A stretch of DNA of 64,000 bases from Bacteroidota bacterium (GTDB lineage Bacteria; Bacteroidota; Bacteroidia; Palsa-965): contig PLYR01000145.1 of the NCBI GenBank assembly GCA_003153435.1, positions 20,034 through 84,033 of the forward strand, given 5' to 3'. The notes under the pieces were generated by a model. That model was not told where the DNA came from, searched no databases, and saw only the letters and a list, made by a program, of their open reading frames with translations. The position numbers were made by a program, and so were the translations under genes. This document shows, piece by piece, positions 1 through 64,000 of the stretch. The number at the start of each line of letters is the position of its first letter. The stretch's first letter is position 1.

Positions 1-1
1 G

Positions 2-1165
2 CTTGGGTGCGTAGTGCTGATTCCTACCTATAATAATGAAGCGACACTGGAGCAGGTGATCAAGGGGGTGATGGCTTATACGAGTAAGATCATTGTAGTC
101 AATGACGGTTCAACAGATCATACAGTCGACATCCTTGCGAGCTTTCCGGGGCTTCAGATAATCAACCACGACCGAAACATCGGAAAGGGAATGGCCTTGA
201 GAAATGGATTTAAAGCCGCTCTGGAGGCCGGATACCGATATGTGATTACGATTGACAGCGACGGGCAGCATTTTCCATCCGACTTTCATCTCTTTCTGGA
301 TAAAATAACCCTAGAACCTGATTCGGTGATCATCGGGGCACGAAACATGACGGTGGATCATGTGCCCGGGAAGAGCACCTTCGGAAATAAATTCTCTAAT
401 TTCTGGTTCCTTGTTGAAACAGGAATCCGTCTTCCGGATACACAAAGCGGCTTCCGTCTATATCCGATTGAAAGGATGAAGAAGCTTCGTTTTTTTACCA
501 AACGTTTTGAATTCGAAATTGAAGTACTTGTAAAGGCTGCCTGGAACCAGATCCCGATCACTTCTGTTCCTGTAAATGTTTACTATGCAAAGGAAGGTGA
601 GCGGGTCTCTCATTTCCGGCCAGGGAAAGACTTCACTCGAATCAGCTTCCTCAATACATGGCTGGTTATCCTGGCCTACCTTTGGTATCGCCCGGTAGGC
701 ATTCTAAGAAACCTGAGCCCTTCACATATTCAGACTTTCCTGCAAAAAGCATTTCAAGACCCGGGTGAATCCATACTCCGTAAATCAGTGGCAGTGGGGG
801 TGGGGGTGTTCTTCGGAATACTTCCTATATGGGGATTTCAGCTTGCTGCGGCAATCTTTGCCGCTATCCTTCTTAAATTGAACAAAGCTATTGTAGCACT
901 AAGTGCCAACATCAGTGTTCCTCCCATGATCCCGCTCATCCTCTATGGAAGTCTGAAGACAGGAGAGTTGCTTACGGGTCGGGCAGTAAAACTTGAATTT
1001 AAAGGATTGAATATCGAGCTTCTCAAAGCCAATGCATATAATTTCTATGTATATATTTTCGGAGCAGTAGTATTGTCAGTGGCAGCTGCGGTGTTCTCCG
1101 GATTCTTAACTTACCTCTTACTCCGTATCTGGGGGCGAAAACCAACATCAGCTGCCCGTATATGA
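2..1165 (+). CDS. GT2 glycosyltransferase with a C-terminal DUF2062 membrane domain. It is 5'-partial: the ORF is open to the window edge.
   Basis: It has the IPTYNNE...VVNDGSTD...DSDGQ motifs of GT2 (DPM1/Bactoprenol-glucosyltransferase type). The C-terminus has hydrophobic DUF2062-like helices. The reading frame stays open upstream of the first GTG to base 2. The stop overlaps the next start (ATGA). Confidence 0.8.
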   Translation, partial: LGCVVLIPTYNNEATLEQVIKGVMAYTSKIIVVNDGSTDHTVDILASFPGLQIINHDRNIGKGMALRNGFKAALEAGYRYVITIDSDGQHFPSDFHLFLDKITLEPDSVIIGARNMTVDHVPGKSTFGNKFSNFWFLVETGIRLPDTQSGFRLYPIERMKKLRFFTKRFEFEIEVLVKAAWNQIPITSVPVNVYYAKEGERVSHFRPGKDFTRISFLNTWLVILAYLWYRPVGILRNLSPSHIQTFLQKAFQDPGESILRKSVAVGVGVFFGILPIWGFQLAAAIFAAILLKLNKAIVALSANISVPPMIPLILYGSLKTGELLTGRAVKLEFKGLNIELLKANAYNFYVYIFGAVVLSVAAAVFSGFLTYLLLRIWGRKPTSAARI

Positions 1166-4100
1166 ACCTATCCATCTCCCTCTTTCGTTTTTTAAGAAGA
1201 CATAAGCTCGTTTTTTTTATCGGGGTTATTTCGATCATGGTGGCTAGTGGCTATTTCGGTTCCAGGATTACTCTGGAAGAAGATATCACACGGTTTATCC
1301 CAAAGGATCCCAAAATTGATAAAATCAATTTTGTGCTGCAGAACCTTAAAATAAAAGATAAACTCATCATCAACATCTTTCAGGAAGACACTGCTGCTCC
1401 GGCATCCCCTTCTTCCCTGATGAGTATTGCTGATTCCGTTCACGAGGCCATTACGAAAGTGCTGGGTTCAGCTTATATCAAGGATTTTACCTACAAGGTT
1501 TCTGACGATTTAATGCTGCAGGTATATCATACTTTTTATGAAAACCTTCCTTTATTTCTGGATGAAAATAGTTACTCAAAAATTAACGGTATGCTTCCCG
1601 GAGATAGCATTGACCGTATCCTTAAGGCGGATTATAAGACACTTTTAAGTCCTTCCAGCATTGTCTTTTCCCGCTTTATAAAAAAAGATCCACTGAACAT
1701 TACGCTGCTGGCATTGAAGAAAATGCAGACCCTTCAGTTTGATGAAAATTTTGAGGTGAATGAGGGTTATATAATGACCAAGAACAGAAAGAACCTGCTC
1801 CTTTTTATCACACCGGCTTCTGCCTCTAACGAGACTGCAAAGAATGAACGCCTGATCACCTGTCTTGACAGCATTACTCAGAAAATATCTTCTTTGAATA
1901 AACATGCCGTGCAAGTCCAATATTACGGAGCTACGGCTGTTTCTGTTGGAAACGCCAGGCAGATTAAGAAAGATTCCATCTTTACTACTTTAATCGCTTT
2001 GTTTGGTATTGTATTGGTGTTAAGCCTGTTCTTCCGCAACAAATTGATCATTTTCCTGATTGTTTTGCCAGTAGCCTTTGGAGCTGTGTTCGCTCTGGCT
2101 ATCCTTTACCTCCTGAAAGGGCAGGTCAGTGCTATTGCTCTTGGTGCCGGATCAGTAATCCTTGGGATTGCAATTAATTATTCGATGCACTTCCTTACAC
2201 ATTTCAAGCGGGAGCGGTCGGTAGAAAATGTGATTCGTGATCTCACAGCCCCGATGCTCATTGGTTGTATCACAACTGTAGGTGCCTTTATCAGTCTGGT
2301 GTTTGTTAAATCAGAGGCTCTGCATGACTTCGGTCTATTTGCAGGTTTCAGCCTCGTAGGTTCTGTTCTGTTTACATTGATCGTTCTCCCACATCTTCTG
2401 AAATATGAAGAACCTAAGGAAGCTGGTGTAAGCGAAGAACCGAAGTTGAATTTTGTTGAACGTCTGGTTACCTATCGTCTCGATAAGAATAAATGGGTGC
2501 TGATGATTTCCTTTGCCCTTACCATTCTCTTTGCATATACCGCAAACAATGTAGGGTTCGAAAGTGACATGCTGAAAATCAATTACCAGGATGAAGCATT
2601 GAACAAAGCTCAAAAAAATCTGGATGAAGTAAATAATCTTTCCCTTCGTTCGGTGTACCTGGTTGCCAGCGGGAAGGACCTCAATTCAGCACTCCTGCAT
2701 AGTGAACAAAACATACCCAGGCTGGAGGAACTCAAAAAGCAGGGAATCGTAAAGAAGTATTCCTCTGTAAGCACGTTGTTAATCTCCGATTCTCTGCAGC
2801 ACGTCAGGGTTAGGAGATGGAATGCGTTCTGGACTCAGCAGAAAAAAGATAGCCTGAAAATGAAGCTGGTAACACTTGGCAGAAAATACAAATTCAAGGA
2901 TGAAGCATTCAGCGATTTCTATGCGCTGCTTGACCGCAGCTTCAGTACAAGCGGTGTCAACAGACTTGACACCCTGCGTAAGCTGGTTCTGAACGACTGG
3001 GTGACTGAAAATAAGGCACTTTCTACAGTGGTGACGATGGTGAAGGTGGACGGAAAGGACAAGCAAAAGATCTATGATGCATTTGCAAATAAGCCCGACT
3101 TGGTTGTCTTTGACAAACAGTTTATGACCTCTCAGTTTGTAGATGTCATCAGTTCGGATTTCATGCTGATTCTGGTTATGACCTCCTTACTCGTGCTGGG
3201 CTTTATGCTATTATCGCATGGAAGGATTGAACTTACCCTGATTAATTTCCTCCCCATGTTCATCAGCTGGCTTTGGATTCTGGGTTTGATGGGACTCATC
3301 GGATTGAAGTTTAATATCATCAATATTATTATCTCCACATTTATATTTGGTCTGGGTGATGACTATAGTATCTTCATTATGGACGGACTTCAGAATGAAT
3401 ATAAATACGGACGTAAAAACCTGGACTCCTACAAGACGGCTATTTTCATGTCGGCAGTTACAACCATTATCGGAATCGGCGTATTGATTTTTGCAAAGCA
3501 CCCGGCGCTGCAGTCCATTGCCATCATTACAATTATCGGGATGTTTACAGTCCTTTTTGTTTCCTTCATCACTCAGCCCTTACTCTATAATTTTCTAATC
3601 CTCGACCGGGCAAAACGGAAACTCCTCCCTTATACCGCTCTCAATCTTTTGATTACGTTCTGGGGCTTTCTGATGTTTACGCTCGGAAGTATCCTTGTTA
3701 ACCTGATTGGATTCGCTCTCTTCTTCCTCGTTCCTGCTCCGGTTTCAAAGAAGAAATTATTTTTTCACCGAATCATTCAATGGACCTGCAAAGGAATGAT
3801 CTATATGTTTGTGACCGTTCGGAAAAAAATAATCAATGAACATCATGAAGATTTCTCTAAACCAGCTATCATCATTGCCAATCACCAATCACATATTGAC
3901 CTCGGACTTACCCTGATGCTTCATCCGAAAATCATCGCTTTTACGAGCGACTGGGTATGGAAATCTCCATTTTATGGCAAGATTGCCCGTTTTGCTGATT
4001 ATTATCCTGCCTCGAGAGGGTATGAGACCGGTATTGCACAGGTAAAAGCAATGGTAGAAAAAGGATACTCTGTTCTTATTTTTCCCGAAGGAACACGCTC

Positions 4101-5025
4101 GAGAGATAACGAGATACACCGTTTTCATAAAGGCGCTTTCCTGTTGGCGGAGCAGCTGCAGATCGATATACTTCCTATACTCATCCATGGTGCCGGGGAT
4201 TGTGTGACTAAGGGAGATTTCCATTTCAAGGAGGGACGGCTTACAGTGAAGATCCTGGCTCGGATCAAGCCGGAAGACATGCGCTACGGAATCACCTATG
4301 CGGAGCGGACAAAAGGGATTTGCAGGGAGATGAGAAAAGAATATGCAGAGCTCCGTAAAGAGATTGAAACACCTGATTATTTCAGGGCCAGACTGATTAA
4401 GAACTTCATTTATAAAGGCCCGGTGCTTGAGTGGTACTGCCGGATCAAACTGTCATTGGAAGGCAACTATAAACTCTTTGATTCACTCTTACCAAAGAAA
4501 GGCGTGATTACTGACGTAGGTTGCGGATACGGATTCCTTCCTTACATGCTTTCTTTTACGGCACCTGAACGAATCATTCTAGGTGTTGATTACGATGATG
4601 AAAAAATCGCAGTAGCAGCGGCTTGTGTATCGAGAACAGAAAATTTGTCATTTCAGCAGGGAGATGTAACTTCCTATGATTTCCCGGAGAGTGATGCTTT
4701 CATTATCAGCGATGTTCTTCATTATCTGGAACAGTCTCAACAGGGGGAGCTGGTCAGACATTGTGCTTCAAAGCTCAAGCCCGGTGGAATGATGATCATA
4801 AGAGATGCAAACCGTGATCTGGAGAAACGTCATTGGGGAACACGCTATACCGAATTCTTTTCAACCAAGGTGCTGGGATTTAATAAAACTAGCACTAAAG
4901 GTCTCCACTTTATGTCGGCCCGGATAATGGAAGAGACGCTGAATGAAATTGGAAATGTGACCTATGAAATCATTGATAATACTAAATTGACCTCAAATAT
5001 TATCTTTGTAGTACGGCATAAATAA
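1162..5025 (+). CDS. Triple-fusion protein. Residues ~1-800 form an MMPL/RND-like predicted exporter with two sterol-sensing-type TM bundles. Residues ~830-1010 form a PlsC-type lysophospholipid acyltransferase. Residues ~1060-1287 form a class I SAM-dependent methyltransferase.
   Basis: There are two 6-TM blocks. The acyltransferase motifs NHQSHID (HX4D) and FPEGTR are present. Methyltransferase motif I is VTDVGCGYG, post-I is GVDYDD, and motif II is DAFIISDVLHYL. Translation starts with ATG at 1162 and is coupled to the upstream GT2 gene. Confidence 0.7.
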   Translation: MNLSISLFRFLRRHKLVFFIGVISIMVASGYFGSRITLEEDITRFIPKDPKIDKINFVLQNLKIKDKLIINIFQEDTAAPASPSSLMSIADSVHEAITKVLGSAYIKDFTYKVSDDLMLQVYHTFYENLPLFLDENSYSKINGMLPGDSIDRILKADYKTLLSPSSIVFSRFIKKDPLNITLLALKKMQTLQFDENFEVNEGYIMTKNRKNLLLFITPASASNETAKNERLITCLDSITQKISSLNKHAVQVQYYGATAVSVGNARQIKKDSIFTTLIALFGIVLVLSLFFRNKLIIFLIVLPVAFGAVFALAILYLLKGQVSAIALGAGSVILGIAINYSMHFLTHFKRERSVENVIRDLTAPMLIGCITTVGAFISLVFVKSEALHDFGLFAGFSLVGSVLFTLIVLPHLLKYEEPKEAGVSEEPKLNFVERLVTYRLDKNKWVLMISFALTILFAYTANNVGFESDMLKINYQDEALNKAQKNLDEVNNLSLRSVYLVASGKDLNSALLHSEQNIPRLEELKKQGIVKKYSSVSTLLISDSLQHVRVRRWNAFWTQQKKDSLKMKLVTLGRKYKFKDEAFSDFYALLDRSFSTSGVNRLDTLRKLVLNDWVTENKALSTVVTMVKVDGKDKQKIYDAFANKPDLVVFDKQFMTSQFVDVISSDFMLILVMTSLLVLGFMLLSHGRIELTLINFLPMFISWLWILGLMGLIGLKFNIINIIISTFIFGLGDDYSIFIMDGLQNEYKYGRKNLDSYKTAIFMSAVTTIIGIGVLIFAKHPALQSIAIITIIGMFTVLFVSFITQPLLYNFLILDRAKRKLLPYTALNLLITFWGFLMFTLGSILVNLIGFALFFLVPAPVSKKKLFFHRIIQWTCKGMIYMFVTVRKKIINEHHEDFSKPAIIIANHQSHIDLGLTLMLHPKIIAFTSDWVWKSPFYGKIARFADYYPASRGYETGIAQVKAMVEKGYSVLIFPEGTRSRDNEIHRFHKGAFLLAEQLQIDILPILIHGAGDCVTKGDFHFKEGRLTVKILARIKPEDMRYGITYAERTKGICREMRKEYAELRKEIETPDYFRARLIKNFIYKGPVLEWYCRIKLSLEGNYKLFDSLLPKKGVITDVGCGYGFLPYMLSFTAPERIILGVDYDDEKIAVAAACVSRTENLSFQQGDVTSYDFPESDAFIISDVLHYLEQSQQGELVRHCASKLKPGGMMIIRDANRDLEKRHWGTRYTEFFSTKVLGFNKTSTKGLHFMSARIMEETLNEIGNVTYEIIDNTKLTSNIIFVVRHK

Positions 5026-5051
5026 CTTCTGCACTCATCTGCACTCAATTC

Positions 5052-6575
5052 ATGGCTAAATACGATATTGTTATTGTGGGGAGTGGCCTAGGGGGGCTGT
5101 GCTGTGGATATATCCTCAGCAAGGAAGGCTTTAATGTTTGTATCCTCGAAAAAAACAGACAGCTTGGCGGGAGCCTGCAGATATTTTCCAGAGATAAAGC
5201 CCTCTTTGATACCGGCATTCATTATATCGGAGGTCTTGATGAAGGACAGAACCTAAACCGGTACTTTCAGTATTTTGGTTTGATGGACAAGCTCAAGCTC
5301 AAGCGAATGGATATGGATGCGTTTGATGTCATCACCTTTGAGGGAGACCCTAAGCAGTATCATCATGCTCAGGGTTATGATAATTTTGTGAATGTCCTGG
5401 CTCTTCAATTTCCTGGAGAAAGGGAAAATATACAAAGGTATGCGGATAGGGTCAGAGAGATCTGTGATTATTTTCCTCTATATCGTCTTAGAGAAGATAA
5501 TAAGGACCTGCTCACGAGCAGTAGCTTTCTGGAGACAGACACCAAGCAGTATATTGAATCCATAACCACCAACCCGAAACTTCGGAGTGTGTTGGCAGGT
5601 TCTAACCCCTTATATGCCGGGATCCCGAATCGTACTCCGCTTTATGTACATGCATTGGTTGTGAATACGTATATTGAAAGTTCTTGGAAGTGTATTGATG
5701 GTGGAGCTCAGATCAGTAAACATCTTTCTCAATCCATAAAGGGGATGGGAGGCACTATTCTCAATTACAGTGATGCGAAAAAGTTTCACTTCAACGGTTC
5801 TAACATTGAATCCGTTGAACTTGCGGATGGGTCAAGAGTGGAAGCCAAACATTTTATTTCCAATGCGGATCTTTCAAGGACTCTGGAGATGGTTGAAGGA
5901 AACCAGGTAAGACCCGCTTACCGGTCGCGGATTAATGGATTGGAGAACACGATTTCAGCATTTATAGTCAATATTGTTTTTAAAAAAGAGAGTTTCCCTT
6001 ACCTCAATTATAATTGTTACCACTTTGCGACTGATGATGTCTGGTGCGGCACCACTTATACCCAGGAAACATGGCCTGACGGATTGGCAATTTTTACTGC
6101 GCCGAATTCACGTACCGGTCAGTATGCCGATAGTATGACGGTGATGTGCTATATGCACTATGATGAAACCAAGCAATGGGCTGGTACCCGAAGCACGATT
6201 CCGAATCAAATTGAATTCCGTGGGGAAGGGTATGAAGCTTTCAAACAAGAGAAATCAGAAAAGATGATTGATCTCCTGGAAAAACGGTTTCCCGGAATAC
6301 GTTCAAGCATTCAATCCTACACGTCATCCAGCCCTCTTACCTACAGAGATTATATCGGCTCCCGGGATGGAACACTCTATGGAATTCAAAAAGATTATAG
6401 AGACCCTCTTAAAACATTTATTACTCCCAAAACAAAAATTCCAAACTTGTTACTGACTGGTCAGAACCTGAACTTGCATGGTGTGTTGGGAGTTACAGTG
6501 AGTTCTGTGGTAACCTGTGCAGAGCTTGTCGGACAGAAGGACCTGATCAGGAAAATCAGTGCCGCATCGAGTTAA
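5052..6575 (+). CDS. FAD/NAD(P)-binding oxidoreductase of the phytoene-desaturase (CrtI/COG1233) family
   Basis: The N-terminus has the dinucleotide-binding motif DIVIVGSGLGGLCCGYIL...LEKN..LGG. The length of about 507 aa fits the CrtI-like amine-oxidase fold. Confidence 0.65.
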   Translation: MAKYDIVIVGSGLGGLCCGYILSKEGFNVCILEKNRQLGGSLQIFSRDKALFDTGIHYIGGLDEGQNLNRYFQYFGLMDKLKLKRMDMDAFDVITFEGDPKQYHHAQGYDNFVNVLALQFPGERENIQRYADRVREICDYFPLYRLREDNKDLLTSSSFLETDTKQYIESITTNPKLRSVLAGSNPLYAGIPNRTPLYVHALVVNTYIESSWKCIDGGAQISKHLSQSIKGMGGTILNYSDAKKFHFNGSNIESVELADGSRVEAKHFISNADLSRTLEMVEGNQVRPAYRSRINGLENTISAFIVNIVFKKESFPYLNYNCYHFATDDVWCGTTYTQETWPDGLAIFTAPNSRTGQYADSMTVMCYMHYDETKQWAGTRSTIPNQIEFRGEGYEAFKQEKSEKMIDLLEKRFPGIRSSIQSYTSSSPLTYRDYIGSRDGTLYGIQKDYRDPLKTFITPKTKIPNLLLTGQNLNLHGVLGVTVSSVVTCAELVGQKDLIRKISAASS

Positions 6576-6590
6576 TACCTGACAACCTAT

Positions 6591-7334
6591 TTATAGATTT
6601 TCAAGCATCTTTATCACCTCTGGTCTTTTTCTAGAGGAAACAGGTACTTGGGTGCCGTCCTGCATAATGATGTAACCTCCCTCTGTTTTTACAAATTCCT
6701 TTATAAACCGGGTGTTAATAAGGTGGGAGTTGTGAACCCTGTAAAATCCATGGCCGGAAAGCATTTCTTCAAAATCCTTCATCGTACGAGTCACTACTAG
6801 TTTTTTACCGTTGGTAAAGAAGAATTCGGTATAATTTATGCTCGATTCGCATCGCTGTATCTCAGAAATACTCACTACATGAATTTTGTCCAGAGAATGG
6901 AGTGCTAATTTCTCCTGCTTTTTTTGCCCTCCGTCGATGGTCCTCTTCAGTAATTCCAGACTAAGTTCAGATCCATGCAACGTACCCGACGCTTTTTTGA
7001 CAGCCTGTTTAAGCTCCTCAGGATCGATGGGCTTGAGAAGGTAGTCGACCGCCGAAAACCTAAAAGCCTTGATTGCATGAGCATCAGAGGCGGTGGTAAA
7101 TATAATCCGGAAGGGAATATCTTTCAGGATATCCAACAGGTCAAACCCGCTTCCATCCTGCATCTGAATGTCCAGGAAAACAACATCCGGGTGGAGATTC
7201 TTTAATATTCTTGCGCCTTCTACAACGCCGCCTGCTTCTCCGATAATCTGAACTTCTGGACAAAGATTCTCCAGGTCCTTTCTCAGTGTTTTGCGGGCGT
7301 CTTCAATATCGTCTATAAGAATGGCTTTCAGCAT
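6591..7334 (-). CDS. Two-component response regulator with a CheY-like receiver domain and a LytTR DNA-binding domain
   Basis: It has the receiver motifs ILIDD...D(54)-like FLDIQM...KP. The C-terminus is a LytTR-type beta domain. It lies immediately downstream of the sensor kinase on the same strand. Confidence 0.8.
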   Translation of the reverse strand: MLKAILIDDIEDARKTLRKDLENLCPEVQIIGEAGGVVEGARILKNLHPDVVFLDIQMQDGSGFDLLDILKDIPFRIIFTTASDAHAIKAFRFSAVDYLLKPIDPEELKQAVKKASGTLHGSELSLELLKRTIDGGQKKQEKLALHSLDKIHVVSISEIQRCESSINYTEFFFTNGKKLVVTRTMKDFEEMLSGHGFYRVHNSHLINTRFIKEFVKTEGGYIIMQDGTQVPVSSRKRPEVIKMLENL

Positions 7335-7358
7335 GGGAGTTTTATCAAAGATAATTAC

Positions 7359-10300
7359 TTAATTCCTAATAGGGATCCTTATCAGGATCCGGGTTCCGGC
7401 GGGGTTGCCGGAATCGTCCATAAGGTCGGTGATTTCCAGTGTTCTGATTCCTGAATCGGTGTTCATCAGATCAAGCCTCTCTTGAGTAACCACCAACGCA
7501 GTTGATTTGTGCTGATGATCCTGCTGAGCCCTGTTAAGAGAAGCTGCTTTGACTTGTCCAATGCCATTATCGGTAACACTGCACTCCAGAAAATTTCCTT
7601 CTCTCCTAAAACAGATTGTAATTTTACCTCTGCTCTGAAGATGCCGGAGCCCATGAATGACAGCATTTTCGGCGAACGGTTGTATCATCATCGGTGGGAT
7701 TTGTTCTTCAGAAGGAACCAGGCCCTCTCCGCATATGATTTCGAAATCAAACCGGTTTCCGCTGCTAAACTTTTCGAGCGACAGGTAATTCTCTAGTGTA
7801 CTAATCTCTTCCTCCAGTGAGATATAGGTATTTCTGGAGTTTTCAAGGATCATTCGCATGAGTTTGGAGAACTGGGCCAGGTAGTGTCGGGCGGTTTGTT
7901 CATTATTATCTGTAATCTGCGCTTGTATAGAGTTCAGCGCATTGAAAATAAAATGAGGATTCATCTGCAGTCTCAAAGCCTTTTGTTCAAGCTCCAGGAT
8001 TGACTTTTCGGTCTCCAGAAGCTTCCTCTGGGAAGCTGATTTTTTTCGAATAGTTTGGATTCTTAACCTGAAACTAGCTAAGATCAGAAGTATGAGAAAG
8101 ATGAAACTAGAAACAAGAAACCAGGTTTTAAACCAGAAGGGTTTGAGAATAGTAAAGGGGATCAGGGAACTCTGGTCATTCCAGATACCATCTTCATTGC
8201 ACGACTTTACTTCAAAAATGTATTCTCCTGGAGGGAGGTTTGAATAGGTGGCATTTCTTTGCGATGAAGCCGGCGACCAATCCTTTTCCAAACCCTCTAG
8301 TCTCCAGCGGTATTTTACATTTTCAGGAGAACTGAGGTTAATCCCTGTAAATTCAAAACCAATGTGGTTTTGATTATAGGGAAGTAAGAGGGGATGGAGG
8401 AGTTCTGACCATTTGCCGAATACATCCTTGTACTCAGTCTTTTCTATAGGCTCATAGAAAAGGGTTAGCCCGCTAATATGTAACAGCGGAGGGAGTACAT
8501 TCTTTTTTCTGTTACCGGTACTCAGGGAAGTAAGGCCATTGACCGTGCCGAACCAAATTGTACCCTCAGCATCGGTATAAGCCGCATTCTGGCATGTTTC
8601 TATGCCGGAAAAGCCTTCCTTCTTTCCGAAATGATTGATCTCTGCAATATGTCTGCCTTCAGCAAAAACGATCTTGTCAAGTCCGGTTTCTGAGCCTACA
8701 AAAAGATTGTGCTGATTATCCTGTGCCAGCAAGTAAACATTTAGGGAGTTTAGTCCGTTTTGAAGATTTAAATTTTCGAACCTGAAATCAGGGTTCTTCA
8801 GGTTGAGACAGGAGACCCCTGAACCGGCAGTTCCGATCCAGAGATAACCGGCTTGATCATAACAAAGAGATCGAATCAGTTTGCTGTTTAATCCTTCTTT
8901 CTGTCCAAGACAGGCTTCCACATGATTGGTTCGGATATAGCCAATACCTCCTGTTTCTGCTCCGAACCAGATACGGCCTTGATTATCTTCTGCAAGGCAA
9001 TTGATGCGTTCAAGGCCCGGGAAGTCTGACTTTATATGCAGGACGCTGTATCTCTTCTTTGGGCTATCAGAAACGCTGATCTTATATATTCCGGAACCTG
9101 CTGTGGCAACCCACATGTTATGAAGGGAATCCCGCAAAATATACCGTATATATTTTCCGTGAAGTTCATGAATAGGGGTGAAGGCTTCTCCATCATAGGT
9201 ATAAACACCTTGTCCTTCGGTACCGATCCACAAGTCTCCGAAAGAATCTTCACTAATGGCCTTTACTTTTGTGTCTCTGAATCCGTTTTCTGCACCCAGA
9301 GGTCTGAATTGTTTTCCGTCATAAGTGCAAAGACCTTTATCACCCGTACCGATCCAAAGCAGGCCTTGACCGTCGCGGTAAACGCTATAAACAAAATTAC
9401 TGCTGAGGCCATTGTTCTTGTCATAATGATTGAAAGCCTGCCCCGAATATTCACTGACTCCACCTCCCGAAGTGCCAAACCACAGGTTGCTTCGGGTATC
9501 CTGAAGGATGCATCTCACATGATTATTACCAAGTCCGTCGCTTTCCCGTAGAAAATGACAAGTGCTGTCTTCGGGGTTCCAACGGCAAACACCGTCAGTT
9601 AACGTGGCCACCCAAAGGTTGGATAATTTATCAGCTTTGATGTCGAGCACGATCTCCTGGTCAAGCTCATGTTTGGATTTAAGCCTTGAGAAGGAACTGT
9701 TTTTATAGATGAATATGCCAAGTCCGTAAGTTCCGACCAACAAATGGTGTTTCCTGTCTTCCCCAATAGATTGAATGGCATTGGTGCCAAGGCCGCTTCC
9801 TTTGGAGAAGACTGTTACTGCCCTTCCGGAGGAGAGATCAATACGGCATAAACCACAATCACTACTCCCTGCCCAGATTTTGCCTTCACTGTCTTTAAAA
9901 ATGGAGAGTATATTATGGTGAGCAAAGCATTTTTTAAAAAGACTGAAGCTTTTCCCATCGAAAACATAAATTCCATTGTTGGTAGCCAACCATGCGGTTG
10001 AATGGTTCCCCATGGCAATGGCTTGTATATGAACGATACTGCTGTCTTTGTCGGGATAAAAGTTTGTGAATTTTTCTCCGTCAAACACACTCAGTCCGTT
10101 GCTGGTTCCTATCCAAAGCCGGTGTTCGGCGTCCTCTGAAATACAGGAAATGTAATTGCTGGGCAATCCGTCTCTGACGGTATATGTTTTGAAGTTCAAT
10201 CCATCATAGCGACAGACTCCCCCTCCACGGGTCCCCATCCATACATACCCGCGACTATCTTCAAAGAGGGCATAGACCTGGCTTTGAGCCACACCTTCTT

Positions 10301-10400
10301 CTACAGAAAAGTTTCTGAAATGGTATTGCTGGGATGAGCAAGATGCCGGTATGAGGCAGCAGGCTGCAAGAATGAGCGAAAAGTAAAGTAAGGTTTTCAC
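7359..10400 (-). CDS. Sensor histidine kinase, LytS-type. It has a signal peptide, a periplasmic two-component-regulator beta-propeller (Reg_prop repeats), a Y_Y_Y domain, one TM segment, then His_kinase (PF06580-like) and HATPase_c domains.
   Basis: Translation starts with GTG, and a signal peptide is present. About 12 repeated motifs of the type WIGT..GL..YDG are found. The Y_Y_Y signature (KYRWRLEG...W) is present. The LytS-type H-box is NPHFIFNALNSIQ. The ATPase N/G boxes are near the C-terminus. Confidence 0.75.
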   Translation of the reverse strand: MKTLLYFSLILAACCLIPASCSSQQYHFRNFSVEEGVAQSQVYALFEDSRGYVWMGTRGGGVCRYDGLNFKTYTVRDGLPSNYISCISEDAEHRLWIGTSNGLSVFDGEKFTNFYPDKDSSIVHIQAIAMGNHSTAWLATNNGIYVFDGKSFSLFKKCFAHHNILSIFKDSEGKIWAGSSDCGLCRIDLSSGRAVTVFSKGSGLGTNAIQSIGEDRKHHLLVGTYGLGIFIYKNSSFSRLKSKHELDQEIVLDIKADKLSNLWVATLTDGVCRWNPEDSTCHFLRESDGLGNNHVRCILQDTRSNLWFGTSGGGVSEYSGQAFNHYDKNNGLSSNFVYSVYRDGQGLLWIGTGDKGLCTYDGKQFRPLGAENGFRDTKVKAISEDSFGDLWIGTEGQGVYTYDGEAFTPIHELHGKYIRYILRDSLHNMWVATAGSGIYKISVSDSPKKRYSVLHIKSDFPGLERINCLAEDNQGRIWFGAETGGIGYIRTNHVEACLGQKEGLNSKLIRSLCYDQAGYLWIGTAGSGVSCLNLKNPDFRFENLNLQNGLNSLNVYLLAQDNQHNLFVGSETGLDKIVFAEGRHIAEINHFGKKEGFSGIETCQNAAYTDAEGTIWFGTVNGLTSLSTGNRKKNVLPPLLHISGLTLFYEPIEKTEYKDVFGKWSELLHPLLLPYNQNHIGFEFTGINLSSPENVKYRWRLEGLEKDWSPASSQRNATYSNLPPGEYIFEVKSCNEDGIWNDQSSLIPFTILKPFWFKTWFLVSSFIFLILLILASFRLRIQTIRKKSASQRKLLETEKSILELEQKALRLQMNPHFIFNALNSIQAQITDNNEQTARHYLAQFSKLMRMILENSRNTYISLEEEISTLENYLSLEKFSSGNRFDFEIICGEGLVPSEEQIPPMMIQPFAENAVIHGLRHLQSRGKITICFRREGNFLECSVTDNGIGQVKAASLNRAQQDHQHKSTALVVTQERLDLMNTDSGIRTLEITDLMDDSGNPAGTRILIRIPIRN

Positions 10401-10450
10401 AGACGGATTGTCAGAAAACCAAAGATAGTGAATGTTAAAACGAAAACGGG

Positions 10451-10738
10451 TTAAGACTTCGCGCCGGCCGAAAGATACTTCAAGATAAGGACCTTCTGTT
10501 CATCAGTGAACTGGTGTCCGCCTCTTTTGTTTTGCATTTTATCTACGATTGTTGTCCATTCTGCTGCGGTATGGCCACTTGGAGTCGCACGCTTAATGTT
10601 ATGGCACTTGCTGCAGGCAGTATGCCAGGCTCCTTCTTCAGGGGTGGCAGGGGTATAAGTAGAATCGGTAGCTCCTCCTTTTTTTCCGCAGGAGATGATA
10701 ACTAAGCTTATAATCGAAAGGATAAATAATTTTTTCAT
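10451..10738 (-). CDS. Small lipoprotein with a single CxxCH haem-binding motif (a mini c-type cytochrome). It is a paralogue of the gene at 35616-35900.
   Basis: The likely start is an ATG at 10738, giving MKKLFILSIISLVIISC, which is an SPII lipobox. The mature protein is about 75 aa and contains W..ACSKCHN. A Met candidate for the distal haem ligand (DKMQNK) follows. The longer ORF that starts at 10804 lacks a signal peptide. Confidence 0.5.
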   Translation of the reverse strand: MKKLFILSIISLVIISCGKKGGATDSTYTPATPEEGAWHTACSKCHNIKRATPSGHTAAEWTTIVDKMQNKRGGHQFTDEQKVLILKYLSAGAKS

Positions 10739-10834
10739 TCCTGATGTATTTGTTGTTGAATCAAACAGTGAATCAACACCAAAAATAAGCATTTTTTGAA
10801 GCAAGTCACCTTCTGGAGTGAAAATCAGTCAAGG

Positions 10835-11908
10835 TTAAACACTATGAAGATTTTCATGCAGGAGGAAATTGGAGATAAAGTCGCCTGTAGCAGTAGTTGA
10901 TCTCCCTCCTGAAGGGTTTAGATCTAGGGTCAGGGCTTCTGCTTGAATTGCTTCTTCCACAGCTCTGTGGATCCATGCACTCTCCAGTGGGAGCTGAAAC
11001 GAATATTCCAGCATCATTGCAGTAGAAAGAATTGCCCCGATAGGGTTAGCGATGTTCCGGCCTGCTGCTTCCGGCCAGGAACCATGGACGGGTTCATATA
11101 GAGATACTTTATTCCCTATGCTGGCGGAAGGCAGCATACCTAAGGAACCGGTAAGAACAGAAGCTTCATCACTCAGGATATCACCGAACATATTTTCGGT
11201 CAGAATAACATCAAACTGACGTGGGTTCTGTATGAGTTGCATAGCGGCATTGTCTACATACAAATAATCCACTTCCACACCTGGAAAATTGCCGGAGATT
11301 TCTCGTACCACTTCTCGCCAGAGCCTGGACGTCTCCAGGACGTTAGCCTTATCGACCAGGGTCAGCTTTTTCCTTCTTTGCATGGCTGCTTCAAAAGCCG
11401 GAATAGCGATGCGGATTATTTCTTCCCGGGTATAAAGGCAAAGGTCACTTGCTGAATCAGCACTTCTTTTCTTTTCACCGAAATACAACCCTCCTGTCAG
11501 CTCCCGGAAAATCACCAGATTAGCTCCAGCCAGTACTTGAGCTTTCAGCGGTGATCGGTTATAGAGACCAGGATAGCTCTTAACAGGACGGATATTTGCA
11601 TACAATCCCAATTCTTTTCTCATCCTTAACAAGCCTTGTTCAGGACTCATTCCCGATGGGTGGCGCTGATCAAAACGGGGATCCCCAACTGCTCCCAGAA
11701 GGATTGCATCGGAGGAGCGGCATAATTTCCCGGATTCTGGAGGGAATGGATCACCAACAGAGTCGATAGCTGCTGCACCAATCAGTGCTTCTGTAAAGGT
11801 GAATTTATGATTAAACCGGGTTGCTATTGCCTGGAGGATCTTAACAGCCTCCTTTGTGACCTCTTTTCCAATTCCATCGCCCGGAAGCAGTGCTATATTC
11901 TTTTTCAT
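10835..11908 (-). CDS. leuB: 3-isopropylmalate dehydrogenase
   Basis: It has LPGDGIGKEV and the IDH/IMDH fold motifs. It is 357 aa. The start overlaps the leuD stop by 4 bp. Confidence 0.9.
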   Translation of the reverse strand: MKKNIALLPGDGIGKEVTKEAVKILQAIATRFNHKFTFTEALIGAAAIDSVGDPFPPESGKLCRSSDAILLGAVGDPRFDQRHPSGMSPEQGLLRMRKELGLYANIRPVKSYPGLYNRSPLKAQVLAGANLVIFRELTGGLYFGEKKRSADSASDLCLYTREEIIRIAIPAFEAAMQRRKKLTLVDKANVLETSRLWREVVREISGNFPGVEVDYLYVDNAAMQLIQNPRQFDVILTENMFGDILSDEASVLTGSLGMLPSASIGNKVSLYEPVHGSWPEAAGRNIANPIGAILSTAMMLEYSFQLPLESAWIHRAVEEAIQAEALTLDLNPSGGRSTTATGDFISNFLLHENLHSV

Positions 11909-12522
11909 ATTCTGGAAAGGTTTTCAATAGAGGAAGCTTTTTTTTGCTCAAATAACGCGATCTGATCCCGTATCGAGAGAAGGTAATCTATATCGTCCAA
12001 CCCTTCCAGGAGACATAATTTTTTGTATGGGTTTATTACAAAAGGATAGGAGGTGGACTCACCATCGAAGAGTTCTACAAACTGATCTCTAAGATTAACA
12101 CCGATCTGAGTAGAAGGACTTTTCTTGCATTTTGCAAAGAGTTGTTTGAGGATGTTTTCAGGGAGTGTTATGGTAAGCAGACCGATATTAAGTGCGTTGT
12201 TTCGGAAAATGTCAGCAAAGCTTTCGGCAATGATAGCATCGAAGCCATAGTCTTGTATAGCCCATGCAGCATGCTCCCGACTGCTTCCACAGCCGAAATT
12301 TTTGCCTGTCATAAGAATTTTTCCATGAAAGGAGTCGTTGTTGAGGATGAACCCGGCCTTTTTCTTTCCGGAACTGTCGTACCGAAGATCCCGGAATAAA
12401 TTTTCTCCAAAGCCCGTTCTTCCGGTAGCTTTGAGGAACCGGGCCGGAATGATCTGGTCTGTGTCAATATTATCCGCTTCTAGCGGAACAACGGTGGATC
12501 TGAATGATTGAAATTTATTCAT
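11905..12522 (-). CDS. leuD: 3-isopropylmalate dehydratase small subunit
   Basis: It has the LeuD motifs (DNIDTDQIIPARFL, GCGSSREHAAWA). The start was reassigned to the internal ATG (MNKFQSF) at 12522. The listed 263-aa ORF is an upstream read-through that would overlap leuC. Confidence 0.85.
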   Translation of the reverse strand: MNKFQSFRSTVVPLEADNIDTDQIIPARFLKATGRTGFGENLFRDLRYDSSGKKKAGFILNNDSFHGKILMTGKNFGCGSSREHAAWAIQDYGFDAIIAESFADIFRNNALNIGLLTITLPENILKQLFAKCKKSPSTQIGVNLRDQFVELFDGESTSYPFVINPYKKLCLLEGLDDIDYLLSIRDQIALFEQKKASSIENLSRI

Positions 12523-12532
12523 CGTTTCTGAT

Positions 12533-13921
12533 TTAAGATGCCAACATTCGTATATCTGTGATATATCCATTGATGGCGCTTGCTGCCGCTGTTGCAGGGC
12601 TGGCAAGGATGGTTCTGGCACCAGGTCCTTGTCTTCCTTCAAAATTCCGGTTTGAAGTAGCCATACAATAAGAGAGCGGAGGAATCTTATCTTCATTCAT
12701 ACCCAGGCATGCAGAACATCCGGATTCTCTGAACTCAAATCCCGACTCCAGAAAGATATCTTCCAGACCTTCAGATTTGGCTTGTTGACGAACTCTTTGT
12801 GATCCTGGCACAATGAAGGCAATTACATCCTGTGAAACCTTTTTTCCTTTCACTACGGCTGCAACAATGCGCAGATCTTCGATCCTGGAATTGGTACAGC
12901 TTCCAATGAACACATAATCGAGTTTCTTCCCTGCTACTGGCTCCCCACCTTGCCATCCCATATACTCCAGGGCCTTTCTGTCTGACGGATTATTCAATAC
13001 CGGAATATTTGAATCAACGGCGATACCCATTCCAGGGTTAGTACCATAAGTCACCATTGGAGCAAGTCCTGTGATGTCGAAGTGAAGTTCCCTGGCAAAG
13101 AAGGCTCCTTCATCCGAATGTAATTCCTTCCACCTCTCAAGCGCTGCCTCTAATGCTTTTCCTTTGGGAGCGAAGGGCCTGTTTCGGATATACTCCAGGG
13201 TTTTGTCATCAGGTGCAATGATCCCACCACGGGCACCCATTTCTATACTCATATTGCATACGGTCATTCTTTCTTCAATGCTCAGAGCTGATATGGCACT
13301 TCCCATATATTCCACAAAGTGCCCTGTTGCAGCATCTGTTGAGGCCTGGGAGATAATGTATAAAATCAGATCCTTGGAACTTAACCAAGGACCCATTTCT
13401 CCCGTGACACAAATTTTCATTGCCGGGGGTCTCTCCTGAAGCAGGCACTGAGATGCAAAAACTTGCTCCACCTCTGTTGAACCAATCCCAAAAGCAAGGG
13501 CACCAAGTCCTCCGTGAGTGGAAGTATGACTGTCGCCACATACCATGGTCATTCCAGGGAGAGTTATTCCAAGCTCAGGGGCAATAACATGAACAATGCC
13601 TTGATTGGGATGACCAAGACCGAAGAGTTCGATTTCATGCTTCCTGCAGTTCTCCACTAACCGGCTTACCTGCAGTCGTGACATTTCTTCGCGAATAGGA
13701 AGATGTTGATTTATTGTAGGTACATTATGATCTGCAGTTGCCAGCGTTTGCTCTTTACGGAAAACAGAAATACCTCTTTTCTCCAGTCCGGCAAAGGCCT
13801 GAGGGCTAGTTACTTCATGAATGAGGTGTTTATCAATATAGAGCACATCCGGACCGCCTGGGATGCCTGTCACCTTGTGTTCATCCCAGATTTTATCAAA
13901 GAGTGTTTTAGCCTTCTTCAT
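12533..13921 (-). CDS. leuC: 3-isopropylmalate dehydratase large subunit (aconitase family)
   Basis: It has the aconitase-family Fe-S ligand regions (GDSHT, CTNSR, SCSACLG). It is 462 aa. There is a 4-bp overlap with the upstream leuA-like gene. Confidence 0.9.
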
Positions 13922-15078
13922 CCTTCTACAGCTTTGAACTCTTCAGCGAGTTTATGGAGGTGATCCTGTGTGATTGCTTTGGTAGTATCGGCAAGGATCA
14001 GGAACTGATTGTAAACCTTTGTTAGTTCTTCGGGACTGTATTCATAGCCCAGGGCTTTAAAATGGTGATTTAGGGCAGCTCTTCCACTCCTAGCGGATAG
14101 AACGATACGGGATGGATCAGCACCAACTGTAGAAGGATCAATGATCTCATAAGTCCCTGAATGCTTCAGGAAGCCATCCTGATGAATACCAGAAGAATGA
14201 GCGAATGCATTACTGCCAACGATAGCTTTATTGGGCTGTACAGTCATATTCATAAGCCGGGAGACCAGCTGGCTGAGAGAATAAATGCCGGTCGTTTCAA
14301 TGTTTGAATAAAGATTGAGTGAGGCGTGGCTTTTGAGTATCATAACCACTTCTTCAAGGGAGGTATTACCTGCCCGTTCACCGATTCCGTTGATGGTACA
14401 CTCAATTTGCCGTGCACCGTTTCTGACACCTGCTATGGAGTTGGCAGTGGCTAGCCCCAGATCATTATGGCAGTGACAGGACAAGAGAATGTTTTCTATC
14501 CCCTTTACATTTTCCATAAGATAAGCAATCAGAGCTCCATACTCCTCGGGAAGACAATAGCCAGTGGTATCGGGTATATTGATAACAGTAGCTCCGGCCT
14601 TGATTACCTCGCTAACCATTCTGGAAAGAAAAACTTTATCTGCTCTACCAGCATCCTCAGCGTAGAACTCTACATCCTCGCAAAACTTTTTGGCATACAA
14701 AACTGCTGACACCCCTTGTTCCAGCACTTTATCACGGGTACTTCTGAACTTATGGGCAATATGGATGTCAGAACTCCCGATTCCGGTATGAATCCTCTTT
14801 CGGGCAGCGTACCTTAGAGATTCTGCGGCACAATCGATATCTGCTTTCTGAGCTCTGGTAAGGGCACAAATGATAGGGGCACGGACAGCTTTTGATATTT
14901 CTACCACGGAACGGAAATCACCAGGGCTTGAAACCGGGAACCCCGCTTCGATAATATCCACTCCCAGTCTTTCAAGCCCCAGAGCAATTTGTATCTTTTC
15001 CGTGGTATTGAGCTGTGAACCCGGAACTTGCTCCCCGTCTCGGAGGGTTGTGTCAAAAATGAATACACGGTTGTCCAT
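13918..15078 (-). CDS. Short-form 2-isopropylmalate / (R)-citramalate synthase (LeuA/CimA/NifV family). It has the HMGL-like TIM barrel only and lacks the C-terminal LeuA regulatory domain.
   Basis: It begins [10 protein letters not shown], which is the DRE_TIM metallolyase start. It is 386 aa, compared with about 500 aa for long LeuA. It is the first gene of the leu operon. Confidence 0.75.
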
Positions 15079-15181
15079 GATTTAAATACATTTGTTATGT
15101 AAATGTAGTTCTATGAAATATCGTATTAAAAACTTAAATTGAACTTAAATACGATGCCCAAACCGAAATATCCTCATTTGG

Positions 15182-16786
15182 ATGGGTGTAAAAAGTCTAT
15201 TAACACTATACATTACGATGTCTAAAACAACTTCTGATGATTTGTTTCAATTGATTCATTCGCTAACCAAAAGCGAAAAGAGACATTTTAAGATATACGC
15301 ATCCAGAGTCAGCAGTGAAGAAGGAAAAAAATTCATTCATCTTTTTGATCTGATCCATGCACAGAAGAGGTATGATGAAGCGGCATTAAAAAAGGATTCG
15401 AAACTTAATCCAAGGCAGATCCCAAATCTTAAGGTACATCTCTATAAACAAATCCTCTTGTCCGTTAAAATGATTAATACTTCGGATTGTGTTGAAGTGG
15501 AAATCAGGAATCTTATTGATAGTGCGCAGTTGCTTTATAATAAATGTCTGTATAAACAGTGCATTGCAATGCTCGATAAAGCAAAGAAACTCGCAGTTCT
15601 CACCGACAGAGATGTACTGCATCTCGATATTCTGGAGCTTGAACGGACTGTTTTAAATCAAACGGTTTCTGCGAATAATGAAGATCGGGTGAAAGCGGTG
15701 GTGGCGGAAACGCGAGCTCTTTCGAAGAGCATCCGGAACATCAATATTTTTGCAAATCTTTCCTTGCGTTTGAATTCATTCTATGTGAAAATGGGATTCA
15801 TTCGTGGAGAGAGTGACCTCAAAAAGGTCAAGAAAATATTCATCCGTTATATGCCAGAATATGACGAAGCCAAGCTTTCTTTTTATGAGAAAGTCTATCT
15901 ATACTGTTGCTATACCCAGTATTATTATTTTATTCAAGATTTTCAGAATGTCAGGGTTTATGCTCTTCGATGGGTCGGACTTTTTGAAGCGGACCAGCAA
16001 AAAATCAGAAATAATCTGGAGAGTTATATACGAAGCTTGAATTACCTGCTTATGGCACAGAACAAACTGATGCTTTATGATGAATTCAGCGCCACTTTGA
16101 AAAAGCTCGTTGCTCTAAAGAGGGATAAGAGTATTAATCTGACGGAAAACATTAATCTGGTCATGTTCCGAACGATTTATGTTCATGAAATAAACAGACA
16201 TTTTATGCTTGGGGAGTTTACTTCCGGAACCCGCATCGTCACTCGTCTTGAACACGAGCTTAATGCATTAATTCCAAAACTGGATAAGCATTATCTCCTG
16301 ATCTTCTATTATAAAATAGCATGCCTGTATTTTGGAGCAGGGGAATACAAACGGGCCATTTTCTGGTTGAACAAAATAATCAATTTCCAGGAGGATGACG
16401 TAAGGGTTGATATCAGTTCTTTTGCCCGGATACTTTCACTGATCAGTCACTATGAGCTAAAGAACTATGATCTTTTGGAATATCAGATCAAATCGACCTA
16501 CAGGTTTCTTGCTAAAAACGGAAACCTGGGGCTTTATCAAAAAATCATTCTTGGTTTTATCAGAAAATTATCAGGAGGGATGAATGAGAAAGGCATTCGG
16601 ACTGAATTCATAAAACTTAAGAATTCTCTGGTCAAGCTTCAGGAAGACCCTTTTAACAGGAAGGCCTTTGTTTACTTCGACATCATTTCCTGGCTAGAGA
16701 GTAAAATTGAGTCCAGGCCTGTCCAGGAAATAATAAAAGAAAAAGTAAAAAATAAGCTGCTCTCTAAAAATCTGGTAGAGTTATAA
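15182..16786 (+). CDS. Hypothetical all-alpha (TPR-like) protein
   Basis: It is a long, uninterrupted ORF of 534 aa. It is rich in K/L/Y and has no recognisable catalytic motifs. An alternative ATG lies at 15221. It is divergent from the leu operon and convergent with the DUF4249 gene. Confidence 0.5.
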   Translation: MGVKSLLTLYITMSKTTSDDLFQLIHSLTKSEKRHFKIYASRVSSEEGKKFIHLFDLIHAQKRYDEAALKKDSKLNPRQIPNLKVHLYKQILLSVKMINTSDCVEVEIRNLIDSAQLLYNKCLYKQCIAMLDKAKKLAVLTDRDVLHLDILELERTVLNQTVSANNEDRVKAVVAETRALSKSIRNINIFANLSLRLNSFYVKMGFIRGESDLKKVKKIFIRYMPEYDEAKLSFYEKVYLYCCYTQYYYFIQDFQNVRVYALRWVGLFEADQQKIRNNLESYIRSLNYLLMAQNKLMLYDEFSATLKKLVALKRDKSINLTENINLVMFRTIYVHEINRHFMLGEFTSGTRIVTRLEHELNALIPKLDKHYLLIFYYKIACLYFGAGEYKRAIFWLNKIINFQEDDVRVDISSFARILSLISHYELKNYDLLEYQIKSTYRFLAKNGNLGLYQKIILGFIRKLSGGMNEKGIRTEFIKLKNSLVKLQEDPFNRKAFVYFDIISWLESKIESRPVQEIIKEKVKNKLLSKNLVEL

Positions 16787-16807
16787 CCACTCTTTACTTT
16801 GCAGTTC

Positions 16808-17608
16808 TTAAGGAAGCTGGATGGTTCTCTTTCGATAAGCATAAGCTCCGAAGGATCCCAGTCCCCCATTGCTAATATTCGTCACAGGATTGGCCGAAGG
16901 AGCTGAAAACGGACCACCGGCGGTAAGTGTTCCTTGCAAGGTATTATAGAAATCATAAGAATTTTTATCAAAACAAACCAGGTCCACCCTCACACTATCG
17001 CCGAAGAGCATTTCAGAATTTCGTAACCGTACATGCTGAGCGTTCCCGTTTATAAGCTTATCGCTGATTACCCTGTTATCGACGAGGTCGTTAAGCAGGA
17101 TTCCATTTCGGTAAAGACGAAAACCGTAATAATTTCCCAAGGCCGTTGGATCAGTAAAGGAGAGTGTTACCGAATAGCTTCCGATGTTTCCATTTCTCGG
17201 GGTGCCAGGTCGGTAAGCAGAACTGATAGAATCAATTGACACGGTATCAGGCATAGTGGAGATGGAAGTATAGACTTTTCCCGAGGAAGTCACACTCAGG
17301 GTATAGGTATTACCGATTGTGCCGACAAGCGTTGATGTCATGTAATTCCCGGGAGAGCTTTCATGAAGGGTTTCCGCATGACCAGCATTGTCAGAGATGA
17401 TGACTGTGGCTCCGGAGAGAGGATTAAACCCTGCTGCACCGAAATAATTCGTTGTAGTGCTCAGTTTTATAAGATAGGGGCCTGGATAATTATCTACATG
17501 CCCTTCAATGACCACCTTTGGGGAGACTGAATTCAGATCGATGGTTATCACTTCCTGGCAGGAAAAAAGGCCGCAGATCAAGATGAATAGTGGAATGAGC
17601 TTTTTCAT
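16808..17608 (-). CDS. DUF4249-family lipoprotein. This is the usual partner of non-SusC TonB-dependent receptors in Bacteroidota.
   Basis: The lipoprotein signal is MKKLIPLFILICGLFSC. It is 266 aa. It lies 2 bp downstream of the TonB-dependent receptor on the same strand. Confidence 0.45.
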   Translation of the reverse strand: MKKLIPLFILICGLFSCQEVITIDLNSVSPKVVIEGHVDNYPGPYLIKLSTTTNYFGAAGFNPLSGATVIISDNAGHAETLHESSPGNYMTSTLVGTIGNTYTLSVTSSGKVYTSISTMPDTVSIDSISSAYRPGTPRNGNIGSYSVTLSFTDPTALGNYYGFRLYRNGILLNDLVDNRVISDKLINGNAQHVRLRNSEMLFGDSVRVDLVCFDKNSYDFYNTLQGTLTAGGPFSAPSANPVTNISNGGLGSFGAYAYRKRTIQLP

Positions 17609-17610
17609 TA

Positions 17611-19938
17611 TTAGAACTTAAAATTATAAGTGACAGAAGGTATAACTCCGAAAAGCCAGGTCTTCACGGCTTGTGTTTGTGCAGGGTTGTTAGGATCCTG
17701 TTGGAACTGGATGGAATAAGCATTGTGCCGGTCATAGACATTGTAGACTGAAAAGTCCCACTCTCCTTCAAAATGTTTTCTCTTGGGCCGCTTCCAGGTG
17801 GCGGAGAGGTCAAGTCTGTGATATGCCGGCATACGATATCCATTCCGGTCACTATAATAAGAAACGGTATGGCCCTGGAACTGATATTGGGCAACAGGAA
17901 AAGTAACCGCATTACCGGTTGCATAAACCCATACGGCTCCAAAGCTCCATTTTTTACCGGCATTATACATCAGTACTGTGGATATGTCATGGGTACGGTC
18001 TTGTTTTGCGGGATACCAGGAGTCGTTATTGATATACTGGAATTGACGTTCCGTGCGAGATAAGGTGTAAGCCACCCATCCGGTAAACTTTCCGACATTC
18101 TTGCGAATCAGAAATTCAGCTCCATAGGATCTTCCTTTTCCAAAATAAAGCTGAGATTCCACCACAGGATTAAGTACAATATTAGCTCCGGGTTTATAAT
18201 CAATCTGGTTCTGCATGTCTTTATAATAGACTTCAACGGAAGTTTCAAACATGTTGTCTTTAAGGTTCCGGAAATAGCCTAAGGCATATTGATCACAGAG
18301 CTGTGGCTTAATGACGTTACTAGAAGGAACCCAGAGATCGGTTGGAGTTGACGCGGTAGTATTAGACAGAAGCTGGATAAACTGACTGGTACGGGTATAG
18401 GAGGCCTTTAAGGAACTGACTTTGTTCAGAACATACCTCGCTGAAATCCGTGGTTCAAGACTTCCGTATTGTTGAATAACCGTTGGTTTTTTGTAAACAG
18501 TAGTGTCGGTTATAGCCCCGGTGCTGTCATAGTGAAATACTTTCCCAGGCCCGAGCTGATCGTAGAGGACATAACGGAGTCCTGCAACAATGGTAAGTTT
18601 CGGGGTGATGGTAATCTCATCAGAAACATAGACCGCATCTTCAAGAGCATATTTCTGATCAATATTTAAGTCGTTGATCAATCTGGTGCCGTTGGTCGAG
18701 AGTGTACCAGGGGTGAAAACATGGTAGATTGACTGAAGTCCGAATTTGATTTTATTTTTATCGTTCGGATAATATTCGAACGCTTCTTTCAGAGAGTAAT
18801 CCCTTACGCCAGAGTTGATCGCAAAATTGCTCGAGCCTGCCGTTATGTTAATCGTGTATTGATAATCACTGACGATGGCAGAGGTGTTTAGGAATAACTT
18901 GTCGTTAAAGATATGGTTCCAGCGAAGGGTACCTGTTGCATTCCCCCAGTTGATACCGAAAAGTCCGGAAGCTCCGAACACATCTCTCCCGAAATAGCCT
19001 GAAAGAAAGAGCCTGTCTTTCTCCGTTACTTTATAATTCGCTTTTACATTAAGGTCATAAAAGTATAAGGATGAAGATCGAATAGCTGCGGAGCTGCCAA
19101 AAAGATGGAGGAACACATCCGCATAAGTCCTGCGTCCTGAAATAAGAAATGATCCCCGATCTTTGACAATAGGTCCTTCAATGGTTAGTCTGGAAGCGAT
19201 AAGTCCGATCCCTCCTTTTACGGTGTACTTTTTTTCGTTGCCTTCATTCATATGGACATCGAGGACAGAAGCAAGCCTGCCACCATAATCCGCAGGAATT
19301 CCACCTTTTATGAGGTTCATGTCTTTAACGGCATCCGCATTAAAAACTGAAAAGAACCCAAGAAGGTGTGAGGCATTATAAACGGTTGCATCATCAAGCA
19401 GAATCAGGTTTTGGTCAGAACCTCCTCCACGCACATAAAAGCCGGTATTCCCTTCACCTGCCGACATTACCCCTGGAAGCAGAGTGATTGTTTTCAGAAT
19501 ATCGGTCTCGCCAAATAGCACTGGAATAGCTTTGATGGTTTGCATATCCAGGTGATCTGTACTCATTGTTGTGGAGGTAACATTGTTATCTCTTTTCGTT
19601 GCCAGGATCTCCACACCTTGAAGGGCTACACTTTCATCACTCAATTCAACCGTAAGCTTTTCGTTTTTCTGCAGATCAATACTAAATGTCTTAGGTCTCC
19701 GTCCTACAAAACTGATCTCAATATTATATTTTCCCTGTGGAAGGGTGATGGAAAAAAAGCCATAAGCATTCGTTGTTGTACCTGTTTTCGCTTCCGGGAT
19801 TGCAATGCTTGCTCCGATTACTGTTTCCCCGGTTGCAGAATCTTTGACTATTCCGCTGATAGTAAATTTCTGTTGAGCACTGAGTAGTAAAGGACCTAAT
19901 AAAAAAAAGCTGAAAGCAAGGAAGCGTATCAATTTCAT
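17611..19938 (-). CDS. TonB-dependent outer-membrane receptor. It has an N-terminal carboxypeptidase-regulatory-like domain, a plug and a 22-strand barrel.
   Basis: It has a signal peptide. The CarbopepD_reg-like start is FTISGIVKD..TGE. A plug region is present. The barrel ends with the C-terminal motif ...YNFKF. Confidence 0.8.
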   Translation of the reverse strand: MKLIRFLAFSFFLLGPLLLSAQQKFTISGIVKDSATGETVIGASIAIPEAKTGTTTNAYGFFSITLPQGKYNIEISFVGRRPKTFSIDLQKNEKLTVELSDESVALQGVEILATKRDNNVTSTTMSTDHLDMQTIKAIPVLFGETDILKTITLLPGVMSAGEGNTGFYVRGGGSDQNLILLDDATVYNASHLLGFFSVFNADAVKDMNLIKGGIPADYGGRLASVLDVHMNEGNEKKYTVKGGIGLIASRLTIEGPIVKDRGSFLISGRRTYADVFLHLFGSSAAIRSSSLYFYDLNVKANYKVTEKDRLFLSGYFGRDVFGASGLFGINWGNATGTLRWNHIFNDKLFLNTSAIVSDYQYTINITAGSSNFAINSGVRDYSLKEAFEYYPNDKNKIKFGLQSIYHVFTPGTLSTNGTRLINDLNIDQKYALEDAVYVSDEITITPKLTIVAGLRYVLYDQLGPGKVFHYDSTGAITDTTVYKKPTVIQQYGSLEPRISARYVLNKVSSLKASYTRTSQFIQLLSNTTASTPTDLWVPSSNVIKPQLCDQYALGYFRNLKDNMFETSVEVYYKDMQNQIDYKPGANIVLNPVVESQLYFGKGRSYGAEFLIRKNVGKFTGWVAYTLSRTERQFQYINNDSWYPAKQDRTHDISTVLMYNAGKKWSFGAVWVYATGNAVTFPVAQYQFQGHTVSYYSDRNGYRMPAYHRLDLSATWKRPKRKHFEGEWDFSVYNVYDRHNAYSIQFQQDPNNPAQTQAVKTWLFGVIPSVTYNFKF

Positions 19939-20082
19939 AGTTAGATCGGAATAGTAAAATTTAGGCGGTCAAAGATACGAAAATGCAATAAGGGAAAAGT
20001 TAAGGGCCGATTGGGAAACCTCAAATGAGATCAAATGGGGAAGAAAGGAGATGAGAACTAGGATCAACAGGATCAAACTTAT

Positions 20083-20114
20083 ATAAAAAAGGACCCGTGA
20101 GGGTCCTTTTTTTG
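20083..20114. terminator. Rho-independent terminator, bidirectional in form
   Basis: The sequence is AAAAAA-GGACCC-GTGA-GGGTCC-TTTTTTT. It sits 19 bp downstream of the stop of the giant minus-strand gene. Confidence 0.75.
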
Positions 20115-20132
20115 TATTCAGGAAATATTTTT

Positions 20133-23100
20133 TTATTGGGTCCGAACGAGTGTGATAAATCCTTGCATATCATACACCACTCCATCGTCTCCCTTAGCAT
20201 GAATCACATAGAAGTAGGTGCCATTGGAGCAAACCTCACCAGCCATGGTGTGTCCGTCCCATGCTACACCAGGTGCTATGAGCTGAGCCATGGCTACTCC
20301 CCAACGGTCGTATATTTTGCAATCAAAGTAATCAATGCCGGCATAATTCACGTGCCAGTCGTCATTGATTCCGTCTCCGTTAGGTGTAAAAATGTTAGGT
20401 GCAGATATGAAAGATTTGATCTCTGATACATCAATGACTACACTATGGGTACTGGTACAGCCACTAGCATTGGTGACTGTAAGAAGTACGGTATAAGTTC
20501 CCGGAACGGTATAGAGATCATTCGCTCCGTTCTGTCCGTTTGCAGTGTTTCCGTCTCCGTAATTCCAGCTCCAGGTAGTTGCAGTGGCAGAACTGGAATC
20601 TGTAAATCCAACATAGAGTGGGGGAGTTCCGCTAAGGGTGCTCGGAATAAAGTTTGCGTTCACCGTGTTGACGGTTACGGGGAAGTTGGCACTGGCTGTG
20701 GTTCCGCATCCGTTAGTTGCGCTTACCGAATAGTTGCCTGTAGAATGAACCCAGATGGAGGCATTGCTCGATCCGGTACTCCACAGATATGGGCCTCCTC
20801 CATTTGCAGTTAACTGAACAGAATCTCCGTTACACATACCACTCTGACCGGTAATAGTAGGGGAGGGCTTCGGTAATACCGACATAGCGATGGTGGTAGA
20901 ATCTGTGCCGCATGCATTGGTTACATAAACCACATACACTCCGGCCGTATTAACTGTAATCGAGTCGCTGGTTGAGCCTGTGCTCCAGGAGTAAGTTCCT
21001 CCTCCACCGGCCGACAGGATAACATTGGTGCCTGCACAGAAGTTGGTGTTTCCTCCATTTGTAGAGATGGTAGGCACTGGTTTATTTCCGGTGTTCAATA
21101 TAGTTGTTGTTACAGATGCAGTACAGCCGTGAGCATCAATGACGTTGCAGGTATAGACTCCGGGTGTAAGCGTGGTAGCATTCGCTGTATTTCCTCCGGA
21201 AGGTAACCAGCTCCAGGTATAACCGGAAGTTCCTCCGCTAGGGGTGGCAGAAGCCGAACCGTCAGCTTGACCACATGTTGCTGCCGTAGGTGCAGCTGTT
21301 ACAGCAAGAACAGCAGGCTGGGTAACGGTAAATACCTGAGGAAGGGTACATCCATTCTGGTCAGTTACCGTGCAAGTATAGTTGCCAGCACTAAGCCCGC
21401 TTGCGGTTGCCCCTGAACCTCCTGATGGGGTCCAGTTATAGGTATAGATTGCTGTACCACCGCTTACAGTTGCAGTTCCACTGCCATTGGAGCTGCCGTT
21501 ACAACTTGCATTTGTTTGAGAAGAAACAATAGCGAGGGGGGTAGGCTGAGTGATGGTATAGATGTGTGAGGTCGTACAACCATTTGCATCTGTAACATTA
21601 CAGGTATAAGTACCTGCTGCAAGACCGCTTGCAGTCTGAGCACTTCCACCGGATGGTGTCCAGCTATAGGTATAAGCTGAAGTTCCACCGGCGACTGTAG
21701 CTGTGGCAGATCCTGTATTTCCACCGTTACAAAGGGCATTTGCCTGAGCCGAAGTGATTGAGAGTACGGCAGGCTGAGCAATGATTACAGATTGAGTGGA
21801 GACGCAGTTGCTGGCATCCGTTACAGTGCAGACATAAGTTCCGGCACAAAGAGACGAAGCTGTAGCAGCATTACCACCGCCTCCAGACCAGCTGTAAGCA
21901 AAAGGTGCAGTGCCACCGGTAGCGTTAACTGTAGCAGATCCGTTGCAGGATGCGTTACAAAGAGCCGCGTTATTAGAAGCAATACTCACACTAGGCGCAC
22001 CGGCAGAACTAATTGAAATGAGAGAGTCAAGGGTACAGCCATTAGCATCCTGAACAGTAACCGTATAACTTCCCGCAGCCAGACCAGTCACCGAATTGGT
22101 TCCTTGTCCACCACCTGGAGCAGGTGTCCAGTTATAAGTGTCAGCACCGGTTCCACCACTTGCAGTGACGGAAGCAGTACCGGTAGAGGTACCACAACCC
22201 GTTTGAGTACTTGCAGGTACCATGGAAAGCGAAGATATAGGTTGAGTTACAGAAACCGTGCTGGAGGTCGTACAACCGTTCGCATCAGTGATGTTACAAG
22301 TATAGGTGCCAGCCGCAAGACCTGTGGCAGTCACGGCGGTTTGTCCTCCGCCAATAACCCCGCCGGTCCAGTTATAAGTATATCCTATAGTGCCTCCGGA
22401 TACAGCTACGCTAGCTGTTCCTGAGGAACCACCTTTACAATTAACACTGGTTTGTGAAGGCGCAGCGCTTAGTACAGCAGGCGCAGCGATCGTTACTACC
22501 TGGCTTGTTACACAATTATTATTATCTGTCACGAAGCAGGTATAGCTGGTGTTTGCGCAAAGTGCGGTTGCCGTTGCAGCAGTTCCTCCAATGGGTGACC
22601 AAGAATAGGTATAAGTGCCGGCTCCTCCGCTTGCGGCAACTGTGGCCGATCCGTCACAGGAAGCGTTACACAGTGCAGGAGCTTGAGAAGCGATACTTGC
22701 TGAAGGTCCGCCAGCAGAGACAATATTATAAGTGGTAGACTGAGCACAATTATTTGCATCATTAACAGTTACGGTGTATGCACCTGAAGCAAGACCCGTG
22801 GCTGTTGGCGTTCCTTGTCCACCTCCAGGTGCAGGAGACCATGTATAGGTATCAGCACCTGTTCCGCCGGAAGCAGTAACTGTTGCAGTACCAGTGGCAA
22901 TTCCACAACCTGTATTGGTAGATGAAGGGGTAAGTGAAAGAGCACTCGCCGGTTCAGTTACAGCAATTGAGGCGGAAGTGGTACAACCGTTTGCATCGGT
23001 AATGTTACAGGTATAAGTTCCTGCGGCCAGTCCGGTTGCGGTAGAAGCAGTTTGTCCTCCTCCGATTACACCACCGGTCCAGGCGTAAGTATAGCCCGTT

Positions 23101-26100
23101 GTGCCACCCGATACCGTAACAGAAGCTGTTCCACTGGAACCACCGGTACAAAGTGCACTGGTTTGAGTTGGATTAGCGCTTAAAGCTACAGGGGCTCCGA
23201 TGGTTACATTCTGAGAGGTAACACAATTATTGGCATCGGTTATGGTACAAACATAAGTGGTATTCGCACAAAGTCCTGAAGCGGAGATTCCTGTTCCGCC
23301 TGAAGGTGACCAGGAATAGGTATACGCACCAGTACCACCGCTAGGTGCTACAGTAGCACTTCCATCGCAAGATGCACTACATTTTGCAGGAGCCTGAGAA
23401 GCAATAGATACAGAGGGTCCTCCAGCTGATGTTATGGTATAAAAGGATGTTTGAGGACAAGCATTCGCATCATGCACGGTCAATGTATATGTTCCTCCTC
23501 CAAGTCCTGTTGCAGTACTGGTTCCCTGTCCTCCTCCCGGTGCCGGTGCCCAGGTATAGGTGAAAGCACCGGTCCCGCCAGAGACAACCGCATTGGCTGT
23601 ACCGGTTGAAATTCCACATCCGGTGGTTGTGGAAGAAGGGGTGATTGAAATAACAGGTGGCTGAGTAATATTTATTACCTGAGGATGCGGGCAATTGTGT
23701 GAATCTGTTACTGTACAAGTATAGGTCCCTGCACTCAGGTTACTTGCTGTTGCAGAGTTTCCACCTGAAGGGGTCCACACATATATATACGCAGGTGTAC
23801 CTCCTGAAGGAGTAACGGTCGCGCTGGCTGTGCTGTTACCGCTACAAGATTCATTCAGCTGGGTGGCAGTGGTAGTTAAAGGCCCTGGCTGGACAATGTT
23901 AAAAGTGTGAGAGAGAGGACAACCATTTGCATCATGAATTGTGCAGGTATAGGTTGTTCCTCCAACAAGACCGTTGGCGGAATTAGTTCCTTGTCCACCA
24001 CCCGGTGCAGGAGCCCAGGTATAGGTAATAGCACCAGTACCGCCAGATGCGCTTGCAGTGGCTGTACCGTTGTTGTTTCCGTTACAGGTCACATTATTTT
24101 GAGAGGGAGCGATTGCTAAGGCACTTGGTTGTGTAATTGCAAAAGTTTGTGCAACCGGACAGTTGTTTGCGTCATGAACAGTACAGGTATAAGTAGTTGC
24201 ACCTACCAAGCCAGTAGCAGTGGCTGTGCCTTGTCCACCACCCGGAGCCGGAGCCCAGGTATAAGTATATCCTGCAGTACCACCGGAAGCAGTTGCCGTA
24301 GCGGTTCCATTATTGGAGCCATTACAATTCACATTTGCCTGGGTAGGAGTGATAGAAGGTGATGTACCGGGCTGAGTGATGGCAAAGGTTTGTGCTTTAG
24401 GGCAGCCATTCGCATCGTGAATGGTACAGGTATAGGTTGCGGGTCCGGAAAGTCCGGTCGCTGTGTTGGTTCCTTGTCCTCCTCCGGGTACAGGTGCCCA
24501 GGTGTAAGTGATTGCACCGGTACCGCCTGAAGAAGTTGCAGTGGCGGTTGCATTACTGCCCCCAAAACAACTTACGTTAGCCTGAGTAGGTACAATAGAT
24601 AAGGCGGATGGTTGTGTGATAGCAAAGGTTTGGGCCTTTGGACATCCATTTGCATCATGAATCGTACAAGTATAGGTGGTAGCTCCTGCTAATCCTGTTG
24701 CGGTGTTGGTTCCCTGACCACCACCCGGAGCGGGAGCCCAGGTATACGTTATAGCACCCGTTCCACCGGAGGCTGTTGCTGTTGCTGTTCCATTGGCAGA
24801 ACCGTTACAATTTACATTGGCTTGTGTTGGAGTAATCGATAATGCAGAGGGATTCGAAATTGTATACGTATGCGAAGCGGAGCAGCCGTTTGCTGTAGTT
24901 ACCGTACAAGTATAAGTGCCGGAGCCAAGTCCTGTTGCGGTTGCGGAGCCTTGCCCGCCTCCTCCATATCCAGCCCCAGTCCAATTATAGGTATAAGGGG
25001 CGTTTCCACCAGAAGCAGAAGCTGTAGCTGTTCCATTGCCGGAACCAACGCATGTAACATTAGAAGAGCTTGGTGTTATGGTTGCGGGTACAGCAAATGT
25101 AGCCAGCGTGCTGACGGTATAGCTACAACCATTTCCGGGAGTAACGGTAACCGTATAGGTACCACTTGCGTTGATAGTGATTACAGAGCCGGTAGTCGAT
25201 CCTACAATTCCGGGGCCGGTCCATGAAAAGGTTGTACCGGTCGGGCTTGGAGGAGCCGTAACAGTCATTGTGGAACCAATACAAGCTGCGGGCGTAGAAA
25301 CATTAAGTTGTTTAGGTCCGCAGGATCCATCGATATAAGCGTAACCGAAGTGACCACCGTGACTGCAGCCTGCAGCCGAAAAATAGATAGAGATCGTCTG
25401 ACCTGCAAACCCCGACAAGTCTAAAGTGTTTGACTGCCAGCCGGAAGAATAAACACCTGCGGCTACTGTGGAATATCCAGAAGGCGGTGATCCTGAAGTA
25501 CACTCCTGATAATATTGAAGACAAGGGATGACATGACCTGCTCCGTCGAAAACGTCCACCTCGAAATAAGGCATATCACCTAAGGGATGGCCTCCATCCT
25601 GCAGAATAACTGCATAGTTATAGGTGTAAAGGGCGTTGGTGGCATCCACAGTGAACTGTTGTTCGAGTAACTCTGCTCCGGCGTAAAAGCCTCCGCCTTG
25701 ACTAGCGGTAGTGGAGGTTTGTGCATAGGAATATGGAGGATAAATCCAGTACGGGGGCGTTGGAGAATAAGCTATATTCGGATCAATATACCCCCCACCA
25801 CACGAGCCTCCTTCAAGATTGAAATTATAGCCTCCAAGTCTGCAGGCATAGTTTCCACCACCCGGATCAACCATGGGTAAGCCTGAATAGGGGTCACTGC
25901 CTCCGCTGACAATGGTATGGGCATTACAGGATCCTACAGAGGCATTGGCTCCGCTTGGGCTGTATATTGTCCAGGAATTAACAAACATACTCAGGCCGTT
26001 CGGAATAGCACCTGCATTAAAACCATAGGCACCAGTCCAACCGGTGTAATCACCGGTTTCAAAGTCAGCATTATTACAACCAGCAAGAGGGTGTGGGTTC

Positions 26101-26450
26101 ACATGTGCAGCTCTTTGAGCTTTTACCTCAGCCTCCAGATCTTTGATGTGCTTGGCTTTATCGCGTTTAGGAGGAATGATATTATCGGGAATATGGTATT
26201 TGTCCTTCACGTAATGCGACTGAAGATGAAACATGTAATGCTTCTTCTCCGACTCCGCCATAGAGCCACGGAAGTTCATTGTATTCAATTCTGCTTGTGC
26301 CGCGGCGAAATCAAATCCGTTCAGACTATCACCTGCATAAAAATGATAGTCAACCTGATTCGAGGTAGGACCAATCGGGTTTCTTTCTTGTGCATAAGAA
26401 AAGGCGACAAGAAGGAAGAAGAAAAGTAAGGAGAGTAGTTTTTTATTCAT
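20133..26450 (-). CDS. Giant SprB-like cell-surface adhesin secreted by the T9SS. It has a signal peptide, an N-terminal domain of about 380 aa of unknown function, about 19 SprB-type repeats and PKD-like domains. It ends in a T9SS type-B CTD (gliding-motility-associated C-terminal domain).
   Basis: The start is placed at the ATG at 26450 (MNKKLLSLLFFFLLVAFSYAQ). The listed TTG at 26471 only adds 7 residues. The repeats have the form SGGTG.ITYTWAP.PGGGQGT.TATGL..GTYTCT..DANGC. The last roughly 85 residues match the type-B CTD (NIFTPNGDGINDDW...YDRWG). Confidence 0.8.
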   Translation of the reverse strand: MNKKLLSLLFFFLLVAFSYAQERNPIGPTSNQVDYHFYAGDSLNGFDFAAAQAELNTMNFRGSMAESEKKHYMFHLQSHYVKDKYHIPDNIIPPKRDKAKHIKDLEAEVKAQRAAHVNPHPLAGCNNADFETGDYTGWTGAYGFNAGAIPNGLSMFVNSWTIYSPSGANASVGSCNAHTIVSGGSDPYSGLPMVDPGGGNYACRLGGYNFNLEGGSCGGGYIDPNIAYSPTPPYWIYPPYSYAQTSTTASQGGGFYAGAELLEQQFTVDATNALYTYNYAVILQDGGHPLGDMPYFEVDVFDGAGHVIPCLQYYQECTSGSPPSGYSTVAAGVYSSGWQSNTLDLSGFAGQTISIYFSAAGCSHGGHFGYAYIDGSCGPKQLNVSTPAACIGSTMTVTAPPSPTGTTFSWTGPGIVGSTTGSVITINASGTYTVTVTPGNGCSYTVSTLATFAVPATITPSSSNVTCVGSGNGTATASASGGNAPYTYNWTGAGYGGGGQGSATATGLGSGTYTCTVTTANGCSASHTYTISNPSALSITPTQANVNCNGSANGTATATASGGTGAITYTWAPAPGGGQGTNTATGLAGATTYTCTIHDANGCPKAQTFAITQPSALSIVPTQANVSCFGGSNATATATSSGGTGAITYTWAPVPGGGQGTNTATGLSGPATYTCTIHDANGCPKAQTFAITQPGTSPSITPTQANVNCNGSNNGTATATASGGTAGYTYTWAPAPGGGQGTATATGLVGATTYTCTVHDANNCPVAQTFAITQPSALAIAPSQNNVTCNGNNNGTATASASGGTGAITYTWAPAPGGGQGTNSANGLVGGTTYTCTIHDANGCPLSHTFNIVQPGPLTTTATQLNESCSGNSTASATVTPSGGTPAYIYVWTPSGGNSATASNLSAGTYTCTVTDSHNCPHPQVINITQPPVISITPSSTTTGCGISTGTANAVVSGGTGAFTYTWAPAPGGGQGTSTATGLGGGTYTLTVHDANACPQTSFYTITSAGGPSVSIASQAPAKCSASCDGSATVAPSGGTGAYTYSWSPSGGTGISASGLCANTTYVCTITDANNCVTSQNVTIGAPVALSANPTQTSALCTGGSSGTASVTVSGGTTGYTYAWTGGVIGGGQTASTATGLAAGTYTCNITDANGCTTSASIAVTEPASALSLTPSSTNTGCGIATGTATVTASGGTGADTYTWSPAPGGGQGTPTATGLASGAYTVTVNDANNCAQSTTYNIVSAGGPSASIASQAPALCNASCDGSATVAASGGAGTYTYSWSPIGGTAATATALCANTSYTCFVTDNNNCVTSQVVTIAAPAVLSAAPSQTSVNCKGGSSGTASVAVSGGTIGYTYNWTGGVIGGGQTAVTATGLAAGTYTCNITDANGCTTSSTVSVTQPISSLSMVPASTQTGCGTSTGTASVTASGGTGADTYNWTPAPGGGQGTNSVTGLAAGSYTVTVQDANGCTLDSLISISSAGAPSVSIASNNAALCNASCNGSATVNATGGTAPFAYSWSGGGGNAATASSLCAGTYVCTVTDASNCVSTQSVIIAQPAVLSITSAQANALCNGGNTGSATATVAGGTSAYTYSWTPSGGSAQTASGLAAGTYTCNVTDANGCTTSHIYTITQPTPLAIVSSQTNASCNGSSNGSGTATVSGGTAIYTYNWTPSGGSGATASGLSAGNYTCTVTDQNGCTLPQVFTVTQPAVLAVTAAPTAATCGQADGSASATPSGGTSGYTWSWLPSGGNTANATTLTPGVYTCNVIDAHGCTASVTTTILNTGNKPVPTISTNGGNTNFCAGTNVILSAGGGGTYSWSTGSTSDSITVNTAGVYVVYVTNACGTDSTTIAMSVLPKPSPTITGQSGMCNGDSVQLTANGGGPYLWSTGSSNASIWVHSTGNYSVSATNGCGTTASANFPVTVNTVNANFIPSTLSGTPPLYVGFTDSSSATATTWSWNYGDGNTANGQNGANDLYTVPGTYTVLLTVTNASGCTSTHSVVIDVSEIKSFISAPNIFTPNGDGINDDWHVNYAGIDYFDCKIYDRWGVAMAQLIAPGVAWDGHTMAGEVCSNGTYFYVIHAKGDDGVVYDMQGFITLVRTQ
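20900..25270 (-). repeat. Intragenic tandem array of about 240-bp (about 80-aa) diverged SprB-repeat units, with roughly 17-19 copies
   Basis: The translated product shows periodic recurrence of the TYTW/AP.PGGGQGT and DANGC motifs. The region is Gly/Thr/Ala-rich and high in GC. This generates many spurious open frames on the plus strand. Confidence 0.7.
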
Positions 26451-26988
26451 CGTTGTGTTAATGATTATCAAAGGTTAAATCATAACATTGTAAAGCGTAT
26501 CCAATTCGCAATACACGAATCAAATTAATCCGGCCAAATAACAGATTGGACGATGGAATTACTCTTTTGTACGGAAGATTTCAAGAATAGATATACTTTT
26601 CTTAAAATAAACCTCAAAAACAATAATTATATTTGTAATCAGATCAATATTATAGGATTCCCTAAGCCTTATATTATTGATTAGTAGTGAGTTCTGCAGT
26701 GTGGTTCTTGGCTTTAAATTTCCGAAAAATTCCCGAAACCAGACAGGATAATTTGATAACATTCGACCAAAAGTATTTTATTGTCGACAAATATTATTAA
26801 ATATTCGACTAATATACTAAAAATAACTACTAACTAAAGTTTTTAGGCACATAAATTAGGCTTTTGACTGTATAAAATGGCCTTTCATCCAAAAAATAAT
26901 TTCGGAATTCAAGCGCAGACCTTGTAAGATTTCGGCAGGAAATTGTGATCGACAGGCAGGCCGATTTATGGGAAGAAATGCTAATTTA

Positions 26989-27372
26989 TTAAAGCTTTGA
27001 AAGACTCATTCCTTCTTTATTCTGTTGTTCAAGGCTCCATTTATCAGTGGTGGTAATACTTAACCATTCCTTTCCTGATTTGCGATAGAATCTTACGTTT
27101 AAGCCGAAAACATCTCTGAAATCCTGTTCAAGTTCTGAACTGCTCATTTCAGGAGATATGGTAACAGTACCTTTATTATGCATTATTCTTACCTCCCCAA
27201 GCTTTTGACTATTGCTGGCTACGGATTTGGGGGAGGGAGAAGCCATTGCACCCGAAGCTTTTCCCAAAAATTCAATTTTCAGATAAGGAAACAAATTATT
27301 GAATTCTTCCTGTAATGCATGAATTTTGCGATGGTCATTGATTATGATTTTCATGGAAATTAGAATTTGCAT
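26989..27372 (-). CDS. Hypothetical small protein
   Basis: It is a 127-aa ORF with no recognisable motif. It lies between the AT-rich promoter region of the giant adhesin gene and the REC-CRP regulator gene. Confidence 0.35.
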   Translation of the reverse strand: MQILISMKIIINDHRKIHALQEEFNNLFPYLKIEFLGKASGAMASPSPKSVASNSQKLGEVRIMHNKGTVTISPEMSSSELEQDFRDVFGLNVRFYRKSGKEWLSITTTDKWSLEQQNKEGMSLSKL

Positions 27373-27479
27373 TTAAAATCGAATTTTCATCTTCGATATT
27401 TATCACACAAAAATATCCTGAAATGTTGCGAAAGGAAATGACCTGTGTTGAAAAGGGGATGATTTTAATCAGGCAGGGG

Positions 27480-28541
27480 TTAATTCTTTACACATGAAAG
27501 TTTGTCGTAGTCGAGTACACTTATAAGCCGGCCTTTAATCTCGATAAGCTTTTCATCTTTCAAGTCGCTTAACATCCTGATGGCTGTTTCAGGCGCTGTT
27601 CCGGCCAGGTTTGCCAAATCTTCTCTCGAGATGCTGATACTGAAATTAGCTTCTCCATCTTTCTTGTACCTGTTGTAAAGTGTGACAAGCGCTTCCGCCA
27701 CCCGTTTACGAACGGAATTGTAGGCAAGTTTGAGGAGTTGGTCTTCTTTGTCAATTAAATCATTGGAAAGCATCTTGATAAATTTCTTTGAAACATCAGC
27801 ACTTTTATAAATCAGGGAGAAAAAATTATCTTTCGGAATCATGCAGATTTCAGAGTCTTCCAAAGTCATCGCCTCCTCTGTGTATTTGCTTTCTTCAAGC
27901 AAGGATAAGTGACCGAAAAATTCACCTTCCTTATAAAGACCATTGATGAATTCTTTCCCGAATTCATTTGTTTTAAAGGTTTTCACCTTTCCTTTAATAA
28001 CGAAATAAATTCCTTTAGGGTATCCTCCTGAGCTATATATTGATTCTTTCTTGCGGTAGTGATGAATATCCCGGTCTTCAGAAAGTTTTTTAAGGGTATC
28101 CAACCCTCCTGTTTCATTCATAAAGTCCTGAAGCCCTTCCAGACTTCTTTCGAATTTCTTCTTGAGATTATCAGCCTTTTTCAGTCTGCTGTCAATAGCA
28201 TTTAGCAGTTCCATATCGTCGAAAGGTTTGGTGATATAATCATCGGCTCCCATTTCCATTCCTTTTCTGAAATCATTCCTTTCGGTTTTGGCGGTAAGGA
28301 ATATAAAGGGGATATTGGAAGTTTCAGGGTTTTTGCCAAGCATATGCAATACGCCATAGCCATCCAGATGAGGCATCATGATATCACAAATAATTAAATC
28401 AGGCATTTCCGCAGAAACCATTTCCATACCTTCTTTTCCATTTGAAGCAGCCCTTACCTTATATCTGGCAAGTTCAAGCATTTCAGTCGTATTTTCCCGA
28501 AGTTCCGTGTTATCTTCGATTAAGAGGATTTTTTTGTGCAT
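27480..28541 (-). CDS. Fusion regulator with a CheY-like receiver domain, a cNMP-binding (CRP/FNR effector) domain and a Crp-type HTH
   Basis: The receiver motifs are LLIEDN...DLIICDIMMP...LTAK. A cNMP beta-roll with G-rich motifs follows. The C-terminal HTH is REDLANLAGTAPETAIRML. The start is placed at the ATG at 28541, 6 bp inside the listed TTG. It is a paralogue of the gene at 39439-40500. Confidence 0.75.
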   Translation of the reverse strand: MHKKILLIEDNTELRENTTEMLELARYKVRAASNGKEGMEMVSAEMPDLIICDIMMPHLDGYGVLHMLGKNPETSNIPFIFLTAKTERNDFRKGMEMGADDYITKPFDDMELLNAIDSRLKKADNLKKKFERSLEGLQDFMNETGGLDTLKKLSEDRDIHHYRKKESIYSSGGYPKGIYFVIKGKVKTFKTNEFGKEFINGLYKEGEFFGHLSLLEESKYTEEAMTLEDSEICMIPKDNFFSLIYKSADVSKKFIKMLSNDLIDKEDQLLKLAYNSVRKRVAEALVTLYNRYKKDGEANFSISISREDLANLAGTAPETAIRMLSDLKDEKLIEIKGRLISVLDYDKLSCVKN

Positions 28542-28637
28542 ATTCAAGTTGTTAATTATGATTGGCTCCTCTTTAAATTAAACAAATGTTAAGAATTCTT
28601 GCGATACCAAAATTAGGGAATGGATCCTTGGTAAACA

Positions 28638-28649
28638 TGATGAATATCA
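28638..28649. promoter_or_regulatory. Candidate CRP/FNR-type operator, the palindrome TGAT-GAAT-ATCA
   Basis: It is a perfect 4-4-4 inverted repeat in the divergent intergenic region. It lies about 80 bp upstream of the terB-like operon and about 100 bp upstream of the divergent REC-CRP gene. Confidence 0.3.
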
Positions 28650-28728
28650 GTTAATCTCTGGATATAGGTCATTCCAGGAAAACAATAGGCGAATTAGATT
28701 TGTCTTGTAATCAACTAATACCATAAAA

Positions 28729-29151
28729 ATGTCTGATATGAACCCTCTTCAAAACCTACATTACGCCCTCGGTGAATTGGCCTATTCGATAGCCCGGGCA
28801 GATGGAAAAGTACAGGAATCGGAAAAAAAACGTTTTCATAGCATTGTGGCCGCCGAACTTCGTTTGGGAAACTATGACTTCGACCTCAGCGATATCATAT
28901 TTCAGATTATGGACAAGGAGCATATTGATACGGAAACTTCCTACCATTGGGCCATGAATGAGATTCGTCTAAACAGCCATTATCTGAGCCCGGAACTAAA
29001 GCAAACATTCATCCGGGTGATGGAAAAGGTGGCCAGAGCCTACCCACCGGTTACCATTCAGGAAAAAGAATTATTGGATAAATTTAAAACGGATATTGCA
29101 ACCATTAATGGTGATCCTGTTTTTTATGAAAAACATAATAAACGCGTCTGA
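28729..29151 (+). CDS. TerB-like (tellurite-resistance / DjlA-N-like) domain protein
   Basis: It has LGELAYSIARADGKVQESEKKRF, which is typical of the TerB helical bundle. It is 140 aa and cytoplasmic. Confidence 0.45.
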   Translation: MSDMNPLQNLHYALGELAYSIARADGKVQESEKKRFHSIVAAELRLGNYDFDLSDIIFQIMDKEHIDTETSYHWAMNEIRLNSHYLSPELKQTFIRVMEKVARAYPPVTIQEKELLDKFKTDIATINGDPVFYEKHNKRV

Positions 29152-29196
29152 GGACGATTAAGAAACGGAATTAGTAAATAGTAAATAAAAATAGCG

Positions 29197-29739
29197 ATGT
29201 TAAATTATAATCCTGTTAACTTTAAGGAAATGAGCCCTTCTGAGCTTTGTGATTACATTGCTAAAAGGCACCATAAATATGTAAGGGAAGAATTTGGGAA
29301 GATCTCAGACCATCTGAAAACAGCTCTGAATGTGGATGTTAATTCAGGCCCCGAGCTGAGAGCAATCATCAAGCTCTTTCATGAATTGCATGACGAACTT
29401 GAGCAACATTTCAATAAGGAGGAGGAAATTCTTTTTCCTTTAGTTCAACAACTGATTATATCTGAGGAGACTGAGCGCGCCAAGAAGAATTTATCTGTAA
29501 GTATCATTGATAAGCCTTTGGAAGAAATGAACAAGGATCATAAAAAGATTGAACGAATTCTCTCTGAGATACGCCGGCTGAGTCATGATTATTTTCTGGA
29601 TCCGATGAGTTCGCCTACTCATAAATTGTGTTTAAATGAATTATTCGCACTGGAAGATGATCTTCACAAACAGTTTTACCTGGAAGAAAATATATTGACA
29701 CCGAAGCTGATTACCTGGGAACAAACCATATTATCATGA
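29197..29739 (+). CDS. Hemerythrin-like HHE cation-binding domain protein
   Basis: It has H/E-rich helices (HHKYVREEF, HELHDELEQHFNKEEEILFP). It is 180 aa. It overlaps the next gene by 4 bp (ATGA). Confidence 0.45.
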   Translation: MLNYNPVNFKEMSPSELCDYIAKRHHKYVREEFGKISDHLKTALNVDVNSGPELRAIIKLFHELHDELEQHFNKEEEILFPLVQQLIISEETERAKKNLSVSIIDKPLEEMNKDHKKIERILSEIRRLSHDYFLDPMSSPTHKLCLNELFALEDDLHKQFYLEENILTPKLITWEQTILS

Positions 29740-30179
29740 TAGCCACACATTCTTATATTGCCGCAGAAGCATTTACCCGGATTTCTCTGGGGATTATCTT
29801 CTTCTCTCAGGGTTATGATAAGGTTTTCAACCTTGGAATTCCCAGTGTCATTAATAATTTTGAATACCCGGTGAGATTGAAGCATCTCCCCAGGTTTCCC
29901 CTTGTTTTTGCAGCATACTTTACATCCATTGTCGAACTCATCGGAGGATTTCTGCTGATTCTCGGCTTCATGAAGTATTATGCCCTCTATTTTTTAGGAA
30001 TAGACCTCCTTATAGTGGTTGCATCGCTCTCTATGCTTGAACCCCTGTGGGATATGAAGCATGTATTTCCAAGAATGCTCCTCCTTGTTATTTTGTTGAT
30101 TATGCCTTCTTCGTGGGGAGTCGTTTCAGTTGATTACCTTTGGTCCATCATACGATTTATACGACATTTCCTATCCTAA
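29736..30179 (+). CDS. DoxX-family integral membrane protein
   Basis: It has four predicted TM helices. The DoxX-like start is RISLGIIFFSQGYDKV. It is 147 aa. Confidence 0.6.
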   Translation: MIATHSYIAAEAFTRISLGIIFFSQGYDKVFNLGIPSVINNFEYPVRLKHLPRFPLVFAAYFTSIVELIGGFLLILGFMKYYALYFLGIDLLIVVASLSMLEPLWDMKHVFPRMLLLVILLIMPSSWGVVSVDYLWSIIRFIRHFLS

Positions 30180-30190
30180 AATATAGTATC

Positions 30191-31021
30191 ATGAAGAGCC
30201 CTCAAATCCTTGTCCCTACTGATTTCTCTGACTCATCTAATAACGCTGCGGAGTATGCATGGTCCCTTGCAAAGGTGATGAAAGCTTCATTGCTCCTTTA
30301 TCACGCCTATCACATCCCAATTCCGACCACAGAAATGCCAATGATGATCGTTTCCTTAGAGCAGCTGGAAAAGGAGAATATCGATCGCCTCCATTCTTAC
30401 CGTGCACAATTGAGAAAAAAATTGGGTAACGATATTACTATAGATTGCATTGCAAGTCCCGGTTTTGCAGTCGAAGAAATTGCAGCACTGGTGAAGGACA
30501 AACAAATTGATTTTGTGATTATGGGAATATCCGGAGCAGGAAAGATTTCCCAAGCTCTCCTGGGTAGTGTTACTACCGGAGTGTTGAATGAAGTAAAGGT
30601 GCCTTTGCTGATTGTTCCGGAAGGTGCGAAGTTCCGTCCACTGACTAAGGTTGGCCTTGCTTACGACTATCAGAGTGAGATCAGTCCCAAAATTGTGGCA
30701 GAACTTAAAGCGGTTACTGCCTTGTTTAAATCCAAGCTCTTTATTATTGATGTAGAATCTCCGAAAGAAAAAGTGAATATCTCCAAGGCTGTAAGCGGAA
30801 TCAAGCTTGAGCAGGCCCTTGAAAGTATAGAACATACCCTTCATTTTCCTAAGAACAGTGATATCGTAACAGGGCTTATTGAATTTGATGAAAATCACAA
30901 AGTGGATCTCCTCATCATGATTCCAAAGAGGCATTCTCTGCTGTCGAGAATCTTCAATGCGAGCAGCACCAAACGGATGGCTTTTCATTCTCATACTCCT
31001 ATACTGGCCCTCCACGAATAA
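30191..31021 (+). CDS. Universal stress protein with tandem UspA domains
   Basis: The start is at the ATG at 30191 (MKSPQILVPTDFSDSS). There are two Usp repeats with G..G(9x)G(S/T)-like ATP motifs (VIMGISGAG). The stop overlaps the next start by 1 nt. Confidence 0.65.
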   Translation: MKSPQILVPTDFSDSSNNAAEYAWSLAKVMKASLLLYHAYHIPIPTTEMPMMIVSLEQLEKENIDRLHSYRAQLRKKLGNDITIDCIASPGFAVEEIAALVKDKQIDFVIMGISGAGKISQALLGSVTTGVLNEVKVPLLIVPEGAKFRPLTKVGLAYDYQSEISPKIVAELKAVTALFKSKLFIIDVESPKEKVNISKAVSGIKLEQALESIEHTLHFPKNSDIVTGLIEFDENHKVDLLIMIPKRHSLLSRIFNASSTKRMAFHSHTPILALHE

Positions 31022-32286
31022 TGGCGGTCATAAAAAGTAAGGAGAAAAAAGTGTGGAGTTTCACTAGGTTCTGGAAATCACTCGGTCCAGGATTAGTTAC
31101 CGGGGCCAGTGATGACGATCCTTCTGGTATCGCCACATATTCTCAGGCTGGAGCGGCTTTTGGCCTGTCTACACTTTGGACTGCTCTGATCACCTTTCCA
31201 TTGATGGCAGCTATTCAGGGTATGTGCGCCAGAATTGGTTTGGTTACTTCCAATGGCCTTACCTATACCTTAAAGAAGCACTATTCGAAACCCCTGCTGT
31301 ATGTCATGGTCCTTATTTCCCTCCCTGCTATTATCCTTAACATCGGGGCAGATATTGCAGGAATGGGTGCTGTTGCCAATCTGCTAGTTCCTTCTGTACC
31401 CGCTATTGTATTTGCTCTTTTGCTGGTATTCTTTCTGATCGTCAGCCTTATTTATTTTCCTTATCGAAAAATTGCCGCTGTTCTCAAATGGCTTTGCCTG
31501 ACTCTGCTGCTTTATGCAATCGTGCCTTTTCTGGTCAAGAACGACTGGTGGGAAGTGGCGAAAGCCTCCGTCATTCCTCAAATCCACTTTTCAAAAACAT
31601 ACCTCACCATCCTGGTTGGGATTCTTGGAACCACTATTTCTCCCTATCTCTTTTTCTGGCAGGCTTCCATGGAAAAGGAGGATCAGGAAAGTAAGAAAAG
31701 AACTATCATGGTAGGCTCCAAAGACCTTAGTGAAATGAAGGTTGATGTGAATGTCGGCATGTTTTTTTCAAACATTGTGATGTACTTTATTATCCTTACC
31801 ACTGGAAGTGTTCTTTTCAGAAACGGAGTCACCAATATCAATACTGTGCAGGAAGCGGCATCTGCCTTAAAACCTCTGGCAGGAAATTCAGCGTATCTTC
31901 TTTTTGCAATTGGAGTGATCGGAACAGGTTTTCTGGCTATTCCCGTACTGGCAGGTTCAGCATCTTATATCCTTTCAGAAACTCTGGGTTGGAAAGAAGG
32001 TCTGAATAAAAAGTGGAGTGAAGCCAAAGGCTTTTATTTAATTATAGCAGTTTCAATTATTATCGGCTTCCTGATAAACCTTCTGAACATAAATCCCATC
32101 AAAGCTCTTCTCTTCACTGCTGTTGCCTATGGTATTACCGCACCTGTGTTGATAGGTATGATCCTGCATATCTGCAACAATAAGAAGATTATGGGGGAAC
32201 ATACCAATACCCGGCTTTCCAATGTGCTGGGCTGGTTTGCCTTATTGCTGATGGCATTTGCGGCAGTGGCTTTGTTTATTATCTGA
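31021..32286 (+). CDS. NRAMP-family divalent metal (Mn2+/Fe2+) transporter
   Basis: It has GPGLVTGASDDDPSGIATYSQAGA, the NRAMP DPGN-type motif region. It has about 11 TM segments and is 421 aa. Confidence 0.75.
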   Translation: MAVIKSKEKKVWSFTRFWKSLGPGLVTGASDDDPSGIATYSQAGAAFGLSTLWTALITFPLMAAIQGMCARIGLVTSNGLTYTLKKHYSKPLLYVMVLISLPAIILNIGADIAGMGAVANLLVPSVPAIVFALLLVFFLIVSLIYFPYRKIAAVLKWLCLTLLLYAIVPFLVKNDWWEVAKASVIPQIHFSKTYLTILVGILGTTISPYLFFWQASMEKEDQESKKRTIMVGSKDLSEMKVDVNVGMFFSNIVMYFIILTTGSVLFRNGVTNINTVQEAASALKPLAGNSAYLLFAIGVIGTGFLAIPVLAGSASYILSETLGWKEGLNKKWSEAKGFYLIIAVSIIIGFLINLLNINPIKALLFTAVAYGITAPVLIGMILHICNNKKIMGEHTNTRLSNVLGWFALLLMAFAAVALFII

Positions 32287-32333
32287 AGAAGATTCAATTA
32301 TCCGCGGTTATTGACAATTGTTATTTTATGCAT

Positions 32334-33425
32334 TCATGGATTAGCCGTCTGAAATGGAATTGTAAAGTAAAGGGTACTACCAAAACCTATTCGGCTCTCC
32401 ACCCAGATCCTGCCACGAGCCTTCTCGACAATTTTCCTCACTATGGAAAGGCCCACTCCTGTACTTTCCACATCTTTCCGGTGGTGGGCCTTCACAAAGA
32501 CGTCAAATATTTTTTCAAAATAGCGTTCTTCTATCCCCATTCCGTTATCCTCTACAAAGAACATCCATTCATTCCCTTTCTTGTCCCACCCAATCTTTAT
32601 TACTCCATCCGGTTTGTCCATGAATTTTACGGCATTCCCAATCAGGTTTTCAAAAACCTCTCTAAGGTGCGTCTTATTGAAAAGCACAGTTGGAAACCGT
32701 TCGGATAAAATGAATTTGATCTTAATCCTGCTGGTATAGCGCTTTGCAATTTCATCCAGCAAATCATTTAAGTTAATCGTTTCAGCCTCCTCCTGGTTGT
32801 TCCCCACCCTGAAATACTCCAGGAGGTCAACGATAAGTGCATTCATGTAGTTGGCTTCCTTTTGTGCTAAATGAAACAGGGTTATAAATTCTTCATCCAT
32901 TTGAGCGGAATATTTTGCAAGACTCAGGTCAAGCACGCCTTTGATTCCATTCAAAGGGTTTTTGAGATCATGAGCTGCAACCCTGGTCAACATTTCCAAT
33001 TCCTTGTTGGCTCTTTCAAGATCCTCCACCAATTGCTTAAGCTGCTCCTCATACCTGATTCGTTCGGTGATATCCTTACCGGATGAGACAAAATGAGTGA
33101 TCTCCCCGGTATCATCACATACCGGAGTAATAGTCTTTTCTTCGAAATAGATCTCTCCGTTCTTTTTTTTGTTACAAACTACTGCGCGAAAGGGTTTCTT
33201 GGCTAGGATCGTCTCCCACATACCTCGGTAGTAATCTTTAGTAGCCCTGCCTGACTGAAGGAATCGTGGATTCTTCCCTAATACCTCCTCAGAAGTATAT
33301 CCTGTTATGGTCTCAAAAGCAGGATTTACGTAGGTTATAGCTCCATCTTTGGTTGTAAAAAATATATTATCGGAGGTGATCTTAATCGCAGAGTCAAACC
33401 CAATGGGGACTGTACTGATATTCAT
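32334..33425 (-). CDS. PAS-domain sensor histidine kinase (cytoplasmic)
   Basis: The PAS motifs are ITYVNPAFETITGY, EEVLGKNPRFLQS. The HisKA H-box is AAHDLKNPLNGI. The HATPase_c boxes N (LIGNAVKF) and G1/G2 (DNGMGI, GVGLSI) are present. Confidence 0.75.
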   Translation of the reverse strand: MNISTVPIGFDSAIKITSDNIFFTTKDGAITYVNPAFETITGYTSEEVLGKNPRFLQSGRATKDYYRGMWETILAKKPFRAVVCNKKKNGEIYFEEKTITPVCDDTGEITHFVSSGKDITERIRYEEQLKQLVEDLERANKELEMLTRVAAHDLKNPLNGIKGVLDLSLAKYSAQMDEEFITLFHLAQKEANYMNALIVDLLEYFRVGNNQEEAETINLNDLLDEIAKRYTSRIKIKFILSERFPTVLFNKTHLREVFENLIGNAVKFMDKPDGVIKIGWDKKGNEWMFFVEDNGMGIEERYFEKIFDVFVKAHHRKDVESTGVGLSIVRKIVEKARGRIWVESRIGFGSTLYFTIPFQTANP

Positions 33426-33466
33426 TTTCTTGTTGTTTATAAAAATGAAAAGTCAGAAACACACAC

Positions 33467-34009
33467 CTATTTTCGAACGCTTGACATCAATTTTAGCGTT
33501 GAACAAAGAACATAGATTACTACAACCATAAATATTAGGGCTGCAAACAAAAGGTATTCAGACATGCTGAACTGATTCAAAATGGAAGCGCTCTGGATTT
33601 TTGGTTCAGCCGAATTTATTGAAGCAGAGCTTACGGGTGTCTCCGTAGGGACGGGCTTAACGGCTTGTGCTGCACCTTCTACCTGAATGAAAGCCAATAC
33701 AGATTTTATCTCTGAATCCTTCAAAGGCTGGTCGGTCATTGGCATTCCATTGTTTTCATTGAATAGACGTACAGCTTCCGGATCACCTGCCTGAACCATC
33801 TTCTGGGATGATTTTATCCATTTTAATGACCAGCTCTCCGGATGCCGGTCATTCACTCCTAAAAGATCCGGACCAACCAATTTGCCTTTGCCGATGGTGT
33901 GACAAGCTCCGCAATTGGCTTTGAATAAAGTTCCTCCATCCTGTCCGGATGAAAGCTGGGCGTAATGCAGAAGGAAAATTGTTGCGATAAATGTGAGTTT
34001 GGTTTTCAT
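33467..34009 (-). CDS. Class I c-type cytochrome with a C-terminal membrane anchor
   Basis: It has a signal peptide. The haem-binding motif is CGACH, and a Met-rich distal region (NGMPM) follows. The C-terminus has a hydrophobic helix (YLLFAALIFMVVVIYVL). Confidence 0.65.
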   Translation of the reverse strand: MKTKLTFIATIFLLHYAQLSSGQDGGTLFKANCGACHTIGKGKLVGPDLLGVNDRHPESWSLKWIKSSQKMVQAGDPEAVRLFNENNGMPMTDQPLKDSEIKSVLAFIQVEGAAQAVKPVPTETPVSSASINSAEPKIQSASILNQFSMSEYLLFAALIFMVVVIYVLCSTLKLMSSVRK

Positions 34010-34153
34010 ACTTGTGTTGATTTAATATGTCTCGAAAGTATTGTGAATACGCAGGGTCGGGAATGACATTTGGCAGATCCCGGGATGATAATTATCAGTG
34101 ATTCGCATTTTAGGGTCTTAAGCCTCCCGAGGTGACATGAATCATGCTCCCAT

Positions 34154-34166
34154 TTGACGTTGATCA
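34154..34166. promoter_or_regulatory. Candidate FNR-type box TTGAC-GTTG-ATCA
   Basis: It matches TTGAT-N4-ATCAA at 8 of 10 positions. It lies in the 360-bp divergent intergenic region between the anchored cytochrome c gene and the porin-like gene. Confidence 0.25.
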
Positions 34167-34368
34167 TTAAGGTAAGACTTGGTTCGGTGCATATTTGTGC
34201 AATCTTAATTCCGAACAATACCAAAACCAAGCAAGATGAAAAAGACAAGAAAAGTTCACTTATCTGGAAGATTACCAACGGACGGCCTCCCAGGGTTGGA
34301 TATACCAAAGTATACAGTGGTTAACGGAAATAAATTGTCAATCAATTAACGAGTTAAAAGTCAAAAAA

Positions 34369-35595
34369 ATGAAAACAGGATACAAAGCACAAACGATGAT
34401 CGTCTTAGGTGGATTGCTGCTACAATCATTATGCACCATTCCCCTTCATGCACAATCAGATTCAACCGGAACGGCTCCAAGTGAAATCCCCAACAAAGCC
34501 AAAGGGGGAGGTACGAAATTTCTTTTGGCAGGAAAAGCGCAGCAGTCGTGGACAAATACCAAAGTAGATGGAAGTCCTAATTCTCATACCTTCTATCCGG
34601 ATGCATTAATGCTGATGCCTTTGGTAAAGTTGAACGATCGGCTCTTTTTAGATGCACAAATCGAGGTGGACCCCAACACTACCGGAGGGGCGGCCATCAA
34701 TCTGAACGAAATGATCGTGTATTTCCGTGCCACCAATTGCCTAAATATCTTCGCCGGAGATTTCAGTCCGAAGTACGGAATGTACATGGGTGTTTTGGAT
34801 GATTTTACAAACCGTTATGCTACTAACCCGATAGGAATGAACAGGGGGCCTGGTACTCAAACAGGAATCGGGGTTCAAGGAGGCATTCAAGCAGGGACCA
34901 CAAAGCTAAATTACCAGTTCTATCTTGCTAATGGTCCTCAGTTATTGGTTGACAGCACGACCCAGGGTAATTCTAACCCAACGGGGCAGCTTAGTTATGG
35001 AAATTACGCGGATAACAACAACAACAAAGCAATTGGAGGATCTATCGGTTTTCTTCCATTATCCAACTCCAATCTGCAGATTGATATATCTGGACAAGTA
35101 GCCGCTAAAACGGGAAATCTGGGAACGATGTATGAAAATGTAAGCAGCACCTCCTGGGCAGCGGATCTTAACTATTATCACTTGTTTAATCCTCTTATGG
35201 TCAGGGTACAAGCTGAATATAACAGCACCGTTACCCAAAATAAGACCTATCCCTGGAAGTCAACGGCAGACAGCACTAAATCACTGGTTCCTGCATTTAA
35301 CAATCAACTCAGTGGCTGGTTTGTGGGTGCCACACTTCGTCTTGCAGGTGTAAAAAGTGTCATCCTTAGCAATTTTGAATTAGGAGCACGGGTTGGTGGG
35401 TATACCCCTCCACAGTATACAGGACTTGGAACTACTCCTGCCGTGTGGGGTGAGAATCCGGAACAGCAAACCACTATATGTCTTACCTATTGGTTCACCT
35501 GGAAAACGCCGCTCAACTTTGCTTATGATGTATTGAAAACAACCGGCGGACCTACGATAACCACCTACACTGCACGATTAATTTATTTCTTCTAA
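34369..35595 (+). CDS. Outer-membrane beta-barrel (porin-like) protein
   Basis: It has a signal peptide. Amphipathic beta-strand periodicity runs throughout. The C-terminus ends ...ARLIYFF with a terminal Phe. A small cytochrome c gene follows after 20 bp. Confidence 0.45.
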   Translation: MKTGYKAQTMIVLGGLLLQSLCTIPLHAQSDSTGTAPSEIPNKAKGGGTKFLLAGKAQQSWTNTKVDGSPNSHTFYPDALMLMPLVKLNDRLFLDAQIEVDPNTTGGAAINLNEMIVYFRATNCLNIFAGDFSPKYGMYMGVLDDFTNRYATNPIGMNRGPGTQTGIGVQGGIQAGTTKLNYQFYLANGPQLLVDSTTQGNSNPTGQLSYGNYADNNNNKAIGGSIGFLPLSNSNLQIDISGQVAAKTGNLGTMYENVSSTSWAADLNYYHLFNPLMVRVQAEYNSTVTQNKTYPWKSTADSTKSLVPAFNNQLSGWFVGATLRLAGVKSVILSNFELGARVGGYTPPQYTGLGTTPAVWGENPEQQTTICLTYWFTWKTPLNFAYDVLKTTGGPTITTYTARLIYFF

Positions 35596-35615
35596 CCCTC
35601 CATAAAAACATACTT

Positions 35616-35900
35616 ATGAAAAATATCAGAGTTCCGAAAACATTCACAATTATCATGATACTTTCAATCACGATCGTCTCTTTTGTAATGATGGATGGTT
35701 GCAAAGTTCCTGAATCTATAACCAGCAAGTCTGGCGCTCAATTGTGGGGCGAGAACTGTATCCGTTGTCACAACTCACCTGATCCAAAAGGATACAGCGA
35801 CGATCAGTGGGATGCTGCTGCAGAGCATATGCGCCAAAAAGCGATTTTAACAAATCTGGAAATAACCAAAATCAGGGATTTCCTGAAGTCTGCGAATTAA
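35616..35900 (+). CDS. Small lipoprotein with a CxxCH motif (mini cytochrome c). It is a paralogue of the gene at 10451-10738.
   Basis: The lipobox is ...VMMDGC. The haem motif is W.ENCIRCHN. The motif order W-x2-C-x2-CHN...W...M..K...L..YL is shared with the 10451-10738 protein. Confidence 0.5.
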   Translation: MKNIRVPKTFTIIMILSITIVSFVMMDGCKVPESITSKSGAQLWGENCIRCHNSPDPKGYSDDQWDAAAEHMRQKAILTNLEITKIRDFLKSAN

Positions 35901-35949
35901 AAGGTATTGTTATTGCGTATCGAGATTAAACTTTAAGATTCAGACCGAG

Positions 35950-35985
35950 CGGTTGAATAGTGCTATCACAGGCAATATTCAACCG
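35950..35985. terminator. Stem-loop (10-bp stem, 16-nt loop) followed by a T-tract. It is a candidate terminator for the small cytochrome c operon.
   Basis: The sequence is CGGTTGAATA...TATTCAACCG followed by CAATAGTTTT. Confidence 0.35.
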
Positions 35986-36007
35986 CAATAGTTTTAAAGA
36001 TCTTCAC

Positions 36008-36050
36008 AAAAGGGGAGGTGAACATACAGCGTCTCACCTCCCTTTTCATT
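36008..36050. terminator. Rho-independent terminator, usable in both directions
   Basis: The sequence is AAAGGGGAGGTGA-(loop)-TCACCTCCCTTTT. It lies between convergent genes (35616-35900 on + and 36196-37596 on -). Confidence 0.65.
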
Positions 36051-36195
36051 TGATAGTCGAAAGGTGTTATTTGTTCCCTGTTTCCAATTTTCGGGACAAG
36101 GTTAAAGCTCCAATAAGGAATGGTGGGGTATAGGTTTATTTTAGACCCGGAACATGGTATGTAGTGAAGAGAGTGGATGAGATCGAGTCTCAATC

Positions 36196-37596
36196 CTATT
36201 TGATAATTCTGGACTTGCTTTCAATTGTTTCCACTAAAGATGGCATTTCCTTCTTTACCTGGGCTATTCCACCTCTCACGTTAGCAACATTCGTAAATCC
36301 TTTTCCTTTTAGTATAGAGGCGGCAATCATCGACCGGTACCCTCCCGCACAATAGATAAGATATTTGGATGCGGAATTGAGTTGGGCTAGCTGCTGTGGC
36401 AATACCTCAAGCGGAATATTAAGCGAGTGCTTTATTCTATTTTCTGATGCCTCTGCGGCGGTCCTTACATCCAACGGTATGTAACCCTCATCCAAGTAGA
36501 GTTCAAGTTGATGTTCGGAGATCGTTTCAACATGGTCGAGGGTATATTGTGCTTTAATCCAACCCATCAGATTATCTTTCTGATATCCTTTAACATTATC
36601 AAATCCAATTCTTGCCAGCCGTATAACTGCATCCCGTTCTTTCTGTTCATTTACAACCAGTACAATTGGTTTGTCGGCAGGAATCAGGTTCCCTACCCAT
36701 ACGGCAAAAGCACCATCGAGTCCGATGTTCAATGATCCTTTGATGAAACCAATACCAAATTCCGTAGAGTTTCTAACATCCAGAACCACAGCCCCTTTAT
36801 TCATTTCTGCACGAAAGTCCTCCAAATTCAGAGGCATTATCGCTTTTTGAATCACAGTTTCAAGCATTTCATAACCATTTTTATTAGCATTTACATCATG
36901 AGAGAAATAAGGAGGAGGTGCAGGCAAATCTTCAATAACCTTTTTAATAAACAGTTCTCTGTTCATCGGTTGCAGTGCGTAATTTTTGTTCTTCTGCACG
37001 CCGACAGTCGACCAAGTTTCTTTCCCTAGACTTTTCCCGCATGCTGAACCAGCCCCATGACCGGGGTATATGATCACACTATCGGGCAACCCGCTTATCA
37101 ATTTGTTTAGAGAATCGTAAAGCATGGAAGCCAATGCTTCTTTTCCAAGGTTTCCGCTTCCCAGATCAGGTCGGCCGACATCCCCGACAAAAAGGGTATC
37201 TCCCGTAAATACTACGTATGGATGATCTTCCTCATTATAAGCCAGAAAACAAGATGACTCCAAGGTGTGCCCAGGAGTGTGAATCAGTTTAATTTTTATT
37301 TTTCCAAGATTAACGGTATTTCCATCCTTCGCCACCATAGCTTTGAAAGCGGGCTTAGCAGTAGGGCCAAAAATGATGACGGCACCGGTTTTTTCTGCCA
37401 GTTCCAGATGGCCGGAAACAAAGTCAGCATGAAAATGAGTTTCAAGCACGTATTGAATAGTTGCGTTTCTTTCCTTAGCCAACTTTAAGTAGACCTCCGT
37501 ATCTCGTATAGGATCAATAACAGCAGCGACCCCTTGAGATTCTATGAAATAGGAGGCTTGAGAAATGGAGGACGTATATATTTGCTTGATGTACAT
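36196..37596 (-). CDS. Persulfide dioxygenase-rhodanese fusion (ETHE1-like MBL-fold hydrolase plus two rhodanese domains, CstB/PRF type)
   Basis: The MBL motif is ETHFHADFVSG. Two rhodanese modules follow. The second carries the catalytic Cys loop (LIYCAGGYRS). Confidence 0.7.
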   Translation of the reverse strand: MYIKQIYTSSISQASYFIESQGVAAVIDPIRDTEVYLKLAKERNATIQYVLETHFHADFVSGHLELAEKTGAVIIFGPTAKPAFKAMVAKDGNTVNLGKIKIKLIHTPGHTLESSCFLAYNEEDHPYVVFTGDTLFVGDVGRPDLGSGNLGKEALASMLYDSLNKLISGLPDSVIIYPGHGAGSACGKSLGKETWSTVGVQKNKNYALQPMNRELFIKKVIEDLPAPPPYFSHDVNANKNGYEMLETVIQKAIMPLNLEDFRAEMNKGAVVLDVRNSTEFGIGFIKGSLNIGLDGAFAVWVGNLIPADKPIVLVVNEQKERDAVIRLARIGFDNVKGYQKDNLMGWIKAQYTLDHVETISEHQLELYLDEGYIPLDVRTAAEASENRIKHSLNIPLEVLPQQLAQLNSASKYLIYCAGGYRSMIAASILKGKGFTNVANVRGGIAQVKKEMPSLVETIESKSRIIK

Positions 37597-37624
37597 TCTA
37601 TATTGTAATTGGTTTTTTATGCTG

Positions 37625-37855
37625 TTAAGCCGCCTCTTTGCGGTTCTGATCTTTTGCCGTTTCGACAGTCATTTCAACTTTCTTCTTACTATCACCTGAA
37701 AGAAGCGCCCCAAATATTGCACAACCAACTAACGTCAAAAGGAAGTAGATAAGACTCAAGTGAAACGATTCCGGTTGATTGACATAAGCAAGTCGAAAAG
37801 GAAACAAAATGGTCAAAACAATGATGATGAAGGCGGCAATTTTACGTGGTGTCAT
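37625..37855 (-). CDS. Small two-TM membrane protein, probably co-transcribed with the persulfide dioxygenase gene
   Basis: It is 76 aa with two hydrophobic helices. It lies 28 bp upstream of the PDO-rhodanese gene on the same strand. Confidence 0.4.
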   Translation of the reverse strand: MTPRKIAAFIIIVLTILFPFRLAYVNQPESFHLSLIYFLLTLVGCAIFGALLSGDSKKKVEMTVETAKDQNRKEAA

Positions 37856-37876
37856 AATTTTAAGTTTTGAGGGTGA

Positions 37877-37891
37877 ATTGATATGACATCA
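37877..37891. promoter_or_regulatory. CRP/FNR-like inverted repeat TTGAT-ATGAC-ATCAA with a 5-nt spacer
   Basis: The 5-bp arms are perfect. It lies 22 bp upstream of the start codon of 37625-37855. It also lies in the upstream region of the divergent HK/REC-CRP pair. Confidence 0.3.
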
Positions 37892-38142
37892 AAAGTAAAT
37901 GACCTCCTGTTTGTCATGAATGACTTTTGTCAGGCATTGAGGTGAGCTTTGGTCCCAGGTGGTAAATTCCCTGTAGCCAGTTAGAATATGCATAATTCAG
38001 GGTGTAATTAAAGAAAATGTATTTGAGGCAAGAGCCTCTGATAATCAGGCCAAAGGGCCATATATGTCACCCCTGGACATGATAAAAGTCAGTATTTAAG
38101 AACGGGAAAGCTCTCATTTTTGCTAAGTCACTGATATCCATA

Positions 38143-39414
38143 ATGCAACACGTATCACTCTTATTCCATAAATTAGCTGGTAAAATAGACCAGTATATGA
38201 TCAAGAATCTTGAAAGTAATGACATTTTCAAAATATTGTTCGATTCAGCCGGAGAAGGCTTAGTGCTTGCAGACAAGAAAGGAACGATGTTGATGGTCAA
38301 TACCAGGATGGAGGAGATGTTTGGATATGGAAAGGATGAGCTTATCGGTCAACAAGTAGAAGTTTTGATTCCCGAATCTCTTCATTCCCGGCACACTGCC
38401 CATCGGGAAAACTATAATAAACAGCCCAAAAAACGTTCAATGGGTGAAGGCATGGATCTGGTCGGCTGCCGGAAAGACAAAACGACATTACCGATAGAGA
38501 TCAGCCTTAACTATTTCTATTCCGGAGATGAAATGGTTGTGATGGGACTTGTCACCGATATTACCGAAAGAAAAAATACTCAAACACAATTGCTCCAGTT
38601 GAATACGGATCTTGAACAAAGAGTAACGGAACGGACCCAAATGCTAGCCGGTGCCATCAAGGAGTTGGAATATTCAAATAAAAGTCTGGAGAAAGCAGAA
38701 GAAGACCTGAAAAAAGCCCTGGAAGTTGAAAAAGAATTGGGTGAGCTGAAATCCCGATTTGTGTCTACCGCTTCCCATGAATTCCGGACTCCCCTCGCAA
38801 CGATTTTATCATCCGTTTCTCTGATTGCCAGATACGACAAACCAGAAGATAACGAAAAACGACAAAGGCATATTGAGCAGATTAAATTATCGGTAAGTGA
38901 ACTTCGGGAGATCTTAGATGATTTCCTCTCATTGAGTAAACTGGAGGAAGGCAAGATGAGAAATTCCCCGGATACTTTTGAGCTGACCGCTTTTTGCAAA
39001 AATATTGCTGGCGAAATGCAGATGCATGCAAAGTCAGATCAAAAAATTGAATACGTGCATGAAGGTCCAACGGAGATCCATCTCGACCATCAATTACTCA
39101 AAAATGTATTGGTCAATCTGCTTTCCAATGCCATTAAGTTCTCCGGAGAAGGATTGGAAATAACTATAACTTCGATTGTAAAAAATGGAATGCTTGAGAT
39201 TGCAGTGAAGGATAAGGGGCTCGGTATGTCAACGGAAGACCAAAAGCATTTATTTGAGCGTTTCTTCCGGGGGAAAAATGTAGCCGCGATCCAGGGAACT
39301 GGCCTGGGCCTCAATATTGTAAAAAAGTATGTGGAGTTGATGGAAGGCGAAATAAACTTTCAAAGCGAAATTAACAAAGGAACTACCTTTACAGTGTCAT
39401 TTAAATTAGCCTAA
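38143..39414 (+). CDS. PAS-domain sensor histidine kinase (cytoplasmic)
   Basis: It has a PAS domain (GTMLMVNTRMEEMFGYGKDELIGQ), a coiled-coil linker and an H-box (ASHEFRTPLATI). The HATPase_c N/G boxes are present. A REC-CRP regulator gene follows after 24 bp. Confidence 0.75.
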   Translation: MQHVSLLFHKLAGKIDQYMIKNLESNDIFKILFDSAGEGLVLADKKGTMLMVNTRMEEMFGYGKDELIGQQVEVLIPESLHSRHTAHRENYNKQPKKRSMGEGMDLVGCRKDKTTLPIEISLNYFYSGDEMVVMGLVTDITERKNTQTQLLQLNTDLEQRVTERTQMLAGAIKELEYSNKSLEKAEEDLKKALEVEKELGELKSRFVSTASHEFRTPLATILSSVSLIARYDKPEDNEKRQRHIEQIKLSVSELREILDDFLSLSKLEEGKMRNSPDTFELTAFCKNIAGEMQMHAKSDQKIEYVHEGPTEIHLDHQLLKNVLVNLLSNAIKFSGEGLEITITSIVKNGMLEIAVKDKGLGMSTEDQKHLFERFFRGKNVAAIQGTGLGLNIVKKYVELMEGEINFQSEINKGTTFTVSFKLA

Positions 39415-39438
39415 TAAAAACCTAATAATTCTAAACAC

Positions 39439-40500
39439 ATGTCAAGCACCATTTTACTCATTGAGGACAACACGGCTATGCGGAATAATATTTCAGAAAT
39501 ATTAGAGCTGGCTGGGTATAAGGTATTTCTTGCAGAAAATGGCAAGGTTGGTGTTGATTTAGCTAAAAAGGAAAAGCCGGATTTGATTGTTTGTGATATC
39601 TCCATGCCAGAGTTAGATGGTTATGGCGTTTTGCATATCCTGGGAAAGACTGCCGAGACCTCGGGTATTCCATTCATTTTCCTGACGGCAAAAACCGAGA
39701 AAGCTGATTTTCGAAAGGGTATGACCTTGGGTGCAGATGATTACCTGACTAAACCTTTCGACGATGTGGAACTGTTGGATGTGGTGGCCATTCGATTAAA
39801 AAAAGCATCCCTGCTTAAAAAGGAGTTTGAGAAAACTGCCAAAGGACTCAATGAGTTTATTGATAATGTGAGTGAAAGTCAGGGAATAAGCACCTTTACA
39901 AACAGTCGGAGCCTTAAAACACATAAGAAGAAAGAACTTGTTTTTTCGGAAGGGAATTACCCGATTGGAATCTACCTGGTTAATAAAGGAAAAGTTAAGA
40001 CGTTCAAATCGAATGAAGCCGGAAAAGAACTGATTACCGGTATTCACAAAGAAGGTGATTTTCTAGGCTATGTTCCGCTCTTGGAGGACATTGCTTACAA
40101 TGAATCTGCTGAGGTGCTGGAGGATGCAGAAATTTACATGATTCCCAAACAGGATTTCTTTACTTTGGTTTATAACAATAAAGAAGTATCAAGAAAATTT
40201 ATTCAGTTACTATCCAACAATCTTTCTGAACGAGAAGACCGGCTCATCAAACTGGCTTATAACTCCGTACGAAAAAGAGTGGCAGAAGCCCTGGTCATGC
40301 TTCATGACCGGTACCAGAGTACAAACTCAGCCAAAACCCCAATCTCCATTAATCGTGAAGACCTGGCAGGAATTGTTGGAACGGCTACAGAATCGGTCAT
40401 CCGTACCTTAGGTGATTTTAAAGATGAAAAGCTGATTGAAATTCAAAAAGGAGATATATCTGTTCTGAATATCGATAAATTAACAAAGCTGAAAAATTAA
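39439..40500 (+). CDS. Receiver / cNMP-binding / Crp-HTH fusion regulator. It is a paralogue of the gene at 27480-28541.
   Basis: It has the same three-domain order. The receiver motifs are LLIEDN, DLIVCDISMP, LTAK. The HTH is REDLAGIVGTATESVIRTL. It shares about 55-60% identity with the other copy by eye. Confidence 0.75.
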   Translation: MSSTILLIEDNTAMRNNISEILELAGYKVFLAENGKVGVDLAKKEKPDLIVCDISMPELDGYGVLHILGKTAETSGIPFIFLTAKTEKADFRKGMTLGADDYLTKPFDDVELLDVVAIRLKKASLLKKEFEKTAKGLNEFIDNVSESQGISTFTNSRSLKTHKKKELVFSEGNYPIGIYLVNKGKVKTFKSNEAGKELITGIHKEGDFLGYVPLLEDIAYNESAEVLEDAEIYMIPKQDFFTLVYNNKEVSRKFIQLLSNNLSEREDRLIKLAYNSVRKRVAEALVMLHDRYQSTNSAKTPISINREDLAGIVGTATESVIRTLGDFKDEKLIEIQKGDISVLNIDKLTKLKN

Positions 40501-40512
40501 CTCGATAATGGA

Positions 40513-40545
40513 TTCGGAACTCTGAATAGCACTTAGAGTACCGAA
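40513..40545. terminator. Stem-loop terminator candidate
   Basis: The sequence is TTCGGAACTCT-(11 nt)-AGAGTACCGAA, followed by a T-rich tract (TTGCTTATATTCTTT). It lies 13 bp after the stop of 39439-40500. Confidence 0.45.
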
Positions 40546-40695
40546 TTGCTTATATTCTTTGATTCTATCTCTCTCCTGATTTATCCTGCTTTAAATCATA
40601 CTTATCAATGAGTCCGGTCATTTTACCAGATTGACAATGGAACTAGATTTGTTTAGTTAACAAATTTATGTTTCACATTGATTAAGTATATAAAA

Positions 40696-40962
40696 ATGAA
40701 AACAAGGCAACTTTTATTAAGAGTTCTATTCAGCGCGATACTCATCAATTTTGTCAGTTGTAAAGCCCTTAAGGATTCGCCAAGTACTATGGCCGTTGAT
40801 CCTTTGTGTCCTGTATGTCATATGAAGGTTAGCACCTCAGAGGGATTTAAGTGGAAATATAATGGGCAAACCTATTATTTTGATTCTTACTCTTGCAGGG
40901 AGTCCTTTAAAATGGATCCTGAAAGCATCCTGAAGAAAAATAATTGCGACGTGAAGAAGTAG
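40696..40962 (+). CDS. YHS/TRASH-type metal-binding domain lipoprotein
   Basis: The lipoprotein signal is ...NFVSC. It has DPLCPVCHMKV...YYFDSYSC, which matches the YHS motif (DPVCGM.V...YYFCS..C). The start is placed at the ATG at 40696 rather than the upstream TTG. Confidence 0.55.
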   Translation: MKTRQLLLRVLFSAILINFVSCKALKDSPSTMAVDPLCPVCHMKVSTSEGFKWKYNGQTYYFDSYSCRESFKMDPESILKKNNCDVKK

Positions 40963-41028
40963 GTTGAAAAAACAAGAGAGTTAAAAAGAATCTGTTACTC
41001 CTTTAATTGCAACAGGATAAATAAGAGG

Positions 41029-42306
41029 CTAAGCATTTATCAAGCCGAAAATTTCAGCCGACAACTTTTCCCGAAAATCAGGATGAGCAATTTGGATGAG
41101 TTCCTTTGCCCGGTCTCTCATAGCCTTTCCATACAGATTGGCAATTCCGTATTCGGTAACGACGTAATGAACATGGGCCCGGGTAGTGACAATTCCTGAG
41201 CCGGGCTTGAGCAAGCTTACAATCCTTGACATACCTTTGGAAGTGGTAGCATGAAGGGCGATAATAGGCCTTCCTCCCTCCGATAAAGAGGCGGCACGGA
41301 TAAAATCCATCTGTCCTCCAACACCAGAATACATCCTCGTGCCTATGCTGTCGGCACACACTTGTCCGCTGAGATCAACTTCCAGTGCACTGTTTATGGC
41401 CACCACTTTGGGATTTTGCCGGATGATGTGCGTGTCATTTACATAGGCAGCATCTTCCATTTGGATGAGGGGGTTATCATCTACAAAGTCATATAGCTTG
41501 CGGCTGCCCAGCAGGAACCCGGCCACAATTTTTCCCGGATGTTTTTTCTTCAATTCCCCGGTTATAACCCCTCTTTCTACAAGATCAATAACTCCATCAG
41601 AAATCATCTCGCTGTGAATGCCCAGTTGTTTATGATTTTTGAGTTCTCCCAGAACAGCATCGGGAATTTTCCCGATACCCATCTGAAGAGTAGAGCCATT
41701 TTCAATAAGGCTGGCTATGTATTGGGCAATGCGCTTGTCTTTTTCGTTCGGTTTGGAGGAAGGGCCTTCCGGAATGTCGTCGTTTGATTCTACCAGATGC
41801 TTGAAACGGGAAATGTGTAGCATGCCGGCACCATGTGTTCGCGGCATTTTGGGGTTTATCTGAGCGATCAGACACTTGGCGGTTTCGGCAGCAGCCACAC
41901 CAATATCAATGGATGTTCCCATGCTGCAGTATCCATGTTTGTCGGGAGGAGAAACATGCAGTAAGGCAATATCCAGAGGAATCACCTTTTTCCTGAAGAG
42001 TGACGGCACTTCACTTAAGAAGACGGGAATATAATCTGCCATTCCATTGCTTACGGCCACCCGCATATTGCTGCCAATAAAAAAACAATAGGTCTTAAAA
42101 TGACCTCGGTACTGCTCATCAGCATAGGGGGCATCTCCTTCGGTGTGCATATGATAAATGCTGATGTTTTCAAGTCCTTTGCCTTTTTCAACCATGGCAC
42201 GGATCAGTTGCGATGGAGCCGCCGCGGCCGACTGAATAAAAACACGGGATCCCGATTTCAGTTCGGAAAGGGCCTCTTCTGCCGAGGAGAAAGATGTGTT
42301 ATTCAT
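41029..42306 (-). CDS. Acetyl-CoA hydrolase/transferase family protein (succinyl-CoA:acetate / 4-hydroxybutyrate CoA-transferase-like)
   Basis: It shows family-wide similarity. The N-terminus is SAEEALSELKSGSRVF. The C-terminal region is GGQMDFIRAAS. The start is placed at the ATG at 42306 to limit overlap with the upstream gene. Confidence 0.7.
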   Translation of the reverse strand: MNNTSFSSAEEALSELKSGSRVFIQSAAAAPSQLIRAMVEKGKGLENISIYHMHTEGDAPYADEQYRGHFKTYCFFIGSNMRVAVSNGMADYIPVFLSEVPSLFRKKVIPLDIALLHVSPPDKHGYCSMGTSIDIGVAAAETAKCLIAQINPKMPRTHGAGMLHISRFKHLVESNDDIPEGPSSKPNEKDKRIAQYIASLIENGSTLQMGIGKIPDAVLGELKNHKQLGIHSEMISDGVIDLVERGVITGELKKKHPGKIVAGFLLGSRKLYDFVDDNPLIQMEDAAYVNDTHIIRQNPKVVAINSALEVDLSGQVCADSIGTRMYSGVGGQMDFIRAASLSEGGRPIIALHATTSKGMSRIVSLLKPGSGIVTTRAHVHYVVTEYGIANLYGKAMRDRAKELIQIAHPDFREKLSAEIFGLINA

Positions 42307-43333
42307 TGGATGGATTCTTTGATTCATCTGGATGCATATACCCGGTTTCGTACATCATGACCAACAGGATAAAATAAGACAGCAAAAGAGGGCCGATAAC
42401 AAGCCCCAATAATCCAAAGATCGGAACACCAATAACTACCCCAATAATAGTTATAAGGGGATGTGTATGGGCAATTTTCTTAGAAATATAGGACCTCAAA
42501 AAATTATCAACTACCACTACCAGAGCCAGTCCCCAGATCATGATCCCAACCCCAGCTACGGTATGGCCATAAGCAAGCTCAATAATTCCAGCTGGAATAA
42601 GAATGATGGGGGCGCCAACTACCGGAAGAAAACAAACAAAAATAGAAATGATGCTCCAGAAAAAAGGGTCAGGAATGCTAAAGATTTCAAAACCAATCCC
42701 AACAATGAGTCCCTGACAAACGGCAATCAAACTTTGTCCCAGTACATTCGAATAGGTTACATTTTTCAGCTCTTTGCTGAAGCGTTTGCTCTGTTCAGGG
42801 GAAAATGGAAGATATTTTATGAGTGTATTTTCAAATTCGCGATGTGATACAAGCATAAAGTATAGAAGAAAATAGAGAATTGTTAACATGATAAATAAAT
42901 TAAAGGATTCATTTATCACCGAAGTAAAAGAGCCCAGCGCCCAATCAGAGATATTTTCAAGCCCTTTTTGAATTAGATCCAGCTTGCCGAAATTTGCTCC
43001 CGAATAAGCATTTATCTTGTTTACGATAGCTGCAATTCCGGAAGGATCCTTTTGAAAGAGAATTATTTTACTGAATAACATATACATGAGCAACAGTAGA
43101 GGTAAAATAATCATCAGAAATGAAAGCAGGATGATAATGGCTCCTCCAATTGATTTTCGGATTCGGTGGCGTTCGGTTAGCCAAATAAACATCGGCTTGA
43201 AAAGCGTATATAAAATAACAGCTCCAAGAATGGCTGTAAAAGTGCCTTTTAGGGAGTACAGCAGAAATACTCCAAGAATCAGGATCAGGGCAAAGAAAAG
43301 GTTTTTACGTTGTATGGTGTTGTAAAGAGGCAT
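42299..43333 (-). CDS. AI-2E family (UPF0118/PerM-like) membrane transporter
   Basis: It has eight predicted TM helices. The family motifs are GLALVVVVDNFL..ISKK. The start is placed at the ATG at 43333 (MPLYNT), downstream of the listed GTG. Confidence 0.65.
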   Translation of the reverse strand: MPLYNTIQRKNLFFALILILGVFLLYSLKGTFTAILGAVILYTLFKPMFIWLTERHRIRKSIGGAIIILLSFLMIILPLLLLMYMLFSKIILFQKDPSGIAAIVNKINAYSGANFGKLDLIQKGLENISDWALGSFTSVINESFNLFIMLTILYFLLYFMLVSHREFENTLIKYLPFSPEQSKRFSKELKNVTYSNVLGQSLIAVCQGLIVGIGFEIFSIPDPFFWSIISIFVCFLPVVGAPIILIPAGIIELAYGHTVAGVGIMIWGLALVVVVDNFLRSYISKKIAHTHPLITIIGVVIGVPIFGLLGLVIGPLLLSYFILLVMMYETGYMHPDESKNPSNE

Positions 43334-43529
43334 CGCCTTATTTAAGATTTTTGTTCCCCGCACTTAGGAAGCACAGGAACAAATATATGGTTTACACGGC
43401 ATTCCAGGTATGAGGATAATCAGAATATGGATGATTAATATCATAATTCCCCATATAGTAATTGAAGACATTTATAAGGATTTAAAAAGCATCAATAATT
43501 GAAAACATTTAATTAGCAATCGTGAACCC

Positions 43530-44279
43530 TTGAGCACATTCGAAAAATACAGTCATGCTTGTTTTAAAAGGCTAGACGGACAGCTAAAAAAATACGCCTA
43601 TTCAGATGAACAGGAAGTTTTGCATAGCATTCGTATAGAGCTTAAAAAAATAAAAATGCTGTTTTACTTAATAGCATTTTGTGTTCAGGAATTTGACGCC
43701 CGCAAAAAGTACAAATCCTTTCGAAAAGTGTTTCTGAAAGCCGCCCCAATACGGAAATTGGACGTGATCCATAAACTGCTTATTCAGTTTAATGTGAAAG
43801 ATCCTGATCATATCATTTCAGGAATAAATGGAAAGCAGAAATTGGTTAAAAAGTTCAGGAAGAATATTGGACCATACCGGAAGACCATTCGCAGGACTGA
43901 TGAAAAAATGAAATTGTATTATCGTAAAATAAAAGCAGGTTGTTTTCAAAAATACAGACGCCTGAAAGAATCTGAATTGCGTAAAGAGTTATCCTTAGAT
44001 TTGAGGCAGGATCAATTACACAATATGCGGAAAATGTGTAAGGAAGTGATTTATCTTTCCAATCTGAAAAAGAACGCTGGTTTGAAAAGTGGGAATTATG
44101 ACAAACTTCAGAAACTCATTGGCGATTGGCATGATAAGCAACTGGTTCTTAAAATTCTAAATCCGAAGAGCGGTAATTTCGAATCCAGCGTGACTAAGAA
44201 ATTAAAACGGGTAGCCACCTGGGACGTTAAAAATATACGTAACTTACTAGTGGAGATCAGAAAGAATGGAGACGGGTGA
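43530..44279 (+). CDS. CHAD-domain (conserved histidine alpha-helical domain) protein
   Basis: It is all-alpha and rich in K/R. The conserved His-containing helices are LHSIRIELKKIKMLFYL, IGDWHDKQLVLK. It is 249 aa. Confidence 0.4.
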   Translation: MSTFEKYSHACFKRLDGQLKKYAYSDEQEVLHSIRIELKKIKMLFYLIAFCVQEFDARKKYKSFRKVFLKAAPIRKLDVIHKLLIQFNVKDPDHIISGINGKQKLVKKFRKNIGPYRKTIRRTDEKMKLYYRKIKAGCFQKYRRLKESELRKELSLDLRQDQLHNMRKMCKEVIYLSNLKKNAGLKSGNYDKLQKLIGDWHDKQLVLKILNPKSGNFESSVTKKLKRVATWDVKNIRNLLVEIRKNGDG

Positions 44280-44418
44280 CAAGGACCTTATTCCTTCATG
44301 ACTATTATCATGAGATCAGAAAAAGAAGTATAGGATATTTGTTTAACACCAATATAGTTTAGAATAATTATAAAGCAATTGTACTCAAATCATCAACATC
44401 TTAAAGACCAAAGTAGCT

Positions 44419-45090
44419 ATGGAACAAGAAGAATCTCATTTACATGACATTACCCAAAAAGCGAATGAATATCTCAATTCAAAGTTGGAGTTGGGCCGAT
44501 TGCAGGCTATAGAATACACTTCTATTGCATATGGAACCATAATAAGCAAACTGGTTTTGTTGGGAATCGGTTTTTTGGTTCTTCTCTTTTTAAGCCTTGG
44601 CTTAGCAGCTCTGATTTCGATGTATTCAGGAATAGCCTGGTTAGGTTATATGGTTATCACAGGGACCTATCTGCTTATTTTCATCATCCTTTATACTAGC
44701 CACAAAAGAGGGCTCTTTGCTCGTTTCACGAATCAGTTTATTCAGAATTTTAATGAAAATAAGGATTCTGATATAGACAGTTTACCAAGGTTAAAGAAAC
44801 GGATTTTGGAGTCGGAATCACAAGCGGAGGCGGGACAAGCAGCACTTCAATTGGCTGTGGGGAAATTTGCGGAGAGCCTGAAACCTGAGAATATCATCTT
44901 TAGTATGGTGAGCAATATGATCAGCCGTTTCCTTCATAAGCATCATAAAGAAGAGGAGAAGCACACTTCAGAAGAAAAAAACCGCTCTGAATTCAAGGAT
45001 TCGCTATTGGAACTCTTAACAAAACTTTCTTCTCAGGCTATTTCCAAAGGAGTTGACTTGTTATCGAAAAAAGTATTCAAGAAGGAGTAG
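44419..45090 (+). CDS. Membrane protein with a central TM hairpin (holin-X / DUF1469-like)
   Basis: An N-terminal amphipathic helix is followed by two adjacent TM helices (LVLLGIGFLVLLFLSLGLAALI, GYMVITGTYLLIFIILY). The C-terminal tail is charged. Confidence 0.3.
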   Translation: MEQEESHLHDITQKANEYLNSKLELGRLQAIEYTSIAYGTIISKLVLLGIGFLVLLFLSLGLAALISMYSGIAWLGYMVITGTYLLIFIILYTSHKRGLFARFTNQFIQNFNENKDSDIDSLPRLKKRILESESQAEAGQAALQLAVGKFAESLKPENIIFSMVSNMISRFLHKHHKEEEKHTSEEKNRSEFKDSLLELLTKLSSQAISKGVDLLSKKVFKKE

Positions 45091-45152
45091 GAGTATCATC
45101 TAGATATTTCGAACGGAGATAAATCCCGTGTGCTTCATGCAAGCATAAAATG

Positions 45153-45190
45153 ATAAAGCCCATTGCTTAGATGGGCTTTATCATTTTCGG
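45153..45190. terminator. Bidirectional rho-independent terminator
   Basis: The sequence is ATAAAGCCCAT-TGCTTAG-ATGGGCTTTAT followed by CATTTT. It lies between convergent genes (44419-45090 on + and 45214-46200 on -). Confidence 0.7.
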
Positions 45191-45213
45191 TTTCTGCGAA
45201 TAAGATATTTAGT

Positions 45214-46200
45214 TCACTTATTGGATTTGTCTGAACTGGATTTATTTTCTTTCTCTTGTCTGCGAAAGTAACCCCTTAGAAGGAAATTATGCTTCAATGC
45301 CACCATGCTTGTATCGAAATTGGCAGCACCACTATTAAACTCTATTATAGCCTGGTCTACCTTGTGAACAAGGTTCGTATCCTCAATAAGTGTTTTTATA
45401 CTGCCATTTCCCCGAACGAGTTTGTCTGACATTTCACTTAAATCCCCACTTATATGTGCAAGTTGTTTTCCCGTTGTCCGGATGTCGATGGCAGCATGCT
45501 GCAAATTGCCAGAGAAAGACGTGTCACGGAGGAGTAAGCCAATGCTCCCTTCTCCATTATTAATCCCCCCAACTATTTTATTCAAATTCTTTGTCAACAC
45601 TACCGTATTGTTAGCGGTAAGGCTGATGCTAGTTAATGCCTGTTTTACATTACCAGCAACACTGGTGTCCATTAAAACACTCCAAAGTGAGTTTTTAGAG
45701 CTAATCCGGTTCATCACTATTCTGGCATCTTCAGAAATTACTTCCAGATTATCATTTGTTTTATTCACGGTCCTCATTGCATTGTCAAGTTCAACGAGGG
45801 GCAAGGTTTTAATAACACCCCCTTCTTTAAGGGAAGTTCCTTCCCTGTTTCCTGGAGCAATATTTACAATTTTGTTTCCCATCAGGCCATCTGTTCCGAT
45901 AGAAGCGATCGAGGTAGAAGTAATATAGTTAGCCGACTTATGATCGATTGAAAATTCAGCTCTGATGGCCGTATCTGAAATAATCTCAATTCTGGAAACA
46001 GTACCGATATCGATTCCTCCAAATCTGACGTTATTACCTGCCAGCAAGCCATTGACATTTTTGAAAATGGCACTGAGTTTTACGGTAGATTCGAATACCC
46101 GTCGTTTGCCACCAATGTTATACAAACCGACGATGAAAAAGAGTAATGTTACAATAACAAATACCCCTGTTTTGATGTGCTTTCCTGTTGTAGCTTCCAT
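45214..46200 (-). CDS. mlaD: MCE-family (MlaD-like) lipid-transport substrate-binding protein
   Basis: An N-terminal TM anchor is followed by an MCE domain (VKLSAIFKNVNGLLAGNNVRFGGIDIGTV). It is the last gene of the mlaE-mlaF-mlaD-like operon. Confidence 0.75.
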   Translation of the reverse strand: MEATTGKHIKTGVFVIVTLLFFIVGLYNIGGKRRVFESTVKLSAIFKNVNGLLAGNNVRFGGIDIGTVSRIEIISDTAIRAEFSIDHKSANYITSTSIASIGTDGLMGNKIVNIAPGNREGTSLKEGGVIKTLPLVELDNAMRTVNKTNDNLEVISEDARIVMNRISSKNSLWSVLMDTSVAGNVKQALTSISLTANNTVVLTKNLNKIVGGINNGEGSIGLLLRDTSFSGNLQHAAIDIRTTGKQLAHISGDLSEMSDKLVRGNGSIKTLIEDTNLVHKVDQAIIEFNSGAANFDTSMVALKHNFLLRGYFRRQEKENKSSSDKSNK

Positions 46201-46203
46201 AGT

Positions 46204-46956
46204 TTAATCAAAAAATTGTTTCACATTTTTGTCCTGACTTTGTTTTAATTCGGCATAGGTACCTTCCGCATAACATTTCCCTCCAATAAGTACGACGATC
46301 CTGTTTGCGGTCATCCGCGCACAGTTCATGTCATGAGAGATGATGATAGAAGAGGTATTAAATTTTTCCTGGACATCCAGTATAAGATGATTGATTTCTC
46401 TGGCGGTCACAGGGTCCAGTCCGGTGGTGGGTTCATCATAAAGCATCACTTCGGGGTTAAGAATCAGCGTGCGGGCAATACCTATCCTTTTACGCATACC
46501 CCCTGACAACTCAGCGGGTGACATTTTCTGAGTGCCATTCAGGCCAACGCTTTCGAGGGCATCACTCACCAATTTGTTGACATCGTAGTGCATGTTTTTT
46601 TTCCGGTGTCTTCGAAGTGGAAACTCAAGATTTTCTCCTACGGTCATGGAGTCGTATAGTGCACTGCTTTGGAAAAGAAAACCAATTTTAGACCGCATCG
46701 CATCCAAAGCATCGCGCTTAAGACTTGGTATATCTGTTCCCAGTACTTGAATGGAGCCTCTATCTGCATCAACCAACCTGACGATGCATTTAATAAGTAC
46801 CGATTTACCGGTACCCGACCTGCCCAGAACCACCACATTTTCACCTTTGTTAACGGTCAGGTTAAATCCAGTAAGCACATGATTTTCCCCAAAAGATTTA
46901 CTGACATCTTTGATGATGATCACTGGTGAATTTGTATTTGATGAACCTGTATTCAT
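46204..46956 (-). CDS. mlaF: ABC transporter ATP-binding protein (MlaF-like)
   Basis: The Walker A is GRSGTGKS. The signature is LSGGMRKR. The Walker B is LYDEPTTGLD. The H-loop is present. Confidence 0.8.
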   Translation of the reverse strand: MNTGSSNTNSPVIIIKDVSKSFGENHVLTGFNLTVNKGENVVVLGRSGTGKSVLIKCIVRLVDADRGSIQVLGTDIPSLKRDALDAMRSKIGFLFQSSALYDSMTVGENLEFPLRRHRKKNMHYDVNKLVSDALESVGLNGTQKMSPAELSGGMRKRIGIARTLILNPEVMLYDEPTTGLDPVTAREINHLILDVQEKFNTSSIIISHDMNCARMTANRIVVLIGGKCYAEGTYAELKQSQDKNVKQFFD

Positions 46957-47729
46957 GTAAGATGGAGTAAGTCGGCAATCTGGGCTGCCAGAAGGTCGAC
47001 GATGAAAATAACAAAGGAGGATATGACCACAGCCGCATTGGCCGATCGGCCTACCCCTTCGGTTCCGTTGGTTGTAGTATAACCCTTATAGGAACCTATA
47101 ATTCCAATAACGAAACCGAAAAAAACAGATTTAATAACGGAAGGGAAAACGTCGCCAAAAGTCAATTTGTTAAACACCTGGGTCCAGAACAAATGCATGC
47201 TGGTCACTCCTTTCATATTAACACCTAGATACCCTCCATAGAGTGCAACTACATCACCGAAAATAACAAGCAGGGGAAGCATCAGCGTTGTAGAAAGGAC
47301 CCGGGTGGCTACCAGAAATTTAAAAGGATTTGTGCCGGAAACTTCCATTGCATCAATCTGCTCCGTTACTTTCATGGAACCAATCTCCGCACCAATACTC
47401 GATCCAACCTTTCCTGCGCAGATCAGAGCCGTGATAACGGGGGTAATCTCTCTGACAAGCGATTCGGAAACAATGGAAGGCAGCCATGATTCTGCTCCGA
47501 ACACTTCCAGGGCGGGATGTGATTGGATGGTAATTACAAGTCCCATGATAAATGCTGTAAAAGCAACCAATGGAATAGAGCGGTATCCTATTTCAAAGGA
47601 TTGCCTTAATAACTCTCCATATTCATAGGGAGGCTTAAAGCCTTCCTTTAGAAATCTCCATGAGAACATGGAGATTTCTCCTGCTTCATTCAGGAAATTC
47701 CTAATCGGACGAGTGAACACATTTTCCAT
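46953..47729 (-). CDS. mlaE: ABC transporter permease (MlaE-like)
   Basis: It has an MlaE/Ttg2B-like TM topology. It is 258 aa. There is a 4-bp overlap with the ATPase gene. Confidence 0.75.
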   Translation of the reverse strand: MENVFTRPIRNFLNEAGEISMFSWRFLKEGFKPPYEYGELLRQSFEIGYRSIPLVAFTAFIMGLVITIQSHPALEVFGAESWLPSIVSESLVREITPVITALICAGKVGSSIGAEIGSMKVTEQIDAMEVSGTNPFKFLVATRVLSTTLMLPLLVIFGDVVALYGGYLGVNMKGVTSMHLFWTQVFNKLTFGDVFPSVIKSVFFGFVIGIIGSYKGYTTTNGTEGVGRSANAAVVISSFVIFIVDLLAAQIADLLHLT

Positions 47730-47769
47730 TCCAATGAATCCTTTAATTTTTAAACCAATACCAGGACGG

Positions 47770-48123
47770 CTATTCCAGCCCTGTGGCTTGGTTTTTCAAT
47801 AGTTCAATCTGCTTTCTGGCAACATTTGGGTTTGCGGCACTCCCATTGAGACAAACCATCTGAAATGCAAGGACCGATAGCTTCCAGTCGTAAATGATTC
47901 CTTTATAGGAACATTTATAAACACGTTTGAAGTTCATGTCGAGCGGTATCCCGGCATGCAAACAAAGCTCCATTGCCCGTTTCACAGCTTCATGAAACTC
48001 TTCTATGTCTTCAAAATCCATTTTAGCCGCAGCCTCCGAGGCAAAAAAAACCAAATTGTGTTCCCGGACCTGTTCTCGAAGAAAATCTTCCTGGTTTGAT
48101 AGATATAACTGAATCTCCTCCAT
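47770..48123 (-). CDS. Hypothetical protein at the head of the mla-like operon
   Basis: It is a 117-aa ORF with no recognisable motif. It lies 40 bp upstream of mlaE on the same strand. Confidence 0.4.
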   Translation of the reverse strand: MEEIQLYLSNQEDFLREQVREHNLVFFASEAAAKMDFEDIEEFHEAVKRAMELCLHAGIPLDMNFKRVYKCSYKGIIYDWKLSVLAFQMVCLNGSAANPNVARKQIELLKNQATGLE

Positions 48124-48360
48124 GTTGTTGGGGTTTTAGGTTTCCTGTAATATAATTTTCACCATGCATCATAAAGTGATCGCATGTTTTTAAGGTTTTT
48201 TTGTTTACGAAACAAAGGTATCTGCCTGATTTTGACCTGAAATGATCTTACACGGTAATCTGACTGACCTTCGTCATACTTATATTCAAACAAAAAAATA
48301 CCTAATACAGCTGAAAACAGGGAGGGTATCTTTATTATTTTAATTATAGAATGATAACGC

Positions 48361-48409
48361 TCTTTGAAAAACGGAACCCAATCAATCTGATTGGGTTCCG
48401 TTTTTCAAA
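48361..48409. terminator. Perfect 23-bp-stem hairpin with a 3-nt loop. It is probably the relic terminator of a decayed hsp20 gene.
   Basis: The sequence is CTTTGAAAAACGGAACCCAATCA-ATC-TGATTGGGTTCCGTTTTTCAAAG. The stop codon of the Hsp20 remnant lies inside the stem. Confidence 0.5.
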
Positions 48410-48519
48410 GACACTTGAATTTCTTTCTCGGAAAGAACTTTGCTGATTTCTTTCTTGGGAATTGTTAGGTGCAGGACACCATCCGTGTATTTAGCGTCAA
48501 TTTTATCGGCATTTACAGT
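48381..48519 (-). pseudogene. Remnant of a small heat-shock protein (Hsp20/alpha-crystallin family). Only the C-terminal roughly 45 codons are left, with no start codon.
   Basis: The minus-strand translation is TVNADKIDAKYTDGVLHLTIPKKEISKVLSEKEIQVSLKNGTQSD*. This matches the conserved sHSP C-terminus (..A.Y.DGVL.LT.PKKE..). An in-frame TAA sits immediately upstream, and all frames are closed beyond it. Confidence 0.45.
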
Positions 48520-48711
48520 TTATAGAACAAAACTACTTCACCTGTTAGCTATTCAAAGGGCTGGTCTCAATGCTCAGGATGATTGTTGTCAGAATTGACA
48601 ATTGGCCCAATAAAAGTGCCAGAATGACAGCCTGATTTCTTGCTCAATCTTTAAATAAGACTTCTAATAAAGGATAAAGAGCAAAGGTCCGCCAGAGTTT
48701 GCACTTTCAAC

Positions 48712-49160
48712 TTGATTACGTGTACTCCTACAATACTCGGAGTAACTATTACAAGAGTAGGAGTAACTATTACAATACTCGGAGTAACTATTACAAGAGT
48801 AAAAGTAACTCTTACAAGAGTAGGAGTTACTATTACTAGACTCGGAGTAACAATTACAAGAGTAAAAGTAACTTTTATAAGAGTAAAAGTAACTCTTACA
48901 ATTGTAGGAGTGACTTTTACAAGAGTAAGAGTAACTATTACTACACTCGGAGTAACAATTACAAGAGTAAAAGTAACTTTTACAGTAGTAAGGTGTACTC
49001 CTACAATACTCGGAGTAACTTTTACTATTGTAGGAGTAACTCCTACTACACTCGGAGTAACTATTACTATTGTAGGAGTACACCTTATTACTTCCGAAGT
49101 CACTTTTACAACATCGGAAGGTACTCTTACGAGCTTCGGAGCATCTCCGAAGCTACCCGG
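48712..49160. repeat. Tandem array of about 21 copies of a 21-bp unit. The consensus is approximately TAACTATTACAAGAGTAGGAG, with variable 3' heptamers CTCGGAG, GTAGGAG and GTAAAAG.
   Basis: The period is directly visible. Two frames on each strand are free of stops. This yields heptad translations VTITRVG (+) or TPTLVIV / YSYNSKS (-). It accounts for four overlapping predicted ORFs at 48651-49505. Confidence 0.8.
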
Positions 49161-49234
49161 AAGGAGTCTATTCGAAAAATGATGCGCTCCTGGTCTATAA
49201 GTTTGATTACCAATAAAGAAGAGAGGAACTTCTA

Positions 49235-49444
49235 CTACATTTTCTTTAAAAAGCAGGTTTTCAACACCATATGTGTTTTCTCAACCCGTCCTTCAATCTC
49301 TTCTTCACTGTCGGTAAGTTTGATGTTCTTAACCACTGTCCCACGTTTGATGATACCGGAACCACCCTTGACCTTTAAATCTTTAATAACCGATACTGAA
49401 TCGCCCTCGCTGAGAAGGGTTCCGTTGCTGTCTTTTACATCCAT
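49235..49444 (-). CDS. PhnA/YjdC C-terminal domain protein, lacking the Zn-ribbon
   Basis: VKDSNGTLLSEGDSVSVIKDLKVKGGSGIIKRGTVVKNIKL aligns with the C-terminal half of E. coli PhnA (YjdC) (VKDANGN.L.DGDSVT.IKDLKVKGSS...G.KVKNIRL). Confidence 0.6.
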   Translation of the reverse strand: MDVKDSNGTLLSEGDSVSVIKDLKVKGGSGIIKRGTVVKNIKLTDSEEEIEGRVEKTHMVLKTCFLKKM

Positions 49445-49538
49445 GAGTTGGGGTGCTTTTGAATTATTAGATTGTAAATATACTTTTTTACACGTTTCAT
49501 CCTAAATACACTATTAGGAAGCAATTGATTTTCGACCC

Positions 49539-50978
49539 CTATTTCTGAACCACACTGAGCTTCAGGACCTGGTTATGGCCATCATGGGTTAGCAGTACAA
49601 AATAAACACCGCTGGCCTGATCGGACATTTGCAGTAAGATTGTATCGGATCCTCTGGCTATATAAGCAGAAATAGATTCGCCCAGGCAATTGTATATCCT
49701 GACTTCATCTAATGGATTTGTATTTCTGATCTGAAAACTCCCATCAACTGAAGGGTTCGGGAAAATGAAAACTTGCTTAATTGAAGTCATCTCCAGAATT
49801 CCTGTATTCAGAGGTTGCGATTTGAACTGAATTTCATCAATTTTCAGATCAGAGCCTACATAGGTGAGAGAAGAATCCTGCCAGGATGAGGAGCCAATCT
49901 GAACAATAACAGAATCCGGGGTTTGGCCAAGCTGCAGTGGTATTTCAACATAAGTGTAACTTGCTGAAGCATGCAGGTTTTTCCCCATACTGAAAATCGA
50001 AGAGCCATTTTTCTTAAACTGGAGACTCAGGTTTGCGCTGTCATTTCCTGAAGGAATATATTTATAGTAAAAGGACAATGTATCTGTCATATTTGTGAAA
50101 GGATAACCGCCTTTCCATATGCAGTTGTTTCCACTACAAAAGCCTGTACTTACCTGACCGGGTGCTGCCACAACAGTATTATTGTTATTACCCAAATAGG
50201 TTTTCAATTCCAATGCGTAATTGCCTTTTGCAGCATCGGTAGTCCGATAAATGCCATCACCCTGATCGTCGGTATTGAGATACCAGCTGTTGGGGCTATT
50301 AATTGTTTTGCTCTGCCAGAGTTCGAAATCCCCATTCATGAGTGCTGGTTGCGAAGTTACTCCGGTGAAGGAAACACTGTCTATCTGCAGCATGCTTCCA
50401 TTCAAGGGGAGGTTCTTGTTCATAAAATCGCTTGAAGCTGCGGCAAAGATTACCGTATCGGGAGTTACGGTGAGTGCCGGACTAAACGTGAAGGCAAAAG
50501 GGGTATAAGATCCGTGTGTACCGTATAGGGCGAAAACATATGCCCCAATTGGATGTCCGCCTGATTTGAAATAAGCCAGAATCCTGGCTGTATCGCCTGC
50601 AGGCACTGTCGATTTATAATAACCCCTGATACCATGTGGTTTTTGGGTGTAAGGCATGCCGCCTGGCCAAAAGGAGGTGGGACTGCCATTCGGAAATCCG
50701 CTGATGAAATAGCCTGTGCATGCATTATTTCCGGAACCTATCGTAGTTAGTTTTACCGCGGTTGCACCGTGGTAAGCATCGGTAGTCTTCACACAATTAA
50801 ATCCCGAATTACATCTAATTACTGCCGAAGGATTTGAGGTGGTTGGATAATTTTGTGGATAATCAAAAACTGCCGTATTCCAGTTTTCGAAACTCCCGTT
50901 AGGGATCGCATTTTGCGATAATGCCAGGTTGCTGAGTAAACAGCAGGAAGCCGCGAGTAAGTATAGATTTGTTTTCAT
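49539..50978 (-). CDS. Secreted protein with a T9SS type-A C-terminal sorting domain. The N-terminal roughly 390 aa have no known function.
   Basis: It has a signal peptide. The C-terminal roughly 80 aa match the Por_Secre_tail pattern (FPNPS...Y.L.G......QAS.GVYFV..T.DG......KL...). There is no catalytic motif. Confidence 0.65.
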   Translation of the reverse strand: MKTNLYLLAASCCLLSNLALSQNAIPNGSFENWNTAVFDYPQNYPTTSNPSAVIRCNSGFNCVKTTDAYHGATAVKLTTIGSGNNACTGYFISGFPNGSPTSFWPGGMPYTQKPHGIRGYYKSTVPAGDTARILAYFKSGGHPIGAYVFALYGTHGSYTPFAFTFSPALTVTPDTVIFAAASSDFMNKNLPLNGSMLQIDSVSFTGVTSQPALMNGDFELWQSKTINSPNSWYLNTDDQGDGIYRTTDAAKGNYALELKTYLGNNNNTVVAAPGQVSTGFCSGNNCIWKGGYPFTNMTDTLSFYYKYIPSGNDSANLSLQFKKNGSSIFSMGKNLHASASYTYVEIPLQLGQTPDSVIVQIGSSSWQDSSLTYVGSDLKIDEIQFKSQPLNTGILEMTSIKQVFIFPNPSVDGSFQIRNTNPLDEVRIYNCLGESISAYIARGSDTILLQMSDQASGVYFVLLTHDGHNQVLKLSVVQK

Positions 50979-51263
50979 GTTTGGAGTTTTAATTGCGAAT
51001 GAGCAAAAGTGAGACTAACCAATCAATGAAACAATGATTGGGCTTAGTGTACCATCTGATTTTTGTCACCCGGGCCTTTTCGCGTTCTCCTTTGGAGTTA
51101 GGTAATCTGGTAAATGTCATTTTCAGATCTGATTTTGATCATCAATTTTGAGCTATAAATCCTGTTGATTTGCCTTATAAATGAATTCCGAAAGACGAAA
51201 GCAACAAAATCATCAATGTCCGAAGTTGTTTTTCCAAAGTATAGAGTTACATAATCAGGTTAA

Positions 51264-52676
<1,413 letters not shown>

Positions 52677-52842
52677 GTAATCAGCAGAAATATTTCAATT
52701 TAAGAACGATTTGTGTGCAACTATGACTAAAATCAGTATTTAGTAAGCAAAAAGAAGATAGTTTTGTCACCATAATAAAACAGAGGTTTAGATCTCTTTT
52801 AATCCAATGTTCTGTTTTTAGAAATGAAAACAATTTAATTAT

Positions 52843-53304
52843 ATGAAAACTATAAACCTACAGTTCGCGCTTAAGAGTCTTCTCGTTATTGGTGGAGCCA
52901 TAGTTCTGGGATCAGCGACCCTTAACACTGAGATAAAATCCAAGTCGATCGTATCCCCCGTAACAGGAGAATGGATAGCCCCCGCATCTGCTGATACGAT
53001 TAAGAACCCTTTGAAAGGTAATGCGGCTTCTATAGATGACGGAAAAAAACTATACGCAAAATTTTGTGTAGTCTGTCATGGAGAGAAGGGGAAAGGAGAT
53101 GGAGTTGCTGCTGCGGGTCTGACTCCTCGACCGGCAGACCACTCGTCGGAAAAAATTCAAAAGCAATCGGATGGAGCTCTTTTTTGGAAACTTACTACCG
53201 GACGTGCACCAATGGCCTCCTATAAACAATTCAGTGCCGAACAACGATGGGCTCTAGTTAACTTTATGCGTACTCTAAAAGCACCTGTTAAATCAAAAAA
53301 ATAA
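52843..53304 (+). CDS. Class I cytochrome c (periplasmic)
   Basis: It has a signal peptide. The haem motif is CVVCHGEKGKGDG. A Met ligand region (RAPMASY) follows. Confidence 0.6.
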   Translation: MKTINLQFALKSLLVIGGAIVLGSATLNTEIKSKSIVSPVTGEWIAPASADTIKNPLKGNAASIDDGKKLYAKFCVVCHGEKGKGDGVAAAGLTPRPADHSSEKIQKQSDGALFWKLTTGRAPMASYKQFSAEQRWALVNFMRTLKAPVKSKK

Positions 53305-53345
53305 AATTTCAGATCAGTTTAAATTTTATATCAAAGCACTTAATT

Positions 53346-53846
53346 ATGAATAAGAAAACATTCCTTCTGCTGGCAACCTTTTCGGTTTTATTGACTTTCG
53401 GTTGCTCTAATAATAATGGAACGGTTAATAAGGAAACTGTTAATACGGAAGCAGCACCAGATGTCAAACCTAAGACAGATTCATTAGTTGTTTCACCTGG
53501 TAACGCCAGCAAAGGTATCGGACGGTTTAAAGATGTTCAGTTGTCGCACCCAATTGATGCGGCAATGGCTTCTAAGGGACAATCAATTTTTGATGCAAAA
53601 TGTATGGCTTGCCATAAAACGGATGATGAAAAATTAGTCGGTCCAGGGTGGAAAGGTGTTACAGACAGGCATTCGCCAGAATGGCTAATGAATTTTATTA
53701 CAAATACCCAGGTAATGCTTGATAAGGATCTTACAGCCCAGCAGGAACTTGCTGTGTGTGTGGTCAGAATGCCGAATCAGGATCTAACCGATGAACAGGC
53801 ACGACAGATTTTGGAGTTTATGCGCCAAAATGATGGGAAAAAATAG
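53346..53846 (+). CDS. Cytochrome c lipoprotein
   Basis: The lipobox is LLTFGC. The haem motif is CMACHKTDDEKLVGP. It lies 40 bp downstream of the preceding cytochrome gene. Confidence 0.6.
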   Translation: MNKKTFLLLATFSVLLTFGCSNNNGTVNKETVNTEAAPDVKPKTDSLVVSPGNASKGIGRFKDVQLSHPIDAAMASKGQSIFDAKCMACHKTDDEKLVGPGWKGVTDRHSPEWLMNFITNTQVMLDKDLTAQQELAVCVVRMPNQDLTDEQARQILEFMRQNDGKK

Positions 53847-53860
53847 GAATACCTTGTTCT

Positions 53861-55222
53861 TTAAATGGTTTGACTCAATCGAACTTTATTGGATTCATTG
53901 TTCCGCATTCTTGCATCAAATGCCATGCAGATATTCCTGATAAAAGGTAAACCATTTTGAAGTATTTGAACACCATATTTCTCGGTTCTCAATAAACCAT
54001 CTTTTTCAAATTCCTTTAGTTCTTGAACAGTTCTTTCGAGAGTCTCAAACTGTTCATGTTCTTGTTCCCACGAAGTATAGCCATAGCACATAATGTTCAG
54101 AATGTGTTTCCGGAGAATAGTATCCTCTTTAGAAAGAAGATGCCCCTTGAAGAAAGGAAGGGTATTTTCATCGACTCTTTTGTAATAATCTTCTACTTTC
54201 TTCTCATTTTGTATAAATGCTGTCCACGAGTCGCTGATAGAGGAGACTCCCAGTCCGATAAGTAAACGGGTTGAATGGGAGTTATATCCCATAAAGTTCC
54301 GGTGAAGATGTTTCTCTATTTTGGCATGGTAGAGGCTATCCGTAGGCAGTGCAAAATGATCCATCCCAATTTCCTCGTACCCTTTCAGAGCAAGCATTTG
54401 CCGCCCTGTTTCATATAATTCAAGCTTCTCCTCATTTGCAGGAAGATCAGCTTCAGTAAATTTTCTTTGCCCGGGTTTTATCCAGGGTATGTGAGCGTAG
54501 CTGTAAAATGCAATTCTATCGGGTAGCAAAGTACTGACCTTCTCTATGGTTGTAATAATGCCAGCTTTCGTTTGTTTTGGAAGACCATAGATCAGATCAA
54601 AGTTAATAGATGTAAAACCTATTTTACGGCTCCAGTCGGTTAATCGTTTTACATGTTCAAAAGGTTGTACCCTGTTTACTATTTCCTGCACAACAGGATC
54701 AAAATCCTGAACACCAATACTTATTCTCTTAAAGCCAAGTGCATATAATGTTTTCAAATGTTCTTCCGTAGTATTATTTGGATGTGCCTCAAAGCTAAAT
54801 TCACTTTCAGGGCATCTGGTAGCGGATGAAAGGATGCTATGGATAAGCATTTGCAGATTTTCAGGGCTGAAAAACGTCGGAGTTCCACCACCCAGATGAA
54901 GTTCTTTTATCCGCGGTTTTTCCTCAAACAGTTCAAGATATAGCGCCCATTCTTTAAGAACAGCATTAATATACATCTTCTCTACTGCATGGTTCACTGT
55001 GATACGGGTATTACAGCCACAATACGTACAAAGACTCTCGCAAAAGGGCAAATGAATATATATACTAATACCTTCCTTACTGTTTGTTTTCTGGAAAGTA
55101 AATTTTACTTCATTTTCCCATTCACTTTTGGAAGGAGGTTCGGTCCAAAATGGAACCGTTGGGTAACTGGTATACCTAGGCCCTGGAATATTGTATTTGG
55201 AAAAAAGATTTTTTACTGGCAT
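53861..55222 (-). CDS. hemN: Oxygen-independent coproporphyrinogen III oxidase (radical SAM)
   Basis: It has the radical-SAM CxxxCxYC motif (CESLCTYCGC). The HemN N- and C-domains are present. It is 453 aa. Confidence 0.8.
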   Translation of the reverse strand: MPVKNLFSKYNIPGPRYTSYPTVPFWTEPPSKSEWENEVKFTFQKTNSKEGISIYIHLPFCESLCTYCGCNTRITVNHAVEKMYINAVLKEWALYLELFEEKPRIKELHLGGGTPTFFSPENLQMLIHSILSSATRCPESEFSFEAHPNNTTEEHLKTLYALGFKRISIGVQDFDPVVQEIVNRVQPFEHVKRLTDWSRKIGFTSINFDLIYGLPKQTKAGIITTIEKVSTLLPDRIAFYSYAHIPWIKPGQRKFTEADLPANEEKLELYETGRQMLALKGYEEIGMDHFALPTDSLYHAKIEKHLHRNFMGYNSHSTRLLIGLGVSSISDSWTAFIQNEKKVEDYYKRVDENTLPFFKGHLLSKEDTILRKHILNIMCYGYTSWEQEHEQFETLERTVQELKEFEKDGLLRTEKYGVQILQNGLPFIRNICMAFDARMRNNESNKVRLSQTI

Positions 55223-55256
55223 AGATACAAAAGTATGGTGAGCTTAGAAGAGCATT

Positions 55257-55272
55257 CATGACTTTTGTCATG
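55257..55272. promoter_or_regulatory. Perfect 16-bp palindrome CATGAC-TTTT-GTCATG (TGAC-N4-GTCA core). It is a CRP/FNR/Dnr-type site upstream of hemN.
   Basis: Its centre is about 42 bp upstream of the hemN start codon. Both arms are fully complementary. Confidence 0.35.
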
Positions 55273-55363
55273 AGCTCACATGACCTTGAAGATCATAGCA
55301 ATGTCGGTTGCCATATGAATCGGGGTGGAAGGGTACTAGTATACGCAAATAAGATGTAGCCTT

Positions 55364-55987
55364 CTAAGCAATTTCTCTTCCAGGAGTAAACAGGATTTCA
55401 AAATCCTTTTGAAGGGAGATTCCTTTATCTTGCGAATACCAAAGATGAAGGTTATTGAGAAATTCCTCATGTAAAACATCCGGTTTCTTTGCTTTAAACT
55501 CTTTTACCAATTGTTGAATAAGAGAAGATCTCGGGCCCCAGCTGGCTATCTGGCGACCAGACTCCCTTTCAATACAGATCAATTTTGGAATTGAACGTGA
55601 GCCGTTGGTTAAATAGTTATCCATTAGATCCAAATTTTGATCTCTGAGCAGGATCCGGAGTTCAATATTTTTAGAATAAGAGGCAATATTTGCAATTATG
55701 GGAATATTTTGCGCCCCATCTCCGCACCAGGATTCCGCGAAAAGCACCCATACTTGAGGAGTGCTTATGGCGCTAATATTTCTGATTAGTTTCTGATTTG
55801 AAATCCCTTGTTTTGAAATACGCTTCATGCGTGTTGCGTTTAATCTTGTGGCTGCAATCCGTTCTACGGGTTGGTCTTTACCTGTTGTCAGTCCATATTC
55901 GGCGCACATCACTACAAGATCGCTGTATTCCTCATAAGGGTAGGAAATTTTATTTTCAATTTTATTTAAAGTTGCGGATGGGCTCAT
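55364..55987 (-). CDS. Thioredoxin-fold protein with a WCGDG (CxxC-like) motif
   Basis: It has VLFAESWCGDGAQN. The start is placed at the internal ATG (MSPSATL) at 55987. It is 208 aa. Confidence 0.45.
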   Translation of the reverse strand: MSPSATLNKIENKISYPYEEYSDLVVMCAEYGLTTGKDQPVERIAATRLNATRMKRISKQGISNQKLIRNISAISTPQVWVLFAESWCGDGAQNIPIIANIASYSKNIELRILLRDQNLDLMDNYLTNGSRSIPKLICIERESGRQIASWGPRSSLIQQLVKEFKAKKPDVLHEEFLNNLHLWYSQDKGISLQKDFEILFTPGREIA

Positions 55988-56066
55988 GTCGAATAGATTA
56001 TTTAGACAAATGAACTCAAAAGACAGCCTCCATACTATGAGGATGCTCATAGTATGGAACTATTTG

Positions 56067-56831
56067 CTAATCGGTCAGATTTGCAATTTCGATTAACTCC
56101 TGAAGATTGATGATTTTTATTTTTTTCCCTATAAGGTCAATGTATTTTCTTTTTTTGAGGTCCGAAAGGGTACGAATAGCTGTTTCAGTAGTTGTTCCTG
56201 CAATGTTTGCTATGTTTTCCCGGGTGATTTTAGAATTTAGGGTGCAACCATCTGCTTCACACCCAAAAAAATCTTTCAACATTAGAATTGTTTCAGCAAT
56301 TCTTTCATGAACATTTTTTTGGGCAAGGTCCATCGCTTTCTGCTCCGCTGATTTCAGATCAGATGACAATAATCGCATGATTTGCGATATGACCAGTGGA
56401 TTTGTTACAATCAGGTTTTGATAAGTCGCTTTAGGAAAGAAACAAATAGTGGAGTCCTCCAGGGCAGTTGCAGAAGCATGATAGCAATCATCGCTTAGGA
56501 GGGCTCTATAACCTATTACCTGACCTTTTTTAGCAAGCCTTAATATCTGATCTTTCCCGTCATGGCCAAGTTTGTGTATTTTTACCTTTCCCGAGTAGAT
56601 ACAATGCAATCCGAGGGGATGATTGCGTTCAAAAAATATGACTTGGCCTTTTTTATAGGTATTGAACGATTTTGAGTGAGAAAGTTCTTGTAAATCAAGT
56701 TTGCTCAAGGCACAGAAAATAGAATCTTTGGCGCTATCACACTTCTCACACGGTGTAGCTTCGTAAAGTGTTCTTGATGAAATGTTCATGGTGTTTGAAA
56801 TAGGTTGAGTGAAGATCCAACTATTGCTCAT
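56067..56831 (-). CDS. CRP/FNR-family transcription regulator with an N-terminal Cys cluster (FNR-like, putative Fe-S oxygen sensor)
   Basis: The N-terminus is ..TPCEKCDSAKDSIFC.. The cNMP-like beta-roll follows. The C-terminal HTH is RENIANIAGTTTETAIRTL. An alternative ATG lies at 56789. Confidence 0.7.
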   Translation of the reverse strand: MSNSWIFTQPISNTMNISSRTLYEATPCEKCDSAKDSIFCALSKLDLQELSHSKSFNTYKKGQVIFFERNHPLGLHCIYSGKVKIHKLGHDGKDQILRLAKKGQVIGYRALLSDDCYHASATALEDSTICFFPKATYQNLIVTNPLVISQIMRLLSSDLKSAEQKAMDLAQKNVHERIAETILMLKDFFGCEADGCTLNSKITRENIANIAGTTTETAIRTLSDLKKRKYIDLIGKKIKIINLQELIEIANLTD

Positions 56832-56840
56832 ACTATTAAA

Positions 56841-56852
56841 TGACGAAGATCA
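56841..56852. promoter_or_regulatory. Candidate FNR box TGAC-GAAG-ATCA in the fnr / nnrS-like divergent intergenic region
   Basis: It matches TTGAT-N4-ATCAA with one arm mismatch. It lies 49 bp upstream of the ATG at 56901. Confidence 0.3.
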
Positions 56853-56900
56853 TATTGAGAACTGAGGTTTTCAGCATATTTGTGGAAGATTTGAAAGAAA

Positions 56901-58154
56901 TTGTTCTGTATGGCAGATAAGGAGATAAGGAGAAGGAAAAACTTTTGGCTTGCGATAGTCCTGTTTAATCTGGTTGTCGTGGCATTGTTAGGCGCTCTTT
57001 TAAGAAGTAAGAGCCTCTTTCCAATAAAATTTCTTAACTATAAGAACATTCTAAATGCGCACTCCAATTTTGCTTTCGCCGGTTGGCTCACATTAGTCAT
57101 ATTTGTTCTTCTCGTTTATGAGGTTCTTCCCAAAGAGAAAGCAGGAAAATTAATTTACCAACGACTGTTTGGAGGAATCTTAATTTGCGCATCTGGGATG
57201 CTTTTAAGTTTTCCTTTTCAAGGGTATGGTTTTTATTCCATATTATTTTCCACGTTATTTATCCTTGTGACTTATGTGTTTTGTTATGTGTTTATCAAGG
57301 ATGTATTGGCTGTCAAACCTGGTAAGGCTGTTACAATTCTAGTTGTGGGTGCTTTACTTTGTTTAGCCCTTTCTTCACTTGGAGCTTTTAATATCGTATA
57401 CCTTATTCGATCACATTCAAAAGATACATTCTTATATCAGGATTCTGTTTACACGTATCTACATCTACAGTACAATGGATTTTTCAGCCTTTCTGTTTTT
57501 GGGTTAATGGTTAACAAATATGTTCGGAATATCAAAACCGATATCAATAATAAAGATGTCCGTTTTGCGAGAATGGCTGTAATTGCAGTTCTGCCTACTA
57601 TGTTTCTAACATTTCTCTGGCATTACCCAAACCCATTCGTGCATATTGTTGCAAGTGCGGGATGGATCTGTCTATTACTTTCTCTTTTTTGGTTGATCGG
57701 TTTGTTGCGTAGCCTCAAAGAACAAATATTGGGTTTACCGCGAATTATAAAGATACTTCTGTTATTTTCTCTGCTTTCTTTCGGAATTAAAGTGATCATG
57801 CAGGGTGGATTAGCCATATCGACTGTTGGTGATATGGTTTTTTCTGACCGGCCAATTATTATTGGCTATCTACACCTGGTTTTACTGGGATTTGTGTCAT
57901 TGTATCTGCTCAGTCACGTATGCGCTTCCGATTCAGCAAACGTTAAAAGTAGGTTATCTAAAAGCGCAATTCTTGTGTTTTTGTTTGCAGTCATAATCAA
58001 CGAGGCCATTCTTATTACACAAGGAATATGTGCTTTCTTTGTGTTTGGAAGCTCCATATTTCAGTGGTTATTATGGGGCGCTGCGATTTGTCTCTTTGTT
58101 GGAGCCCTGCTGATGTTTGTTTCATTTATTAGGTCCCGTGACCGTTTAGTATAA
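56901..58154 (+). CDS. Polytopic membrane protein (about 12 TM), possibly NnrS-family (NO-response haem-copper membrane protein)
   Basis: It is 417 aa with about 12 hydrophobic helices. Conserved His sit in the TM segments. It is next to the FNR-like gene and hemN. The family assignment is by context and is weak. Confidence 0.35.
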   Translation: MFCMADKEIRRRKNFWLAIVLFNLVVVALLGALLRSKSLFPIKFLNYKNILNAHSNFAFAGWLTLVIFVLLVYEVLPKEKAGKLIYQRLFGGILICASGMLLSFPFQGYGFYSILFSTLFILVTYVFCYVFIKDVLAVKPGKAVTILVVGALLCLALSSLGAFNIVYLIRSHSKDTFLYQDSVYTYLHLQYNGFFSLSVFGLMVNKYVRNIKTDINNKDVRFARMAVIAVLPTMFLTFLWHYPNPFVHIVASAGWICLLLSLFWLIGLLRSLKEQILGLPRIIKILLLFSLLSFGIKVIMQGGLAISTVGDMVFSDRPIIIGYLHLVLLGFVSLYLLSHVCASDSANVKSRLSKSAILVFLFAVIINEAILITQGICAFFVFGSSIFQWLLWGAAICLFVGALLMFVSFIRSRDRLV

Positions 58155-58392
58155 AAGAGATTGTTAAACGGGAATATGGACCGGCTTTCGGGAATTATAT
58201 GAAAGAAATAGCAAAAGCAAGCATTGCAATGCCGCATAGGAAGGAGAAGAAAATAAGGCGAAAGGCAAATACATAACTTGACTGAGCATTCATATGGATG
58301 CTTCTGATCAGCGAAACAATGAATAAGGCAGCCAAGAGCCATACTATTAGGAAGAAAACAGTCAATGTATTATGATTTACTTAAAGTAGTAC

Positions 58393-60207
58393 TTAAGAAG
58401 CTACAATAGGGCTCGAAAATTCCATCTCCAGAATAGAGCTTTTTAATGCTTCTAGTTGTTCCTGCATTTTGGCCATCTTGTCATCCCATTCTAATCCCAT
58501 CCTATTAATTAAGGTTTTGTAATAACTAATACCATCTATCAGATTAGTTTGAAAAGCATTGAAATAGGTTAATTGCTTATTAGAAACATTCCTGGAACAC
58601 TTTTGCATCTGATCACGCAGGTAATCAGCATACATTTTTAGCTCATTTACAAACACATGGGGTCGGTAAACACTATTGGAAAGATTTTGTTTTCCATAAA
58701 TATGACCCACCATTTCTTTAAGAGAAGAGATTTTTGAAAAATAAGCCAGATTTGGTCCCGGACATATGTTAACGGCCTTTAGTTTGTGAGGGTCAGGAAT
58801 ATGATTTTGAAGTAACACACTGACAGAAAGCCCCTCACAAAGGCAGTCTTTCCCGGTTATCTTTTCAAATTCTTCGCTGTATTCTTCTTTTGTCAAGTCG
58901 CGCTTACCAAGTTGCTTTAGTTTCTTTTCTTGGTATTCACGTGAAGAAACGCAGATGGGTTGTTTTGTAAACTCTGTATTGGAGGATAAAAATTTCAGAT
59001 AACACGGGCTTCCTGCTCTGTTTTTTGCTATCCTGTTTTTTCTTTGAGTTTCTGAAGAGCTTTTTCTGAAATTGTTAAAGGGTGTCTCCAATGGGGAAGC
59101 ATCACTCAAAAAATAATCTTCCTGCTTAGCCTGTGATAGGGCTAACAGCGTTTCCTTATCTACATTCGTAACTTCTGGAACAAGAAGAAAAGGACTTCCC
59201 CAGCCAGTGCCATCCAGGTTGTAATAATTCCTTAAAAATTGATCTTCTTTGAAAGTACCAATACCTCCTTGGACGGTAATTCTGATTTGTTTTTGTTTGC
59301 TTGGATGATGGTTTTTTTTGCTAATTAAAGCATTTGAGTACAAGTCATGCATTTCAGTTTGTAGGGCTTCCTTCCTGAGCTTGAATTCTTCCAAAATCGG
59401 ACCCAGAAGGTATCCCTGTGTTGGAAAGGCATGCCCGCCACAATTTAAGCCAGATTCCACCCGGAACTCAGAGACCCACAATCCCTTTTTAGCAAGAAAC
59501 TTACCTTGAATAAAGGCGGAGCGGAAGTCGCTTACTTTTAAAATAATGTTCTTTTTAATATGACCATTTGAGTCGGGATAGAAATCGGGGAACTCCTCTA
59601 AGAATGAATATAACCGCGGATTCAAACCAGCAGAAAAGATAATGGAAGACATCAGATTACTTTTTGCATAGCCTCTAAGTGCAGAAACAGCATCATCGTA
59701 TTCCATCGGCAGCATTTCTCCTTCAGCAGTATAATTGCTGTTATTTAATTTGGTCATAATATTTACATCGATAGACCCTGGGCAAATAAGTTTTCGTAAT
59801 TCATTTTGCATGATTTCCTTCTGGTGCCCAACTGACCGTGTCATTTGAAGATATAACCGTTTTAAGGGAGCGGAATCAGGTAATAAGTGAAAATATTTAT
59901 CAAGTTCATTTCCTTCTTCAAAAGGCAATGTTTTTAATTCTTCCATCTGTTTGTTAACAATCCGTTGTACCAAATTCAGATAAGCGGTAATTCTTTTTGC
60001 TCTGTGGTCTATATCCCGCGAAGAAATTGGGATATATTCCTCTCCACTCTTGTGGCAATGAAAAGCCCTGATCTGTTCAATGAGATGATCCTGGATGATC
60101 GAAATGACGGAAGAAATCCCAAAGCGCGCTACTTTGACAGGGGTATCGATTGTGTAGCCCAACCCCATAACGGGAATGTGGAAAGTGTGTCCTGAGGAAT
60201 TATTCAT
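58393..60207 (-). CDS. Hypothetical 604-aa protein with Gly-rich motifs reminiscent of an FMN TIM barrel (PVMGLGYT, LNCGGHAFP, VQGGIGT)
   Basis: It is a long ORF. The start is placed at the ATG at 60207 (MNNSSGHTF) rather than the listed TTG. No confident family is assigned. Confidence 0.5.
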   Translation of the reverse strand: MNNSSGHTFHIPVMGLGYTIDTPVKVARFGISSVISIIQDHLIEQIRAFHCHKSGEEYIPISSRDIDHRAKRITAYLNLVQRIVNKQMEELKTLPFEEGNELDKYFHLLPDSAPLKRLYLQMTRSVGHQKEIMQNELRKLICPGSIDVNIMTKLNNSNYTAEGEMLPMEYDDAVSALRGYAKSNLMSSIIFSAGLNPRLYSFLEEFPDFYPDSNGHIKKNIILKVSDFRSAFIQGKFLAKKGLWVSEFRVESGLNCGGHAFPTQGYLLGPILEEFKLRKEALQTEMHDLYSNALISKKNHHPSKQKQIRITVQGGIGTFKEDQFLRNYYNLDGTGWGSPFLLVPEVTNVDKETLLALSQAKQEDYFLSDASPLETPFNNFRKSSSETQRKNRIAKNRAGSPCYLKFLSSNTEFTKQPICVSSREYQEKKLKQLGKRDLTKEEYSEEFEKITGKDCLCEGLSVSVLLQNHIPDPHKLKAVNICPGPNLAYFSKISSLKEMVGHIYGKQNLSNSVYRPHVFVNELKMYADYLRDQMQKCSRNVSNKQLTYFNAFQTNLIDGISYYKTLINRMGLEWDDKMAKMQEQLEALKSSILEMEFSSPIVAS

Positions 60208-60327
60208 GTAAAATAGCTTGGAGTGATGAACATTGACTAATCTTTCTGTCAAATTTTACACGAAATTAAATTTAATGGTCATAACAAACTATGATGCCGC
60301 TCATTGTTTCCGGTGTTTAAAGTGAGC

Positions 60328-62898
60328 CTAACCGCATTTTGCGTCACCACAATTTTTGCATTTAATACAACCTTCTTCAAATATCAAACCATCAGGACTT
60401 CCACATTCCAGGCATTTATGATCGACAGGTTGTGTGCCATCCGGGATATATTTTTTAAGCGCACGTTCTACACCCGCTCTCCAGGTATTGATACTCTCGT
60501 TGTGTAGGTTCAGGTTTTCAATAAGGTTGACTACGTGTGGAAGGGGCATTCCATGCCGAAGAACTCCGGAAATCAGTTTCGCGTAATTCCAGTATTCCTT
60601 ATTGAATGAGCGTGATAATCCCTCAATGCTGACTCTATAACCTTCCCTATCCATATATTGGAAATCATATCTTTTTGTACCGATATCGGTCCGATTTTTT
60701 ATGACCCAACCTTTTTCAACCCATTTGGGAATATTGAATGAATCTTCGGCCCGGCCAGTAAATACTTCGTAAGGTTTCCCATTCAATAAGCCTACGACTG
60801 CAATCCATTTTTCTTCATGATTTACAAAACGTACCACTTCTGCCTCTAAAGTCTGAGGTCTTTTGGGAGGGCGGGATTCAATTATTTCACTGGCTTCTTT
60901 CTTCTCATTTACAGCGACCAATACTCCTGTTCTGGAACCGTCACGATAAACGGTAATTCCTTTCAAACCCTTTTTCCAGGCTTCGAGGTAGATAAGGCCG
61001 ACGCTGTCAATCGAGACAGCATTGGCAAGGTTAATGGTAGAGCTGATGGAGTGTGTTGTATATTTTTGAACGATGGCTTGTAAATCAATGCGCTTACTCC
61101 AGTCAATTTCAGAGGCTGTTGAGCCTGCATAAGGGCTCTTTGTTATATCTGTTTTTCCAGTAACATCCATCCATGTTTTTAATTTAGGATGATAAACAGT
61201 AAACTCCTGCCAGGAATCTCCTTGTGGGTCGACGAAATCAACACGTGCGTTTTTGTCCTGAGGATTTACTTTTCTTCTTCTTTTGTAGGATAGCATAAAT
61301 ACAGGCTCTAATCCGGATGAGGATTGTGCCAGCATGCTCAAGGTTCCTGTGGGAGCAACCGTACTGATGGATATGTTGCGTCTTCCATGACGCATCATGC
61401 GGGAGTACACCTGTGGCAAATCTGTTTCTAGCATTTGAATAAACTCTGAGGAGTTTTCGATTTTGGGATTGAATCCTAAAAACTTACCTCGTTCAATGGC
61501 CATGTCTATGGAACTGTCAAACTCAGCTTCACATTTACATTTCATAATAGCTTCAACCTCTTTAAGAGCTTCAGGGGAATCGAATTTATGACCCAGCCCG
61601 GCCAGAGTATCTCCCAATGCTGTAAAACCCAGGCCTGTCCTTCTGCCTTTCTTACCAGTGTCATAAAGAAGTTTCCAGGTTTTTAATTCAACCTCCTTGA
61701 TATAATCAGGCTCTGCATCTTCTTTTATTTTTCCCAGAATGCGCTCAATAGCTTCTAGTTCCAGGTCTACCAGATCGTCCATAAGCCTTTGAGCTTCATA
61801 AGTTACTTCGTAGAATTTTTTAAAATCAAACTTTGCTTGGGGAGTGAAAGCATTATCGATGAAATTGAATAAGTTTAGAGCAATTAGTCTGCAGCTGTCC
61901 CCACCTTGCATGGCAATTTCTGAGCATGGATTTGTTGAAACATTTTTGAATCCGGGATAAAGGGAGGAAGTGGAGTGCAGATGTTGTCTATCCCAGAAAA
62001 TGAGCCCAGGCTCAGCAGTCTGGTGCGCGCATTTAATAATTGTATTCCATAATTCACTTGCTTTGACAACTTTTGAATATTTTGGTTCTGATGAATCAAT
62101 AGGCCATTTCAGAGTAAATTCCGAATCGCTGATTACAGCTTTCATGAATTGATCTGTGAGACGGATTGAGATATTCGCTCCAGTGATGCGGGACAAGTCC
62201 TGTTTGCTGGAAATAAATTGTTCAATATCCGGATGCGTAATATCGAGTGTAATCATTAAAGCTCCTCTTCTTCCATTTTGAGCCACCTCGCGTGTGGTAT
62301 TAGAGAACCTATCCATAAAAGAAACAGCCCCGGTTGTCGTACCTGCAGCATTTGAAACGGATGTGCCTGCGGGTCTTAATGAAGAAATATCAATCCCGAC
62401 CCCGCATCTTCTTTTAAATAGCTGCGCCAATTGCTGATCGGTGTAAAATATCCCACTATAAGAATCATATATTTCAGGAAGTACAATGCAGTTAGATAAT
62501 GAAGCAATCAAATTGGGATTACCCAGAGTGGACATTACGCTTCCCTGAGGAATGATATATTTAAAATCTTTGAAATAACTGAATATTTTAGATTCATCCA
62601 GAAAATCTCGTTTCTGGCCATATGTGGAAAGAAATCTAAAACTGCCATTCAGATGGGATTTAGCTCTATATTCTTTTTCTTTTCTCGCGAATTGATGTGC
62701 CATCCGGTGATGCATGTCATCAGGAGATAGCTCAAGTAATTGCCCCTTCTTGTTTTTCATTGCATATTTATTTATCCAGCTGGAAGCTGCAAGGTCATCT
62801 CCATGAAAATATTCTATGCACTTCTTTAGCACTGTGTCGTAAGAGAAATGGTCGGCTACCTTCTTTTTGGTTGTTTCTAATGGTTGCAGGGTTTTCAT
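60328..62898 (-). CDS. nrdJ: Ribonucleotide reductase catalytic subunit, class II-like (adenosylcobalamin-dependent), with a C-terminal CxxC...CxxC zinc ribbon
   Basis: It has the RNR active-site motif TNPCSEI. It is 856 aa and single-chain. No nrdB/nrdF is adjacent. The C-terminus is CLECGSPDGLIFEEGCIKCKNCG. Confidence 0.6.
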   Translation of the reverse strand: MKTLQPLETTKKKVADHFSYDTVLKKCIEYFHGDDLAASSWINKYAMKNKKGQLLELSPDDMHHRMAHQFARKEKEYRAKSHLNGSFRFLSTYGQKRDFLDESKIFSYFKDFKYIIPQGSVMSTLGNPNLIASLSNCIVLPEIYDSYSGIFYTDQQLAQLFKRRCGVGIDISSLRPAGTSVSNAAGTTTGAVSFMDRFSNTTREVAQNGRRGALMITLDITHPDIEQFISSKQDLSRITGANISIRLTDQFMKAVISDSEFTLKWPIDSSEPKYSKVVKASELWNTIIKCAHQTAEPGLIFWDRQHLHSTSSLYPGFKNVSTNPCSEIAMQGGDSCRLIALNLFNFIDNAFTPQAKFDFKKFYEVTYEAQRLMDDLVDLELEAIERILGKIKEDAEPDYIKEVELKTWKLLYDTGKKGRRTGLGFTALGDTLAGLGHKFDSPEALKEVEAIMKCKCEAEFDSSIDMAIERGKFLGFNPKIENSSEFIQMLETDLPQVYSRMMRHGRRNISISTVAPTGTLSMLAQSSSGLEPVFMLSYKRRRKVNPQDKNARVDFVDPQGDSWQEFTVYHPKLKTWMDVTGKTDITKSPYAGSTASEIDWSKRIDLQAIVQKYTTHSISSTINLANAVSIDSVGLIYLEAWKKGLKGITVYRDGSRTGVLVAVNEKKEASEIIESRPPKRPQTLEAEVVRFVNHEEKWIAVVGLLNGKPYEVFTGRAEDSFNIPKWVEKGWVIKNRTDIGTKRYDFQYMDREGYRVSIEGLSRSFNKEYWNYAKLISGVLRHGMPLPHVVNLIENLNLHNESINTWRAGVERALKKYIPDGTQPVDHKCLECGSPDGLIFEEGCIKCKNCGDAKCG

Positions 62899-63108
62899 GA
62901 TTCTTTTTTATTTGTTTTTAAGATATCGGTGAATTTCGGATGCAAGGTATAGATGGAAATTCCAGTTCCGAATTTCAATTTTTAACATTCCATTCTACTT
63001 GTAAACAAAAGTATTTTTGCTCATAAAAAAGTATGAGCAGAGTCATGTTATTTTCATAAGGCATGTGTTTGGATTTTGTGAACTTGATTCTAATGGAAAA
63101 TAAAAATC

Positions 63109-64000
63109 TCAAGCTTCAAGCAAACGGGATTGTTCGCGTCTTTTTCTTTCTTCAGTTAACATGCTCAATTCACGTCCAATCTGGCCTTCGATGGATGTAT
63201 TTTCCTGAGCTCTTCGGATGAGGTAGGGGATAACGGATTTAATGGGACCGTAGGGAAGATATTTTGTTACGTTATAACCAGCATCAGCTAGGTTAAAGGT
63301 AATGTGATCACTCATTCCATAGAGTTGTGAAAAATAAACATGTGGGTGATCCGGCGGAATAGATAACTCTCGCATTCTTTTGATGACATACAGAGTGCTT
63401 GCTTCATTATGGGTTCCTGCGCAAAGTGTCACCATTTCAATATTCTCCAAGCAGAGGTCTATTGCCGAATCAAAGTCTCTGTCAGTATCTTCTTTTCGAA
63501 TGTGAATGGGAGATGTATAACTCAGTTTGATTGCACGGGCATTTTCTTTTTCCAGATATGCACCACGGACTAATTTGATACCTATAAGAAAATGTCTCTC
63601 TTTAGCCTTTTGGATCAACTTGCTTAGATAATCCAGTTTGTCGCGCCTGTACATTTGAAGAGTGGTTAAGACAATGGCATTTTCTTTGTTATATTTTTCC
63701 ATTAGTTCCTCACTTAAAATGTCGATGATATTTTGCACCCAGGTTTCTTCGGCATCAAAATAAATTGGAACGATTTTGTTCATTGCAGCTTTACAAATGG
63801 AGTCTAGTCGGGCATAAAACCACGCATACTCAACTTCCTCTGAAATGGTTAATGGGGAGAATCCTCCTTTTTTTTCAAGGAGTTCACTACGACCAATTCC
63901 GGTTAACTTTAGACTAGTATATGGAATAGCCTTATTTCCAGAAGCAATGGAAATAATTTTAATAAGTTCATCTTTACAGTGTTCAAAATCTTCCTCGTTC
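63109..64000 (-). CDS. Proline dehydrogenase. It is 5'-truncated by the window edge: the frame is open to base 64000.
   Basis: It has LYGMSDHITFNLADAGYNVTKYLPYGPIKSVIPYLIRRAQEN, the PRODH C-terminal signature. The ORF continues upstream of the listed Met through to the window end. Confidence 0.75.
   Translation of the reverse strand, partial: NEEDFEHCKDELIKIISIASGNKAIPYTSLKLTGIGRSELLEKKGGFSPLTISEEVEYAWFYARLDSICKAAMNKIVPIYFDAEETWVQNIIDILSEELMEKYNKENAIVLTTLQMYRRDKLDYLSKLIQKAKERHFLIGIKLVRGAYLEKENARAIKLSYTSPIHIRKEDTDRDFDSAIDLCLENIEMVTLCAGTHNEASTLYVIKRMRELSIPPDHPHVYFSQLYGMSDHITFNLADAGYNVTKYLPYGPIKSVIPYLIRRAQENTSIEGQIGRELSMLTEERKRREQSRLLEA

Follow-up and report, generated by a model that had tools for sequence, protein, structure and literature searches.

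A 21-bp tandem array downstream of yjdM in a Bacteroidota contig: probable core of a dispersed, non-coding intergenic repeat element

The stretch of Bacteroidota DNA analysed here (the window, 64,000 nucleotides) contains a gene-less gap of 1111 bp, which extends from the stop codon of a yjdM/phnA-domain gene (49235) as far as the 117-aa gene that starts at 48123 and not over the 1.4 kb given in the initial annotation. The coordinates of the features in and around this gap are listed in Table 1. The yjdM stop codon faces the head of the repeat element that occupies much of the gap: the last degenerate repeat unit is 71 bp away and the conserved head 127 bp. The gap also holds a remnant of an hsp20 gene, which shares 53–62% identity over 34 amino acids with the intact Hsp20 proteins of two other loci, L036 and L108 (tblastn). 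No further hsp20 homology was found on either side of the array, and the remnant therefore represents a truncation. A decayed hsp20 gene had been reported directly next to the array; the remnant is real, but it lies 177 bp from the element and does not adjoin it. The intervening DNA has no hsp20 homology, no copy elsewhere in the window or in the collected loci, and no plasmid or phage match. At the end of the hsp20 remnant, a perfect inverted repeat (22 of 22 positions self-complementary) resembles a terminator and is the first strong terminator-like structure 3′ of yjdM on the minus strand. A search for tRNA and tmRNA genes returned none.

Table 1. Features of the gap and its borders (window positions; a dot marks features to which no strand is assigned)
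Feature	Position	Strand	Details
117-aa gene, first of the mlaE-mlaF-mlaD cluster	47770..48123	-	other border of the gap
Perfect 22-nt inverted repeat	48361..48411	.	7-nt loop, flanking T/A runs
Truncated hsp20 remnant	48383..48516	-	C-terminal 44 codons only; Pfam HSP20 positions 67-102 of 102, 28.1 bits, E 2.3e-06
Unique DNA, 176 bp	48517..48692	.	between hsp20 remnant and element
"Tail" end	48693..48728	+	one ~29-nt end-motif copy TGCACTTTCAACTTGATTACGTGTACTCC at 48700-48728
Core array, 17 x 21 bp	48724..49080	.	consensus ACTATTACAAGAGTAGGAGTA; mean pairwise identity 75%; 105-bp (5-unit) higher-order repeat
143-nt foldback	48967..49109	.	internal and head motifs pair, including a perfect 19-bp stem (AAGGTGTACTCCTACAATA / TATTGTAGGAGTACACCTT); 4 repeat units enclosed
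Internal end-motif copy GTAACTTTTACAGTAGTAAGGTGTACTCC	48973..49001	+	nhmmer E 5.9e-05; partner of head motif in foldback
"Head" end	49075..49108	-	end motif inverted (minus strand GTGACTTCGGAAGTAATAAGGTGTACTCC); nhmmer 49102-49075, E 4.5e-06
Three degenerating 21-nt registers	49102..49164	.	this locus only; not significantly conserved in L113
yjdM/phnA-domain gene	49235..49444	-	Pfam YjdM, E 7.5e-29

The existence of a 21-bp tandem array, as first proposed, was confirmed by TRF, by a repeat search, by the in-register layout of the units, by a chance count, and by an independent assembly. The array comprises 22 registers in total (48703–49164), of which 17 are well-formed 21-bp units and about five are degenerate, one to the left of the core (48703) and about four to its right (49081–49164). 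TRF reported a period of 21 with 16.3 copies and 73% matches at 48739–49080, together with 3.2 copies of the higher-order period at 82% matches, and the repeat search recovered 17 in-register copies at a spacing of exactly 21 bp. Individual core units agree with the consensus at 13 to 21 of 21 positions, and the mean match from unit to unit is 15.7/21. The sequence GGAGTAACTNTTAC, with at most one mismatch allowed, occurs 11 times, every time within the array, against an expectation of 0.05; the array is thus far above chance. Furthermore, an independent ENA assembly (L001) has the identical sequence through the array, which is thus no assembly artefact; Logan assembly contigs end before reaching it from either side. 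Each unit joins the next directly, head to tail and without a spacer, in agreement with the initial view that the array is not CRISPR-like.

The array is embedded in a larger and fixed architecture, the element, which spans approximately 48693–49108 with decayed units running on to about 49164. It consists of an end motif of about 29 nt (...AAGGTGTACTCC, ending in GTGTACTCC), an inverted internal copy of this motif, the principal run of 21-nt modules, and, last, the motif once more in inverted form. The first two copies (head and internal) pair to form a foldback of 95–143 nt that encloses a few repeat units. At its two ends the element carries the motif in inverted orientation to each other, with 16–22/29 identity, and the perfectly conserved part of the motif, GTGTACTCC, points inward. 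The motif is related to the repeat unit, and the ends are themselves diverged copies of the repeat module. With an nhmmer profile of the end motif, the tail was matched at 48701–48728, and no solitary end motif was detected elsewhere in the 64-kb window or in 10 kb of L113, the contig with the second copy described below (about 74 kb together). A GC-rich hairpin, GCTTCGGAG-CAT-CTCCGAAGC, is found at 49133–49153 within the degenerating registers and may be the original terminator stem of yjdM.

The units are quasi-palindromic, with GTAA-N3-TTAC, TACTC-G-GAGTA, and GTAGGAGT-A-ACTCCTAC as examples. Within single units the palindromes have AT-rich stems of only 4–5 bp, and perfect stems of 6–8 bp are present at a few unit junctions. 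The whole array folds strongly on either strand (z of -10 to -12). As DNA, the foldback of the window has a folding energy of -34.2 kcal/mol (z -8.4), and its counterpart in L113 (4962–5056) has a z of -7.8. A structured non-coding RNA gene, such as a protein-sponge RNA with many GGA-containing hairpins, could be read from these features, as GGAG is present in most units, the foldback is kept in both copies, and an exchange of G-C to A-T preserves the stem (AAGGTG/CACCTT versus AAGATG/CATCTT). However, equal folding of both strands is due to the palindromic units and is what a DNA-level repeat predicts, and the single covarying pair is equally well explained if the internal motif is a copy of the head motif. 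An Rfam scan of 47–51 kb (E up to 1) yielded no family at threshold and only sub-threshold miRNA-like hairpins, and the element has neither a dedicated terminator nor, within it or just upstream, a site for the Bacteroidota promoter motif TAnnTTTG. An RNA gene of this kind is highly improbable.

A second copy of the element was found through a search with the minus frame of the array, which identified a protein, P0111 (E 4e-14), encoded in L113, another contig from the same metagenome and from the same sample as the independent assembly L001. The composition of L113 is indistinguishable from that of the window, with a tetranucleotide correlation of 0.963 (the best among all loci) and a GC content of 0.423 versus 0.421, and the two probably belong to the same genome. 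The L113 copy sits between a CoA-binding gene and a glyoxalase gene, both intact, and its array has a period of 42 bp (5044–5176, 92% matches) with 6 core units compared to 17 in the window. Array length is the same in the two assemblies available for each locus, which come from near-identical strains.

Several observations indicate that the two copies share one design. First, L113 unit 5113 and window unit 48955 are identical at 20 of 21 positions, a closer match than the 15.7/21 average inside the window array. Second, the arrangement of three end-motif copies is common to both loci, the internal inverted copy of L113 being at 5025–5053. Third, tail matches tail (24/29) and head matches head (23/29) better than head matches tail within a locus. 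By local alignment, about 29 of 33 aligned bases are identical between the window tail and L113 5172–5203, where homology ends at about 48693, and about 28 of 34 are identical at the head, where strong homology ends at about 49108. The DNA outside the tail (z 1.4) and outside the head (z 0.8) is dissimilar to L113; homology drops sharply beyond the conserved ends, and the two copies have unrelated flanks. The orientation of the element relative to its neighbouring genes is opposite at the two loci, and the element begins 30 bp 3′ of the glyoxalase stop codon in L113 as compared to 71–127 bp 3′ of that of yjdM. Because this second copy has the same architecture and near-identical units in unrelated flanks, the array is probably the central part of an intergenic repeat element that is non-coding, rich in palindromes, and dispersed, and of which the window contains one copy.

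Further copies were sought in several collections. None was found in 1.2 Mb of collected DNA, plasmid and phage BLAST gave no match, and a pattern scan of a viral collection returned nothing relevant. A DNA-pattern scan of JGI metagenomes, with a pattern that would miss the L113 variant, found no homologous copy; it recovered 22 loci, some of them iteron-like, with flanks that are all unrelated. Their common GTAAC..TTAC motif was forced by the search pattern, and several of these loci, judged from their long trinucleotide microsatellites, are probably eukaryotic. Another candidate, P0112 in L114, is a GC-rich 21-bp array that translates into the same heptad; its unit differs, it has no end motifs, and its similarity arises because the search was run at the protein level. 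Thus, only two copies are known.

Among the three possibilities raised by the initial annotation, a non-coding minisatellite was the closest, but it missed the inverted end motifs and the second copy at an unrelated locus. In its strict form, a minisatellite specific to this locus, this reading would have the array arise by in situ slippage in DNA that decayed once hsp20 was lost; the array would then not be an element in its own right. It draws on the position of the array in a 1.1-kb gap beside a truncated hsp20, on the gradual degeneration of the units toward 49164, on the 105-bp period as a local block duplication, and on the closest relatives of the 117-aa gene, which have no array at that position. 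The L113 array, with its near-identical units and the same differentiated ends and foldback in unrelated flanks, largely refutes it, and the hsp20 remnant is 177 bp away from the element boundary; a purely local origin is accordingly very unlikely. The suggestion that expansion accompanied the loss of hsp20 is not supported, given this distance, the matchless DNA in between, and the intact genes on both sides of the L113 copy.

The history of the junction was approached through synteny. A search with MlaE across 185,579 species genomes gave a best match of 68–69% identity, and none of 80 loci carried the 117-aa gene, yjdM, or the array. Relatives located through homologues of the 117-aa gene have a TerB-like gene upstream and no array; in the closest of them (80% identity) the gap measures only 96 bp, and a 119-aa gene there is oriented divergently. 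With the hsp20 remnant as the query, no candidate for an intact hsp20 neighbour was obtained.

The open reading frames over the array raise the question of whether it encodes protein. Four stop-free frames had been described; frames +0, -0, and -1 are indeed fully open, but +2 contains one TAG and is split into two ORFs. The minus frame at 49103, described as ATG-initiated, starts with GTG, and no ORF begins with ATG, the others having GTG or TTG. Openness is to be expected here, as about four of six frames stay open when a random 21-mer is tandemised. Only 2 of 63 single substitutions in the unit would create a stop in frame +0 and 0 of 63 in frame -1, so that the frames stay open automatically; the units show no avoidance of variants that would introduce a stop (P 0.48). 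Variation among units is spread evenly over the codon phases (20/23/18) with no third-position bias.

A small protein-coding family, with paralogues at the two loci and a beta-strand heptad read as (VTITRVG)n on the plus strand or (TPTLVIV)n on the minus strand, may nevertheless be considered. Both copies keep frames +0, -0, and -1 open, their plus frames share a homologous TTG start (MITCTP / MIRCTP), P0111 and P0113 were predicted by one gene caller, and an NCBI-sourced version of the L113 ORF exists. The codon score of the plus frame, 0.073 per codon, is low and yet within the range of real genes, close to the 5th percentile of real gene pieces (0.077). In contrast, the minus frame scores 0.009, below every real gene piece, and gene callers placed no gene in the window gap. 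The array frames have no signal peptide, as first noted, no ATG, and no upstream promoter of the Bacteroidota type; a sigma-70 promoter and terminator scan was uninformative for Bacteroidota, its matches being periodic artefacts of the unit. The C-terminal ends of the ORFs fall in flanking DNA that is non-homologous between the two copies.

Clear homology of a frame to a known repeat protein was looked for and not found: Pfam and NCBIfam gave 0 matches for any of the four ORFs, and phmmer against 1.84 billion representatives retrieved only unrelated low-complexity heptad proteins, such as (DLTATEL)n and (SETGVSC)n. Apart from the second copy of the element, the minus-frame search likewise returned nothing but one compositional analogue. 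AlphaFold gave a mean pLDDT of 34.4 and a pTM of 0.23, and a beta-solenoid or ice-binding-like fold of (VTITRVG)n was discarded on this low confidence. With no family match, no confident fold, no third-position bias, and an openness equal to the null expectation, the proposed heptad-repeat structural protein is not upheld, and a coding family is very unlikely. The array is most likely not a gene, and its reading frames appear to be by-products of a 21-nt unit that lacks stop triplets.

A spacing of 21 bp corresponds to two helical turns and places the GTAA-N3-TTAC palindromes on one side of the helix. A phased array of protein-binding sites, either iteron-like or a landing pad for a nucleoid or regulatory protein, would fit this layout and is compatible with a dispersed non-coding element. 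Iteron-like clusters built on GTAACCGTTAC occur in the unrelated contigs L105 and L092, and binding of IHF and gyrase is known for BIMEs. However, the search pattern itself required the motif of the other GTAAC arrays, which are thus no evidence of a family, and 17–22 diverged sites at 75% identity are unlike iterons. No replication initiator, partition, or mobile-element gene lies nearby, DnaA boxes do not cluster (9 sites versus 19 expected), the skew has no inflection, and no plasmid or phage sequence matches. Binding sites as the identity of the array are therefore very unlikely, and an oriC or iteron-type origin was rejected on the same grounds: no initiator gene, no DnaA-box cluster, no skew switch, and no plasmid or phage similarity. 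Plasmid and phage iterons resemble the array in being direct repeats of about 19–22 bp that hold a short palindrome; they differ in that they number 3–8, are well conserved, and adjoin a rep gene or an origin, features that do not apply here. A contingency locus, the remaining suggestion, is also unlikely, as the array is situated between the 3′ end of yjdM and the 5′ side of a pseudogene fragment, in no intact ORF or promoter.

If the array is the core of a dispersed element, its behaviour might be explained as follows. Replication slippage, or unequal exchange, of blocks of several units (105 bp long in the window and 42 bp in L113) would lengthen and shorten the array, and the whole element would have reached its second site by mobilisation or recombination acting in trans. 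No transposase family was found by Pfam among the genes of the window between 39.5 and 61 kb, in ten further window ORFs, or among the L113 genes, and neither copy shows a target-site duplication where its homology ends, at boundaries that are known to within a few bases. If transcripts of the upstream gene run on into the element at their 3′ end, its hairpins could act as do the stem-loops of REP/BIME or BrickBuilt, either by blocking 3′ exonucleases or polymerases or as docking sites for proteins. Alternatively, the element may simply be selfish or neutral DNA.

Compared to known systems, the closest precedents are BrickBuilt and the REP/BIME clusters, although several defining features of both are absent here. 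BrickBuilt is a minisatellite-containing MITE of Porphyromonas gingivalis (Klein et al. 2015, PMC4596501). Like the present element, it belongs to the Bacteroidota, is strictly intergenic, and carries imperfect, spacer-less tandem repeats of about two helical turns (23 nt, compared to 21 nt) whose copy number varies between loci (1–22.8, compared to 6–17+). Both form long stem-loops, neither has an Rfam match or a BLAST match beyond its own lineage, and annotation pipelines sometimes call hypothetical ORFs across BrickBuilt as well. The MITE-type features seen here are the internal tandem repeat, which differs in copy number (17 versus 6), and the intergenic position of both copies. The differences lie mainly in the ends. 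BrickBuilt is bounded by unique, non-repetitive segments, a leader of at most 285 nt and a tail of at most 318 nt, that end in IS5-type TIRs (GAGACCTTTGCA / TGCAAAGGTCTC), whereas the ends of the present element are short (about 29 nt) and repeat-derived, and an extra internal inverted copy creates the foldback. The best matches to these TIRs in the gap have 3 mismatches in 12 positions, which is at chance level as 59 sites in the window are equally good, and a resemblance to the IS5/BrickBuilt TIR at 48681 (GCAAAGGTC) was likewise dismissed as chance. BrickBuilt has 19 copies per genome, compared to the two known here.

REP, BIME, and REPIN sequences (PMC3733652, PMC3116915, PMC2817692) are extragenic, lie mostly just 3′ of ORFs, and consist of short palindromic modules in alternating orientation that are often found in tandem clusters of variable size. 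Both copies of the present element are similarly located 3′ of coding regions, the pairing of head and internal motifs resembles a REPIN, in which two inverted units form a hairpin, and REPs generate no target-site duplication. REPs differ in having stems of 5–13 bp, usually GC-rich, with an unpaired GTAG (or CGTC) tag, in reaching tens to thousands of copies, and in being linked to RAYT transposase genes. No RAYT (Y1/IS200-like) transposase was present among the genes checked in the window and in L113. Across about 20 units there are 6 instances of GTAG and 4 of CTAC, and in GTAGGAGT-A-ACTCCTAC, which has an 8-bp stem, GTAG lies within the palindrome and not in an unpaired tag. In the REP survey, GTAG REPs were not reported in Bacteroidetes, and only CGTC-type repeats were listed for that phylum. 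A bolder reading, possible but doubtful, is that the two copies are the tip of an undescribed modular foldback family in an unsampled lineage of Bacteroidia. Its 21-nt palindromic modules with differentiated end motifs would be spread in trans by a hairpin-recognising enzyme (acting on single-strand DNA, RAYT/IS200-like or other), with a REP/BIME-type function in 3′ UTRs. Were this the case, biology of the REPIN/BIME type would extend to a phylum with only CGTC-type repeats in that survey, and a numerous and mobile family would offer a handle on how hairpin-based elements spread in Bacteroidota.

Ordinary bacterial VNTRs or minisatellites share with the array a unit of 10–100 bp, a non-coding location, a higher-order structure, and the expectation of slippage or unequal exchange, but they are single-locus, in contrast to an array with defined inverted end motifs and a dispersed second copy. 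The TAACTGA heptamer repeats of Beggiatoaceae and some Bacteroidetes (PMC4679880) differ in both unit and period. The element is most likely a commonplace bacterial repeat of the "junk/regulatory" sort, in a Bacteroidota lineage that has been sampled poorly, and, as a dispersed intergenic element bearing its own minisatellite, would be the second example from this phylum after BrickBuilt. Elements of this sort can change the ends of transcripts and favour rearrangement, and the window copy is located at a rearranged junction with a truncated hsp20. For annotation, the practical consequence is more immediate. Three to four long ORFs cover the array and one has been deposited as a hypothetical protein at L113, yet these ORFs are almost certainly artefacts of a unit without stop triplets. 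As about four of six frames are open in tandem repeats with a period that is a multiple of three, ORFs of this kind are no evidence of coding.

The 21-bp tandem array reported by the initial annotation is genuine, and TRF, the in-register copies, a motif count, and an independent assembly all agree on this. TRF assigned a period of 21 at 48739-49080 (16.3 copies, 73% matches) and a higher-order period of 105 bp (3.2 copies, 82% matches), and a repeat search found 17 in-register copies with a spacing of exactly 21 bp. The 17 core units, with the consensus ACTATTACAAGAGTAGGAGTA, have a mean pairwise identity of 75% and are flanked by degenerate units, one before the core at 48703 and about four after it, reaching 49164. 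The sequence GGAGTAACTNTTAC, with at most one mismatch, occurs 11 times against 0.05 expected, in all 11 cases inside the array. Furthermore, L001, an independent ENA assembly of the region, shows three base differences from the window over 21.4 kb, none of them within the array. The surrounding gene-less interval, first put at 1.4 kb, measures 1111 bp. In related samples, the short-read Logan contigs L003 (SRR7151530) and L112 (SRR7151531) end at 48220 and about 49222, halting on opposite sides of the gap, and neither enters it.

Features of the window around the array and elsewhere
Feature	Position	Strand	Remark
2112-aa ORF	20133-26471	-	
TerB-like gene	28729-29133	+	135 aa
117-aa gene	47770-48123	-	one border of the 1111-bp gap
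Inverted repeat	48361-48411		arms 48361-48382 and 48390-48411
hsp20 remnant	48383-48516	-	
Tail edge of element	48693-48728		CAGAGTTTGCACTTTCAACTTGATTACGTGTACTCC
Core array	48724-49080		17 units
Internal end-motif copy	48973-49001		
Head edge of element	49075-49108		GGAGTACACCTTATTACTTCCGAAGTCACTTTTA
yjdM/phnA-domain gene	49235-49444	-	other border of the gap
T9SS sorting-domain gene	49539-50978		neighbor of the array region

The most fitting reading makes the array the core of a non-coding intergenic element, dispersed and rich in palindromes, of which a second copy was recovered. A search with the minus-frame translation retrieved P0111, an 89-aa protein (E 4e-14) encoded in L113, on a 158-kb contig of the ENA metagenome sample that also yielded L001; its gene is flanked there by a CoA-binding and a glyoxalase gene. 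The L113 array has a 42-bp period (5044-5176, 92% matches), and its units, when reverse-complemented, are near-identical to those of the window: ACAATTACAAGAGTAAAAGTG and the unit at 48955, ACAATTACAAGAGTAAAAGTA, match at 20/21 positions, while the mean unit match inside the window array is 15.7/21. The two copies share their architecture and their ends, with about 29 of 33 aligned bases kept at the tail edge and about 28 of 34 at the head edge, and their flanks are unrelated, the similarity outside both edges being that of shuffled sequence (z 0.8 and 1.4). The edges are diverged inverted copies of a single motif of about 29 nt ending in GTGTACTCC. The third, internal copy pairs with the head copy to give a predicted foldback of 143 nt (DNA z -8.4), and the same internal copy in L113 gives one of 95 nt (z -7.8). 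By position, end-motif identity is 24/29 tail to tail and 23/29 head to head but just 16-22/29 head to tail; the end motifs are thus position-specific, which indicates that the element was copied whole and did not arise separately at the two loci. The copies have 17 and 6 core units in the window and L113, respectively, and are oriented oppositely relative to their flanking genes. Both begin soon after a stop codon, 71-127 bp past yjdM and 30 bp past the glyoxalase gene. The tetranucleotide correlation of L113 with the window (0.963) is the highest of the fetched loci and within the window's internal range, the GC contents are 0.423 and 0.421, and the L113 ORF also exists in an NCBI-sourced version. 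From this match in composition and the NCBI-sourced ORF, it is likely, not proven, that both loci belong to the same genome.

The open frames had raised the possibility of a heptad-repeat protein or a contingency-locus coding repeat. Neither reading is supported, the open frames are not meaningful, and coding evidence is absent. Three of the four frames described as stop-free are fully open and the fourth contains one stop; the minus frame said to start with ATG at 49103 starts with GTG, and none of the ORFs has an ATG start. Openness is expected by chance: in a simulation, tandemized random 21-mers of the window left 4.3 of six frames stop-free on average, most commonly four, and 21-mers of the array's own base composition left a mean of 3.5. 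In the consensus unit, stops are created by 2/63 single substitutions in frame +0 and 0/63 in frame -1; among the 19 distinct unit variants, stop-creating changes were not avoided (P 0.48), and differences spread evenly over the codon phases (20/23/18). The codon-usage log-likelihood per codon is 0.073 for the TITRVGV frame, the 5th percentile of real gene pieces, and 0.009 for the TPTIVIV frame, lower than all of them. None of the four array ORFs matched Pfam or NCBIfam, a set of 15 billion sequences contained none of them as a called protein, and the gene caller applied to L001 left the gap empty. An exhaustive phmmer search with the plus frame against 1.84 billion representatives gave 84 hits, which were rejected as homologues, being unrelated heptads such as (DLTATEL)n, (SETGVSC)n, and (VKITRVP)n that share just period and composition with the query. 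AlphaFold2 gave a mean pLDDT of 34.4 with no residue above 50, and no Bacteroidota-type promoter (TAnnTTTG) was found upstream of the plus ORF. In both copies the ORF ends extend beyond the element into non-homologous DNA, as expected of spurious ORFs. A replication origin at the array was also rejected, with DnaA boxes below chance expectation and no skew switch.

Compared to known systems, the feature belongs to an ordinary class of bacterial repeat elements; its sequence is novel, and its host lineage has been little sampled. Its closest known counterpart is BrickBuilt, from another member of Bacteroidota, Porphyromonas gingivalis. This MITE occupies intergenic sites and contains a minisatellite of 1-22.8 copies of a 23-nt repeat without spacers; long stem-loops are predicted for it, it is lineage-restricted, Rfam has no match to it, and predicted but unexpressed ORFs overlap it (PMC4596501). 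However, BrickBuilt has long unique leader and tail segments bearing IS5-type TIRs (PMC4596501), which are absent at the window element. REP, BIME, and REPIN sequences resemble the element in being extragenic and mostly downstream of genes, in their palindromic modules of alternating orientation, often tandemly reiterated, and in the hairpins of inverted unit pairs. In contrast, of the hallmarks of GTAG REPs (PMC3733652), the element lacks the unpaired GTAG tag and shows no high copy number in the DNA examined, and neither a 5-13-bp stem in every unit nor linkage to a RAYT transposase gene is established for it. With these features lacking or not established and the BrickBuilt TIRs absent, we liken the element to both families as a working analogy and assign it to neither. 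No mobile-element genes were found among the genes checked near the array, and the array region has no similarity to plasmids or phages. Array length may have changed as blocks (105 bp in the window, 42 bp in L113) slipped or were exchanged unequally, and dispersal would have involved some trans-acting mechanism. By analogy, any REP/BIME-like role could rest on protein docking or on hairpins that the upstream transcript carries in its 3' region; alternatively, the element may be neutral DNA. That the element represents a new and mobile REPIN/BIME-like family of Bacteroidota is a tentative and rather doubtful proposal. The analysis covered about 74 kb of the genome, and the metagenome DNA scan used one pattern, which the L113 variant does not fit.

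Other 21-bp arrays were seen. L114 (ENA ERZ25039482 contig_32714) carries at 4118-4370 a GC-rich, quasi-palindromic, intergenic-looking array of 12 copies of ATCGTCACGCTGACGATCGTG, unrelated to the window array, with higher-order periods of 42 and 84 bp; annotated by a gene caller as a 225-aa (TIVIVTP)n protein, it is a second example of an ORF artefact. Four metagenome contigs, L105 (4700-4940), L092 (7921-8014), L095 (8269-8378), and L097 (8422-8623), recovered solely because the search pattern imposed a GTAAC(C/G)GTTAC-type motif, hold iteron-like clusters or 21-22-bp arrays built from such palindromes, among them a perfect array of 4.5 x 21 bp and about eight occurrences of GTAACCGTTACTTTT spaced 22-29 bp apart.

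The decayed hsp20 noted near the array is real, a truncation matching positions 67-102 of 102 of Pfam HSP20 (28.1 bits); no further hsp20 similarity was found on either side of the array. It is not directly next to the array as had been stated, since it ends 177 bp from the element boundary, and the 176 bp between match neither hsp20, plasmids, phages, nor the window and fetched loci. Nothing links repeat expansion to hsp20 loss, as had been proposed: this unmatched DNA separates them, and the sister element is flanked by intact genes. The remnant's frame extends eight codons beyond the usual ...KEIKVS C-terminus, and these final eight codons overlap a perfect 22-nt inverted repeat with a 7-nt loop and flanking A/T runs, which looks like a bidirectional terminator.

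Array and hsp20 loss are both located at a rearranged junction. The 117-aa protein has homologues (55-80% identity) that lie upstream of mlaE, as in the window, and a TerB-like gene of 134-136 aa directly precedes them in the loci L084 and L109 and the contig of protein P0007. The window's TerB-like gene, which shares 76% identity with its homologue in L110, is 19 kb from the 117-aa/mlaE cluster, and this displacement indicates that the junction now holding the element is rearranged. In the nearest relative (P0005, 80%), just 96 bp lie between the gene and a divergently oriented 119-aa gene upstream; no array was found at these or the other 117-aa loci compared. The 117-aa protein belongs to no Pfam family and has a weak partial NCBIfam match to DNA damage-inducible protein D (21 bits, cutoff 242); its small family (23 hits) is kept beside mlaEFD in this Bacteroidia lineage. 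The local gene order was absent at all 80 MlaE loci compared, and in 185,579 species genomes MlaE identity reached 68-69% at best; the host is a member of Bacteroidota without close sequenced relatives.

Elsewhere in the window, 27480-34009 and 52843-56831 are rich in genes resembling low-oxygen or stress-response genes (cNMP-binding/Crp HTH response regulators, Usp, hemerythrin, cytochrome c/cbb3-type domains, and PAS histidine kinases), and in relatives the equivalent neighborhoods contain genes for FixS, cbb3 oxidase, and Hsp20. GC content at 20-24 kb, in the region of the 2112-aa ORF, is 0.495 against a window mean of 0.42.
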